Positions 1 to 64,000 of a DNA stretch of 64,000 nt are shown piece after piece; the first letter of the stretch is position 1, and every line of letters begins with the position of its first letter. The notes under the pieces were generated by a model, which saw only the letters and a list, made by a program, of their open reading frames with translations, was not told the origin of the DNA and searched no databases. Source of the stretch: Mobula hypostoma (taxonomy: Eukaryota); contig NC_086097.1 in assembly GCF_963921235.1 (NCBI RefSeq), forward strand, positions 126,668,001-126,732,000. Direction: 5' to 3'. The position numbers and the translations under genes are program-made.

Positions 1-79
1 ACTTGGCTTTGTGTCGTAAAAATCACACTATAGGTTGTTTCCAAGGTCCCTGTAATGTGGGGTCACCTTCAGTGAGACA

Positions 80-690
80 TTAGACCATAAGAGATAGAAG
101 CTGAGTTAGGTCATTCAGCCCATCAAGACTGATATTCTCTCAACTCCATTTCTTCCCCACCATAATTTATAACCCCCTTACCAATTTAAAAACCTATCAG
201 TCTCTGCTTTAAATGCATCCAATGGCTTAGCATGCATGGCAGTCTGTGGTAACGAGTTCCACAGATTCACCACCCTCCTGAAGAAGTTCCACCTCACTTC
301 AATTTTAATCGGCCTTACTTTACTCTGAGTTCGTGCTGTTGGATGATGGACTCTCCTACTAATGGAAATGTCCTCTCCATGTCAACTCTTTCCAGGCCTT
401 TCTGTATCTGCATTCACCAGCAACTTTGATGTGTGTTGCTTGAATTTCCAGCATCTGCAGAGTTCCTGTTGTTTGCCTTTCTGTATCTGGTATGTTTTTA
501 AATGAGATGCCCCTTCATCCTAATGAACTCCATTGAGTATAGACCAGAGACATCAAAGTGGCCTCATAGATTAACCATTTAATTTCTGGACATTTTTGCG
601 AACCTCCTTTGGGCCCTGTTAAGGGCCAGCACATCTTTGGGCAGAAAATTGCCCACAATATTACAAATGTGATCTGACTGATATTTTAAT
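80..690 (-). mobile_element. CR1 LINE 3' fragment, degenerate
   Basis: Resembles the intact CR1 3' end at 21421-22213 (ccattcagccc..., ttccacagattcaccaccctc..., gaagaag). Confidence 0.75.
411..474 (+). mobile_element. 64-nt Penelope-like 3'-tail insertion with a 15-bp TSD
   Basis: gcctttctgtatctg occurs at 396-410 and 475-489, flanking ...tgtgtgttgcttgaatttccagcatctgcag... Confidence 0.75.
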
Positions 691-1108
691 TATTGTAGGG
701 AGACTTGTATAAACTTATGAGAACATGTGTCAAGCCAACAATTTGAGCAAATTTAGTATCTTCGGGGAAAACTAACCTTAATTTTTGTTTTCAAGGATGT
801 TCTATCCAATCCGTCTTCACCTCCCATCTTAAAATAAAAAATATGATTAATTTTGAACTTTTTTCTGGTTTGATTAAATATTTCATTTTCTTAATTGAAG
901 TACTTGTTTTGCAGAGACACTAAAATTTCTGATTTTTAGACAAATTATGTCAGAAATTTTCTAGTATTTGTGCTAACAATTTAAGGATTCTTTTGTGTTA
1001 AAATGTACTGAAGTGTAGAAATAGATTCATGTTACAGTACAGAACAAAGTTTTTTTTATACATAATGTACAAGCTTCTAGACACACTTTGTTTTATCTTG
1101 CTCCGTAG

Positions 1109-1202
1109 TGGGGATATGCTGAAGAATCACCATGATATCGTCCTTGGACTGACAGGCAATTGTGCAAGTAAACTTAATGAAGCAGAGAAGATGCTGCAAC
1201 AG
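1109..1202 (+). CDS. DSP: DSP exon 2 equivalent (94 nt, phase 2->0)
   Basis: ctccgtag|T GGG GAT ATG...CAA CAG|gtattc; GDMLKNHHDIVLGLTGNCASKLNEAEKMLQQ resembles human ...LLQNCSDCLMRAELIVQP. Confidence 0.75.
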
Positions 1203-2332
1203 GTATTCTTTCTTCTGTTGAAACTAGAATTCACTCCAGTAATTCCTGTCATTGCACCTACCAGCAAAATCAAATACTCCTATTCCCACAGTCATCAAGA
1301 TCAAAAGTAGTTTGCAAAAATACTATAATTTTTGATTCAATTAAAAGTATGTGATTCTTGTATGCTCTTAATAAGTTGCAAGGTCCTGTTTTAAAATTGT
1401 CCTTCCTGATCTGGAGGTTTAAATTTGATTTTTAACTTTGGTGTAATTTTAATGTATGGCTTCAGGCTATGGACTTCAAAGCTTTTTTTGTGCCTGTAAC
1501 CATTTTAAACCATTTTTTAATCCATGTACCTGTCCTGATCTCTTTCAAATGCTGTTGTTGTACCTCTCTGAGCCACTTCTTCTGGCAGCTCATTCCAAAA
1601 ATGTGGCACCCTATGCAGATCTATTTATTATATGCACATCAAAACATACAGTGAAATGCATTGTTTACATTAACTTTGTGGGATGTGCTGGGGACAGCCT
1701 GCAAATATTGCTGCATATTCCGGCACCAACAGAACATGCCCACAGTGTTCAGCAGAATCTCACGAGCAGCAAGGACAGCAAAACACAACAAAATCAAAGC
1801 AAGCCTTTCTCAAATTCCTATTAAATTTCATTCCCCCCTCCCACCTTAAACCTTTGCCTTGTAGTTCTTGATTCCTTAATCTGTGGGGAAAAGGGTGCAT
1901 TCACCCTATCTATGCCCCTTATGATTTCATACACCTCTATCAAAGCAAGTTATCATGACAACCACAATTTCTGCAGTAGTTCAATTCTTGGCCTTTTCTG
2001 TTGTCTCTCAAGCTTTGTGGCAGAAATTGTAATTATTTTAATTAGTCCCACACACCATGTGAATAATTTATTCATGCAGAGTAGGACTGTTTATGTTGTA
2101 TACAGCTCTTGTGTTCCTTTCAAATCCCATATGTGGGTAATTCCTTCTTTACAGTTAACTGATTGTTTAAATATTTAAAAGCTGCCTTGTCTGTTTTATT
2201 TGGAGTTGTCAATGTTGGTGGTTATTGATAATAGTTTGCAAATGGAAAATTATGTGGTAAGGGGAAATCTAATAATCGTTTGTGTGCAATGAGTGTGCTC
2301 TTTAAATCATTCATTCTGTGCCACGTTGTTTG

Positions 2333-2685
2333 ATGTAGGCGATCATGGTCAATCCATGACCATGATTGTGCTTGGTAAATGTTTTTTCTACAGAAGTAGT
2401 TTGCCATCGCTTTCCTCTGAGCAGTGTCCTTACAAGATGGATGACCTTTAGCCTTTATCAATACTCATCAGAGCATGTCTGCCTGACGTCAGTGGTCATA
2501 TAACCTGGACTTGTGATATGCACCAGCTCCTCATACGACCATCAACCACCTTTTCCCATGGCTTCAAGTGACCCTGATCGGGAGGGCTAAGCAGGTGCTA
2601 CACCTTGTCCAAGGGTGACCTACAGGTTAACAGAAGGAAGGAGTACCTCCCACCTTATTGACACATCTCCACCCTGCCACCCACG
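2333..2685 (-). mobile_element. SINE-like element with an RTE/BovB-type 3' tail
   Basis: The reverse complement contains gaaagcgatggcaaactacttctgtag, similar to the RTE tail motif gaaggaaatggcaacccactccag. Confidence 0.45.
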
Positions 2686-3137
2686 TTCAACCATTAGATT
2701 AGCAGTGAAAAGAAATCTTTAAGTTGTGGCTGTACGTATTTTGTGATTATGCTATGTAATTGCCCTAAGTGTTTTTATTGGGGATGCATTTTTTTTTGAT
2801 CACCACACATTAATTTTGTTCTAAGTACAGTGGATCAATTTGGACACATCAGGACTGGTACATTTTGGCCCAATTAAGCGATTGTTCCAATTAGCTGAAG
2901 TTTCATGGAACTAGTTTAAAAAAATAAATTACCATTTAACTGAGTAAATGTTTATGTATTTAAATGTAACATAGAGCAAATTGGAACACTGCCAGTGCCT
3001 CTACAATGTTTTGAGAATTTGACAGTGCTTATCTTGGCAGGAATGTGTGTGTGTGTGTGTGGGGGGGGGGTGGGGAGCACAGTTGGGAGTTAGGCAGTTG
3101 AAGGATTAACTGAACCTGTGCTTATTTTTCATGCTAG

Positions 3138-3289
3138 GATTTGAATGCTTTTGATCATGGTTATTTTGGGAAATACAGACTCCGGATTGATGGATTGTTA
3201 CAAAGTGCTGGTGAAGACCTATCAAACATTGAAGAAGGCATTGAAGAATTACAGCGTAATGGGATTTCCACTAAAGCACTGCAATCTAG
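3138..3289 (+). CDS. DSP: DSP exon 3 equivalent (152 nt, 0->2)
   Basis: tttttcatgctag|GAT TTG AAT...CAA TCT AG|gtgtgg; open frame and phases fit both neighbouring exons. Confidence 0.8.
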
Positions 3290-3323
3290 GTGTGGAAAAC
3301 CACTTCCCCTGCCAAAAGTGCTC

Positions 3324-3325
<2 letters not shown>

Positions 3326-3397
<72 letters not shown>
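3326..3397. repeat. Compound (TG)n(TA)n microsatellite
   Basis: Directly visible. A second (TG)n plus G-run lies at 3044-3075, so exon 3 is flanked by TG tracts on both sides. Confidence 0.98.
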
Positions 3398-3668
3398 ATC
3401 TCTCTCTTCCCTACTTGCTCTTTTGCTCTGTTTTCTCCTTATTTGTCTTTCCTCTGCCACCTTTTCCCCACCCTTTCTGTCTGCCTCTCTCCTTCAAAGT
3501 CAACTCCCCTCCAACCCCTCTCTCTCACTGTCATCTTAGAATTCCCACAGTTCTTTTTCTAGTTGGGGACGGTTAATCTATTTCATTACTCTGCTTTGAA
3601 TAATGCATACCTTTACCAATGTTGTTCAGTGGGGGAAAAATAAACAAAATATTTTTGAATCTTTGCAG

Positions 3669-3837
3669 TATGTTTCATCTCCAAAGTCAGATGAATGCTA
3701 TTGCGAAAACTATCACTGATCGTTGGTCAGAACGTACCAAGTCACTGTATAACATCAACCAAAGACCCTCGGATTCCTGGGATGAAGAGCTTTCAAGGTC
3801 GGCCACTGAGCTAATTAGCTGGATAAGGCAGCAAAAG
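3669..3837 (+). CDS. DSP: DSP exon 4 equivalent (169 nt, 2->0)
   Basis: ctttgcag|T ATG TTT...CAG CAA AAG|gtaaac; ends WDEELSRSATELISWIRQQK. Confidence 0.88.
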
Positions 3838-4671
3838 GTAAACATGGTCATTAAGAGAATTGATCTATTTAAGTTCAGTTTTCTATTATGAGTTCCCTTG
3901 TCATTCTTATTTTCTTCCCCTTGAAAGAGATACCACTAAGTTGTAAGCTTTCTCATTTCCAATGAAAATTACACCAGGATTTGGTGTTCAGTAGAAGCTG
4001 ATCTTGGGTGAGATTCATGTGTGTGTATTAAAGACATTATCTGGAGGTAATTGTAATGACAGGATCTGGCAGCGTGTGCAGCAATGATTGAGACATTTTG
4101 CAATGTTATTGTGCTACAAACAAGGTTTCACCCCAAAACATTGATGTTTCTGCTTGTTCCTCCAGCAGATTGTCTGTTGCTTTACAAAATGCTCTGTGCC
4201 TTTTAATTTTTGCTGAAGGTACCAAGCTTAAAGCAGGATACTGGAAAGTTAGGAAATGTTAAAAAGGGAAATTGCTGGGAATATTCAACTAGTAGTGCAG
4301 CTTCTTCCGAGAGAAGAGACAAAGTTGCGCAAGCTGTTAAATGAGCAGAAACACCAGCCATATCCCTCTGAACAGATGCTGACTTCCCTGTTGAATAGTT
4401 ACAGCATTTTCTGCTGTTAAATGAGGGGCATATGAGGACCCCATATAATCATATTCATCTCAAAATAATTCCCTCATCTTTGCCCTCTGCAACACCATCC
4501 CTCCCCTGCTAAATGCTGCTATTTTGCTCTTCCAAATCCAAGGCTGGTCATGTTTGAGTGAAAAGTGGAGAGAATTCTACATCACCCAGCCTTTCAACAG
4601 TGTAACACTTGTAAAATCTGTTATTCATGTGATGAGTATTATTTCGTACTACCTAATTTTGGCTGACAAAA

Positions 4672-5205
4672 AGATCAGAATCCAGTTTGATATCACTGGC
4701 ATGTGTCGTGAAATTTGTTAACTCTGTGGCAGGAGTACAATGCAATACATGATAAATATAGAAAAAACTAAATTACAGTGAGTATATTAAATTAAAATAA
4801 GAGGGCAAAAACAGAAATTTAAAAAAATAGTGAAGTTGTGCTTATGGGTTTGATGTCCATTCAGAAATATGATGGCAGAGGGGAAGAAGCTGTTCCTGAA
4901 TTGCTGAGTGTTTGCCTTCAAGCTTTTGTACCTTCTACCTGACAGTAATGATGAGAATGATTGGGTGGTGGGGGTCCTTAATGATGGACGCTGCCTTTTC
5001 AAGGTACTGTTCCTTGACGGTGTCTTGGATATTATGGAGGCTAGTACCCATGATGGAGCGGACTAATTTTACAGCTTCATGCAGTTTTTTCCGATCCTGT
5101 GCAGAAGCCCCCCCCCCACACACTCCAGATGGTGATGCAGTCAGAATGCTCTCTATGGTACATCTGTAAAGGTTTTTGAATGTTTTAGGTAATATCCTGA
5201 TGTGC
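4672..5205 (-). mobile_element. Rex1/Babar-type LINE 3' fragment
   Basis: ORF remnants NLYRCTIESILT, AASIIKDPHHP, LLSGRRYKSLKANTQQFRNSFFPSAI. Confidence 0.85.
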
Positions 5206-6731
5206 ATTGTGCACATAGTTGATGATACCTCATCACGTGGTTCAAACCAATGGGTTCAAGTATCCTAGGCTTCCTGGGAGTGAAAGAATATCTGTCTCCT
5301 GTGTGGAGAGGAGCCTTTCTAGAAGCCTTATTTCTTAGCACAACAGTTGGGGGATTTAATTCCATGCTTTTATATAAAAGGCTACTGTTGGTAACATGAG
5401 CCATGAAATTACTGGATTGTTGTAAAAGCCCATCAGGACAGATAACCTTCCACTTTTGCCTAAACTGGCCCAATCATTAGCAGAATACAGGCAGAGCGGT
5501 TGACCCTTGTTTGAGCAATAATGTTGGCCTCGACTGTGGCATCTACACAATTTGATTAAATGAAAGTAACTTGGCGTGCAAATTATGCAAGGGGAACATG
5601 TTATGTACTTGAATGTCTGGGACAAACATAGACACATGTCCATAATCTTGATTAATGTCACACTTAGGTGATTATTTGGGTTGATGGTGAATCCTTGCCT
5701 ACTCTGCTCATCTGAACTATTAATATATGGACTTTGAGTGCAGAACTTGCATCCTCTTCCCACAAGAGTCAATGCAATTAATTCCCTTTCTTATATTCTC
5801 TCTGTGCTATCCATATTTTTATGAGCTCAGCCTGCCAGAAAACTCCAGGACCTATTTGTATCAGTGTTTAGTGCATGTGCACTATTTTGGAAAATCGTCT
5901 TGAGCGTAAGATCTGTTTCCTACTTCAGTGTCAGCATATTGTTGAAAATATAATTTCAGTGACACAAGCCTTAAGTGTCACTACACTTATTTGTTTTAGT
6001 CATAAGCTACTGAAGTATATTCGTTGTTGTGAGTATTAATACTAGCAATATTTCATTACTTTCATGTTGCTTGGTTAAATGGATTATGTTGTATAAAATA
6101 ATTTTTGCTAAATCAACGAGGTTGTGGTAATGGGTATTCTATCTATCTATGGCCTGTTCTGTCAGTGTAACTTGCGTAATGTGTATATAATGCACTGCAG
6201 AGTTGAGAACAAGGTCAAAGTAATGCAGTACTGGAACCGTGCAGTATGTTGCACAAGGTAAAGTTGAAATGTGATGTCAGAGGAAGGATACTGAAATTTT
6301 GCAGTGGAGGTGGTTTAATTGTCTGAAATAATCTTTGGGTAAAGGACTTCGAGTGCAGAACTTGCCTTGGAAGGGGGAGAGACAATATTGAAGAGAATAA
6401 TTTGGTAGCACATATGGGAGTTTTTCCTTCCTGAGATGGACTTAAAATGTTTAAATCCAGCAGTATCAAATGCAGAGAAGATTACTATTGACAGATTACT
6501 ATGCCGACAGTTCATACATTCTAAATCTTGTGTACTCTTTGGATATGTCTGTGGCCTGAGTCCTCTGTTGCATATCATATCAATTCACTGCTATGCACAG
6601 TAATATTTATAAATGAAACTTATCAACTCCAACATAGTATTCAAATAGAATTATGTAACAGAATGGTTTTGAGGGGATGCTTCAAAAATCTACACTCTTG
6701 TCAGATTTTCCTTTCTTTTTCCTCTGTGCAG

Positions 6732-6860
6732 CTTCAGTTAGACTCTCAAGAATGGGGTGTGGATGCGGCCTCTGTAGAGCAGCAGATGAGTAATCACAGA
6801 AGGTACCATAAGAGCCTTGAAGATGTTCGCTGGAAAATAGAGAAAATGAAATCAGAGCAG
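6732..6860 (+). CDS. DSP: DSP exon 5 equivalent (129 nt)
   Basis: ctgtgcag|CTT CAG...GAG CAG|gtaagt; LQLDSQEWGVDAASVEQQMSNHRRYH is a plakin WG-D motif. Confidence 0.95.
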
Positions 6861-8199
6861 GTAAGTGTCCAAAGTCGTTGTCCAGTGCTACCTTTGTCCT
6901 GGCTGTGATTCACTCGTTGCGAAAGGAAGTGTGTGTGGAAAGAAGGTCATTGCTCTATCATAGTACTCAAAGATCCATTTATCCAAAGAAATTCTCCAAG
7001 CAGACTTCTGGTATTCTAGATCCAGCCAAAAATGGGATGTTTTCACTTGTTTAAAAACTTCATTTTCTGAACGTGTGTTAAAATCTTTGACTAAGAAGAG
7101 CAAGACATCATGGCTGGAGATTTTTTTTGCTCTTCTGATGCAAAGGATTTTATGATTTGCTGTTGTTTAAAGTGACAAGATGGGAAGTTGCAGCTCCGGA
7201 CTGCTGCGTTAATGAAGTCACAGGAGAGAAGTACTGATAGATAAAAAGCAGTCTCTTGACACTATCACAAACAAGCTGATGGCCTTCGGAGGGAGGGAGG
7301 GTGAGAGGGTCCCCCCCCCCCTCGGAGTAAGAGGTCTGCTTGACCCAACACTACATGACATTTTATGTGCTAAATATCAAAGAAAAAATCAGGACAATTC
7401 AAACAAACCCATATTTACAATGCTCCCATTGAACTACATGTAACAGTTTCAAATGCCTGGATCTTCCCAGGAACACACCCCCCCTGTCTGCACCTATATT
7501 ACAGGCACCCAAGTACACACAAGTAATGAATTTAAATCAACATGTCTGTTCTTCAATTCACTTGGTTCACTGTTCTTGGGAACCGACGACTCAGAGCTGC
7601 ATTTTGGACTTAATCCATGGTTCCTATTTGAATCCGAACGTTAGTATCAGAGGTCAGTTAAAGTTGCATACTAACCCCAAAAATTGCGCTACCCTGGCAG
7701 TTTATGGATACTTGAAACGTGACAGAAATAGTGATTCTCACAAAATATTGCCTGGCCTACTGAGTTCCTCCAGTATTTTGTGTGTGTTACTCGGATTTCC
7801 AGCATCTACGGATCTTCTCTTGGAAGTAATGATTCAGACTGGTTTATTGTCACATACACTAGGGCGCAATGGAATTGCGTGCTCACGTGAAGCTCAGAGC
7901 GTGAGCAGTAGATAGGGTAATAATAAATGCCACTCTAGATATAGTGGGCACAAAATGACAGAAAAGTACATAGTATATGAGGAAGTGCTAGAAGTGTTTT
8001 AGCACGTGGAGAGATCATTCGACATACCTTGGACTAGGTCGACAGATATTGATCTTGTATTGGAAATAAGGTAGCCAATGTGAAAGGGGAAGCTGAAGAT
8101 GTTCGGTAAACATTACATAGTGCAATGTGGTTGCTTTGTTGTAGGTTCGTGGGCTCTAGTAATGATTGGATTGTTCTAATATGGCTATGAGTTCCTTAA

Positions 8200-8645
8200 G
8201 GATTAGAGATACCACGATAGCAATTCCACCCCCCGCCCCCCATTCCCTATTCTGACCTTTTACCTCTTCTCACCTGCCTGTCCTCTCCTCTTACTCCAAT
8301 GGTCCACTCCTCTCCTATTAGATTCCATCTTCTCCAACCCATGACGTTTCCCACCCACCTGGCTTCACCTACCACCTTCTAGCTATCCTCCTTCCCACTA
8401 ACCCCTGCCCCCCCCAACCATTTTATATTGGCTTCTTCCCCCTTCCTTTCCAGTCCTGAAGAACGGTCTCTGCCTGCAACATAGAACATAGAAATCTACA
8501 ATACAATACATTACAGGCCCTTCGGTCCACATGTAACCTACTCTAGAAACTGCCTAGAATTACCCTACCTATACGTCGACAGTGTATTTACTTCCATAGA
8601 TGCTGCCTGGCCTGCTGAGTTCCTCCAGCATTTTGTGTGTGTTAT
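8200..8645 (+). mobile_element. Penelope-like element 3' region with a hammerhead-type motif interrupted by a CR1 tail (8481-8574)
   Basis: Pyrimidine-rich tract, then cagtcCTGAAGA..., then gatgctgcctggcctgctgagttcctccagcattttgtgtgt; same tail as the GIY-YIG-bearing copy at 47250-47900. Confidence 0.75.
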
Positions 8646-10174
8646 TATGAAAGCCTTTCCACGTATCAAAACATATCTGGAAAGTCTTCAATGGCATTGT
8701 TTACCCAGGGTTCTATCTCTCTGTATCATTGACACTCGAATCCCACAAAATGAATCATGGCAAAGTATCATCTCTTGGCTGAAGAAAATGTGAATAGAGA
8801 GCAGAAATGTACATCGAAGGTATTGTCAGCGAAAAGTTTTCTCAAAAGTGATCATTTAACAGAAATCTACAAGAGACTATAGGGCAGATATTTATCCTGT
8901 CACATGCAGAAAGAACAATATAATAGCAACAATATTTTGAACTTAATTTCAAAATGTACTGTTTCTGTAGAATTCAATACCAAATTTCTGCAAGGGCCTT
9001 TTCTCCCATGAACTGCACTAGGCAGGTTTAATGTTAGGGCAACTGCATTTTATACATGTTAAAGAATATGATGCCCTCTGCTGGTAATTTTTAAAAGTTT
9101 TTTTTAGTTGTATTGTTTTCATGAGTTTTGCAGCAAAGAAAATCTTGGCCAGAATACTCGAATAATTCATAAATATGTCAAAGTGCAGCAGAATCCCTTT
9201 TACTGCACGTTGGTTTGCCTACTGTTGCTTTAAAATATCCAAATCCAAGTGTATAAATACTTGCACAATTTGGATTGTATGCCTTCGAGTAAAGTCAACC
9301 TGAAATTTGCAAGGTAAAAATAATTTTGGTTTATGGCTAAGTATCCCTGGACATTCCATGACCACCCATATTAAGAGTTTATAAATATTTATTTTCATGT
9401 CCTTGCAGCATAAATGGAGGCTGTTCTGTCCACTGAGTCCGTTGTTATTCTCACCTGAGCACATAGTGACATTTCTTCTCTTATCACATGTGCTTTTATG
9501 TGTGTAAATTTTTACAGATAAGAGATCTGAATGTGGACCAATGCCGTCACATCATGAAATCATAAGCATTTTTACAATGCTGCATAAAGGAATTCTATTC
9601 CGAGCATGCCTCCTGTTGTTGGCACGGCCAGCTTTTTTTTTTGCAGTTGGTATGTGATTCACCTGCTATGTTTGATGCCTTGAGGATGTTTAGCGCAAGG
9701 CAAAGTTAAGTATGCTTCGATAGTATAGAACTTAGCTGCTGGACATGTGTAGACACTGCACTAGAATGATGTCCTCAATTATATAAAAATTAGCTGGCAT
9801 AGAATTTCCATTTCATTGTGCAAAATACAAATTATTAATTTGCTTTGCTCTATGGGAACATGAGATGCCCGGCACCCAATTTGTATATTGATTGAATCTG
9901 AATGCTGGGTGGATTCCTACCTCATTTAACGGTCACCAGTATTACATAGTCGGGAAGGAACTGTTACGGGCATGCACAACTGCATCCCATGAAATCTCAT
10001 GGCATTGTTAATTTCAGGCAAGGAAGCCTTCTGCTGATTAATACCTACTGCCCACCAACCCCACCCCTGAGCTAATGAATTGGTACGACCCCATGCAGCA
10101 CATCATTTTGCTTTCAATTATATTGTGAGCTTTATCGCAGGTGCCCTACAGTTATCTCCCATGAAAATGCAGGA

Positions 10175-11232
10175 TAGAATCAAACCAGGTTTAATATCAC
10201 TGACACATGTCATGAAATTTGCTTTGTTGCAGCAGTACATTTGAATGCATTATTAAAAACTATAAATTAAAACAGATATATTACAATTAAATAAGTGCAA
10301 AGAAAGAAAAAATGGGGAGGAAGTGTACGTGGGTTCATTGTCTATTCAGAAATATGATGGCGGAGGGGATGAAGCTGTTCCTAAAATATTTGAGTGTGTG
10401 TCTTCAGACTCCTGTACCGCCTCCTTTCTGGTAGCAATATGGTAGAAGAGGGCATGTCCTGGATGAGGGGGGTCCTTCGTGATGGACACTCCCTCTTTCC
10501 AGCATGTCCTTTTGAAGATGTCCTCGATAGTAGGGAGGCTAGTGCCCATGACGGATCTGGCTGAGTTTGCGACTTTCTGCAGCTTTTTCCGATCCTGTAG
10601 TGGCCCCTGCATGCCAGATGTTGTTGCAACCAGTTAGAATGATCTCCGTAGTACATCTGTAGAAATTTGTGAGAGTCTTTTTGACAGGACAATTCTCCTC
10701 AAACTCCTGATGAAATATAGTCACTGTTGTGCTGCCTTTGTGATTGCATCAATATACTGGATCCAGGATAGATCTTCAGAAATGTTGGCACCCAGGAACC
10801 TGAAACTGCTCACACTTTCCACTACTGATCCCTCAATGAGGAGAACTGGTATGTGCTTCCTTGACTTCCCCTTCCTGAAATCCATGTCCTTGGACTTACT
10901 GACGTTGAGTGCAAGGTTGTTGTTGTGACACCACCCAACCAACTGATCTAGCCCACTCCTGTGGGCTGACTCGTCACCATCTCCAATTCTGCCAATAATA
11001 GTTGTGTCATCGGCAAGTTTATAGGTGGTGTCTGAGCCATGCTGAGCCACACAGTCATGGGTGTGGAGAGAGTAGAGCAGTGGGCTAAGCACGCAACCTT
11101 GATCAACCAGTGTGGATTGTCAGTGAGGAGCAGCTGTTATTTCCAATCTTGTGCAGACTGTGGTCTCCTGATAAGGAAGTCAAAGATCCAGTCGCAGAGG
11201 GGTACAGAGGCCCAGGTTTTAGAGCTTGATGA
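10175..11232 (-). mobile_element. Rex1/Babar-type LINE with reverse transcriptase remnant
   Basis: LSPLLYSLHTHDCVA...YKLADDTTIIGRI...WCHNNNLALNVSKSK...FRFLG, plus C-terminal LTNFYRCTTEIILTGC and KDPPHPGHALF; frameshifted. Confidence 0.92.
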
Positions 11233-11547
11233 TGAATAATAAGTATAGTGTTGGATAGTAATTTAAATTTATAAAATGCTAGGATGTGACCCTCAGCTGC
11301 ATTTTTATTTTTAATCATTAAGTGGTACAGACAAGCTGCATGACATTGATAATCTTTCTCTGGTCCCCAACACAATATTTTCCTTGGGTTAAAATTTCTA
11401 ATGCCCTCTGCCCAACCTCTGTCCAACCTCTGTCCTGTGGTGTCTTTTTGCTGGATGTGCTTGTGTTGGCTAAAGTGCAGAAGAGAATAGACTGGAGAAT
11501 TTTCATTTTGGGGAGAGATTGTGCTTGTTTGCCATGGAAGAAAGGAA

Positions 11548-11890
11548 GCTGAGGGGGGTGACCTGATAGAACAATGTAAGATTATGACCGCCAGAGGTAT
11601 CTTTTTTTTCCCCCTAGGGTAGAGCTATCAGAAATAAGGGGGCATGGGTTTGAGGTAGGTAAGGGGACCTTGGGGAGTAAGGTTTTATGCAGCAGTTGAT
11701 ATCTGGAGCACACTGCCAGAATAAGATGGAGGAATCAGATCCAGTCACTATGTTTAAGAGGTGTTTAGGTAGACATTAAATGGACAAGGTATAGAAGGAG
11801 GTGGACAAATGTGATTAGTGTAGGTGACAAAATAGGTAGGTATGGATGTGGTGGGCAAAAGTACTGCCCTCTGCTGTGTCATCACTCTGT
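11548..11890 (+). mobile_element. CR1 LINE 3' fragment
   Basis: gctgaggg..gtgacctgatag, ggggcatgggtttgaggt, tttaagaggtgtttag and a CR1-like 3' UTR. Confidence 0.7.
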
Positions 11891-12189
11891 GCTGCTGATT
11901 GGAATCTAGAGGTAACGTAGTCGAAATTAGGACCAAGAAATCCTGCTGTCTAGTAATAGGGTTTTTTGGATTTATCAACTGTAGCAAGATTTTTCGTTGT
12001 GACAAGATACCCAAGACCTGATGCCTTGGGTATCGTTTGTAATAGTAAAAATAACTTTAAATTTGAAAGAAGGTGGCATGCAAGAGATTCTAGTGTTGTA
12101 GGCAGTGTTTGGCACAATTTGTATCATGACAGTTTATAGATTTGTCAGATCCATTTACAATATCTGAATTTAAGATGCAATTCCAGTTT

Positions 12190-13035
12190 TAGATGGCGCC
12201 GGTGAAGCATGTCGATGACTTGCTGGTGGCAGATAAAACAAAGAAAGCAACTAAATACTTTATTAATCACACTTCTGGTCAACAACCCCTGCAAACAATA
12301 GACTATAACGTCCCTGTCAGAGCTGAGCTTTTGAACCGCCTGTATGACTTGGCACTTTTACGGTGGGAGCTGAAGTCGCAAAGGTGCAGGACAGTTGTGG
12401 TGTGTGCAGGCCGAATCAGGGCAGCAACTTCATGCCCATTGCTGGTGCTGTCTTGAAGGCAATTTGATCCAGCAGAACTGAGGCTAGGAGGGCGCAGGCG
12501 ATGCGGAGTCAACGCAGCGAGGCCTGGACTTTGGGGCCCCAGAGCGAGGAAAGACCCAAAGTTCAGTCGATTTCAGCGCCAAGCCGAATGGGAAAAGTTG
12601 GGTACGGGCTGAATTGAGGTGGGGGGTGGCAAGAGTGTATCGAAATGGCAGGGAGCAAGATCTGATATTTGGATGATTTAACTGCTGGGCCAGATTGGAA
12701 AGGTCAGGGAGTCAGGGCCGGAGATGAAGGATGGGCTGGTTCAGATCGCTGCTCCATGAGATTTACTCACCTCTACTCTCAACTGTGGGCTGCAACCTTC
12801 CCAGTGTGGGTTCACTTTCCTGAACACACATTCCAAATGTTATATGTTTACTTTTATTATTTGCATGATTTGTTATCTTTTCCCCCTCTGCACATCGAGT
12901 GTTTGCTCTTATTTTGTTTTAATGGGTTCTGTTGGGTTTCTTTGTTTTGTGGCTGCCTGTAAGGAGGTGAATTACGAGGTTGTACAAAATATACATACTG
13001 TCATAACAAACATACTTTGGACTCTGAATTTTGAA
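12190..13035 (+). mobile_element. Non-autonomous LINE-derived (Rex1-associated) element
   Basis: GC-richer block starting agatggcgcc and ending in a T-rich 3' UTR with a tttgaa-type tail; no coding capacity. Confidence 0.45.
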
Positions 13036-13142
13036 TTGGTCTGCACATGTTCCAGTGTCATATTTTCCTGCTTCTTTACAAATTAGTTCCAGCACACATT
13101 CCCAAGTTGTGATTAGTTTTTTTTTCCCACTTTCTCTCACAG

Positions 13143-13211
13143 CACGACAATCATTCTAGCAGCTACAGGGATGCCATTGAAGCAATAGAAAATGAATACG
13201 AAGCTATGTTG
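13143..13211 (+). CDS. DSP: DSP exon 6 equivalent (69 nt)
   Basis: tttctctcacag|CAC GAC...ATG TTG|gtaagt; HDNHSSSYRDAIEAIENEYEAML; too short to appear in the ORF track. Confidence 0.88.
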
Positions 13212-13682
13212 GTAAGTGGAATTGATTAATGAAGCTGAAATCAGATTTTTTTTTTGGTGATTTGGGCAACATAGGACCAGTTGTAGTTGTATTCCCTTTC
13301 TAGTTCAATGAGACAGTGACTTGTTTCCATATCTCAACATCTAATAATGATTACAATAGGGAAGGGGGCCAGTGGGCTCATTGAGTCCATACTGATCCTG
13401 TGCTAGTCCCACTTCACCACCCTCTTTCCTATTCTTTCAAATCCCAACCTAGCTGCTCTTGAATGCTACAATTAAATCTGTTTACATTACTGCCCCTCAC
13501 AAGGCATTCCTAACACTACTACTCAATTCATATATTTTGTTTCCTTGTATGAGCTTGTGCCTTTTACTAATCACCTTCATTCTTTATCCCTTATCTCTTG
13601 TCCCTCCCATCAGTGGGAGCAGTTCTGCCTTTCTACTTAACTTCTACTCTATCTAGAGCCTTCAGAAATGCAATACTTCTAA

Positions 13683-14140
13683 TACGAGGGGTGATTGATA
13701 AGTTCATGGCCTACAGTAGAAGGAGTCAATTTTAGAACACCTAGTGCATTTATTTTTCCTACATTTACACACTTAGTCCAGCGGCCATGGAGCATACAGA
13801 TCCCTTCTTTGTAGAAGTCAGCATCTTGGACCTCCAGAAGCGGTCCACAGCAGGGGTGATTAATAAGTTTGTGGCCTAAGGTAGAAGGAAATGAACTTCA
13901 AACTTCCTGCATTTTCAATCAGAGTTGAACCGCATGTGCATGTAACGAGAGCTTAGACCACGAACTTATCAGTCACCCCTGCTGTAGATCACTTCTATAA
14001 AGAAGGGATGTGTATGCTCCATGACCACCGGGCTAAGTGTGTACATGTAGGAGGGGACTATGTTGAAAAATAAATATGCTAGGTTTTCTAAAATTGACTC
14101 CTTCTACCTTAGGCCACGAACTTATCAATCACCCCTCATC
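13683..14140. mobile_element. Mariner-derived palindromic MITE with four TIR copies
   Basis: TA-cgaggggtgattgataagttc... and ...gaacttatcaatcacccctca; inner TIR copies at about 13851-13890 and 13953-13988; transposase C-terminus ...KCVHVGGDYVEK* at 13993-14073. Confidence 0.88.
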
Positions 14141-14559
14141 GATCCCTTCTCAAACTCCTTTGTTCCAGGAACAAGTCCAGCTCTGTCTTTGCACCTGCTA
14201 AATTCCCGTATCCTTGAAATCATTTTAATAAACTGCTTCTGCAGCCTTTCTAAAGCTTTTTGCCCCTTTCAGAATTTTATCTGCCCCACTTTACCAAAAT
14301 ACCATCAATCTCAGCTTTTATATTAATATTTGACTCCACATCCATTACCATTGCAAAAGAAAGCTCTAAATTTTCACATTTTCTAGCTTCCCTCTTAGCT
14401 AGAATCTTTCCATTTTCACTCTAGGCCTATGCTCCTAAATCAATGGAAATTGATTCGATCTTCTCCTACAGTTCTTCCTTCAGAAGGAAATATAACCCTT
14501 GTTTCTCTATTCCTGTGTGTAATTAAATAATTGAGTTCTGTTCTTTCTCTACACTCTAG

Positions 14560-14721
14560 AAAATTTCAGCGGATAGATTTGACGAAATGAGAAAGTTTCA
14601 GGACATCATTCAAGCCACCTCCAATGAGATTATGTGGATTAATGACCGCGAGGAAGAAGAACTTGTCTATGATTGGAGTGACAAGAATACAAACATGGCT
14701 CAGAAGCAAGAAGCGTTCTCA
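14560..14721 (+). CDS. DSP: DSP exon 7 equivalent (162 nt)
   Basis: actctag|AAA ATT TCA...TTC TCA|gtaagt; IIQATSNEIMWINDREEEELVYDWSDKNTNMAQKQEAFS. Confidence 0.97.
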
Positions 14722-16559
14722 GTAAGTTGGAACAGGACAGAAATGATTGATTGACTGAAGATGTGTCCTGCAGTTAGGAGTTAGACATTTTGGTATTTGT
14801 CCATTGTCATCACTGTGTAACTATTATTATACTTTGAGATGGGTTCTCTCTGCATGCCAAGAATGAGGATCACGTGGATGTTGTTGTAGACCGTGGTGAC
14901 CCCAGTATTTAACTAAATCCTTGAACCACAACCTTTTGAATAAGACTCTGCACATCTGACTGTAGATCATTCCATCCAATTAGTCTCCTCGCTTTGTACT
15001 TGTGGACCCGGTTTAAAGGCAGCTAAACAGTTTGCATTAGGTGCTCCATTTGGTAGCTAGTATTCATTCCAGTTGTGATCTATCTAAATACTGCTATGCA
15101 TCTCCAAGCTCATCACGTGGGGGTTCGAGACTCTCATGAAGGCAGAGTCCAAATCAGGCACACCAACTGACGGGGTTTTCCCCATCCTCGTTTGGAGAAA
15201 AACCAAATCTTCTTACGGAGGCTATTTATAACAAAATATCTGAATATATTTTGCTAGTCTTGAAATTCCTTCTACATTTACTATGTAGTTTTGAAAATGT
15301 TCACCTTCTGGAGAATAACTTGATCCTTGAAGCATCTTGGTACCTGAGTTGCAATATCTGTCACTTAAATGTCAAAACATTGCATAAGGTATAATTTTTG
15401 TATAATATTATGTTGTGGTTTATTTGCCTTATCAAAAGTGGGGGGGGGGGGTGGGAGAGTAGAATTGTACTTAATTGCTTTTTTTTTAAATTTCGCATTT
15501 ATAGAATCTAAACCTGCAGCCATCAGGAACTAGGATTAATCAACAGTCCAAATTCGGCTGACATGCAAACAGTGGAATTAGCTCTTTGGTCCAGACTTCT
15601 GAGATTCAGTGAAAGGAAAAGATACTTGCCAGAGCATTAGCAAATGATTTATTTTCAAGATTTGAAGTAGGAATCACCAGTATTATGTATGTTGAAGGTG
15701 CAATTATGGCCTTGTGTTCAGCTGTAGTCCTGAAAGCCACTAGTCAATTAAGCTGTAGTTTGGGTGAAATGTACAAATACAGCAGCTACTGTATTATTCA
15801 GTTATCAGTGACCAAGGATAAATTTCTAACTTCTCTATGTTCTGAAGTCTGTTTAAAATGACAAGAACACCAGCTTTTTACAAATTTGCTTTCTGTGCTG
15901 ATAGAATTTCTTAAGTATTTACATCCTGTATAATGAACCTGTGGTAATGAATGCAGAATGGCCTGAATTCCGGCTTTCTAATTTGAGAATACCTGGGACT
16001 GCGATGCACATGTTTTGAAATAACTTTCTTAATTCCTTGCGAAAGCTATAGGGTATGCACTCAGACGGGAGGGATGGTAGATGCTGGATTCTGGAGCAGC
16101 CAGCAATCTGCTGGAGGAACTTTATGGGTCAAAACCCTATTACCCTGAAATGTTGACTGGCTGAGTTCCTCTGGAGATAATTTATCACTCAGAACAGGAA
16201 CTGTACAGCCCACGTTCTTTAGTTTCCTATGCCAGCAGCAGCACTGCTATCCCTTGGATTTTGTATTTCTTTGTGAATACTGTTTAGCTTCTAATTGTTT
16301 ACCATAATGGTTATCTGGCATGATGCTGCGTGTAAACTAATACCAAAAGAACAAATCTATTGAATGTGAGTTTAATTTCTAAAAGCACAATGGGTTATGT
16401 ACAGAAGAGGCAAAGAGCATGATGTTATAACAGTCGTTCAGCCTGTTGTCAGTGTTTGATATCGTTTTTATGGGGGAACCTTTATTAAGTTACACACATT
16501 TTGCTGTGCTGCTTTGCACCTTGTAGTTAATTGTTAAAATTTGTCTTTTTTCCTATTAG

Positions 16560-16664
16560 ATGTTGATGAGCCAATTGGAAGATAAAGAAAAGCAGTTAAA
16601 CAGACTCAAACAAGATGGTGACCAGCAAGTAGCAAATAACCATCCTGCAGCTGACAAAATTGAG
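16560..16664 (+). CDS. DSP: DSP exon 8 equivalent (105 nt)
   Basis: cctattag|ATG TTG ATG AGC...ATT GAG|gtgggg; MLMSQLEDKEKQLNRLKQDGDQQVANNHPAADKIE. Confidence 0.96.
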
Positions 16665-18201
16665 GTGGGGTATCTGGCTAATCACTCAGCATGGGTAGAG
16701 CAGGGCCTGATTTACAATATTTCCTCATTCTAGTTTGCAGTCAATTTTAGATGTAGAAGTTGCAGCACTTGCCTCAGTACATATGTTCCCATAGAGCCAC
16801 TTATAATAATGTTATGTAGCATTCATTACCTAGGTATCTATACAAGATGTTAAGAGAATTGCTACCAGCTTTAAATTTAGGTTAGGTGCTGTTTTAGCAT
16901 CCAGTTCCTTCATTCTTTTAATGGAGCTCTTTAAGATGACCACTATGGGGAGGGGTAACTTCTGTTACAAAGTTGGCAGAGCTGATGCCTGAATTCTTAG
17001 ATGCTGCTGTCTTTATTTGATAGAAATTGTATACAATAGTTAAGTTTATTTAAATGCTAAAGTATGATGAAACCCTTTTTAATGTTGTACAATAACGATA
17101 TTATTTCCAAATTAGAAGTACTAGGCATGTATGTTCTGCAAAACTCTAATTATTAGGGTCTGGACAGCTAGCTGTTTCTCATTTAAATTCTGTTCAGTAC
17201 AGGGTATTGCTCCTTGGGATTTAATATCAAACATCATAATTTTAAGCATCAGTGTTTTTTTTTAAACTGATGTTTAATATTTTTAAACAATGAGGCCATA
17301 GCTTGCAACAGATCAGATACTATATCTCCCAGAAACCACAAAGTACAATGTAAACATCTATTGTTTCCAATTTTGTTTACTACTAACTTGCTGTATGTAG
17401 AACAAATGTTGTCTGGAGTTTTCAGATTCATCTCAAAGTATGTAAACCGGTACAGGATTCTTTGCTCCCATTAATCACCAGAAATCCTTAATCCCTTGTA
17501 CATGGGGCATGAAAATACCAGCTTCATATTTTGTAAATAGTTTCACAAGCAATAAAAGAAAGTAATTTCTTTGGAGTTTTTTGGTTGAAATAAACACCAC
17601 AGCTTTGGTAATTCCATTGTAGAAAAGACAGAGGAAACATCAATGCAAAAGTTCCACACTTATTTAGACTGAATTTTTTTCAAATGCTTAAGATTTGAAT
17701 GAGAGCAGAGCTAAAATTTGATGTTGGGCAAAATAATTCTAAAGAGAAAAGCAACTACAATGTGGTGAATGTTTTTAATAAGACAATTGAAAAGATGTGT
17801 AATACGGTAACATGCTTACCACTAATCATCTCATGTTTTTTTTAAAAAAACAACACACTTCAGAAACATGTAGTTCATCACCTAGGCCATTTCTCCAAAC
17901 AACATCCACTTGCCAGATCGTTGAATGATAACACTTAACTTGCAGTGTGTATTTATTCTTAACCTCAGCACACTTTTTAAAATCTATGTGCTGCTTCATT
18001 CCTTGTCATACCCTAATAAATCCTAGGTTTGGCATCAGATCAGATACTATTTCTAAAGGTGCTGCAGACATGGAACTAGCAGACACATCAAATTGGTTAT
18101 ATTCAACATGACAAATTATTCATGTATCAGAATGTTGGATTTTGTGTAAGTTAACAGCATTTGTACTAACGAGAAATTTGTGAATTTTTCTTGCACTACA
18201 G

Positions 18202-18297
18202 GCATACATTGATACTTTGCAAACCCAATGGAGTTGGATTCTTCAGCTTACTAAATGCATTGAGGTTCATCTGAAGGAGAATTCCAATTACTTTCAG
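18202..18297 (+). CDS. DSP: DSP exon 9 equivalent (96 nt)
   Basis: ctacag|GCA TAC ATT...TTT CAG|gtaggt; AYIDTLQTQWSWILQLTKCIEVHLKENSNYFQ. Confidence 0.97.
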
Positions 18298-18796
18298 GTA
18301 GGTTTTAAATTTCAATACCAGTGAATACAACTTTGAAAGTAATGTGTGTGCTATAGTTTTAGTTTGACATGATTGACATTTCATTTTGGAGACTGAAAGG
18401 TGCAGGGAAAACAAAAATACAGCAAATGCTGAAAATCCAAGAATAACAAACAATGCAGAAAATACTCAGCAGGTCAAACAGTATCCACAGAGAAGAAAAG
18501 AGATTTTTGCATCAGAATTGAGCTCAGTGAAAAGGATGTTAACCTGAAATAATAGCTCTGCTACTGGCTCTGTAGATGCTGCCTAACTTGCTGACTTTCC
18601 AGTATTTTCTGCTTTTATATGAAAACTAATGTTCATGTCATCATGCTGATTAGCACATTTAATCATTCTAACTTGGGTACCGGGCCAAGTTGGGTGGACT
18701 GACTGAAGGAAAATGCTTTAATTGACAAGAAGGGAATTAATAAACTGAACTTCACTTTGTTGCAGCTTTTCAGATTCTGTTTTTATCATTTTACAG

Positions 18797-18922
18797 TTTT
18801 TTGAGGATGTGCAATCAACTGAAAGCTCTCTGAAGAAAATGCAGGATTCACTAAGACAGAAATATGTCTGTGATAGGTCAACAACGCTGCAGCTTTTGGA
18901 GAAGATGATTGCAGAATCTGAG
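18797..18922 (+). CDS. DSP: DSP exon 10 equivalent (126 nt)
   Basis: ttttacag|TTT TTT GAG...TCT GAG|gtaatt; FFEDVQSTESSLKKMQDSLRQKYVCD. Confidence 0.95.
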
Positions 18923-19417
18923 GTAATTTTAAAGCAGAAGATGGTTGAATATCTGCAAAGACCCCAGATTTGTGGAACATTGATTATTTTTTTTTCATTC
19001 ATGAAGCGGTAGTGGTCTATTGTTTGTCTTGTTTCCTATCAACCATTACATTGCTTATAGTTTCCATGCAGAGACGGGAACTGAACCAACTGCAATGTCA
19101 TGCAAAAGAGAATGGCCGAGATATACCTGGTTTAGTTTCTCAACTCATGCTAATAGATTATTGCACTGAAATTTGAAAAGTCAATTTGAAAATGAGGGGA
19201 GGAGTCAGAGCTGAAGTAAAAATAATTAAATTTGTATTCTATTACGTTTGATTAATGTTCTGCTCAAATCCTACACTCTTGGTTGGAATTGAAGGAGCAC
19301 CAATCTGTGGTTTCTATATGGATGCTGTATTGGATTTCTTTGCTTCTACTACAACACAACAGAATGATGTGATTGTCAAAGTGACTTGTTACTATGCGAC
19401 TTCGTTTTTTTTTGCAG

Positions 19418-19582
19418 AAAGATAAGGAGAAAATCCACGAATACAAAAGACAAGTGTCAAACTTGGTCAACAAGGCGAAGAAGATAGTGCAGTTAAAACC
19501 ACGCAATCCAACTGCTAGTATCGACATACGGGGTCCAAACCAAATTATGCTCAAGGCTCTTTGTGACTACAAACAGGATCAG
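19418..19582 (+). CDS. DSP: DSP exon 11 equivalent (165 nt; start of SH3)
   Basis: tttgcag|AAA GAT AAG...GAT CAG|gtattg; EYKRQVSNLVNKAKKIVQLKPRNP...KALCDYKQDQ. Confidence 0.97.
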
Positions 19583-20059
19583 GTATTGCCATAGTTCTGC
19601 TTGCTTTTTTTTTCTGGCAGCAAGCCCTTGTCAGTCCAATGTTAGCCATAAAATCAACCAGGGTGCAGTGGATCAGATGTTGATAGGTGGACTGCTTTCA
19701 ATGAAGGTGGATGTTTTTGGAATATCCTGGCTTTGTTGGTGTCAGAGTTCATTGGAAGCTGAAGGGCCAGTCCAATTAAAGTGAGAAGCTACATGTTCTT
19801 TAGCTAGGGCCTGTAATGAGCTGTAGGTTTTCTGTTTCTATATTCTGTTTAAAGAACATGGTGGGTAGAGCAGCAAGAAATTGTCAACACTGCAGGTCAG
19901 AACCTTGTAAGTTCTTCTATTGAATAGAGTGCCACAGAAACAGTGTCATTAATCACCTTATTAAGTTGACTGATTTTAATTTTGCATCCTTTTATCTTCT
20001 AATTATTCAGGTAATTGTAGAGTAACTTAGGAAATTTGATTTAATTGAACCTAAGCAAT

Positions 20060-20870
20060 GATGTGTGTACAAAATTACGGGTATAGCTAAGGTCAATGCA
20101 AGAAGGCTTTTTCCACTGAGCTTGGAGAGACTAGAACAAAAGGTCATGGGTTAAGGGTGAATGGGGAATGAAGGGGAAATTCTTCACTCGGAGGATGGTG
20201 AGTATGGAGTGAGCTGCCGGTGTGGTGGTGGGGGATGCAGGTTCGAATTCAGCATTTAGGAGAAATTTGGAGAAGTACAGGGATGGGAGGGTGTTGTTGG
20301 AAATCAGGTTCGCAGGTTCATGATTGGGGACAGAAGACATGCTGCTGGTAAGTAGGTTAGCTATTTATTTACAAGACAAAACTGACACTAAACACTACAA
20401 GCTAAACTCTGTTTTGAATACAGTACTTACCTAAACTGAGTGCCTGAAGTAACAGGACAAAACAAACACTAAAGTACACAGTGGCTTATACATATCTAAA
20501 GTCTGGTCCTGAGCCCTCTACACTGTAGCACACCCACCACTGTCTACCATTTGCACGATACCCTTGTCTACCTGATCCACAGTGACCCTAGAGGGAAAGA
20601 GGCTGCATGGTTTTTGCATGCTAGATTTAAACTCTACCAGAGCTGTGCGACATCAGCTAAACGGGAGCTAGTGGGAGGGGTTGCAGTGCTCATTATGAGG
20701 GCCAGACCCTACCTCCCACAGGGAAGTGGCTTTCGATGAGCAGGTAATGTTAAGATACTGACTGCAACTGAGGGGTATGGAGGACTGTGGTCCAGGGGCA
20801 GGTGGATGGGACTAGGCACAGACTAGAAGGGCCAAAAGGCCTGTTTCTTTGTTAGTGTTCTATGACTCCA
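20060..20870 (+). mobile_element. CR1 3' fragment split by a solo LTR
   Basis: CR1 sequence ...ggatgggaggg continues as ...gaggggtatggaggactgtggtccagg after the LTR. Confidence 0.75.
20292..20769 (-). mobile_element. Solo LTR (478 bp, 5-bp TSD)
   Basis: Termini TGTTG...CAAC(T); GAGGG at 20287-20291 and 20770-20774; antisense AATAAA (tttatt) near the left end. Confidence 0.7.
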
Positions 20871-21294
20871 TGATTTCCAGGGAACTGTTTGTGATGGTGA
20901 CAAAATATTTATCACGTTTGAGGATGTGCATTAATTCAGTGAGTTACTGTTAATTCTCAATCTTTACTGCAAATCTTATTTGATTAGTGTCAGGTTGGGC
21001 CCTGTGTTGTTACAGTACGAATGAACCATGGTTATAGATATCTCTTAAAGCTATGCATATCGCCAAATAGCATGGTAAACTTGTAAAATGAGTTTTGCTG
21101 AGCATTTGTGTTTGTAGAAAGATTTTCTTGTGCTTAGTGTAACATTGGATTGCAATACTATAGTAATTTAATGTTTTCACTAAAAATTTTAGTAGGTTTT
21201 AAGCTGGCAATTCAATTAAATTTTTAAAGCATTCTAGTCCTATTCTAAAGTCTTTTGACTGGTCTTACAGGAGGCCAGTGTAAGAAGACTGGCT

Positions 21295-22392
21295 AATTGA
21301 TTCATTTACTTGGAGATAAAGCTTAGAACAGGCCCTTCCAACCCAAAGAGCTGCATGGTCCAGCAACTCTCCCATTTAGCCCTAACCTAATCACAAGACA
21401 ATTTACAATGACCAATTAACGCAGAAACATAGAAGATAGGTGCAGGAGTGGGCCATTCAGCCCTTCGAGCCTGCAACGCCATTCAGTATGATCATGGCTG
21501 ATCATCCAACTCAGAACCCTGTACCAGCCTTCTCTCCATACCCCCTGATCCCTTTAGCCACAAGGGCCATACCTAACTCCCTCTTAAATATAGCCAATGA
21601 ACTGGCCTCAACTGTTTCCTGTGGCAGAGAAGTCCACAGATTCATCACTCTCTGTGTGAAGAAGTTTTTCCTAATCTCGGTCCTAAAAGGCTTCCCCTTT
21701 ATCCTTAAGCTGTGACCCCTCATTCTGGACTTCCCCAACATCGGGAACAATCCTCCTGCATCTAGCCTGTCCAATTCCTTTAGGATTTTATACATTTCAA
21801 TCAGATCCCCCCTCAATCTTCTTAATTCCAGCAAGGATAAGCCTAGTCGATCCAGTCTTTCATCATATGAAAGTCCTGCCATCCCAGGAATCAATCTGGT
21901 GAACCTTCTTTGTACTCCCTCTATGGCAAGAATGTCTTTCCTCAGATCAGGGGACCAAAACTGCACACAATACTCCAGGTGTGGTCTCACCAAGGCCTTG
22001 TTCAACTGCAGTAGTACCTCCCTGCTCCTGTACTCGAATCCTCTTGCTATGAATGCCAGCATACCATTCGCCTTTTTCACCGCCTGCTGTACCTGCATGC
22101 CCACTTTCAATGACTGGTGTATAATGACACCCAGGTCTCGTTGCACCTCCCCTTTTCCTAATCGGCCACCATTCAGATAATAATCTGTTTTCCTGTTTTT
22201 GCTACCAAATTGGATTAACCTACTAACTGGTGTGTCTTGGGACTGAGGAAACCGGAGCACCTGGACGAAATTGGTGTGCACGCACTTGGGAAGTACATAC
22301 AAACTTCTTCCGGAGGACTCCAGAATTGAACTCCGAACTCCAATGCTCCGAGCTGTAATAGCGTCATGCTAACCACTACACTACTATGGCGG
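21295..22392 (-). mobile_element. V-SINE/HE1-like tRNA-derived SINE split by a young CR1
   Basis: ...caatttacaatgaccaattaac continues as (attaac)ctactaactgg...gaaaccggagcacc... after 22213; tRNA-like head at about 22320-22392. Confidence 0.7.
21421..22213 (-). mobile_element. Young 5'-truncated CR1 LINE (ORF2 C-terminus plus 3' UTR)
   Basis: Uninterrupted frame FGSKNRKTDYYLNG...RDLGV...KKANGMLAFI...LVRPHLEYCVQFWSP...RLRGDLIE...KAGTGF*; candidate TSD attaac. Confidence 0.95.
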
Positions 22393-22660
22393 TCTTGCAT
22401 AGCTGCATTTTATTGCCATTCTATTGATTGAATAACTCGAATAAACACAGTCACCATTTGTACATTGTTATGCCATAAAAACAATTTGAAGTGATAAAAC
22501 TTTTCCCATGAAGCATTTGGTTAACTTGGAAGTGTGTATTGTACAAGTAGTGTTGGAACCAATGTGCTAAGTTAAATTATGGTAATGTGTACTTGGAGTT
22601 ATAGTTGGGATGTTAAATAATCTTGCTGTAATTGTAATTTCTTCTTCACTATCTTTTAAG

Positions 22661-22815
22661 AGAGTTGTCCATAGAGGAAATGAATGCATTTTACTGGATA
22701 ATACACAACGCAGCAAGTGGAGGGTGATTGGACCAGGAGGAATGGAAATGGAAGTTCCATCTGTTTGTCTTCTCATCCCACCTCCAAACCCTGGTGCAAT
22801 TGATCTTGCAAGCAA
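22661..22815 (+). CDS. DSP: DSP exon 12 equivalent (155 nt; SH3)
   Basis: cttttaag|AGA GTT GTC...AGC AA|gtatga; RSKWRVIGPGGMEMEVPSVCLLIPPPNP. Confidence 0.97.
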
Positions 22816-22919
22816 GTATGAGACTATGTCACTTGACAGTTTACTTGTTTCTTAAACTTATGAATGAAATTTCCTTGTTTTGTTGAAGAATCTGAAAAGG
22901 TGCTTTTTGTTCTGACCAG

Positions 22920-23046
22920 AATTGATCAGTACTACGAGGCTATCCTTGCTCTGTGGAATCAGCTGTACATTAACATGAAGAGCTTGGTGTCCTGGCAATA
23001 CTGCCTGTTAGATATTGAAAAGATACAGAGTTGGACCATATCTGTG
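22920..23046 (+). CDS. DSP: DSP exon 13 equivalent (127 nt)
   Basis: tgaccag|A ATT GAT CAG...TCT GTG|gtaagc; IDQYYEAILALWNQLYINMKSLVSWQYC. Confidence 0.97.
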
Positions 23047-23584
23047 GTAAGCTCCACAAAATCCTCGTTTGTGTATGATGTAGAAACTCTTGCCTCTGGG
23101 GATGAAGTGCAAAGTATTAGATGAGGAAGTACGTTAGGAAAACAATTATAGCATTTGTTAAGATGTGATTAAAGTCTCACAATAGGTTCGAACAATTATG
23201 GAAACGAACAATTTTTTCTGGTCAAGCAAAGGTGATAACAGTTCGTACTGTGACAGGCCTTTTGATCGTCTGACGTATCAGCTGTAGTATTGAATGAGAG
23301 TGTATCCATCCTACTGTGCTAAAATGGTGAAAATGACTTAAAATAAAAAGATGTTTCTAATTAAATCAACAATGGTAACTACTGGGCTCTTTTGACTCCC
23401 TCAAAAGAAGGCACGTCCCTAGATATGAAACTTGTTAGAAATATGTGATTGTATTTCAGTCCCTTTTGCACAATTTTAACCTGAATATGAGAAAATTCTC
23501 ATTTCCTACTCAAGCGTATCATCTGACCAGGTAGGAGGTATTAATTTGCAATGACTTGCAAGTAATCTTTTGTTTTTTTTTCAG

Positions 23585-23786
23585 TTACAGACAATGTCTG
23601 GGGAAGATAGTGAGTTAGTCCTCAGAAGCTTGGAAAAGAACTATAAAGCATTCCAGACATTCAGCAAGGATTCACAGCACTTCACTGATGCAGACAAGCA
23701 TAAACTGGAGAACCAATATAGCTCTAGCAAGAATCATTATACGAGCATGGTAACCAATCTGGAGGAAAAGAGAACTAGTGTCACAG
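23585..23786 (+). CDS. DSP: DSP exon 14 equivalent (202 nt)
   Basis: ttttttcag|TTA CAG ACA ATG...GTC ACA G|gtttgt. Confidence 0.92.
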
Positions 23787-23969
23787 GTTTGTAATGTTTA
23801 CAGTGGTCTGTGGTACTTTGCTGTTGTGCCCAACAATGAAATGAATAGAAATTACTGTTGGATCTGGTGTTGTCAGTGTTTGGAGATCAATCCAGGTTAT
23901 TGTAACTTATTGAGGGAAAGAATGAATTGCTGAATTAATTTTTGGGTATTTTGGTCATTGTTGTTACAT

Positions 23970-24200
23970 CCACACTCAGTGGCCACCTTATTTGGTACAG
24001 GGGGTTCCTAATATAGTGGCCACTGAATGGATTTTGCATGCTCATGGTCTTTTGCTGCTGAAGCCCATCTAGTTCAAAGTTCGGCGTGTTATGCATTCGG
24101 AGAAGTTCTTCTGCACACCACTGTCGAAACAGTTATTTGAGTTACTGTTGCCTTCCTATCATCTTGAACCAGTCAGACCATTCTCCTCTGACCTTTCAAT
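23970..24200. mobile_element. Tc1-like MITE remnant
   Basis: Short inverted repeat actcagtggccac.../...gtggccactgaat at 23971-24030, followed by Tc1-like internal sequence. Confidence 0.5.
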
Positions 24201-24817
24201 AATAGGGTTTTTTTTTTGAGAATTCCGTCTAAACTAATTTTGTCTCAACTTTGTCTTATTAATTTATTGAAGGTACTGCTTTCTTTATGACGAATAAATG
24301 AAGTTGCAGCATTTTAATTGTCAGCTATCACTCATTAATATTCTTGATTCTTTTGATTGTTGCTCAGAGTTTGGAGATCAATTTAGATATTTACCCAAAC
24401 ATAGTGAACACAATTGGATGTGTAAAGGTTGAACACTGGACCAAGGCCATACTACTTTCTGATGTAGTTCCAAATCAAGATATTCTGTAAATGTCCAATC
24501 ACAAGCAAGAGAAAATCTGCAGATGCTGGAAATCCAAGCAACACACACAAAATGCCCTGCAACTCTGCTGCCATTCCCTCTTTGCTGTGCAGAGCAAGGG
24601 TGAAATTCCCCTGGTCCTTTCTAGAATCCATTAACAAGATGATCTTTGTATTTTTAGGGAGTGCAAAGTGAGAAAAATCATATTGTCATTTTCAAATGTT
24701 TCACTGGTTTAGAATGATTGGCTGCTTTAGGAGATTGAATGTGACCTATGGAGATGATTGTTTCATGGAGTGATTGATTTCTTTCTCACCGAAGCGTTGT
24801 TTTTTTTCTCTTGTTAG

Positions 24818-25008
24818 GTCCAACACAGGTGGTATTATCACCACAGCACGCCGCGCCACCACCAAGGATGGACTTGAATTTCCAGCAGGAACTCCAGAAG
24901 ATACGTTATCGTTTGGAGGTGAATGAAAACAAAATGATGGAAAAAATACATCTCCTCATTGATTCAAATGCGCAGGAAGAGTTTGCAGAGAGGATATCTG
25001 AGTTAGAG
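24818..25008 (+). CDS. DSP: DSP exon 15 equivalent (191 nt)
   Basis: ctcttgttag|GT CCA ACA...TTA GAG|gtgaga; QELQKIRYRLE. Confidence 0.9.
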
Positions 25009-26654
25009 GTGAGAATGAAATTATACTAGAATGTAAAATCTTAACTTAAAAACTGCAAATTTTCTATGCATAAGAGTACCTGTATTGCTTCCGATTAATT
25101 TTACGAAATAATATGTTAGGGAGAGGAAATTCGTTTCATTTAAGTTGGTTTTTAGCTTTGTGTATTAATGAATCAACAATCCAGTAGGAAGCAAAAAGGC
25201 ATCCAAGCTTCTTCTGAATAAAGCTTTTGTCTTCATTAGCATTTTGTCAATAAGTCAGATGGATATGGTTTTTATTATCACTTAAGTATTGTTCTAAGTA
25301 AAGGAGTCAGAAAATTCAATTGTGGTCAAGAAGAGAATAAAGCAATGCTTATTTGGGTCTGAAATACTGAACTATTTTCTGAATCAGGACGTTGGCAAAC
25401 TTGCATTGAGTCTTCAGCAATCTCCTCACTGTTTGCACAGGACTTTTTCCCCCAAATTTATGGCTACGTAATAAAGTATCATGTTTTTGCCATGTGATAG
25501 ATCAGGTTCAGAGAAGACGTGAAACAATTGTGAATGTCATCTTCTGTTGTGGTGTTAGCTGAGGAGAGTGTTTTGGAATATTTGACGGCAATAGAATACC
25601 AAGTCTTTGTCCCTTTATTTTAGGTGATAGGCAAATTGGATTTCTTTCAGCTATATGCATACTTTTTTATAAACTTTATATTCTTACTGCACAGTATTTA
25701 GTGATGCTTTGAAAATCTGTCACTTCAGCTGCTTTAATTAACAAACCATTTCACCCCTTGTACTGTAACCCATCTTAAACTGGATGAAGTTGCCAACCTC
25801 CATAGAGGGCAATATGAAGTGACTTCTGTTTGGTCTGTGTGAATAGACAGTTCCTATGTACTGGCCTCCTGAGCAGAAGCTATTGCTAACAGCACATGAG
25901 CTTACTGTCTCGGAGGGAATCAGAAATGCCAGACTGGTACTGAACAAGTACACATTCAATGTTGGGTATAGGAAGGGTGAATGGAGGGGCTGTTCCATTG
26001 CAGATGGTTTGTCTCTCTCTAATAGATCATCCTGAAGCCGTAATGATTTGAAATTGAAGTTTAGAAGTGTTGGTGGATTTTTAAAAATCCAATCAAATAT
26101 TTTAAGAGATTAACAAATTTATGGATTGCATGTAAACGATTGTTATCTAAGGCAATATGTTCTGTTTCAAATCTTGTGGACTGAAATCAAAGGTAACTGG
26201 AGTGCAGTATAGGGTTTGCTTAGGAGTATCGACCATTTGGAAGATTTTCCACACCGTACAATGGACAGTTATGTGAAATAGGAAGAGGCTCTATGAAACT
26301 ACGCTAACAATTCTTTGGCTGATGAGGAGAAATTCACCAAAATAAATTCATCCTGTTGAAAGTCAATAAAATACAGATGTTGGAAATCTAGATACTGTTT
26401 ACTCTTAAGTTTCATGAGAGCAAGGAATTTCATTTGAACTATAGTGTGTATGACAGTGAGCTAATTTGAAATTAAAACAGAAATTTCTGGAAATATTCTG
26501 CAGACGTGGCAGCACCCGTGGATGGATAAACAGATTTAGATTTTCAAGCTGACAGTCTACCATCACTGCTGCTATTTCTCCACCACTGCTACTTGAACTG
26601 CTTGTCGTTTCCAGAACTTTACGATTTAAGTTCACACTGTATTCTTCAACAAGT

Positions 26655-27530
26655 TAGCAAATTGTTTATTATTGTCGCGTGTGCTAGTGTATAGTGAAGA
26701 ACTTTGTTTTGCCTGCTATCCGCACAGAGCGTTTCCTATCAGTATATTGACATGATGTAAGGGGAGGGCAAAAACAGACTGCAGAGTGTAGTGTTCGTGG
26801 CTGTAGAAAAAGTATAGTGCAGGCGCATCCATGATGAGATGGATTGAGGCCGAGAGTCCATCTTATCGTACAAGGGTCGTGGTCGATGATCATATAACAG
26901 GACAGAAGCTGCCCTTCGGCCTGGTGACACTTTCAGGCTTTGGGGGCCTGGGGGGGGGGGGGTTGGTTTTTGTTTCTGTGCCGGTCAGTGGGGATGTACT
27001 GAGTTTAGTCACTTGAGGTAGAGGCACTGGTGTGCTTTTTTGGCTATAGTGTCCACGTGGTTGGACTAGAACAGGCTTGGTGATGTTCCCTCATAGCAAC
27101 CTGAAGCTTTCCACAGTCGTGACCTCAGTGCTGTTAATGTTTACAGGAGCATGTGGGCTGCCACACTTGCTGAAGTCAGTGACTTAGTCTTTTTGATTTG
27201 CTGATGTTTGGGGGAATGTTGTAATACCATGACACTAGGCTCTCTATCTTCTTCCTGTACTCTAAATCATTGTTATTTAAGGTATAGCCCACTATGGTGG
27301 GGGTCTTAAAACTTGCAAGTGGAGTAGAGCAGCATCTAGCCACCTAGTCATGAATGTACAGGGGATAAGGTAAAAGGACTGAGGACACAACCTTGTAGTG
27401 ATTTGAGATGATTGTGGGTGGAGGTGTTGCTGCTTGTTCTCGTTGATTATAGACTGGGCCAGTAAGTCAAGGGTCCAGCTGCAATTGGAGATGTTGAGTC
27501 AAATGTCTAAGGAGGTGAGTTTCCTTGCAA
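26655..27530 (-). mobile_element. Degenerate Rex1-type LINE fragment
   Basis: tttattattgtc tail, gacagaagctg, aacctgaagctttccac; collinear with the 10175-11232 copy. Confidence 0.65.
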
Positions 27531-27700
27531 TACCATTGGGCATTGGTATCTGAAAATTGTATACAAATCAACTTGCATGAGCAGTGCTTACTTTGAAGTC
27601 ACTTGAAATGTATCTTGTGTTCTGGAAACTGTTGTAAAATCGGAAATGCTGTAAAATTTTATTCAATTCTTTTTTTTTCCCTTGAATTTCTCCTTGACAG

Positions 27701-27873
27701 CTTTTGCAAGATCAGTTGAATACAATTGACGATGACTTTATCAGCCTTCAGGATAAATGGTATCGATCACCGAATGCATCAAGCAATCAGAAAGCATATT
27801 TTGAAACAGAATTTAGCCGAATAAGCCAAAGATTGAAGAATGGCAGTGACTTTTCCTCGGCCTATTTAGAGAG
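27701..27873 (+). CDS. DSP: DSP exon 16 equivalent (173 nt)
   Basis: tccttgacag|CTT TTG CAA...TTA GAG AG|gtgaga; LLQDQLNTIDDDFISLQDKW...SSAYLER; phases fit both neighbours. Confidence 0.9.
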
Positions 27874-28669
27874 GTGAGAGGAAGTTTATAGATAAAAATA
27901 AAATTTGAAATTGCAGAGGATATAATGTGTGTATCTGTATACATTGCAGTGTTGTAAAAAATATCTGAAATTTATTAACATAATTGTGATGAATGTTGAT
28001 GTTAAATAATGCATTTATTTTGTTTCAATTCATTGCAGCTTTTCCTAACTTACATCAGATTTTTGTAGTTTCCCTGCGGTTGCTTGCTTGTAATGCTTCC
28101 TTAGAGTTCTTAAGGGTTTTCCCTTAAAGGGCGAGCACATTTAAACAGCTGTTTATCACAATTGCGCTCTACTCTTCCTGTGAGAAACACCCAGGGAACC
28201 TTGATTTGTTTATGTTGATATTAAGTGGCTAGAAAGTAATTCTGTCATGTGTGGTACTTTACCACAGATGGAAAACAAAATTGTGTGTGTGTATATATGT
28301 ATAGAATAAATTAGAGACAACGTTATCATTGTCAAGATGATGCTGAAGTAGTCCACTTTCAATAGAAGTTTTGTTTCTAACTGAAGATTAACTTAAAAGG
28401 CACTTAATGTTGAGTGAAACAGCTTTCGAAGAGCTTTTAATGTGTCACTTGATGTAATACTGTCTGCTGAGCAGTGTGCCAGTTTGCTGATATTTGTACT
28501 TCAGTTTCAAATCTTTCCTTCCTAGTTTTTCATTCCACAAATTTTCTTACAGCATGTAACATGTCAAGCTATACATTCTGTCTGTCACAGTGGAATAGGA
28601 ATTGTGTTCAAGAAACCTGAGATGCTGCACAGTTTCTGTCACCCTTTCTAGAGATGAGATTTCCTTTGA

Positions 28670-29390
28670 CACAGTAAAGTTCAGAGGGATTTAGTTGCTC
28701 TAGTGCATGAATCTCAAAATGCTAGCAGGCAGCTTCGGAAAATAGTTAAGGCAAATTACATTTTGACCTTCATAGAGAAGGTGTGGAATTTAAGAATATG
28801 GGGATTTTTATTACAGTTGTACAGGGTGTTCATGAGGCCACACTGGAATACTGCACACAATCTTTGTCCTCTAAACGTTTTTTTGGGAAAAAAAAATGGG
28901 ATAAGATCGCATTAAAAGATATTCAAAGGAGATTTACCAGAGAGCCTTGTCCTGTCAAGAGAGGCTAAACAGACTGAATCTGTATTGCTTAGAGTTTAGA
29001 AGAATGAAGGGTGATTTTATTCAAAAAAAAATTAAGATCCTAATGCATCTTGAAAAGTAGATATTGAGATGTTTTCACTAGTGAGAGTAACAAACAAGGG
29101 GACAATGCTTCAAGGTAAGAGCCGGGCCATTTACAACTGAGTGCACAGAAGTTTCTTCTCTGTGTGGTAAATCTTTGGAATCCTTAGTCCCAGAAGGTGG
29201 TGGAGCCCAGATCATCTTGAAAGGTAGAAGTGGATGAATGTATGAAAGATCAAGGAATTTAAGGTCTGTGGAAAAGTGGCATGCAAAAGGAGTTGAGGCA
29301 ATTATAGATCAACTGTAATTAGATTAATGGCAGGACAGGCTTTGAGGGGTTCTGGTGGCCTACGCCTGCACCTATTTTCTTGTGTCTTAG
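28670..29390 (+). mobile_element. CR1 LINE 3' fragment, degenerate
   Basis: Remnants KANYILTFI, LLQLYRVFMRPH, LEYC and IQRRFTR. Confidence 0.8.
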
Positions 29391-30315
29391 TTATTTAAAG
29401 ATTCAGCTGAAAATAACGATACTCTCGTTGACACTAAAATTTGCAATTTCTAATTGGCTTCCTCCAAGTGATGATCCAGATTTTAAACTTGCATTGAATA
29501 TGATGCCCTCACTCGTCTTACCTTCTCTTGCCCCTGTAAGTATTCACTTAATGTAAAATAAAAAGTTCCTCTTCACAGACTGACTTATGTGCCCTGGGGA
29601 CAAAAAGATCAGGATACTAAAATTCAACAAAACCGGTAGCAGAAATTGTGTGTAATACGTTAATGCAATCCAGCAGATTGTGTTATGACTGAAAGGACCA
29701 GGTTGGAGTGTTGTTGGTGGAATCACCCCCCTCCCTCTACACTCTGTGTGGTGTAATATCTGCACACTTGGACTGAAGTTGTAGATACGCTGAATATCAG
29801 ACACCAGGGCTCTGATCTCCTTCTCTACCACTGGGCTCGCTATAGAATCCAGCAGTGGGTTTGGAAAGTATTGGGCTGGATGATGCATTCATCCCCTCTG
29901 CTTTACACCAGGCTGAAAGTTCATTCACCATCTGGTTAGTCTCGTGTTTGCACCCTCTATACATTTGAGCACCTCCAAAACTTTGCTTCCTAACATAAAA
30001 ATGGAAATTTGAAGTGGAAGAAAGTAGCTGAAATTTTCAGAAACTTTTTGGGTGATTTGTGGAAATCCAGTGGGTAGGGTTTACAGTAAGCAGTGAACTT
30101 ATGCATGCAGTCCCATTGTGAGGACATAGGGTTAAAATTGGAGCAATTTAATCCATTATAGTTGTGTAAAAGTTATATTCTCATGGCTTCATTTCAACTT
30201 GAGCAAAAGGAATGGTTTTGACAATCAATCAGTAGTGATGTTGCCCTTGTTCTAAAATTTTGTGCAATCAGATATTTTTGCATTAAGATATCAATTAAAT
30301 TTATTTTTTCTTTAG

Positions 30316-30454
30316 AATGAAAGCATTGAGGTTACTCTTCCAAAATATTCTCGAAGTGGAAGATCTGATAAAAGTTTATGAAGCAAGACTAACAGAAGAG
30401 GAGACTGTCCCAATGAGTTTGGAGAAAATCGAATCCTACAGAGACAATCTGAGG
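30316..30454 (+). CDS. DSP: DSP exon 17 equivalent (139 nt)
   Basis: tctttag|A ATG AAA GCA...CTG AGG|gtaaac; VEDLIKVYEARLTEEETV. Confidence 0.97.
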
Positions 30455-31421
30455 GTAAACAGAACTGATGGTATTACTTGCAGATCTTTTTGGGAGCAAT
30501 TAATAGTTTATTTTGGGTAGTTGATAATTTGGCAGGGCAGGTTCTCCAGCCATTTCACATTGAAATTTGTTGATTTCTGCTGGAGGTGTGCAAACTTCTC
30601 TGCCAGGATGTATCCAGATAATCGTAAGTTTACGCTTTTTCTGACTCTTTCAAAAGCTTATTTAGATAAAGTCTGCGTCTACAGAACAAAATGATTCCCC
30701 TTTGTGTGCAAGTGATGTTTGATCTCTTGCAATGATGAATGTAGAATTTCTAAACTTTGAAAAGTGATATAGAAGGGATCAAAAAGTAATAATTATTTCT
30801 GGCGATCTCATTTTGAGATTTGTTTCCTGAAAATATAATAGTTCCATTTACCCACTTTTAAAAGCCAGTTCAAGTGCTGGTTTCTAGTTGGATCTTCGTG
30901 CACTTTGTCAGAAAAGTGCTTTGCTTGTGAATAGCTTGATTGTGGTTATGGCCAAGTTTGATCTACCCATTCGCTTCCAATAGCCATCTGTACATTAAAC
31001 CTAGCCAACATATTGGTTGTGGTTCTTTGGTTTGCAATTCAAGTAACATTAGTGTTTTTCTATTAACTGAGCAAGTTAATAAATTCTCTATTTAACCCTG
31101 GATAAACAACCCCCATAAAGGCAAGCTCTTACAGCTGCTGTGGGCCTGTTTCAAAAAATAACATCAGCTGCACCTGATTTCCGCCCCTTTTTTCACTCAA
31201 AAAAGAGTACACTTTAAGATGTCAGTTCACATGAGATTTCTGGAAAATGAGAATGCATAGAGTGGGACACTTCCTGCACACCATGTCTTCTCTGTCCCCC
31301 CCCCCCCGCCCATCTCCTCATAGTTAAGTGGAGTTTGATGTGCCTCTGTCAACACACGTGCCACGAGCTAAACTCCATAACCTGCAAGTGCTTCAGCTTT
31401 TGTTTTGCTCCTTCCTCTTAG

Positions 31422-31615
31422 AAAATGAAAATGGAAGTGGATCAGAAGAAGAATTTGTTGACGTTGATGCAGCAGAATATGCAGGAATCGTTCCACATCA
31501 ATGACGACATAATGCCATCTTTCTACAAGTGTGATATAGATCTTACAAAGTACAATGAGAAAGTAACGCAGCTGTCAGACAGGTGGCAGAGGATCTACAA
31601 AGAAATTGATAGCAG
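31422..31615 (+). CDS. DSP: DSP exon 18 equivalent (194 nt)
   Basis: cctcttag|AAA ATG AAA...AGC AG|gtgtgg; DLTKYNEKVTQLSDRWQRIYKEIDSR. Confidence 0.96.
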
Positions 31616-33058
31616 GTGTGGGTTTTGCCTTGCCTTTCAAAGGGTTAACAGCTCAGCTGAGTCAGACAACTGAACTCAGTATGTGGTGCTGTAACTGTGG
31701 CTTTGATTGTAGCTGGAAAATCTCAGGCTTTGAGATTTGAATCCGAGTGGTGGTGTAGAAAGCAAACAAACCATGTGTAACTGGTGGCATAAAGCAGAGC
31801 AGATGCCGGAATCTGGAGCAACACACAAACTGCTGGAGGAACTTAGTGGGTTAAGCAGGACGAACAGAAATTGTTGATGTGTCGGATTGAGGCCCTGCGT
31901 CAATACTTGACAATCCATTGATCCTGCATGACCTGCTGAGTTCCACCATCAGAGTGTTTGTCACACTTGCAACTGAATTAATGTATGCAGGTTTGCTAAA
32001 GCCATGTTGGGCTTGGTAGATCTGACCAAGATCCTGGACTTCTGTGCATTTCTCTGGGGGTGATCTGTAATCTGAAGGAAGGCCACAATCTCGGACACTG
32101 TCCTCTGTCACTGATCTATTTAGTTTTGACTAGTCCAGGTCTGATCATGCTCATGTGAATGGCCTTTGATAGCTCCTTTTGTTCTGTGTTGTTGACTAGA
32201 AGCTTGAGACCATCATCTCATAGAAGTTTGTGAATAAGAATTTTAAAAAAACGCTGCAGTGGAGGAAACCTTTTTTAAAAAAAACAGTTGAAAGTATGTA
32301 TTAATTTCTGTTGGTCACTTGTTCTAAGTAGAAAAGCACTGTAGCAGCATTTCTTTGTAGTCACATGAGAAGAATCCAGAACTGAAAAACAGAAATAAAA
32401 TTCTGCATTGGAAACACTCAACAGACTAGGCAGCGTGATTTGGAAAGAGAAGTGCTTAGTGTTTCAGCTTGAAGACGAGGAAAGAGACGAAGTAAGTTAG
32501 TATGAAGTTGTAGATAAGGTAAAACAAAGGTCATTCCGTGCTACTGGAGAAAGAGCACTCAGCCGATAGCACAGATGAATGTCCTCCAGCAGAAATGCCA
32601 AGTTCTGATATAGACTGAGAAAGTGAGTTATCTGAAGTTTGAAAATTCAGAACTGAATCCAGAAGGTTGCAATATTTGTGTTCAAATAAAATTCTGGATC
32701 CCAGTTGGCTTGAAACTACACAGTGGAGGGTGTTAAAGTGCCTAGCTCATTAGTGTGTGCTACGGGTTGTATCTTGGGTAATTCCAGATAATAGCACTGA
32801 TCACTCAAGTACTTAACGGAGAGTAGAATGTGGAAAGCAAATACATCAGACTCTCCATCATAAAGCTGACTGTCCTTTAAGTAACTTCTCTTGTGTTTGG
32901 ATTTCTGATAACTGTTTCCTTCTAAAGACCAAACATTTCTATAAGTTAGAAATTTTCTTGGGCTAGCAATTGGCTAATAGTTTGCCAAAGAAACGACGTC
33001 ATATGAACCGTTGCTGTTCTCAAGTATTTAAACATTTGTGTTTTATTTACATCCCCAG

Positions 33059-33221
33059 GTATTCTGATTTAGACAAAGAACGTAAACAGCTCAGAGACTA
33101 TGGAGATTTGTTCCAGAAGCTTAGTAAGTGGATTGATGTAACAAAACGCAAACAGGATGGGTTGCAAATCAACAGATGTGAGGATACAAATGTCCTTGTA
33201 CAGCAGCTAAATGAACAAAAG
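33059..33221 (+). CDS. DSP: DSP exon 19 equivalent (163 nt)
   Basis: atccccag|G TAT TCT GAT...CAA AAG|gttggt; DLDKERKQLRDY...LNEQK. Confidence 0.96.
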
Positions 33222-33668
33222 GTTGGTATTTTTGTGGTATTCAAAGCATTTACATGTAACCATTACACATCAGCTATAACAAATTTTCATTGGAGTTAAA
33301 TCAAAGTAGTTCAGACAAGCAAAACGTGCAGTTTAAGATTGCATGATTTGATCCCATATAAAACGCAGATAATAATTCTAATTAGCTGCCACAGTAACCC
33401 TGTGACATATAGATTTTTCTCCCCTGTCTGAGAGGTGTGCTGGCATTTAGATTCACAAATTGTCCTGGTGTAAATGGGCAGTGGGAGCATTAGGATGTTA
33501 CTTTATGGGCTTGTGAGAGAATAGTTGGGAGGTCAATAAGTAAGGAATGGGATAGATGAATATTGCCATGGACTTGATGGGCTAAGGGAAATATGAGAGA
33601 TGAGAAGTGATGCACATTTCCATTTTAAAAAAAAAAGTAAAAACTAATTATTTTTTGTCTGTGATCTC

Positions 33669-34345
33669 TCTTTTTAAATCTTTTTATTAATTATTATTGA
33701 AAATCAACAACAGAGGGAAAAGTACATCAAAATAATCAAGACAACGTATCCATGTGTAGAATAAGAGTTAAGCTATCAACCAGGCTGAACAGTATATCAA
33801 TAATAATCAAAAAACAAAGTGTTAAAGCTTTTTTTATATGGGAAAGGAAAGAAAGAAAAAAAGAACCCCTACTAACTAAAACAGAGAAAACCCCTAATAA
33901 CTTTTTAAAAAAAAAAAGGGGGGGGAAAAAACCCCATTTGGAGCACAAACCCGGAGCTATGCGCCATACAAGCTTCCATTTTAAAAAAAAGATATTAAAC
34001 CGCCAACGAAGTCCATATACCCAAGCATCAGAAAAGGACTATCTTTATTAACTCAAGTCAAATGATAATAACGGGCAAAAGAACCCCACCTTTTCTCGAA
34101 GTCAAATCTGGGATTAAAAGTTCGACTTCTAATTTTTTCCAAACTAAGACATAACATCACCTGAGAGAACCATTGTATCAAAGTGGGAGCAGAGGCATCT
34201 TTCCATTTTAATAAAATAGCCCTTCTAGCCAATAATGTGACAAATGCAATTACGTATTGGTCAGTTTTAGAAATACTGTGAATATGAAGAGGAATTATAC
34301 CAAACAAAACTGTCAATTTATTAGGTTGTAAATTGATTTTTAAAC
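33669..34345 (-). mobile_element. L1/Tx1-type LINE 3' end
   Basis: ORF LFGIIP...IAFVTLLARRAILLKWKDASAPT...LSLEKIR...W; 3' end aataaaaagatttaaaaa on the minus strand; homologous to 62362-62983. Confidence 0.85.
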
Positions 34346-35151
34346 TATTTCATTTAACTTCGTTATTAGGAGCTCCTTTATCCTATGATTAATCAATCAT
34401 TATGAATTTGGTACCAGTTTCGTAAGTTTTTTAATCTTAAAAAATTTAACCTTTTTAGTTTAATTTATCGAAACTATTTATTTAAACCTTCACTTAGTGA
34501 TCCTACCTTTTCTCTTTGGAGGAATAAAGGAACTTTTTCCTTTATGGACTTGTTTCAAGAAGATTGAGTGATTGATCTCTCAATGCACAGGATAAATAGC
34601 TTAAATGCTCATTTTATAAACGGAGCCTGAGGCCAGTGTATTGGAAACACAACCAAGGTCGGGGAAATGAACATTTGAAATTCAGTTTCATCAATGGTTC
34701 TTTATCTACAGGAAGGAAAGTGGAATTTGAGTATTGGTCTGAATTTTGGGATTGTGGCCAAAGAGCTTAGATGGCTATTTATTGTGCTGATTTCTGCTAA
34801 CTTTTAGAAAGCCCCTGAGTGGTTACCCTGTACCATTGTCCATCTAATCCAGCATGGCATTCTTTCCCAGAGCTTGTGATGTGTCGGCAAGGCAATTCTT
34901 AGCTTGGCTTCCCAACACAAAAGATGAGTCTGTCCATTGGGATGTGCCTTACCTAAACCAGAGGGTAAATGCTGTATTAAATGGAAACCAGGAGAGAGCA
35001 GGGAGAGAAAAATGATGTGCTGAAGAGATAGAACAAAGCACTTTTTTTTAAAAAATAAAAGTGGTTTTGAACCAAGTTAGGCAGACAATTGCTTCTGGGC
35101 TATTCCACTGACTGTCAGCTGTTCAGGACTCCACGTGCCTTACACTTTTTG

Positions 35152-35450
35152 TGTGGCACAATGGTACGACAATCAGCGCTGCTTCTGCAGAGCTCTAACA
35201 ACACAGGTTCAATCCTGACCTCAGGTTCTGTATTTGGAGCTTAACATTCTCCCTCTGATCACATGAATATCCTCTGGGTGTTCTGGCATTTTCTTGCATT
35301 GAAGGGACATGTTGATTGGCCATTGTAAATGACCCCTTCTGCAGATTGGTGACAGAAAAGCCACTAGGAAATTAATGGGAATGTGAGAAATTATATTGTA
35401 GGTTGCAGGGCAATGGGACTCGTGGGAGTGCTCTGGGTTTAGACTTGCAT
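35152..35450 (+). mobile_element. V-SINE/HE1-like SINE
   Basis: tRNA-like A/B boxes (gtggcacaatggta..., ggttcaatcctgacctc) and a conserved central domain; related copies at about 36570-36745 and 48285-48560. Confidence 0.65.
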
Positions 35451-37366
35451 GGATGATATTCAGCCCATTGTTATATTGTAAGAAAATATGACAGGTATAA
35501 GTCCGAAGTGAGCTGGAAGTTGGATGCAGTTGTATCTGACTACCCACTCTATTACGGAACTTGCCACTAAGACCAGCACTGAAGAAATGGAAAGATGCAC
35601 TTGGCACTTGGCCCCTCAGCTTAATGGAGTTACTGGTATTGGAGGAAGGTAAGTGCTAGAATTTGTCTCTTTTTTTGGTTTTTTCAGTTTTTTATTAATA
35701 TTTTTTGAAATTTGTTGGGTTTGTAAAATTATTTAAATTTGATAAGGTCTGTAATGTCTTTTCAAACATTTTAGAATGGCTTTTAAATCCTTTAACAGCT
35801 TTGAACTGTGCAAGACTGGGTGTTCCTGGGAGGAACACATAAGACTTCAAGTTACTCTATCAGAAACTTAGTAACTCCTCGGAGCCTGCTCCAACACACT
35901 GGGTGCCCATTAGTGCAAAGGGACAGTTAGCCCAGGAAAGGTAAATGCAAGTGGGCAAGTCCCACAGATGTTGTGTCCGGGCAGTGAGGCTGGCGCTACC
36001 ATTCAGCTCTGTTTGCCAATTAAATTTGATGAAATGAGACTTCACACTTGCTAATCTTGCAATGTCAGTGATGATCCTGAGGCAACCAGGGGCATCTTCT
36101 GGAATCCCCTCAATTTGAGAAGGCCAATGATGTTTCCTACTCTCTCATTTGAGAGGTGGCAAATATGGGATGAAACGTTCTACTACTTTAAGGAGGACTT
36201 TCTTTGGGCATAACAATGTAATGACCTGAAGTATTGTCTGAGGAAAAGCAGAAAAAGGTTTGCTCCTATTTGTGGCTTAGCTGGTAGATCTAACATTGAA
36301 CTCCTATGTGGAAGATTACCCAAATAAGACCAGTTCATAAGTTTAAGCTCTAAACTTTCAAGTGAAAATGGTTTTTCATCACATGCTCTGAGGTGGCAGA
36401 ACTGGGATCTACCTGATAGCAGACGTGGAACTGGTGGGAATTCCTCTAGCTCGTAACAGTTTTGCTTTCCCTACCTGTGTCTGTTGTGACGAGTACACGA
36501 AACTGCCAATCACGTACTCGGCCTTGACCACTTGCATTGGAAATGTGGACAATGGCAGTGCCATAAGCAAGCTTCCTCCGGGTGCTCCTTTTTCTTCCCA
36601 CAGTCCAAAGATGTACTGGTTAGTAGGTTAATTGGTCATTGTGAATTGCCCTGTGATTAGGCTAGTGTTAAATATAGGTAGGTTTCTGGACGGCATGGTT
36701 TGTTGTGCAGGGAAGGCCTGTTCTGTGCTGTATTTCTAAATAAATTAAATCCAGTAGGGGCCCGATTCTGTTGGGGAAATACTGGCAGTTCTCTACATTT
36801 AAATGTTTTAGTGCCATCGTGTTTAGGATTCCAGCACACATAATGACATCCTAACCTTGCTGACCATGTTTAAGTGACCATTGCACAACAGCAGTCCAAT
36901 GTGAAACTTGTGTGCAGCAGTAGTGTATGAACCTGTGGGGCTTCCTCAGTTCTCGGCCTGCGGAATCTGTTCTGACACAACGCCACTTTGGAGCTGAAGG
37001 CAAGTGTTTGGTAGCCTACATTTTACTTTGGAGGATTAATCAAATGAATTAACATTTGAAAAGTGCACTTTAGTACTTTTATGATTGTGTTTTTTTTTTA
37101 AAAAGCCAGGCAAGCTTATTCAGAGGTCAGAACATTTTTCAGTTGTTCTGTCATTAAGACTGCTTTGGCTCTTGTAACAGCATCACATTGTGTTTGACCC
37201 GCTAGCAGGAGATTAACCTCAGGAAAGTTTGGCGCCATTCCCACTAACTGACAAAATTGTGTTTTTTTTTCCCTTTGGTTACTTCTTCCTTTGATACATT
37301 GAGATCGAATGATACCTGTTGAAAAGAACTTCTTCCTGTTAACATTTTTGCTTTATTGTTGATTAG

Positions 37367-37450
37367 AACTTGCACTCAGAAATAAAGAATAAACGAAGTG
37401 ATGTTGAAGAGTACCAAAAACATGCAGACCACTGTGCAACATCTGTAAAG
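37367..37450 (+). CDS. DSP: DSP exon 20 equivalent (84 nt)
   Basis: gattag|AAC TTG CAC TCA GAA ATA...GTA AAG|gtagga; NLHSEIKNKRSDVEEYQKHADHCATSVK. Confidence 0.95.
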
Positions 37451-37541
37451 GTAGGAAACTTTTGTCGCCCAAGAAGCGAGTATTGCTGCTTATTCACAAT
37501 ATCATGAAATGAGTGATTTACACAAACTTGTTATTGAACAG

Positions 37542-37649
37542 GATTATGAGCTACAATTAGCATCATATAGCGCTGGCCTGGAAACACTGCTGAATATTCC
37601 AGTCAAGAGACAAGTGGCACAGTCAATTTCCACTACAATTCTTCATGAG
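37542..37649 (+). CDS. DSP: DSP exon 21 equivalent (108 nt)
   Basis: gaacag|GAT TAT GAG...CAT GAG|gtatgt; DYELQLASYSAGLETLLNIPVKR. Confidence 0.97.
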
Positions 37650-38004
37650 GTATGTAAAACATTGTGTGTTTTTGCTACAGCAACCATACTTTGCAATCTA
37701 TTCACCAATTACAAGTTTAATTCAAAAAGAAAGCAGCTTGCTAAATAGGTAATTGAAGACTTAGACAATAAATTCTAAAGTGAACTGTTTCCAAAATAGT
37801 ATTGGCCAGAAGTGGCTTATTTAAATCTTATCATTGTATTCAGGAGTGGTAACAATAGGTTTAGAGGCCTTTCTGCCCTTTGAATTCATACTGATTCACA
37901 ATCTGACAGCTGAGGAATTGACTGGATGCAAACTTTGTTCACGTGGCTGTGTTGCTTGGTGGAACATTGTCAAGGGATAATATACAAGATGCATAATTAC
38001 TGTA

Positions 38005-38110
38005 ATTAACATGCAGAATGCTGGACAAACTCATTGTGTCAGGCAGTGTCTATGGAAGAAAATGAACAATTGATGTTTCGGGTTGAGATCCTTCATGACT
38101 GGAAGGGGAC
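38005..38110 (-). mobile_element. Penelope-like 3' end with a decayed hammerhead motif
   Basis: Reverse complement reads cagtc-ATGA-aggatctcaaccc-GAAAC-ATC...ttccatagacactgcct. Confidence 0.65.
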
Positions 38111-38124
38111 AGAAGATGGAATTA

Positions 38125-41100
38125 AACATAAGGTTGTGATAGGAGGTGATTTTAACTTTCCACATATTGACTGAGACTCCCGTACTGGATGGGATATAGT
38201 TTGTCAAATGTGTTCAGCAAAGTTTCCTTAATCAATACAGAGGTGAAAACCAAACAGGGTGTGATACCAGATCTCTTATCAGGGAATGAGACGGGGCAGC
38301 TAGTAGAAGTTTGTGTAGCGAAACACTTTGCATCTAGTGATCATAATTTTATTAGTTTCAAGATAATTGTGGAGAAGGATAGGTCTGGTCCTTGGATTGA
38401 GATTCTGAATTCGAGAAAAAACAATTTTGATGGTATCAGAATGGATCTGGCAAGTGTGGATTAGGACAGCTTGTTTTCTAGCAAAGGTATGCTTGGTAAA
38501 TGGGAAGCCTTCAAAAGCGAAACTTTGAGATGAAGTTTGTACATTCCTGTCAGAGTAAAAAGTAAGACTAACAGATTTGGAGAATCTGAATGGGAGATGG
38601 AAAAGGCATGTAAAAAGGATCAAGTTATGATGGTTATTGAGGATTTCAAAATGCAGCTAGATTGGGGAAAATTGGATTCATGTGGGATCCCAAGAAATGC
38701 AATTTGTAAAATGCCTACCAGATGGTTTTTTTTTTTGAGCAACTTGAGGTTGAGCCAATTAGGGAAAAGGCAATTTTGGATTAGGTGTCGTGCAATAAAC
38801 CAGATTTGATTAGGAGTATAAGGTAAAGGAACACTTGGGAGGCAGTGATCAGAATTCAGCCTGCAGTTTGAGAGGGAGAAGATGAAGTCAGATGTAACAG
38901 TATTACATAGAAGTAAAAGGAGTGATAATGCATGAGAGAGGAGCTGGCCAAAATTCATTGGAAGGGTACACTAGTAGGGACAATGGCCAACACAATGGCT
39001 GGAGTTTCTGGGAGCAATTCAGAAGGTGCAGAATAGATACATCCCTAAGATGAAGAAGCATTCGAAGGGAGAATGATGTGACAAGGGAAGTCGAAGGCAA
39101 CATAAAACCAAAACAGTGGACATACAAAATAACAAAAATTAGTGGGATGTTAGAGGATTATGAAGCTTTTAAATCCCAAACAGAAGGCAATTTAAAAAGG
39201 CCATTGGGAGAGATAAGACGAAATATGAAGGTAAGCTTGCCAATAGTACAAACGAGGAAGCCAAAAGTTGTTATTTTGGGATAAATAGAGATAAGGGATG
39301 AGAGAGGATATCAGGCTGTTGGAAAATGACACTGGAGAGATAATAATGGGGGACAAGTAAATGGTGGACAAATGTAATAAGTGTTTTGTGTCAGTCTTCA
39401 CTGTCACACTAGTAGTATGCCAGAGATTTGAGTGTCGGGGGCAGAACTGTGTGTAGTTGCTATTACTAAGGAGATGGTGCTTGGGAAACTGAAAGGTCTG
39501 AAGGTAGATAAGTCACCTGGAACAGATGGACTACACTCCAGGGTTCTGAAAGAGGTAGCTGAAGAGATGGTGGAGGCATTTGTAATGATCTTTCAAAAAA
39601 TCGCTAGATTCTGAAAGGATTTCGGAGGACTGGAAAATTGCAAATGTTACTCTTCCCTTTAAGAAGGGAGGGACCAGATGAAAGGAAATTATAGGCTAGT
39701 TGGTTTGACCTCGGTGGTTGGGAAGATGTTGGAGTTAACTGTTAAGGATTTGGTTTGAGGGTACTTGAAGGCACATGATAAAGTGGACGAAAGTCAGCAT
39801 GAATTACTTGAGAAATCTTCCCTGACTAATCTTTTCAAGTCAAGTCACTTTTTATTGTCATTTCAACCATAACTGCTGGTACAGAACTTAGTAAAAATGA
39901 GACGTTTTCCAGGACCATGGTGCTACATGAAACAATACAAAAACTACACTGAACTACGTAGGAATAAACACAAAAACTACACTAGACTGCGGACCTATCC
40001 AGGCTTGAGGAAATAGCAAGCAGGATAGACAAAGGAGTGTCGGTGGATGTTGTGTACTTGGATTTTCAGAAACTATTTGCCAAGGTGCCACACCCAAGAC
40101 TGCTTAATAAAGTAAGAGTCTATGGTATTGAAGGAAAAATACTAGCATGGCTAGAAGATTGGCTGACTGGCAAGAGGCAAAGAGTGGGAATAAAGGAAGT
40201 CTTTTCTGGTTGGCTGCCAGTGACCAGTGGTATTCCACAGGGGTCAGTGTTGGGACCAATTCCTTTTGTATTACATGGCAATGATTTGGATGATGGAATT
40301 GATGGCTTGGTGGCCAAGTTTGTGGATGATACAAAGATTGGTGGAGGAGCAGGTACTGTTGAGGAAGCAGTGAGTCTGACAAAGAAGTTGAACAGATTGG
40401 GAGAATGGACCAAGAAGTGGCAGATGGAATGTAGTGTAGGGAAGTATATGGTCGTGCACTTTTGGTAGAAGAAATCATGGCATGGACTATATTCTAAGTG
40501 GGGCAAAAATTCAAAAATCAGAGGTGCAAAGGGACTGGGATCCTCGTGCAGAATTTCCTAAAGGTTAACCTGCAGGTTGAGTTAGTGGTAAGGAAAGCGA
40601 ATGTTATAAATGTCATTCAATGTTATCATTCATTTAAAGAGAATTGGAATATAAAAACACGTATATAATGCTAAGGCTTTATAAATCATTGGTCAGACCA
40701 CACTTGGAGTATTGTGAGCAACCTTTGGCCCCCTTATCTAAGAATGGGTGAGCAGGCTTTGGAGAGAGTCCAGAACTGGTTCCCAAGAATGATTCCAGAG
40801 AGATGAAGTGGTTAATGCATCAGGAATGTTTGATGGCTCTGGCCTTGTACTTGCTGGAGATTAGTAAAATGAGGGGAATGTCATTGAAACCTATTGACCA
40901 TTGAAAGGCCTAGATAAAGTGGATGTGGAGAGATTGTTTCTTTTAGTGGGGGAACTCTAGGACCAGAGGACACAGCCTCATAATTGAGTGATGAGATGAG
41001 GATTTTCTTTTTCCCCCAGACAGGGTAGTGAATCAATTGGTGCAGATGGCTGTGAAGGGCAAGTCATTGGGTATATTTAAAACAGATGTTGACAGGTTCA

Positions 41101-42378
41101 TGATTTGTCAGGGAGTTAAAGGTTATGGGGAGAAGGCAAGAGAATGGGGCTGAGAGGGATAATAAATCAGCCATGATGAATGGCACAGTAGAATCAATGG
41201 GCTGAATAAAATAATTCTGCTCCTATGTCTTATGGTCTAATGGAAGCTTGGTTTTCGAGGCCTTGGTTAAGAAAAGGGATGAGGTTCATAGCAACTCTAG
41301 GCAGAAAGGGGCAAAGGAGGTGCGTATAAGAATGCAAAAGAAGGTTTAAGGAAATCGGAGGGCTGAAAGAAAGCATGAGGTTGCTCTGATAGACAAGGTG
41401 AAGGAGAATCTCAAGGGCTTCTACAGATATATTAAGAGCAAGAGGTAGTAAGGAACAAAATTGGTCTTCTGGAAGATCAGCTTGGTCATCTATGCATGGA
41501 GCTGAAAGCGATGGGGGAGATCTTAAATGGATATTTTGCATCTGTATTCTCTTGGGAGAGGGACAGACTATAGAAGTAAGCAATGCAGCAGTAAGGTCAT
41601 GGACCATATACAGGTTAGAGGTAGAGGTGGAAAGGTACCAGGAACAGTGGAGGCAGTGAATATTGTCTCCATGGACTTTAGAAAGGCTGTTGACCAGGTC
41701 CCAGATGGGAGGTTGGTTAAGAAAGTTCAGTCACATGGCATTGAAGATTAAATTGGCTTTGTGGGAAAAGCTAGAGAGTGGAGGTAGATGGTTACCTCTC
41801 TGATTGCAGGTCTGTTAGTTGTGTGCCACGGGGATCAGTGCTGGGTATCTTCTTGCTTGTCATCTTTATCAGCGATCAGGATGATGATGTGGTTGACTGG
41901 ACCAGCAGATTTGGAGATGACGCCAACATTGGGGGTGTAGTGGACAGCGAAAAAGACTGTCGAAGCTTTGTGTGATCTGGACTTGCCAGAAAAATGGGCT
42001 GAGAAATAGCAGATGGAGTTTAATGCAGACAAGTGTGAAGTGTTGTAGTTTAGGAGAACAAACCTGGGTAGGAGTTGCACAGTGAGCAGTAGGTCGCTTG
42101 AGGAGTTGCAGTAGATCAGAGGCATCTGAGAACATAGATCCATAATTCCTTAAGTGGTGTCACAGGTAGATGGGGTTATAAAGCTTGCCACATTGTCCTT
42201 CATCAAAGTACTGACTGCAGGGGTTGGGATATAAAGCTGAAGTTTTATAAGATGTTAGGCCTAATTTGGAGAATTGTGTGCAGTTTTGGTCACCTACCTA
42301 CAGGAAAGATGTCAATAAGATTGAAAGAGTGCAGAGAATACTTACAGGGATGTTGCCAGGACTTGAGGATCTGAGTTA
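38125..42378 (+). mobile_element. Older CR1 (38125-38580 and 41242-42378) interrupted by a second CR1
   Basis: Endonuclease remnants (GDFNFP, HFASSDHNFISF) on the left; RT remnants (MDFRKAVDQVP, VPRGSVLG, RFGDDA, CVQFWSPTYRKD) on the right; the two junctions join colinearly. Confidence 0.75.
38585..41240 (+). mobile_element. Long degenerate CR1 LINE (endonuclease to 3' tail)
   Basis: KSPGTDGLHSRVLKE; VDVVYLDFQKLFAKVPH...GIPQGSVLGP...KFVDDTKIGG; tail tcttatggtct; Rex1-type tail inserted at about 39835-40000. Confidence 0.9.
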
Positions 42379-43325
42379 CAGTCAGTCAAGTTGGCAGCAG
42401 CATCATGAACTCCGTCACGGTGAGCACTGGTGCTCCCCAGGGCTGTGAGCTCAGCCCGCTGAAGTTCACACTGCTGATTCACCACTGCACTGCCAGGTGC
42501 AGCTCAAACCGCAGCATCAACTTCACTGACGATACCGACAGCAACAGTGATGAGTTGGCATACAGAGAGGAGGTTGAGGGGCTTTTCAGATGGTGTGAGA
42601 GCATCCGGAGTCTCAACGTGGACAAGACAAGAGGTGATTGTGGACTTCAGGACGGTGCAGTCAACCACTCTCCATTGCACATCAGCAGCTCTGCCTTTGA
42701 GTGAAGAGTTCCTTGGTGTGCAGCTAATGAGGGATCTAACCTGGGCCCACAACATCACCTCATTAGTCAAGAAGGCACAGCAGTGTCTTCACGTTCTGAG
42801 GAGATTGAGGTATGCAAGACTCCCCCACCTCCATTCTAACAAGTTTCTACAGGAGCACCCTCAGGGGTGTGCTGTCTGTCTGCATCATTGTGTGTTATGG
42901 AAGCTGCAAGGTATCAGACCACAAGGCCCCACAAGTGATGGTAGTAATTGCCGAGAGGATCACCAGTGTCTGTCACTGCCCCCCCCCCCCCATTTGTTCC
43001 ATTTACTGGGAGCATTGTCGACTAAGGTCCTGAAGCATTGTTGAGAATCCCTCCCACCCATCCCACAATCTCTTTTGACCCACCACCATCTGAGCATGAG
43101 GGCTAGGATTGCCAAATTGGGTAACAGTTTCTTCCCTCAGGGTGTGAGACTAATGGATACCCTGCCACCACCGAGGTCTTGTCACTGTTTACCTATGCTG
43201 CGTGGATTGTGAATTGTATTTTTAACTTGTGATAATATTTTGGTTTGTGTGTTATGTTTTGTGGGTGCACCATGGTCCCGAGGAATATTGTTTCATTTGG
43301 TTGTATATGTGACAGTAAATTTGAA
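42379..43325 (+). mobile_element. Rex1/Babar-type LINE, RT to 3' end
   Basis: STGAPQGCELSPLKFTL...FTDDT; FLGVQLMRDLTWAHNITSLVKKAQQCLHVLRRLR; ILTSFYRS. Confidence 0.88.
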
Positions 43326-44240
43326 CTGATGCGGAAGGGGCCATACCGGGAGTACCAGATGCCAAAAAAAAAATGACAGCATTAGATTTGAATCTGAAGT
43401 GCTGCTTCACCTGGGAGGACTGTTTGGGCCCTGAATTGTTGTGAGGGAGGAGGTGTAGGGATAGGAGGAACACTTAGACCTGTTTGAGTTAAATGCCTGG
43501 AGGGTGTGCAGGAATATGTGCACACCCAACCTGGTGCAGATTGATCACTTCAAACACCCTGCAACTGCTGGCATCTGCCAATGCTAATTATTTTAATTCC
43601 ACCTCTACTCCCACAACTGGCATGTCTGTTCACAGCCTTCTCTACTGCCACGTTGAAGCCAGTCTCCAAATGGGGGAGCAACTTCTCATTCTGTCTTGAT
43701 TAGTCTGCAACCTGACAGCATGAAGAGTAAACTTCACTTACTTCTGGTAATCAGCATCCCAAGCCCTTTATTTTCCCTTATCCCTGTGGCTACATTACCC
43801 CTTCTCTCCCCTACCCCACCCTTACGACTTGCCCATCACTTTCACCTTCTTCACCCTACCCCTGACCCCCTTCAGTTTCCCCTCTCTCTCTCCTTTCATT
43901 CCACAGTTAACTCTTCTCTCCTATCAGATCCCTTTAGACCTCTGACTTCTCACCTGTCACCTCCGAGCTTTTTTTTAACATTGATTCCCTTCCCCTCTCT
44001 CTGACCCTTTTTCTCCTAGAATCACCAATCACCTGCCACTTCTTACTAGCTGTTATTCGTCCTTGGTCCCTGTACCTTTTTATTTGTGCTTCTGCCTCCT
44101 TCCTCTCCAGTCTTGCTCAAAGATCTGAGTCCAAAATGTCACCAGTTCATTTTCCTGTATTGATGCTGCCTGACCCACTGAGTTCCTCCACCATTTTGTG
44201 TGTTGATCCAGATTTCTAGCATCTGTAGTCTCTCTTGTGC
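43325..44240. mobile_element. Penelope-like element GIY-YIG remnants in opposite orientations
   Basis: Minus strand 43325-43470 reads PYTSSLTTIQGPKQSSQVKQHF; plus strand 43515-44240 reads ANYFNS...MSVHSLLYC...EQLLI..LQPD, then the pyrimidine tract and tail. Confidence 0.75.
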
Positions 44241-44768
44241 AACTACTGATATTCTGCTGGTCTTCCTTGCTGGCACACCCATGCTATTGTTAGTTTTACA
44301 AGCATCTCATTGATCACAAGCATTTTGGGAAATCAAAGATCTTTTTATTGCCTTACCTTTATTTAAATCCTTTTCTTTTACTCCGCTCCTTCTTTGTGCT
44401 ACTCCTATTTCTTTATGTATCCCCAGTGATGGAAGATTTTGAGATGGCTGATGCTTTCTGCCAGCAATCTTGGAGACTGAGGTGGTCGACCTCTATGGGT
44501 CACTTCCTGCTTTTCAGTGAAAAGAGTATCGGGCACTTTACTGTGCTGTTATGTTAAATGAATCCAGATGCCAGGGACCATTCCCTTAAAGGAGTCAGTA
44601 GCTGCGAGGAACAATTCAAATACATCTTAATTTAGACATTGGACCCTGATGCTGAATAATTTTGCTAGGCTCTGAATTCATTAAAAATTGAAATCTGAAT
44701 TCTACTTTTATTAATAACGTGACAAAAGCTTCAAGGTTATCACCAAAACTTCTATATTTATTCACCAG

Positions 44769-44867
44769 TCTGCAGATCTGCAGTCTCGTTACATAGAACT
44801 GCTTACAAGATCCAGTGACTACTACAAGTACCTAAGTGAGATGTTGAAGAGCATGGAAGAAGCAAAG
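44769..44867 (+). CDS. DSP: DSP exon 22 equivalent (99 nt)
   Basis: ttcaccag|TCT GCA GAT...GCA AAG|gtgaat; SADLQSRYIELLTRSSDYYKYLSEMLKSMEEAK. Confidence 0.96.
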
Positions 44868-45166
44868 GTGAATATATTCTTCACTAAAACTTTAATGTGT
44901 GTATATATATTCTTACATCTTCCAGCAAATGTTATGGTTTTTGTTGGTTGGTTTTATTTAGAAAGTAAAGTTATACATTTACTTCTGTAATATAGCATGC
45001 TTCATTCTTAAAACTGTGTACATTTGTAATATGGACAGTCTGTATTTGTTTTAAATTATAACGATGTAATCAGCTTTTAGATTAATGACTTAATGTTTAT
45101 ATTAAAGAAATGTAGGTTACAAACCAAAATATCACAGGCCACTTCAATCTAATTTTAATTATACAG

Positions 45167-46984
45167 ATAAAAAACACAAAAATTGAGCTTTTGGAAGAGG
45201 CACTTAAAAATGCCCAAGATGAGAATGCTGATAGTATGCACCAGAAGAAGTATCTTGATCAACATTTAAGCCAGGTTCAGAGTGAGTACACAGACTTCCG
45301 GAAAAAGATACTCCTCCTGGAGGAGCAGAAGAGGAATGCTGAAATAGACCGAGATGCCACGAAACACAGTCTGGATGCACAACTTATCAAAATAAAGGAA
45401 GTCAATGAGAAGATCACAAGACTGACGTTTGAAATTGATGAGGAAAAAAGAAAGAGAAAATTAGCTGAAACCCAGTGTGACCAACGAAAGGATGAATATG
45501 ATAGTATTTTTCGAATGAAGCAGAAGGAGCTTGATGAGGCTCACTGGCTCAAATTGGAGCTTGAGAAATCGATCAAAGACAAGGAAAGAGAGATGGAAAA
45601 GCTTAGGGGTGTATTGAAGGAGGAGTCTTTAAGAAGGCAACAACTTGAAAGTGAACTAGATAGGCTTAGGGACCATTTTGAGCAGGAAAAAAGGGTATTG
45701 AATTCACAGATTGAAAAAGAGGTTCACATAAGGGAAACCACAGTTGAAAAGTTAACTATGAAGAAGGAAGATGATGTTGCCACTTTGAATATTCAGTTGC
45801 AAAAGGCTCTGAATGAGAAAAAGAACCTCAGTGATGAAATAGATCGATTAAAAAGTTCTGCGAGGGAAATTGAGCTGAGTAGGAAAAGAGCAGAAAATGA
45901 TGTTTTGCAACAGAAATCAGCTAGTGCTGAAGAGTCCAGAAAGAGGATGGAGCTTGAACTAGAAATAGAAACACTCACCAAGTTTAAAACTGAGGAAACT
46001 TTGAGGTTTAAATCATTTCAGGAGGATACCTCCAAAGCTATCCATGACAAAGCCAAGGAGATCGAAAGGGTGAAGATCTTACTGGAGGAAGAAATAAATA
46101 AGCGGAAGCATTTGGAAAATGAGAATGATGAATTGAAAAAAATAAAAACAGATTTTCAGAAAAAGGAAGCTGAAAATCTTGCTAAAATTAAAATCACAGA
46201 GCAAGAGTTTACAATTATAAAGGTGGAACGTGACAGAATATCTAGAGAAAAGGCTGGTTTGGAAAATGAAATTGCACGCCTGCAGAACAGTTTAAGGGAG
46301 GTGAACAGTGGGAAGTATAAGATAGATGAGGAGCTGAAACAGCTAAGGAAGAATCTAAGTGAAGAGACTGCGAAGAGAAGTACTGCTGAAGAGAAGTTTA
46401 GAAACCTTGAGCAAAAGTGCAGGGAGCATACAAGTTCAATTACGCGGCTTACCCATCAGATTGAAGAAATCTCAATCATGAAGAAGAAGGTGGAAAATGA
46501 TCTCTTTGAGCAACGGAACACTTTGGAACAGCAACGCAAGGAGAAGGCCATCAGCACAGAGGAGTTGAGTAGGTTGTACACTGACATAGAAACACTGCGT
46601 CGCCAGTTGAATCAAGAGAAAGAGAACGTGAGACAGGCTCATCAGAGAAATGAGTACTTGCAGAAAACAATTGAAGAGAAAAGCAAGATTTTGAACGAAA
46701 GCATAAGTGAAATAGATAGGCTGCGTTCTGTTGTGGAAAACCTCACCAAAGAGCGACTGAAGTTGGAGGAAGAATTGAGAAACTTGAGGTCAGAATTTGA
46801 TGATCTCCACAGAAGCCAAAGTGAAACGGAGGGTGAGAAGTCGCAAACCATCTCGGAGTTGAGGATGCAACTTGAACTTTCTAACAAAAGAACAACTGAC
46901 CTACAGGAGCTAATTATTGAGTTAAAGAATGAGAGGGAAAAATTGAAACTGGAAGTTGAATCATTCCAAAAGCAAGCTCTGGAG
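45167..46984 (+). CDS. DSP: DSP exon 23 equivalent, coiled-coil rod (1818 nt, 606 codons)
   Basis: atacag|ATA AAA AAC ACA AAA ATT GAG...GCT CTG GAG|gtacat; starts IKNTKIELLEE and ends FQKQALE, matching the recalled human exon 23 boundaries. Confidence 0.97.
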
Positions 46985-47249
46985 GTACATGCAAGTTTTA
47001 CTGTTTTATCATGTATTATTATTAATCTTTATTATACAGAAATATAAACAATGAATGTTAACATTGTCTAGTATTTTGCCACTGAAGGTATCCATAGCTT
47101 TCAGGAAATATGAGAGTGAATTTGGATAGAATTTCTGTAGAATTTTCAGTCAGCCAATTGGGCTATCATTTTCAATCTTCTGTAGAACTTCATTCAAATT
47201 GGATCAGTTAATGAGCTTACCTTTGCAAACATTTTGCAATTACATCAAA

Positions 47250-48010
47250 ATTTGGGTGACCACTTTATCGAGCACATTGGCTCCATCCACAAAAAAAAAA
47301 ACAGGATTTCCCTGTGGCCAACCACTTCAGTTCCCATTCCCATTCTGACATGTCAGTCCATGGCCTCCTCTTCTGCGTGTTGAGAGCACTCTTAGGTTGG
47401 AAGAGCAGCATCTTGTATTCACCTAGGGAGCCTCCAACCTGATGACATGAATATCGATTTCTCCAACTTAAGGTAATATTTTTTCCTCCTTTCCTCTTTC
47501 CCTCCTCGTTTCCTCTCTCTGCCCCCCGCCCGTCTCTTTTCCTTAGCTACCTATCACCTTCCCCAGTGCCCTTGCATCTTCCCTTTCTCCCTTGGTCCAC
47601 TCTCTTCCCCTATCTTCTCCTACCTTCTCCAGCCTTTTACCTTTGCCACCTATCACCTCCCAGCTTCTTGTATCCCTCCTCCCCCACCAACTTGGCTTCC
47701 TGTCACCTTCCAGCTTGTACTCCTCCTCCTTCCCGCCCTCCTCCATCTACCTATTCTGGCATCTTCCCGCTTCCTTTCCAGCCCTGATCAAGGATCACGG
47801 CCTGAAATGCCAATCATTCATTTCCATAGATGCTCTCTGACCTGCTGAGTTCCTTCAGCATGCTATGTATGTTGCACTGGATTTCCAGCATCTCCAGAAT
47901 CTAATCACAAACAAGTGAAAATCTTCAGATGCTGGAAATCCAAGTAACGCACACAATGCTGGAGTAATTCAGCAGGCCAGGCAGCATCTATGGAAAAGAG
48001 TACAGTCAAT
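47250..48010 (+). mobile_element. Penelope-like element: GIY-YIG C-terminus, 3' region with hammerhead-type motif, and an inverted second tail
   Basis: LGDHFIEHIGSIH...FPVANHF...HSDMSVHGLLFC...RLEEQHLVF..LQPDDMNIDFSN; CTGATCA...GAAAT at 47784-47808; tail-to-tail inverted copy at about 47905-48010. Confidence 0.82.
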
Positions 48011-49324
48011 GTGTGTGTGCTTAGAATTTTCCTGAATTCTAATTGTAACTTGACCTTTATACTTACAAAACCCTAGACCTCTCTTTCATGAAACTATTTG
48101 GGTTAATGGCTAGTAAGCCAAATAGTAGCAAAAACTTTCCCTGTTCCATTTATTACCAAACAGAACATGGATGACTAATTTGCGTAAAGGTAAGAATTCT
48201 ATTGTATCACAACAATTTTGGTTCTAGTTTGCTGTAACACCTATGTTAGCCAAGAAAACAACTTTTAACTATTGAGATGTTGTTGGTAGGTAGTGCAGAG
48301 GCCTCTCATCTCCAGGACCCTGGGTTCAATACTGCCTCCAGTGCTATCTGAGTGGATTTTGCATTCCTCATGATCATGTGGGTTTTTCCCTAGGTGTCAC
48401 AGATTTCTTTCCATATGCCAGATGTGCCAAGTGTTGGGTTGATTGGTTACTGTAAATTACATCCAGACTGGGTAACGAGTGGATGAATCAGGTGGAGGTT
48501 GATGGGTATATGTGAGAGATTAGGTTATCAGGGAAGAGGTGGGGATTGCTGTGGCATAGAGATTTTTGGGATCGGACGCCCGTGACCAGAGAAGTTCTAC
48601 AGGAATCGATGCTGGGATAGTCCGTCCCCAGGTAATGAACTGGTTCCACTTTTACAGATGTTCACAAGTCAATTTTGTTAGCAAGTCAGAAAATACATTT
48701 CTTTTAAAAATCACTTGATATGGTAGCCATGATTCTACAGTATCACCATAAGTGGTATCAACAACACACACAAGGTTGATCAGATTAACTGCAAGTGGAG
48801 AGAGAAAAGTGGTTTTTGCTATATGCACATTCAAAGTTCATTTATTTTCCAAGTATGTATACTATATACAACCTTGTGAAGCGTCTCCTTTTGGGCAGCC
48901 GCAAAACAAAAGGAATCCAATAGAACCAATTAAAAAAATAAATAAATAAATAAAAATTAAAAAATAAAGACCGCCCAACACCCAGTGTGCAGGGGGAAGA
49001 AATCGTGCAAACAATAAAAGTAAGCAAGTAACATTCATAACTGAAGTTCACAAAAGTGAGTCCACAGCCACAAAGCTAGTCATTGCTGCAGCCGATCCAG
49101 GAGCCTGCTGCAGGCTACAGCACAGTGAGGGGGCATACAGGGACATGTATCAGACTTTGGAGTTTAACAATGTATTAGACTTTGGAATTTAACAGTTGTA
49201 CGTGAGCTTGTTCGTAGATAGAGATGTCCATAAGTTGGGCATCTGTAACTGAAGGACAGCATGTATACCCAAGTCATCCACATACATGTGGGAAGCATGA
49301 TTTTAAGTTCACAGATAACATGAA

Positions 49325-50080
49325 GGTCAATGTGAGGTGATGCATTTTGGAAGCACCGATGAGACTAGAATAAAAACTACGAATAGTAGGGACCTAGGGA
49401 GGTTTAAAAACAGAGGTACCTTGGCATGCGAGTCCAAAGATCCTTGCATGTAGCAATGCGGATGGATAGTTTGATTAAGAAGGCGTATGTAACTCTGGCG
49501 TTCATAGTTGAGGCATTGAATATAAGAGCTGTGTTCCAACTTGATGAAACATTAATGAGTTCTCAGTAGAAGTACTGCATGCAATTCTGTCCGTTATGGA
49601 TATAATGGCATTGCAGAGGAGATTCACCAGGCTGTTGCATGAGGTGGAGCATTTCAGCTTTCAAAAGAATTAGAGAGGCCAGGTCTGTTTTACCTGGAGT
49701 GGGGGTGAGGTTAAGAGGAAACATGATACAGTGATATGAACGTGTGGGGGTGTAGGTAGGGTGGACGGCAGTAAGCCTTTCACCATTTAAGGTGAATAAA
49801 AGCAGGGGTCATAAATTTGGGGCAAGGGTAAGAGATATGGAAGGGATTTGATGGTTTTTTTTCACCGAGTGCAGTGAGTACCTGGAACACGCTGTCTAAG
49901 AGAGTGGTGAAAGCAAAGTCCCTGACAGCGTTTATGAAGTGTATAGATGAGAACTTGAATTAACTAGGCATAGAAGACTGTTGGCCAGGTGCTGGAAGAT
50001 GGGATTAATAAGAATGTTGCCCACTGATCAGCCTGAATGTGGTGGGCTAAATGGTTTGTTTCCATGCTAAAGGACTCTTA
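49325..50080 (+). mobile_element. CR1 LINE 3' fragment, degenerate
   Basis: tgtgaggtgatgcattttgg, tactgcatgcaattctg, gaggagattcaccagg and a CR1-like 3' UTR. Confidence 0.75.
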
Positions 50081-50719
50081 AATAGCTGTCCAGTTAAAAG
50101 AAAAGGTTGCTCCATAATTCCTCAATAAATGATTATGTCATTAGCACAGAATGGAGAACCCACTGTGCAAATGCTAATAGAGTTTACAAAATAATGAGAG
50201 TATTTAGATTGCATGGCCCAAAAGGAGAGAAGCCACAATTGTTTTCTGATGGCAATGATTTGCAGTAAAGGAGAAAGGAGTGATGGTGGTGTTGGGTAGT
50301 TGAGGAGGTGCAGATTTGCCTAAAACTTTGTGTCTACCATTTTCCTTGGGTCTGCTTGGATATGCCAGATTATAACTGATCCATGTCATACATGGATTTT
50401 CAGTGAAGAACACTAGCCCTTGGTTCTGTTTTCCTAAGTACATTTATTCCTGAGAGTGTTGGGTGGAAGATTTGCCTTTAACCAGGCAGATACTTGACAT
50501 ACTTGGGTCTTTGTTCTACTACCTGCACCATTTAGGAAGGAAATTTCACAACCTAACTGGTGTGCAAGTCACCTTATCGGCAGACTTAGGACACTTGTGT
50601 CTTTGGACAACATTTTCCCATTCTGAGTAGATTAAAAGATCTAGTATTCAAGGTTGCTCAAAGTTATCTGTGTAGGGCAGTAGGTGATTCTTATTCATAC
50701 ATCAGAATGTGGAAGCCCC

Positions 50720-52200
50720 GATGTTATTATCGTTAAGGTGGTGCTGAGTTGCCTGTCTGAACTGCTGCAATGGTTCTGCTGAAGATACCTCCACAGTGCC
50801 GTTGTTTGGGGAACTCCAGGATTTGGAACCAGTCAATGAAAGAATGGAAATGTATTTACGTGTATGGATGGAAGGGAACGTCAATATGGTGGTATTCCAA
50901 TATACTCCAAACCCTTGTCCTCTTTTGGTAATAATGAACGTGAATTTGGGAGAACCAGAGTGCATTTTGTAAATATACACTTTGAAGCCACTGTGTAGAG
51001 ATGATGGAAAGAGTTAATGTTTCAGGTGATAGACTATGATTGGTACCCCATCTATTTTATCCTCGGTGGTCTCAGTCTTGAGCAACATTAGAACTGCATT
51101 CATCGAGATCTATGGATTGATTCCAACACAAATCTGATGTCTTGTAGATAGTGGAAACACATTTGGGCATCGTATGGCAAGCCACTCACTGCAGGATACC
51201 CAACTTCTGGCCTGCTATTGTAACCATGTAATTTATAGGACTTGCTGGTCTATTTGAGCTTCTGATCAGTGGTGACTCCAAGCTGTGTGGATGTAGGAGA
51301 TAGGGTGATGGTAAAGCTATCCATTGTCAAGGGCAGGTGGTTAGAATCTCTCTTGCAATGCATATTGATAGACATTTCTGTGGCGTGAATGTTGCTTGAA
51401 AGTTATCAGCTGAGGCCAAAATCTGTCCAGGTTTAGCTGTGTACAGGCAATGACTGCTTCATTTGCTGAGGAATTGCAAATGAAATTGAACATTATGAAA
51501 TAATTGGGCAGACTCACTCCTAATCTTGCGATGGAAGGAGCACCATTGATGATCGGGATGCAGCTGGGGTGATTAAATTCTAAGAACCAGAACCACCTTC
51601 ATTTTGTGCGAGGGATGACTCCTACTATTGCAGTTTTTACCCTTGGTGCCCATTAATGTTGATGTCTTTGATATCTCTCCTGAATATCAAAATCTGTGAG
51701 GTCTGCAACCAAATGGCCCGAATGTAATCTATTCTGGGTTTTGGTAAGAAATTTATTGTGTCTCAGTATCCCTGGCTAGCATGGTTGATGATGCCATCTA
51801 TGACTTAGATAATAGAATTTGGGCTGAGTTTATGGCATTCAGCTGAATTGGATAAGAGAAGCTTTGTGTGAGCAGGATGAACCTAGCCAATTTTAGAGTA
51901 TCGATCTTCAGTATTACAGTGGCATTATCTGGTCTTATTATCATAATTCTGTTCAGTGTCCTCAGCCATTTCTTCTTACATGGGGTCAGTTGAAATGGCT
52001 GGTCTAGCTTACGAAATGGTGGATGTCTCAGAAGAAATCTAAAATGGATTATACACTAGTAGCTGAAGATGGTTGCCAATGGTTCAGCCTTGTCTTACTT
52101 GCTCCAGTGTTGTGCCCTGTTATCATTAAGGGTATTGATGTTTATGGCTCTGCCTCTTCCGGTTAGATTTTTTTAATTAAACACCACCATTTATAATTAG
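50720..52200 (-). mobile_element. Ancient, highly decayed LINE (CR1/L2 group)
   Basis: Motifs recalled from shark LINEs (aaggtggtg.tgagttgcc...gaactgctgca..., ttgtcaagggcaggtggttaga, tccaggtttagctg); no intact ORF. Confidence 0.45.
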
Positions 52201-53949
52201 ATGCTTGGATCTAATCTGTTGGCAACTCCTTAAAATGCTTTAACTTCCCTTGATTTCTTAATGCATTGATTTAATTTAATTGTGAACATAATGGACTACC
52301 ATAATCAAAATTAATATTCAGTGAACTTTCACTTAAAATCATAGGTATGTTATGCCAAATCCAATGCATGTAAGTGTTACCAAATAAATTTTGACTTAAA
52401 TGAATCTGGACAGCACTTTCAACTTTGGAGGAGAAGACATTTCTTCACCCAGAAGTTGATGAATATTTGAAATTTGTGGCCCATGGATACTGAGATGTTA
52501 AATACACCCCAGATTCGTATTGTGGATTTACCATGCCGAAGGGAAATGGGAATTGTGTTTGACAGTTGACTTGAGAAGCTTGGCCGTGATCTTACTTGAA
52601 TAATCGAGTTAAGCTGAAGGGTTAGGCTGGCCAGTTCTTTCTACTCTTCTGTTGAAAATGCAAACTGTAGTTGTTGGTAGCTAACTTAGTGCTTTTGAAA
52701 CTTTTGTAAAAAGGGGAAAACACTGTAGCAGAAAGTCAGGTTGATGGACACTGATTAGCCATATCAGTCTGTATCTAATTAGTGGTATCATAGTAGCACG
52801 AGAGCTGAAATTTTTGCAGTTGTTCAGCTAACCTTCGCTCAGCCGACCATCTCCTGCCATGTCTAGCAGCAGATGTTCTGCTCAGTGGGTGAGTGCTGCT
52901 ACAGTCTAACATTGTGTACAGATACAAACTTGATAACTTTTTTGACCTAATCATTTTTATGACAGATGAAAATGGCTTCAGTTTTGACTTATTCATGTAA
53001 ATGTAACAAAATTCCAGATGTCAATTTTTTTTGTTCGTTTCATAGAAGTAAGACAGCTTGGAAGCAGATCCTTGGGCCCAATTTGTCCATGATCCCAAAA
53101 GTTTCATTTGCATATGTTTGGCCCATATCCCCCTAAATCTTTCCTATCCATGCACCTATCCAAATATCTTTTTAAATATTGTAATTGTACCCACACGCAT
53201 CACTTACTTGGGCAGCTTGTTCCATTGACTACTTGCTGATTTAAAAAGAATCTGAAAGATGAATCCAAATAATTCATGAACAGAACAACACCTTTGCCAA
53301 AAAAGTGCTTCATTTTTTCTGCTAAGACATGTCATTTGCTGCTTTGATTAAGTAAAAGTGGTTGTGCTTCATTGCAAATGGACCACATATTTTCACCAGA
53401 AAGATGGCACGTGATATAAATTAAAGGGAAACTACACTGAAATATTTACATCATTTATATATCCCTTTAATTGTGCCATCAAGCCAACCCCTGCCATATT
53501 CAGAGATGAGTACAGCTATAACTATTATTCTTCATTACTTTCATATCATTGTATGCTGGCATAAGTTTCTTCTGTTGCAAGATGAAATGACAAACAAATT
53601 TGTGTCAATTTAATTACTAAAAAGGGTTAAAGTTATAGAATCAATATCACAGTTGCTGTAAACATTTTAAAGGCAATATGTTTTTTATCAATATGTGCAA
53701 TCTTTCTATCCATTTTCCTGTAACTAACAGTATTTCTTTTCATGGTTTTCCATAAAACATTCTTCTGTCAACTTGATCTCTGTTTGGACATAACCAAGTT
53801 ATAATTCCAAAAAAAAACCCTATGTGCCTTTCTTTAATTGGGATTTGTTAATAGCTAAGTATACCTCCAATTAAAAGATTTTGCTTTACAACAGCATTCT
53901 AATGCTGAGAAGCCTGACCCTACAAGCTTCCAAGACAAATAATAAAATT

Positions 53950-54535
53950 TGGAGACTGATGGCTAACTTGTTAGTTCATTAGTCTGGGATTGAGTTCAAG
54001 AGCCATAGGGTAATGTTGCAGCTCTACAAAACTCTTGTCACATCATTATAGGAAGGATGTGGAAGTTTTAGTGAGAATGCAGAGGAGATTTACCAGGATG
54101 CTGCTTGGATTAGAGAACATGTTTTGTGAGGAAAAATTTGAGTAAGCTGGGAAATTTTCTCTTTGCAGCAAAGAAGGATGAGAGGTGATCTTGATAGAGG
54201 CATATACTGTGATAAGAAGCATAGATAGAGTGGGCAGCCAGCCCCTTTCTCCCAGGATGGAAATGGCTAATATGAGAGGGCATCATTTTACAATGATTGT
54301 CTAAAATATCTATGACATCCCTCTATATTTTTCTCCACAGTGGTGGGTGTGTGGAGTGTGCTGTCTGGGATGGTGGAAGAGCCAGATACATAAGAGACAT
54401 TTAAGAGATTTGAATAAATGAAAGAAATGGAGAACTATGTGGGAGCAAAGCATTAGATTGACCTTGGAGTAGTTTAAAAGGTTGGCACAGCATTGTGGGT
54501 CAATGGACCTGTTCTGTGCAATGCTCTGCTATGTT
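53950..54535 (+). mobile_element. CR1 LINE 3' fragment
   Basis: gggattgagttcaagagc..., aggagatttaccaggatgctg, aggatgagaggtga and a CR1 3' UTR. Confidence 0.78.
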
Positions 54536-55138
54536 AATCCTCAAAGAAAGAATTTGATAACTGGAATCACTTGTGTTAACAATTTTTAATGCCATTTAAA
54601 TGACTAGGTGAAGGGTGCAGTTTTTCTGTGTTGCCTTTCACACATAGTAGCAGCAAACACTTGATGGGCAGTAATAGAAACTTGCAGTGGCCCTATTGAT
54701 GGGAGAATTGATTGAAAACCAATCTTCTGCTTTCACTTGTGATAAAGGCGCTAACAATATAGAGTCCTTTAGATCTCTAGAAGATACCTTAAGACACTTT
54801 CACCCAATTTCTTCTAGGCTTTCAGTTTTCCCAACAGTTCATTCAGTGAAGTTAAATATGGCAGTATATTAAATCTCTTAGTAAATATACCTAATCATTA
54901 ACTGTTTTGGTGTAATCATTGAATAACTGATGAGAAATAATTTTGCTATAACAATTACACATAGTAACTAAGATACTAAATTAAGTGAATAGTTGCTTGA
55001 AATGAAAAGATTTTCTGAAAGAATAATTGTATATAAAGCAATTTGTTTTATAAATATAATTTTAAATATCTTCATTTTTGGCCTAAAGCTAAAACTTTGA
55101 GATGTGAAAATATGATTATGTTCTATCTTAACATTTAG

Positions 55139-58100
55139 GCAACCAATATGATTAAGCAGACACATACTGCTCATAAAGACATTTTGCAAGAAAAAGAATC
55201 TCTGCTGCTGAAGATCAAACTCTTGGAACAGGATAAGGCAAGGCTTCAACGTTATGAAGATGAACTAAGTAGAGTAAAGGCACTCCTTGAAGCTGAATCC
55301 CGCATGAAGCAGCGACTTCAGGATGAAGTCGATATCATCAGAACTGACATAAGCTACTGGAAGAATCAGGCAGAAGTGCAACAGTTAGAAAAGGGCAAAT
55401 CAAATAGTGAGTTTGAGCGTTTGAAAGCTGAGCTAGAGAGACTGCAAGCAGAACTGAGAATGACTGAAGAAAGATACAGACGGAAGCTTGAGGATAGTGA
55501 AAGAGCGAAGAGGATGGAGCTGGAAGCACTTGAAGCCAAAACAAAATTAGAAATTGAAAAGCTCAGTCAGACACTGCCAACTTTCAACAGACATGCTCAA
55601 ACAGGTAATATGGTTGTGGTTGATTCTGCAAAACTTTTGTTTGATGGAATCCGTAAAAAGGTTACAGCAACCCAGTTGTATGATTGCCAGCTAATAGATG
55701 AATCAACTTTAGAAAAGCTGCTGAGAGGAGAAAGAACTTTGATGGATGTTTCCAACGACATTAATGTGAATCTTCATGGGTTGGAGAGTATAGCTGGAGT
55801 CTATTCACAGTCAAATGGAAAAAAACTCTCAATATCTGAGGCAGCAAAAGAGAATATCATTAGTCCTGATGAGGCTATATCACTTTTGGAAGCACAGGCA
55901 GCTACTGGATTCATCATTGATCCACACAGAAACAAAAGGGTGACTGTGGATGAAGCTGTTGCAACAGGCCTTGTGGATCATAAAGACAGGGACAAACTCC
56001 TGGTAGCAGAAAAGGCTGTAACTGGATTTAAAGACCCATTCACAGGAAAGGTTATCTCACTATTTGAAGCAATGAAGAAGAATATCATTGACAAGGTGAC
56101 AGGCCTTCGCTTGTTACAGGCACAGATTGCAGCAGGTGGAATAGTTGACTCAATTAACAGTGTGTATTTGCCAAAAGAGCTGGCATATAAACGTGGGCTG
56201 GTTGATGCAGAAATGTATCAAAAGCTTACATCTCCTTTTGATGAATCAAAAATCTTTGTTGATCCAAACACAGATTCCAAAGTTTCCTATCAGCAGCTGA
56301 AATTAAACTGCAGAACAGATCCTGGGACAGATTTATTACTTTTGCCTTTGCAAAAGTCAGAAATGGAATTACCAGGAATCAGAGCACCTGTTCTACTGCA
56401 GGATCTTGTAAATGCCCAGATTATAGATAGAAAAACAGCAGACCAACTTAAACATGGACGGCTCACGATAGATGATGTTGCTGCCCAGTACAAGGGCTAC
56501 CTGCAAGGTGACAGTTGTATTGCAGGAGTGTTTGTTGAAGCCACACAGGAAACACTGCCAATCTATCAAGCCATGAGGAAGAGCTTGATTAGACAAGGCA
56601 CAGCCCTTGAGCTACTAGAAGCCCAGGCAGCCACAGGTCATATAATTGATCCAATTAATAACCAAAAGCTAACTGTTGAGGAAGCTGTTGCAAAGAAACT
56701 CATAGGTGTGGAGTTCAAAACAAAACTACTTTCAGCAGAGAGGGCTGTTACTGGTTACAAGGATCCTGAAACTGGGAAGATCATCTCGTTGTTTCAGGCA
56801 ATGCAAAAAGACTTGATTGAACACAATCATGGAATTCGCTTACTTGAAGCCCAAATTGCCACTGGTGGAATTATTGATCCAACGCACAGCCATCGCCTGC
56901 CAGTTGATGTTGCTTACAAGCGTAATTACTTCAACAAAGAATTGAATGAAATTCTGATTGATCCCAGTGATGACTCCAAAGGCTTCTTTGATCCCAACAC
57001 AGAAGAGAATTTGACTTATCTTCAATTAAAGGATCGGTGCTTTACTGATAAAGTCACGGGCCTTTGTTTATTGCCTCTAAAGCAAAAGAAAAAGGAGTCT
57101 ACAACTTCCAGGTCATCTGCAGTAAGAAAGCGTAGAGTAGTCGTTGTGGATCCTGAAACAGACCGAGAAATGTCAGTACGCGAGGCATATCACAAAGACC
57201 TGATAGATTATGAGACTTTCCTTGAACTTTCTGAACAGGAGGCAGAGTGGGAAGAGATAACAATTAAAGGATCAGATGGAAGTACCAAAACAGTGGTTGT
57301 TGACAGGAAAACTGGAAATCAGTATGACATTGAAGAATTGTTACAGAGAGGCATAATTGACAAGAAGAGTTATGACGACTACCGGGCTGGAGCTCTGACA
57401 CTTTCACAGTTTGTGGATTTGTTTACTGATAAGGATAATCTTACTGCATCTAAAGTGAGCAGTGTAATGAACAGTAGTCCAATTCCATCACTAAGTTTAA
57501 AACAGCCTTTTGATTCTTTGGAGGATGCTTCTCCCATTGCCGCCATCTTTGATGTTGAAACATTGGAAAAAATAACAATTTCTGAAGCCATGTGTCGCAA
57601 TATTGTTGATACAATTACAGGGCAGAGGCTTCTAGAAGCCCAGGCCTGTACAGGAGGTATAATAAATCCTGGAACTGGTCAGAAGCTATCCATTCAAGAT
57701 GCTATATACCAATGCATCATTGATGAAGAAATGGGAAAGCGGTTAAAACCGGCCCAGAAAGCTTTTGTCGGTTTTGACGACGTGAAGAACAAGAAAAGAC
57801 TCTCTGCAGCAGAAGCAATGCAAGAGAATTGGCTGCCACATGAAGCTGGGCAACGTTTCCTCGAGTACCAGTGTGCTACAGGTGGACTTGTCGTGCCAAA
57901 TGTTGCAGGACGAATTACCATTGATGAAGCATTAAGGAGAGGCTTGGTTAATGCCAAATCAGCTCAGAAACTGCAGGATAGCAGCAGTTACTCAAAATGT
58001 ATGACTTGTCCCAAAACAAAATTGAAGATTTCATATAAGGAGGCAGTAGATCGTTCAATGGTTGAAGACAAGACTGGCCTGCGGCTGTTAGAAGCGACAT

Positions 58101-58279
58101 CGTTTTCTACCAAAGGAATTAATAGTGCATACAATACAGGTGGTTTCTCTGGACCAGGTTCCCGACCAGGTTCCCGTTCAAGCTCAAGAAGTGGGTCAAG
58201 ACGAGGAAGTTTTGATGCCAGCTCTTCCATTTTAACTAGTAGTCATATAACCATTAAATCCTCTTCTATTATACATTAA
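55139..58279 (+). CDS. DSP: DSP exon 24 equivalent: rod end, plakin repeat domains A, B, linker, C and GSR tail, with stop codon
   Basis: acatttag|GCA ACC AAT ATG...CAT TAA; 1046 codons. PRD A about 55620-56350, PRD B about 56360-57080, linker [17 protein letters not shown] about 57520-58095, then GSRRGSFDA. Confidence 0.98.
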
Positions 58280-58404
58280 TCATTTGTTACTAGTATCCAA
58301 GTATGGTAGTTTTTGAAATGTGTGGAAGATCCAAATTTATATTCTTTTCAAATGCTTTCAAATATAGCTGATTCATACATTGGTGCCCTGTTAAGATCAT
58401 TATC

Positions 58405-59270
58405 AAAATCAGAATCAGAATCACTTTATTGCCGGTATGTAAAATGTACCAGAATTGATGGTGGTTCAGTGTCAAGCATAAAACACAGGACAATATCATA
58501 ACAGACAACACCATAGAAGCCAACAGTTTACCAGGACAATAGTGCAAACAGTCATGAGCAATCAACTGTTATCAGAAATGTCAATGATTAAACGTGTAAA
58601 TGTAAACAAGGGCTCAGTCATTCTCAGCATTAGGAGGAGAGCAGGAAGGACCATTTAACAGATGTTGTGCAGGAACAATTGGGGTATTACACCTGCATGA
58701 GTTTTGTTGAAAAGCTGGATAGCTCCAGGAAAGAAACTTCAGAGATGATGTGTAGTCATGTTGGTGATAGACTTGCAGCATTCTTCCTGTTGGCAATTTG
58801 GTGAATAGGTGATTGCTATAGCATGGATGGAGTCAACAGTAAATTTTTTTTCAGCTCTTTTCTTCACTCTGGCGATGAACATGTCGGGTAGCTGACAGCC
58901 AATGATCTTCACCTGAGTGGACCAATCACTGTAACCTGGATTTGGAGAGGAGGAGGTGGTGGGAGACCAAACGATGGTGGAGGTGGTCACAACACTCTTA
59001 ATGATGAGAGTTAAAATTCATCAGGATATGCCTGAAGATATTAAGTTTCCCAAGCTGGCGTAGGAAGAACAAAAATCGCCGCTGGGTGTACTGGTCCCAC
59101 TTCAATGTATTGGTAATGGTAGTTCCCAAGAATTTGAATGACTTGACCACAAACACAGCCTGACCATTTGTTTCCAAGGTTGAGGGGAGAGGGACAGGTA
59201 GGGGGTTGCTGAAAGATAATCCTCATTTCCACTGTCTTGATAGCACCAAGTTGTTAGAAGCACAGCCTGC
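58405..59270 (-). mobile_element. Rex1-type LINE fragment in the presumed DSP 3' UTR
   Basis: Tail (aatcag)n-tttatt; remnants TTSTIVW, RVKKRAEK and LPTGR. Confidence 0.6.
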
Positions 59271-59766
59271 TGCAAGATGGTCTACCTCTCTTCGATAGCA
59301 AGTCCCATCATTATTAGAGATGAGACCAACTACAGTTGAGTCATACACAAACTAGAATTTTCATGCATTTGTCTGTGGAGGTACAGTTTGTGCGAAATGT
59401 TAACCAGAGTTACAATTGAGTAACCAAATCCAAAGGTTGCTGATACAATGAGGAAATTTAACGTAAAACCCTTGCCAGAAGAGACTTCTCTTTCACAGTT
59501 AATATTGTCCAACAGTTTCAAAGTTACAGAGGATCGTGCCAATAAAGTGGGCTGTTAAATATCTCAATTCTTTGTATAGAACTAATTGAGGTTTCAGTTT
59601 GTTTCATACTAAATTTTCTATAGATTTAAAAACTAATTGATCTTAACTTGGCTTCATTGTATTTACTGTATGTAATCTTATGGGATATTTTAGCAGGTGC
59701 AAAGGAAATTATACTTTTTCTAATGTTTTGATGAATATTCAGTACATGGCCAAAAACATCTGTGTT

Positions 59767-59772
59767 AATAAA
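59767..59772 (+). terminator. Candidate polyadenylation signal of DSP (alternative AATAAA at 59541-59546)
   Basis: AATAAA followed by GT/T-rich sequence (gtgtatgtatttttctttt); implies a 3' UTR of about 1.5 kb. Confidence 0.45.
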
Positions 59773-60952
59773 AAAAAGTTTCTTTAAAACTTGCTGAATG
59801 AAGTGTATGTATTTTTCTTTTCATGTTCTTAGTATTGTGACTATTTAAAGATATACAATCATTTGATTATTGAAAAGTTGCATGTGCAGGCAAATACACA
59901 TCAAATCTTACAAGTGGAGACTGAGCAAGTGAAAAAAATACTCAATTTCTTGAAATGTATACCAACTAAGATGAAGCGGCTTCTGTGTTGCTAACTGGGT
60001 GAATAGTTAGCCTGTACTTAATTTTGAGTAGGTCATTATTTCAGAATTCAATGCAGCAATTTAAAAAAAAAGTAAACTTTACATAACTGGAATTTCCAGG
60101 TGGTTTCACTAAGTGTTGATAGAATCTCTGGAGTAAAGCTGTAAACTTGCAGCTCCGTGGAGAGTCAAAACAGATCATGTTCAGATTCATTTACTTATCA
60201 CATGTACATCAAAACATACAGTGAAATACATCATTTATGGTTTTAAAAAAAAACAACACTCAAGGTGTACTGGGGCAGCCCGTCATGCTCAGCAGACCTT
60301 TTCCCCACATGGTCTCCTTCTCATTCAATTCCAGGCCTCAAATCTTTGTTCACTGGGCTTTGACTGCTGAACTTCTGATTGACCTCAGGGCTTCAATCTT
60401 TAGTATCAACCCCAGACGAGCTGAGGACGGGACCCTGAACCCTGGGATTTGTTGGGCTTTGTGCTATCTCATCCCTTTTGTTTGAATAGGCATCCAATAT
60501 GGGAACTCCCTGACATTAGAAACTAGGAAAAGATCAAAAAGTGATACAGGACAAAAGGATTTGGGGCAGCATTGGGGAAAGACGCAATCAATTTCCCCGG
60601 GGAAAGAATTTGGATAATGGGAGATTTAGAAAATTAAAGCAAAAGCATAAGAATGAATGAGAATTAGTATGATAGAGCATTGAATAAGATTGCAGCAACA
60701 AATAGGGTCAGTGAAATGGTTAATAGAAGGTTCTATCAGATAAAAAAAATAAAACAAGCTTTAACAAAGGACTATATTCAATTTGATAAATTCAGGTTTA
60801 AAAGTTGGGTGTCAAAGAAAGTTGCATGCTAGATAAGAAAGGCAAGCTGGCTAAAGCAGATAGGATATTAGGTTAAGGCTGAAGACTTATTTACACAAGA
60901 TATAGGAGCAGAACAAGGCTATACAGTCTGTCAAAACTAATTTGCCATTGAG

Positions 60953-61783
60953 CGTTACATACCCCGTAACTGGGTTGCCAAACAAGCAGAAATGGACCAC
61001 TTAGTTGGAGTCTGGATTACTGGAACTAAGAAAGTTTTATTAAAGAAATAAATAACACAGTACTCTAATCCTAAGGATATAAATGCAATGGGTTAGCAAT
61101 GATAAAACACACATGTACACAGAACTAGGATAATAGGAATCAATCAAGCTCTATCGCTGTCTAGGGGTAAAATGATCAGTCTCAAGTGATGCAGAGTTCA
61201 GTTCAGCTTAGTACAGTTTGCAGCAATCGCTGTTGTGCCGTTGGAGAGAGAGAGAGAGAGAGCGAATGATATGCAAATTGGATTCAAACAGACCTTTGAT
61301 ATTCCTCGCAGTTAGCTTTCGGGCAAGCCCTTTTTAATGTCTTCTGAGGTCACCGACTGTGACCCCTCCATTCCGGATACATTCATTCTTCCGCGGTGAA
61401 CCCGGCACCCAGGTAAGGGCGACACACACACCAGGTTCCAGCAGATTATACCTTTTCACCCTGTGCGTCTATGGTCGATCCCGCGATCAGACCGCCAAAA
61501 CTCTCACCAACTTGTGGGGGAACACTGCACTTCCAGGGTCTCATTATCTCGTGATCTCGTGGTGTCTGTCTTGCCTTAGCGAACCTGTTCCTTTTATCCC
61601 CCTGCTGGGGTATCGCCTGTCCATCAAACTTCAAACAGTTCAGGTTCAAAGCAACCGGTCTGTCAATACTCGGAACTGTGTCACTTTTTGTTAATCTCTC
61701 TCGTCTCTCATTAACATTTTGAATGCTTCTCCCTTATCTCTCTTATTTGCACCAATCTTCTGATAACTTGGTCCTTCGTCACA
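60953..61783 (-). mobile_element. Solo LTR, Gypsy-like (831 bp, 4-bp TSD)
   Basis: Termini (C/T)GTTAC...GTCACA; TGAG at 60949-60952 and 61784-61787; antisense AATAAA; internal (GA)n; splits a minus-strand CR1 3' end (about 60895-60950 and 61788-62040). Confidence 0.8.
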
Positions 61784-62183
61784 TGAGTCATACCTGATTT
61801 TCTTCAACCACATTCTCCTGCCTTCTCCCTATGATCCTTGGCCTCCCTCAAATCAAGAAGCTATCAATCTTTGACTTAACTACACCCAATGACTTGGCCT
61901 TCATGACCCTCCATGGCAATTAATTCCACAGACTCCCCTCCCTCTGGCTGAAGAAATTCTTACTCATCTCAGTTTTAAAAGGACATCCCTTGATTCTGAG
62001 AATGTGCCCTTGGATCCTACACTTTTCTATTAATGGAAACATATTTAAAGATGTATTTCAAAATTTCCGACAAAGATCCATTATGGAGAAATAAAGAGAA
62101 TTGCAGCTTATCATTCACGGCTTAATAAAGAATGGAATTAGTCTGAAATTAAAGTATATGTTAATAAGCAAAGATTGCTAGTA

Positions 62184-63196
62184 CAGTGAAACCCCGTTAT
62201 AACACGATCGTTTGGGTCCATAAAATGTCATCGCGAAAAAAAGTGGGGTCGCGCTAAATCAGGGGGGTTGTTACTGCAGAAATTAGAACACAAATTAATT
62301 TTTAGTAAAGCTTTTTAATACACAAAACAACAAATAAAAACATTCAAGAATATTAGCAATCTCTCTCCTCACCCTATTACTGCTATCTTTGGACTACCTA
62401 AATTTCTAGTAATCTTTCCCCTTCAGCCCGTAGAATGATTGCATTTCTTACTTTAATGGCGAAAAGATGTATTTTACAACATTGGAAAGAGCTTAATGCT
62501 CCAACTACCTTTTTTTGGTTTTCTCAGACGATTTTATGTTTGAATTTGGAGAAAATTAGAAGTAACCTTTATGATTCTTCATTTAAATTTGAACAGATTT
62601 GGGGACCTTTTATTCGATATTTTCATTTAATGTAATATTTACCCTTGTTTTTTTTTCACTGTTTTTAATGGAGGTCGGGATTGAGGACGTGATTTTAAGT
62701 TTAACTCTGTTTGGTTTCAAGTTAGCCCATTGCTTTGCTTTGCTTTTAGTTAGTTGCACGGTGGGGTTTTTTTTGGGGGTTTTTTTTTCTTTTTTTTCCA
62801 TTGATATATATAAAATTTAGTATACTATTATGTTATCTTGGTTTCTTATGTTTAAATTACATTGTAGTATTTTTTTTGGTATTGATACCTTTTGGAATTT
62901 TATTATACTTTAACATTGTATTAATGTTTATATGGCTTACCTTTTTTGTATACTTATTCAATAAAAAGATTTAAAAAGAAAGAAAGAATATTAGCAATCA
63001 TTTACAGTTTATTTCTTTAAAAAGTGATCGAGTGTTCCTTGTTTCTCTGCCTCATGCACATCTTCCTCTGTGAAGCGGTACAAATCTGGCTGGAGAAGGG
63101 GGGAGTATGGATTGACATAGACATGGAGTCCAATGACTCATCGTGTTATATCCAAATTTGCGTTAAATTGGGGCGCGTAAAATCAGGATTTCACTG
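62184..63196. mobile_element. Tigger/pogo-like MITE carrying an L1 insertion
   Basis: TA|CAGTGAAACCCCG ... GGATTTCACTG|TA terminal inverted repeats. Confidence 0.75.
62362..62983 (+). mobile_element. 5'-truncated L1/Tx1-type LINE with a 16-bp TSD
   Basis: IAFLTLMAKRCILQHWKELNAPT...LNLEKIR...WGPFIRYF; aataaaaagatttaaaaagaaag tail; aagaatattagcaatc at 62346-62361 and 62984-62999. Confidence 0.9.
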
Positions 63197-63399
63197 TATA
63201 TGTAAACATTGGAAATATTTTAGAAACCAACAAAGAATGACTTAAAATATGAAGATCGAAAATGGAACATAAATATAATGAGGAATGTAAAACATTGTGA
63301 TAGGTTTTACAGGCATGTGAAAAAGAAGAGTCCTTCAGAAGCTGAAATGAACAATAAGGTGGAAAATGAAATGCAGAAACATTTAACATGCTTGGTGGA

Positions 63400-63920
63400 C
63401 TTCTAGCCTTCTGTTTCTATTCTGTTCCAGGTAGAGTATTGTGTGCAATGCCAGCTGCCACAGAATATGAAGACAGGAGATATTTTATTTGCCTGAGTTC
63501 CAATTATGAGGAGATAGTGGACAGGTTGGGTTTGGTTTCTTTGGAGTGGAGGAGGTTGTGAGAAGAGTGCTTGATAGAAGTAGCTTAGATAGAAAGTTGT
63601 CTTCCCTGCTCTCACCATAATAGAGTAATCTAAAAACAGAGGGCATGGATTTAAGGTGAACACTTTCATAGAATCTATCGAAATTTCTTTTTCACCCAGA
63701 GATTGGTTCAAATCTGGAACTCAACTTGGAGCCAAGTTGTCTCCCAGCATTTAAGAAGTATCTGGATTAAACTCTGAATTATCAATACATTGAAGGCTAT
63801 GGATCAAATGTCATAGAGTGATAGGACGTGAAACCATGCTGACGAAGGTACCTTCCTGAGCTAGTTGGCATTTGCCTGCATTTGGTCCATATCCCTCCAT
63901 CTTTCCCAACCATGTGCCCA
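63400..63920. mobile_element. Degenerate CR1 3' fragments (+ strand, then - strand)
   Basis: gagtattgtgtgcaat, agagggcatggatttaagg, and tttgcctgcatttggtccatatccctc. Confidence 0.6.
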
Positions 63921-64000
63921 AGTGTGGGTAAAATTTTTTAGTAGAGATTGGTCTAGAGTCCTGTTTCTGTTTAGTGTGATTCTAGAATAGACAGATTTTC

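What the first reader, a model, noticed from the sequence alone, without database searches (positions are those of the whole stretch)
45572..46120. Desmoplakin rod with a single 156-aa unit, possibly the pre-duplication architecture
Seen in sequence: exon 23 has 606 codons. The motif I-x-DK-x-(R/K)-E-(M/I)-E-(K/R) followed by EE..(R/K)R..LE.E occurs twice, at 45572 (IKDKEREMEKL) and 46040 (IHDKAKEIERV), exactly 468 nt (156 codons) apart. Recalled knowledge: human exon 23 has 765 codons and three such motifs, because the 156-aa unit (YENELAKVRNHY... / YENELSKVRNNY...) is tandemly duplicated. 765 minus 156 is 609, and a 3-aa gap at DFQKKEAENLAKIKI accounts for the remainder. Inference: this gene either keeps the ancestral single-unit rod or lost one unit by unequal crossover between these motifs. 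It predicts a rod about 23 nm shorter (156 x 0.15 nm), which could narrow the desmosomal plaque.
Basis: partly seen in the sequence, partly recalled or inferred. Interest (0 to 1): 0.72.

Follow-up and report, generated by a model that had tools for sequence, protein, structure and literature searches.

The report
Ancestral short desmoplakin rod of fishes
This ray gene has the short desmoplakin rod seen in every fish group examined, lungfish and coelacanth included, whereas land vertebrates carry an extra 156-residue copy with a second splice site that likely gave rise to the human form DSPIa, and sharks and rays lack that inner splice site and are predicted to skip the whole rod exon instead.

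Summary
Observation confirmed. The exon (45167-46984, 606 codons) is identical to Mobula hypostoma desmoplakin. The two motifs lie 156 codons apart and are a real repeat. The short rod is ancestral, not a loss or an assembly collapse: full-length rods are 605-606 aa in chondrichthyans, about 609 in bichir, gar, teleosts, coelacanth and lungfish, and 764-766 in 17 tetrapod records. The extra block is one 156-aa tandem copy. Both tetrapod copies group together against lungfish and coelacanth (99/96), and the middle motif is a chimera of the two fish motifs. Bony fishes have one donor (rod codon 166) and tetrapods have two (166 and 322), which likely explains human DSPIa, known to be 156 aa longer than DSPII. 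Sharks and rays lack the donor (AGG|CTTAGG at 45665); their annotated short isoform skips the whole rod exon, like rodless plectin. Published dSTORM data suggest one unit shifts the tail about 9-12 nm per plaque, not 23. I found no paper making these links. The adaptive role is untested.

The parts
45167..46984 (+). Desmoplakin rod exon (exon 23), 606 codons, phase 0 at both ends, so it can be skipped in frame
   Evidence: equals P0001 residues 1062-1667
45566..45670 (+). Motif A (rod codons about 134-168, I.DK..E.E.L..L.EE..R...LE.E)
   Evidence: profile match at offset 156 starts at codons 131-134
46034..46138 (+). Motif A' (rod codons about 290-324), 156 codons after A and in the same heptad register
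   Evidence: a-position mod 7 is 2 at A and 4 at A'; 156 mod 7 = 2
45617..46084 (+). Single copy of the 156-codon unit that is tandemly doubled in tetrapods (ends uncertain by about 10 codons)
45587..45625 (+). Inferred crossover interval in motif A (codons 141-153); its partner interval in A' is 46055-46093 (codons 297-309)
   Evidence: the tetrapod middle motif is A'-like up to rod position 297-305 and A-like from about 310
45662..45670 (+). Position homologous to the DSPII internal donor (K|V, codons 166|167); here AGG|CTTAGG, with no GT, so not a donor
45929..46087 (+). 53-codon segment between two EE..R...E.E motifs, independently doubled in sturgeons
44769..44867 (+). Exon 22; joined straight to exon 24 in the annotated rodless isoform X2
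   Evidence: P0266 = P0001 minus the rod exon
55139..58279 (+). Last exon (exon 24): rod tail, plectin repeats and GSR tail
1107..37649 (+). Exons 2-21 (plakin domain with SH3 insert); exon 1 was not found in the window

Best explanation
This is the ray's desmoplakin gene with a one-unit rod exon, the form seen in every fish group examined and inferred to be ancestral; tetrapods carry a 156-codon tandem duplicate of this unit, likely made once on the tetrapod stem by mis-pairing of the two motifs, and the duplicate includes the DSPII splice donor, which likely created DSPIa. Shown: rod lengths by clade, one tandem block, a clade of both tetrapod copies, a chimeric middle motif in register, isoform junctions at codons 166 and 322, and no donor at 45665. 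Inferred: misaligned chromosomes crossed over (or were repaired by microhomology) between motif A' and motif A, giving A-B-[A'/A]-B-A'. The coiled-coil register survived, the rod grew about 23 nm, and the copied donor gave a third isoform that skips 443 codons, the same skip as the single fish donor. Sharks and rays lack the internal donor and are predicted to shorten the protein by skipping exon 23 entirely. Bichir, sturgeon, gar, bowfin, coelacanth and lungfish are annotated with full, 166 and rodless forms. Rod length would set how far from the membrane keratin or desmin is anchored, about 9-12 nm per unit per plaque.
For: Rod-exon lengths among 207 records with both anchors, out of 246 proteins of at least 900 aa. 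Chondrichthyans, 23 records: 14 at 605-606, 7 at 0. Lobe-finned fishes, 13: 9 at 609, 2 at 166, 2 at 0. Basal ray-fins, 22: 6 at 606-609, 6 at 166, 6 at 0, 4 sturgeon at 624-662. Teleosts and others, 110: 79 at 599-613, 25 at 164-167. Tetrapods, 39: 17 at 764-766, 13 at 322, 8 at 166, 1 gappy elephant model. The offset-156 self score is 458-495 in 5 tetrapods against 25-101 in 15 fishes. Tree of 38 unit copies: copy1+copy2 form one clade at 99/96 with lungfish and coelacanth outside; copy1 100/98, copy2 93/94; copy1+lungfish rejected, AU p=0.013. The breakpoint falls inside the shared motif. Seven same-species amphibian pairs splice after codon 322, and frog X3 versus X4 differ by exactly 156. 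Val (codon starts GT) stands at 167 in 93 of 93 full non-tetrapod bony-fish rods and 17 of 17 tetrapods, and at the second site in 17 of 17 tetrapods (one shifted by 1), but in 0 of 10 chondrichthyans. Human DSPIa is 156 aa longer than DSPII and 443 shorter than DSPI, with a donor 90% like that of DSPII (PMC2896628). M. hypostoma X2 equals X1 minus the rod exon exactly. Single contigs cross the exon in three spliced runs and one DNA run. Tail-to-tail distances are DPI 192, DPIa 143 and DPII 118 nm (PMC12450459).
Against: Copy2+lungfish is not rejected (AU p=0.063), and the tree has only 156 columns. Motifs A and A' are only 65/135 identical in DNA in the window, low for homologous crossover, so selection for an in-register junction could explain the breakpoint equally well. 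Isoform records are database gene models. The exon 22-to-24 joint was not among the 15 joints shown of 501, and run X13 gave a single full-length contig with no leftover depth at exon 22. One UniRef chimaera model uses an internal donor after codon 164 (P0054). No human sequence and no mammalian 322-class record was retrieved. No jawless-fish desmoplakin was found (the lamprey hit has CH domains and is plectin-like), so gain or loss of the internal donor cannot be polarised. The absence of rodless records in tetrapods (0 of 39) and teleosts (0 of 110) comes from a search-limited sample.
Confidence: 0.88

Rival explanations
1. This ray lost one unit from a two-unit ancestor.
For: A crossover between the two matching motifs could delete as easily as duplicate.
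Against: 0 of 168 non-tetrapod records carry the 156-aa duplicate. It would need separate losses in chondrichthyans, ray-fins, coelacanth and lungfish, and the tetrapod copies are each other's closest relatives.
Confidence: 0.01
2. The assembly collapsed two units into one.
For: None found.
Against: Spliced contigs of 1849 nt (X5) and 1876 nt (X7) cover the exon with 0 differences; a 9520-nt contig from a second species (X13) runs from exon 22 to 24 with no gap; a DNA contig (X1, possibly the source sample) covers 44700-47335 with 0 differences at depth 14.8, against 14.7-17 for its neighbours. The other chondrichthyan records have 605-606 aa.
Confidence: 0.01
3. The duplication is older than the lungfish-tetrapod split and lungfish (and perhaps coelacanth) lost a copy.
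For: Copy2+lungfish is not rejected, p=0.063. Copy 2 is slightly closer to lungfish than copy 1 is in several tetrapods, for example 0.51 against 0.46.
Against: The best tree has both copies together at 99/96. In 11 of 12 tetrapods copy1-copy2 identity equals or exceeds every copy-to-lungfish or copy-to-coelacanth value; frog margins are slight and Gastrophryne is the exception, 0.49 against 0.51. Gene conversion between the copies could, however, inflate their likeness.
Confidence: 0.05
4. The duplication is real, but the junction sits in the motif because only in-register junctions survive selection, not because the motifs paired.
For: DNA identity between A and A' is 48% today. A and A' share the heptad register, so a junction there is structurally seamless.
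Against: A second, independent duplication in sturgeons also runs between two copies of a short EE..R...E.E motif 53 codons apart. Selection and mis-pairing both predict this, so it does not separate them.
Confidence: 0.35
5. The rodless isoforms are annotation noise or trace mis-splicing, not a functional protein.
For: They are gene-model records; the joint was not displayed; X13 shows only the long form.
Against: The same exact skip is annotated in 15 records across chondrichthyans, bichirs, sturgeon, gar, bowfin, coelacanth and lungfish, plus two more cluster members. It is the only short form among the NCBI-annotated chondrichthyan records. In X5 and X7 the contigs break at the exon 22 end or exon 24 start, and X7 depth leftovers (250 and 280) fit a roughly 58-nt junction contig at depth about 9, which is a weak hint only. 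Rodless plectin is a normal, functional splice form (PMC4571296).
Confidence: 0.15

Closest known systems
Human desmoplakin isoforms DSPI, DSPIa and DSPII (Cabral 2010, PMC2896628; Ainslie 2025, PMC12450459)
   Same: Same 24-exon layout with one large rod exon; isoforms differ only in rod length; DSPIa minus DSPII is 156 aa, the unit found here.
   Different: The ray has one unit, no internal donor at the homologous site, and an annotated rodless isoform. Cabral notes the 90% alike donors, but neither paper contains the word 'duplicat'.
Rodless plectin (skipping of PLEC exon 31; Ketema 2015, PMC4571296)
   Same: A plakin drops its large rod exon in frame and keeps the short coiled coil at the start of the next exon.
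   Different: Rodless plectin is shown in mammals to dimerise and function. A rodless desmoplakin did not turn up in my paper searches and is here known only from gene models of non-tetrapod, non-teleost fishes.
Desmoplakins of bony fishes (zebrafish DESPB_DANRE, gar, coelacanth, lungfish)
   Same: One-unit rod of 605-609 aa, colinear with the ray apart from small indels.
   Different: They have the K|V donor at codon 166 and three more residues near codon 333; sturgeons add their own 53-aa duplicate.

Membership tests
Desmoplakin (DSP) | N-terminal plakin domain with SH3 insert and no calponin-homology domain | tested here: met
   P0001 has Spectrin_2, Spectrin_3, SR_plectin_7 and SH3_10 and no CH hit; the lamprey plectin-like protein does have CH
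Desmoplakin (DSP) | Central coiled-coil rod encoded mostly by one large exon (exon 23 of 24) | tested here: met
   23 exons mapped in the window, the rod exon being the 22nd; residues 1-93 lie in an unmapped upstream exon; heptad signal in fish rods
Desmoplakin (DSP) | C-terminal plectin repeat domains and GSR tail in the last exon | tested here: met
   PF00681, 8 stretches, E 6.9e-132; GSR-rich tail
Desmoplakin (DSP) | Closest relatives are desmoplakins, not plectin or dystonin | tested here: met
   the named hits among 70 are desmoplakins or hypothetical or unnamed products; plectin appears only at E about 1e-4 to 1e-7
Desmoplakin (DSP) | Localises to desmosomes and binds intermediate filaments | not testable with these tools
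   follows from family knowledge only
Tetrapod-type two-unit DSP rod | 156-aa tandem repeat of about 50-60% identity | tested here: not met
   offset-156 score 83 against 458-495 in tetrapods
DSPII-type isoform system | GT donor after rod codon 166 (K|V) | tested here: not met
   AGG|CTTAGG at 45665; Val absent in 10 of 10 chondrichthyans
Rodless plakin isoform (plectin-like) | In-frame skip of the whole rod exon in mRNA | tested here: inconclusive
   annotated X2 matches exactly; the joint itself was not displayed
Rodless plakin isoform (plectin-like) | Rodless protein is made, dimerises and functions | not testable with these tools
   needs protein work

The most novel reading that the evidence does not exclude
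The desmoplakin isoform set was rebuilt at the fish-to-tetrapod transition. One 156-codon duplication lengthened the rod and copied the splice donor, creating DSPIa, while an ancient rodless desmoplakin, still the only short form in sharks and rays, was dropped. Natural rodless desmoplakin would mean the exon 23 rod is dispensable for anchoring, which makes in-frame exon 23 skipping a testable rescue for truncating variants in that exon.
Probability: 0.4. Interest if true: 0.75.

Novelty: new variant of a known kind. Interest (0 to 1): 0.6.

Why it matters
It gives a simple origin for human DSPIa, whose donor was reported as 90% like that of DSPII with no explanation (PMC2896628). It dates a structural change in the main keratin anchor of skin and heart to the tetrapod stem. 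Zebrafish-type desmoplakins lack the second unit and the 322-class isoform, which matters when fish are used to model rod variants. The two aligned copies give a paralogous map for reading missense variants. Sharks, gar, coelacanth and lungfish offer a natural series of rod-exon lengths (0, 166, about 609, against 166, 322 and 765 in tetrapods) for the open question of what rod length does. The ray gene itself is an ordinary fish desmoplakin; the value lies in the comparison.

Tried and rejected
No whole genome is held for the window, so paralogs and synteny were not checked directly; no second chondrichthyan desmoplakin appeared. Pfam finds nothing in the rod exon. Single-sequence self-comparison was too weak to call the repeat, so a profile was used. 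The search for a jawless-fish desmoplakin gave only plectin-like proteins. The run search had no holder on record as RNA; X5, X7 and X13 are RNA guesses, though they show GT..AG joints. Contig depth is not expression, so the X7 bookkeeping is only a hint. Dropped rows: 39 of 246 long proteins lacked an anchor (partial, plectin or divergent). The elephant model (555 aa, scattered gaps) and a 643-aa chimaera model were treated as faulty models. A Sinocyclocheilus record (754 aa) has a 145-aa repeat that is fully identical over the windows tested and was treated as a likely assembly artefact, not as the tetrapod unit. The tree used 12 of 17 full tetrapod rods and 14 fish rods. Ten paper searches listed nothing on the rod duplication, its tetrapod origin or rodless desmoplakin; only 20 of 25, 34 and 271 hits were listed. 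Earlier findings of this scan held nothing relevant. No structure or complex prediction was run.

Full report
Observation. The exon runs 45167-46984 between AG and GT and encodes 606 residues. The two motifs start at 45572 and 46040, 468 nt apart, each followed by the EE motif. The translation is 100% identical to residues 1062-1667 of Mobula hypostoma desmoplakin-like X1 (P0001), and 23 exons of that protein map to the window. The motif pair is marginal in this sequence alone (score 83 against a shuffle best of 65+/-8, maximum 99). In a profile of 15 bony-fish rods it ranks first of 549 offsets and beats 200 of 200 shuffles. The two motifs share the heptad register.

Not a collapse. Spliced contigs from two runs of the same organism cover the exon with no differences. 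A 9520-nt contig of a second species runs from exon 22 to exon 24 without gaps. A DNA contig, possibly from the source sample, covers the exon at the same depth as its neighbours. Raw long reads were not available.

Distribution. I measured the rod exon between fixed anchors in 207 of 246 retrieved proteins of at least 900 aa. Rows are records, not species, and clades were assigned by me from source names or similarity. Full-length forms are 605-606 in rays, skates, a sawshark and the chimaera; 606-609 in bichirs, gars and bowfin; 599-613 in most teleost records; 609 in coelacanth and lungfish; and 764-766 in 17 records from caecilians, salamanders, frogs, tuatara, turtle and mammals. The difference from the ray is a net 156 plus 3 residues near codon 333. 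Tetrapod rods match themselves at offset 156 with scores of 458-495, fish rods with 25-101. None of 168 non-tetrapod records has this duplicate. The exceptions above 613 are sturgeons (a different 53-aa repeat), one chimaera model of 643, and one carp-family record with an identical 145-aa repeat that is probably an artefact.

Date and mechanism. In a tree of 38 unit sequences, tetrapod copy 1 (100/98) and copy 2 (93/94) join at 99/96, with lungfish and coelacanth outside. Copy1+lungfish is rejected (p=0.013); copy2+lungfish is not (p=0.063). One duplication on the tetrapod stem is the best reading. The tetrapod middle motif resembles fish motif A' up to rod position 297-305 and fish motif A from about 310, as expected for a crossover between the motifs that yields A-B-[A'/A]-B-A'. 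Whether the motifs paired, or only in-register junctions survived, is open: they are 65/135 identical in DNA here. Sturgeons repeated the pattern independently between EE motifs 53 codons apart, which also stand at 45929 and 46088 in the window.

Splicing, the main new result. Long/short pairs of bichir, bowfin and eight teleosts (seven from one species each, the Lampris pair by matching sequence) splice after rod codon 166 at K|V and skip 439-443 codons; coelacanth, lungfish, gar and sturgeon have the same 166 form. Seven amphibian pairs splice after codon 322 = 166+156 and skip 443-444, and two frog isoforms differ by exactly 156. The 322 class occurs in 13 of 39 tetrapod records (amphibians and reptiles) and in 0 of 168 others. 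Cabral and colleagues report human DSPIa as 156 aa longer than DSPII and 443 shorter than DSPI, with a donor 90% like that of DSPII, and do not use the words duplication or repeat (PMC2896628; I read part 2 of the text, part 1 of the discussion and keyword passages, not the supplements). I infer that DSPIa is the duplicated DSPII donor. No human sequence was retrieved, so the human step rests on those numbers and on pig and dog records.

The ray's own solution. Val at codon 167, whose codon supplies the GT, is kept in 93 of 93 full non-tetrapod bony-fish rods and 17 of 17 tetrapods, but in 0 of 10 chondrichthyans; the window reads AGG|CTTAGG at 45665. No elasmobranch short isoform had hit the exon 23 query, and contigs broke at the exon edges, so I predicted a 2107-aa whole-exon skip before searching (note). 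The search returned it, and M. hypostoma X2 equals X1 minus the exon. Rodless records number 15 of 58 among chondrichthyans, basal ray-fins and lobe-finned fishes, 0 of 39 among tetrapods and 0 of 110 among teleosts and others. These are gene models. The joint was not among the 15 of 501 displayed, X13 shows only the long form, and the X7 depth leftover is a weak hint. One chimaera model uses an internal donor after codon 164. Without a jawless-fish desmoplakin I cannot say whether bony vertebrates gained the donor or chondrichthyans lost it.

How it likely works. The rod is a dimeric spacer between the plaque-bound head and the filament-binding tail (family knowledge; PMC12450459, parts 1-2 and keyword passages read). 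DPIa and DPII differ by just this unit, and their tails lie 143 and 118 nm apart across the junction; DPI gives 192 nm, at about 22 degrees to the membrane. One unit is 23 nm of contour but 17-25 nm across the junction, or about 9-12 nm per plaque. The ray's long form is predicted to anchor filaments that much closer to the membrane than human DPI does, and the rodless form closer than DPII. Rodless plectin, made by skipping exon 31, dimerises and sustains mice (PMC4571296, keyword passages), which is the working analogue. Any advantage on land is speculation; the same dSTORM study found no adhesion difference between single isoforms.

Novelty. The gene is an ordinary desmoplakin by every feature tested. 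Ten searches of the open-access library (listings seen) and keyword passages of two more papers (PMC8782857; PMC11317759) showed no account of the tetrapod rod duplication, its link to DSPIa, or rodless desmoplakin. Subscription papers, including the original sequence papers and a 2020 review on desmosome origins, could not be searched, so the repeat itself may have been noted before. Verdict: observation confirmed; ancestral reading right; new variant of a known kind; interest 0.6.

Noticed in passing
P0009, P0144, P0219, P0220 (Acipenser); homologous to window 45929-46087: Sturgeon desmoplakins, including two A. ruthenus genes, carry an independent 53-aa tandem duplication in the rod (11-14 of 20 identical per window), bounded by EE..R...E motifs.
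   Followed up: partly
P0116, P0122, P0150, P0240 (percomorph desmoplakin-like or desmoplakin-b records): The part after the rod exon is 2117-3826 aa instead of about 1050, while the rod stays 609; probably an expansion of the tail repeats.
   Followed up: no
P0132 (Callorhinchus), P0033 (Anguilla), P0041 (Labeo): The part after the rod exon is about 200-250 aa shorter (796-854 aa), as if one plakin repeat domain were missing; a pig model (P0077, 812 aa) is also short, so model error is possible.
   Followed up: no
P0255 (Sinocyclocheilus rhinocerous): A 145-aa rod repeat, 20/20 identical in every window tested, covering the donor region; a likely assembly artefact or a very recent duplication.
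   Followed up: partly
fish rod profile, offsets 147, 168, 250, 216 and 61: Weaker self-matches beyond offset 156 hint at older internal repeats in the rod.
   Followed up: no
window 21511-22368 (-) and 39986-40468 (+): Open frames that look like fragments of CR1-type LINE reverse transcriptase (label recalled, not tested) in introns; intron 23 holds high-copy repeats at about 47300-48370 and 53900-54600.
   Followed up: no
acanthomorph desmoplakin-a records (for example P0029, P0034): A shared 4-aa deletion near rod codon 282 gives 605 aa and removes the offset-156 self-match.
   Followed up: no
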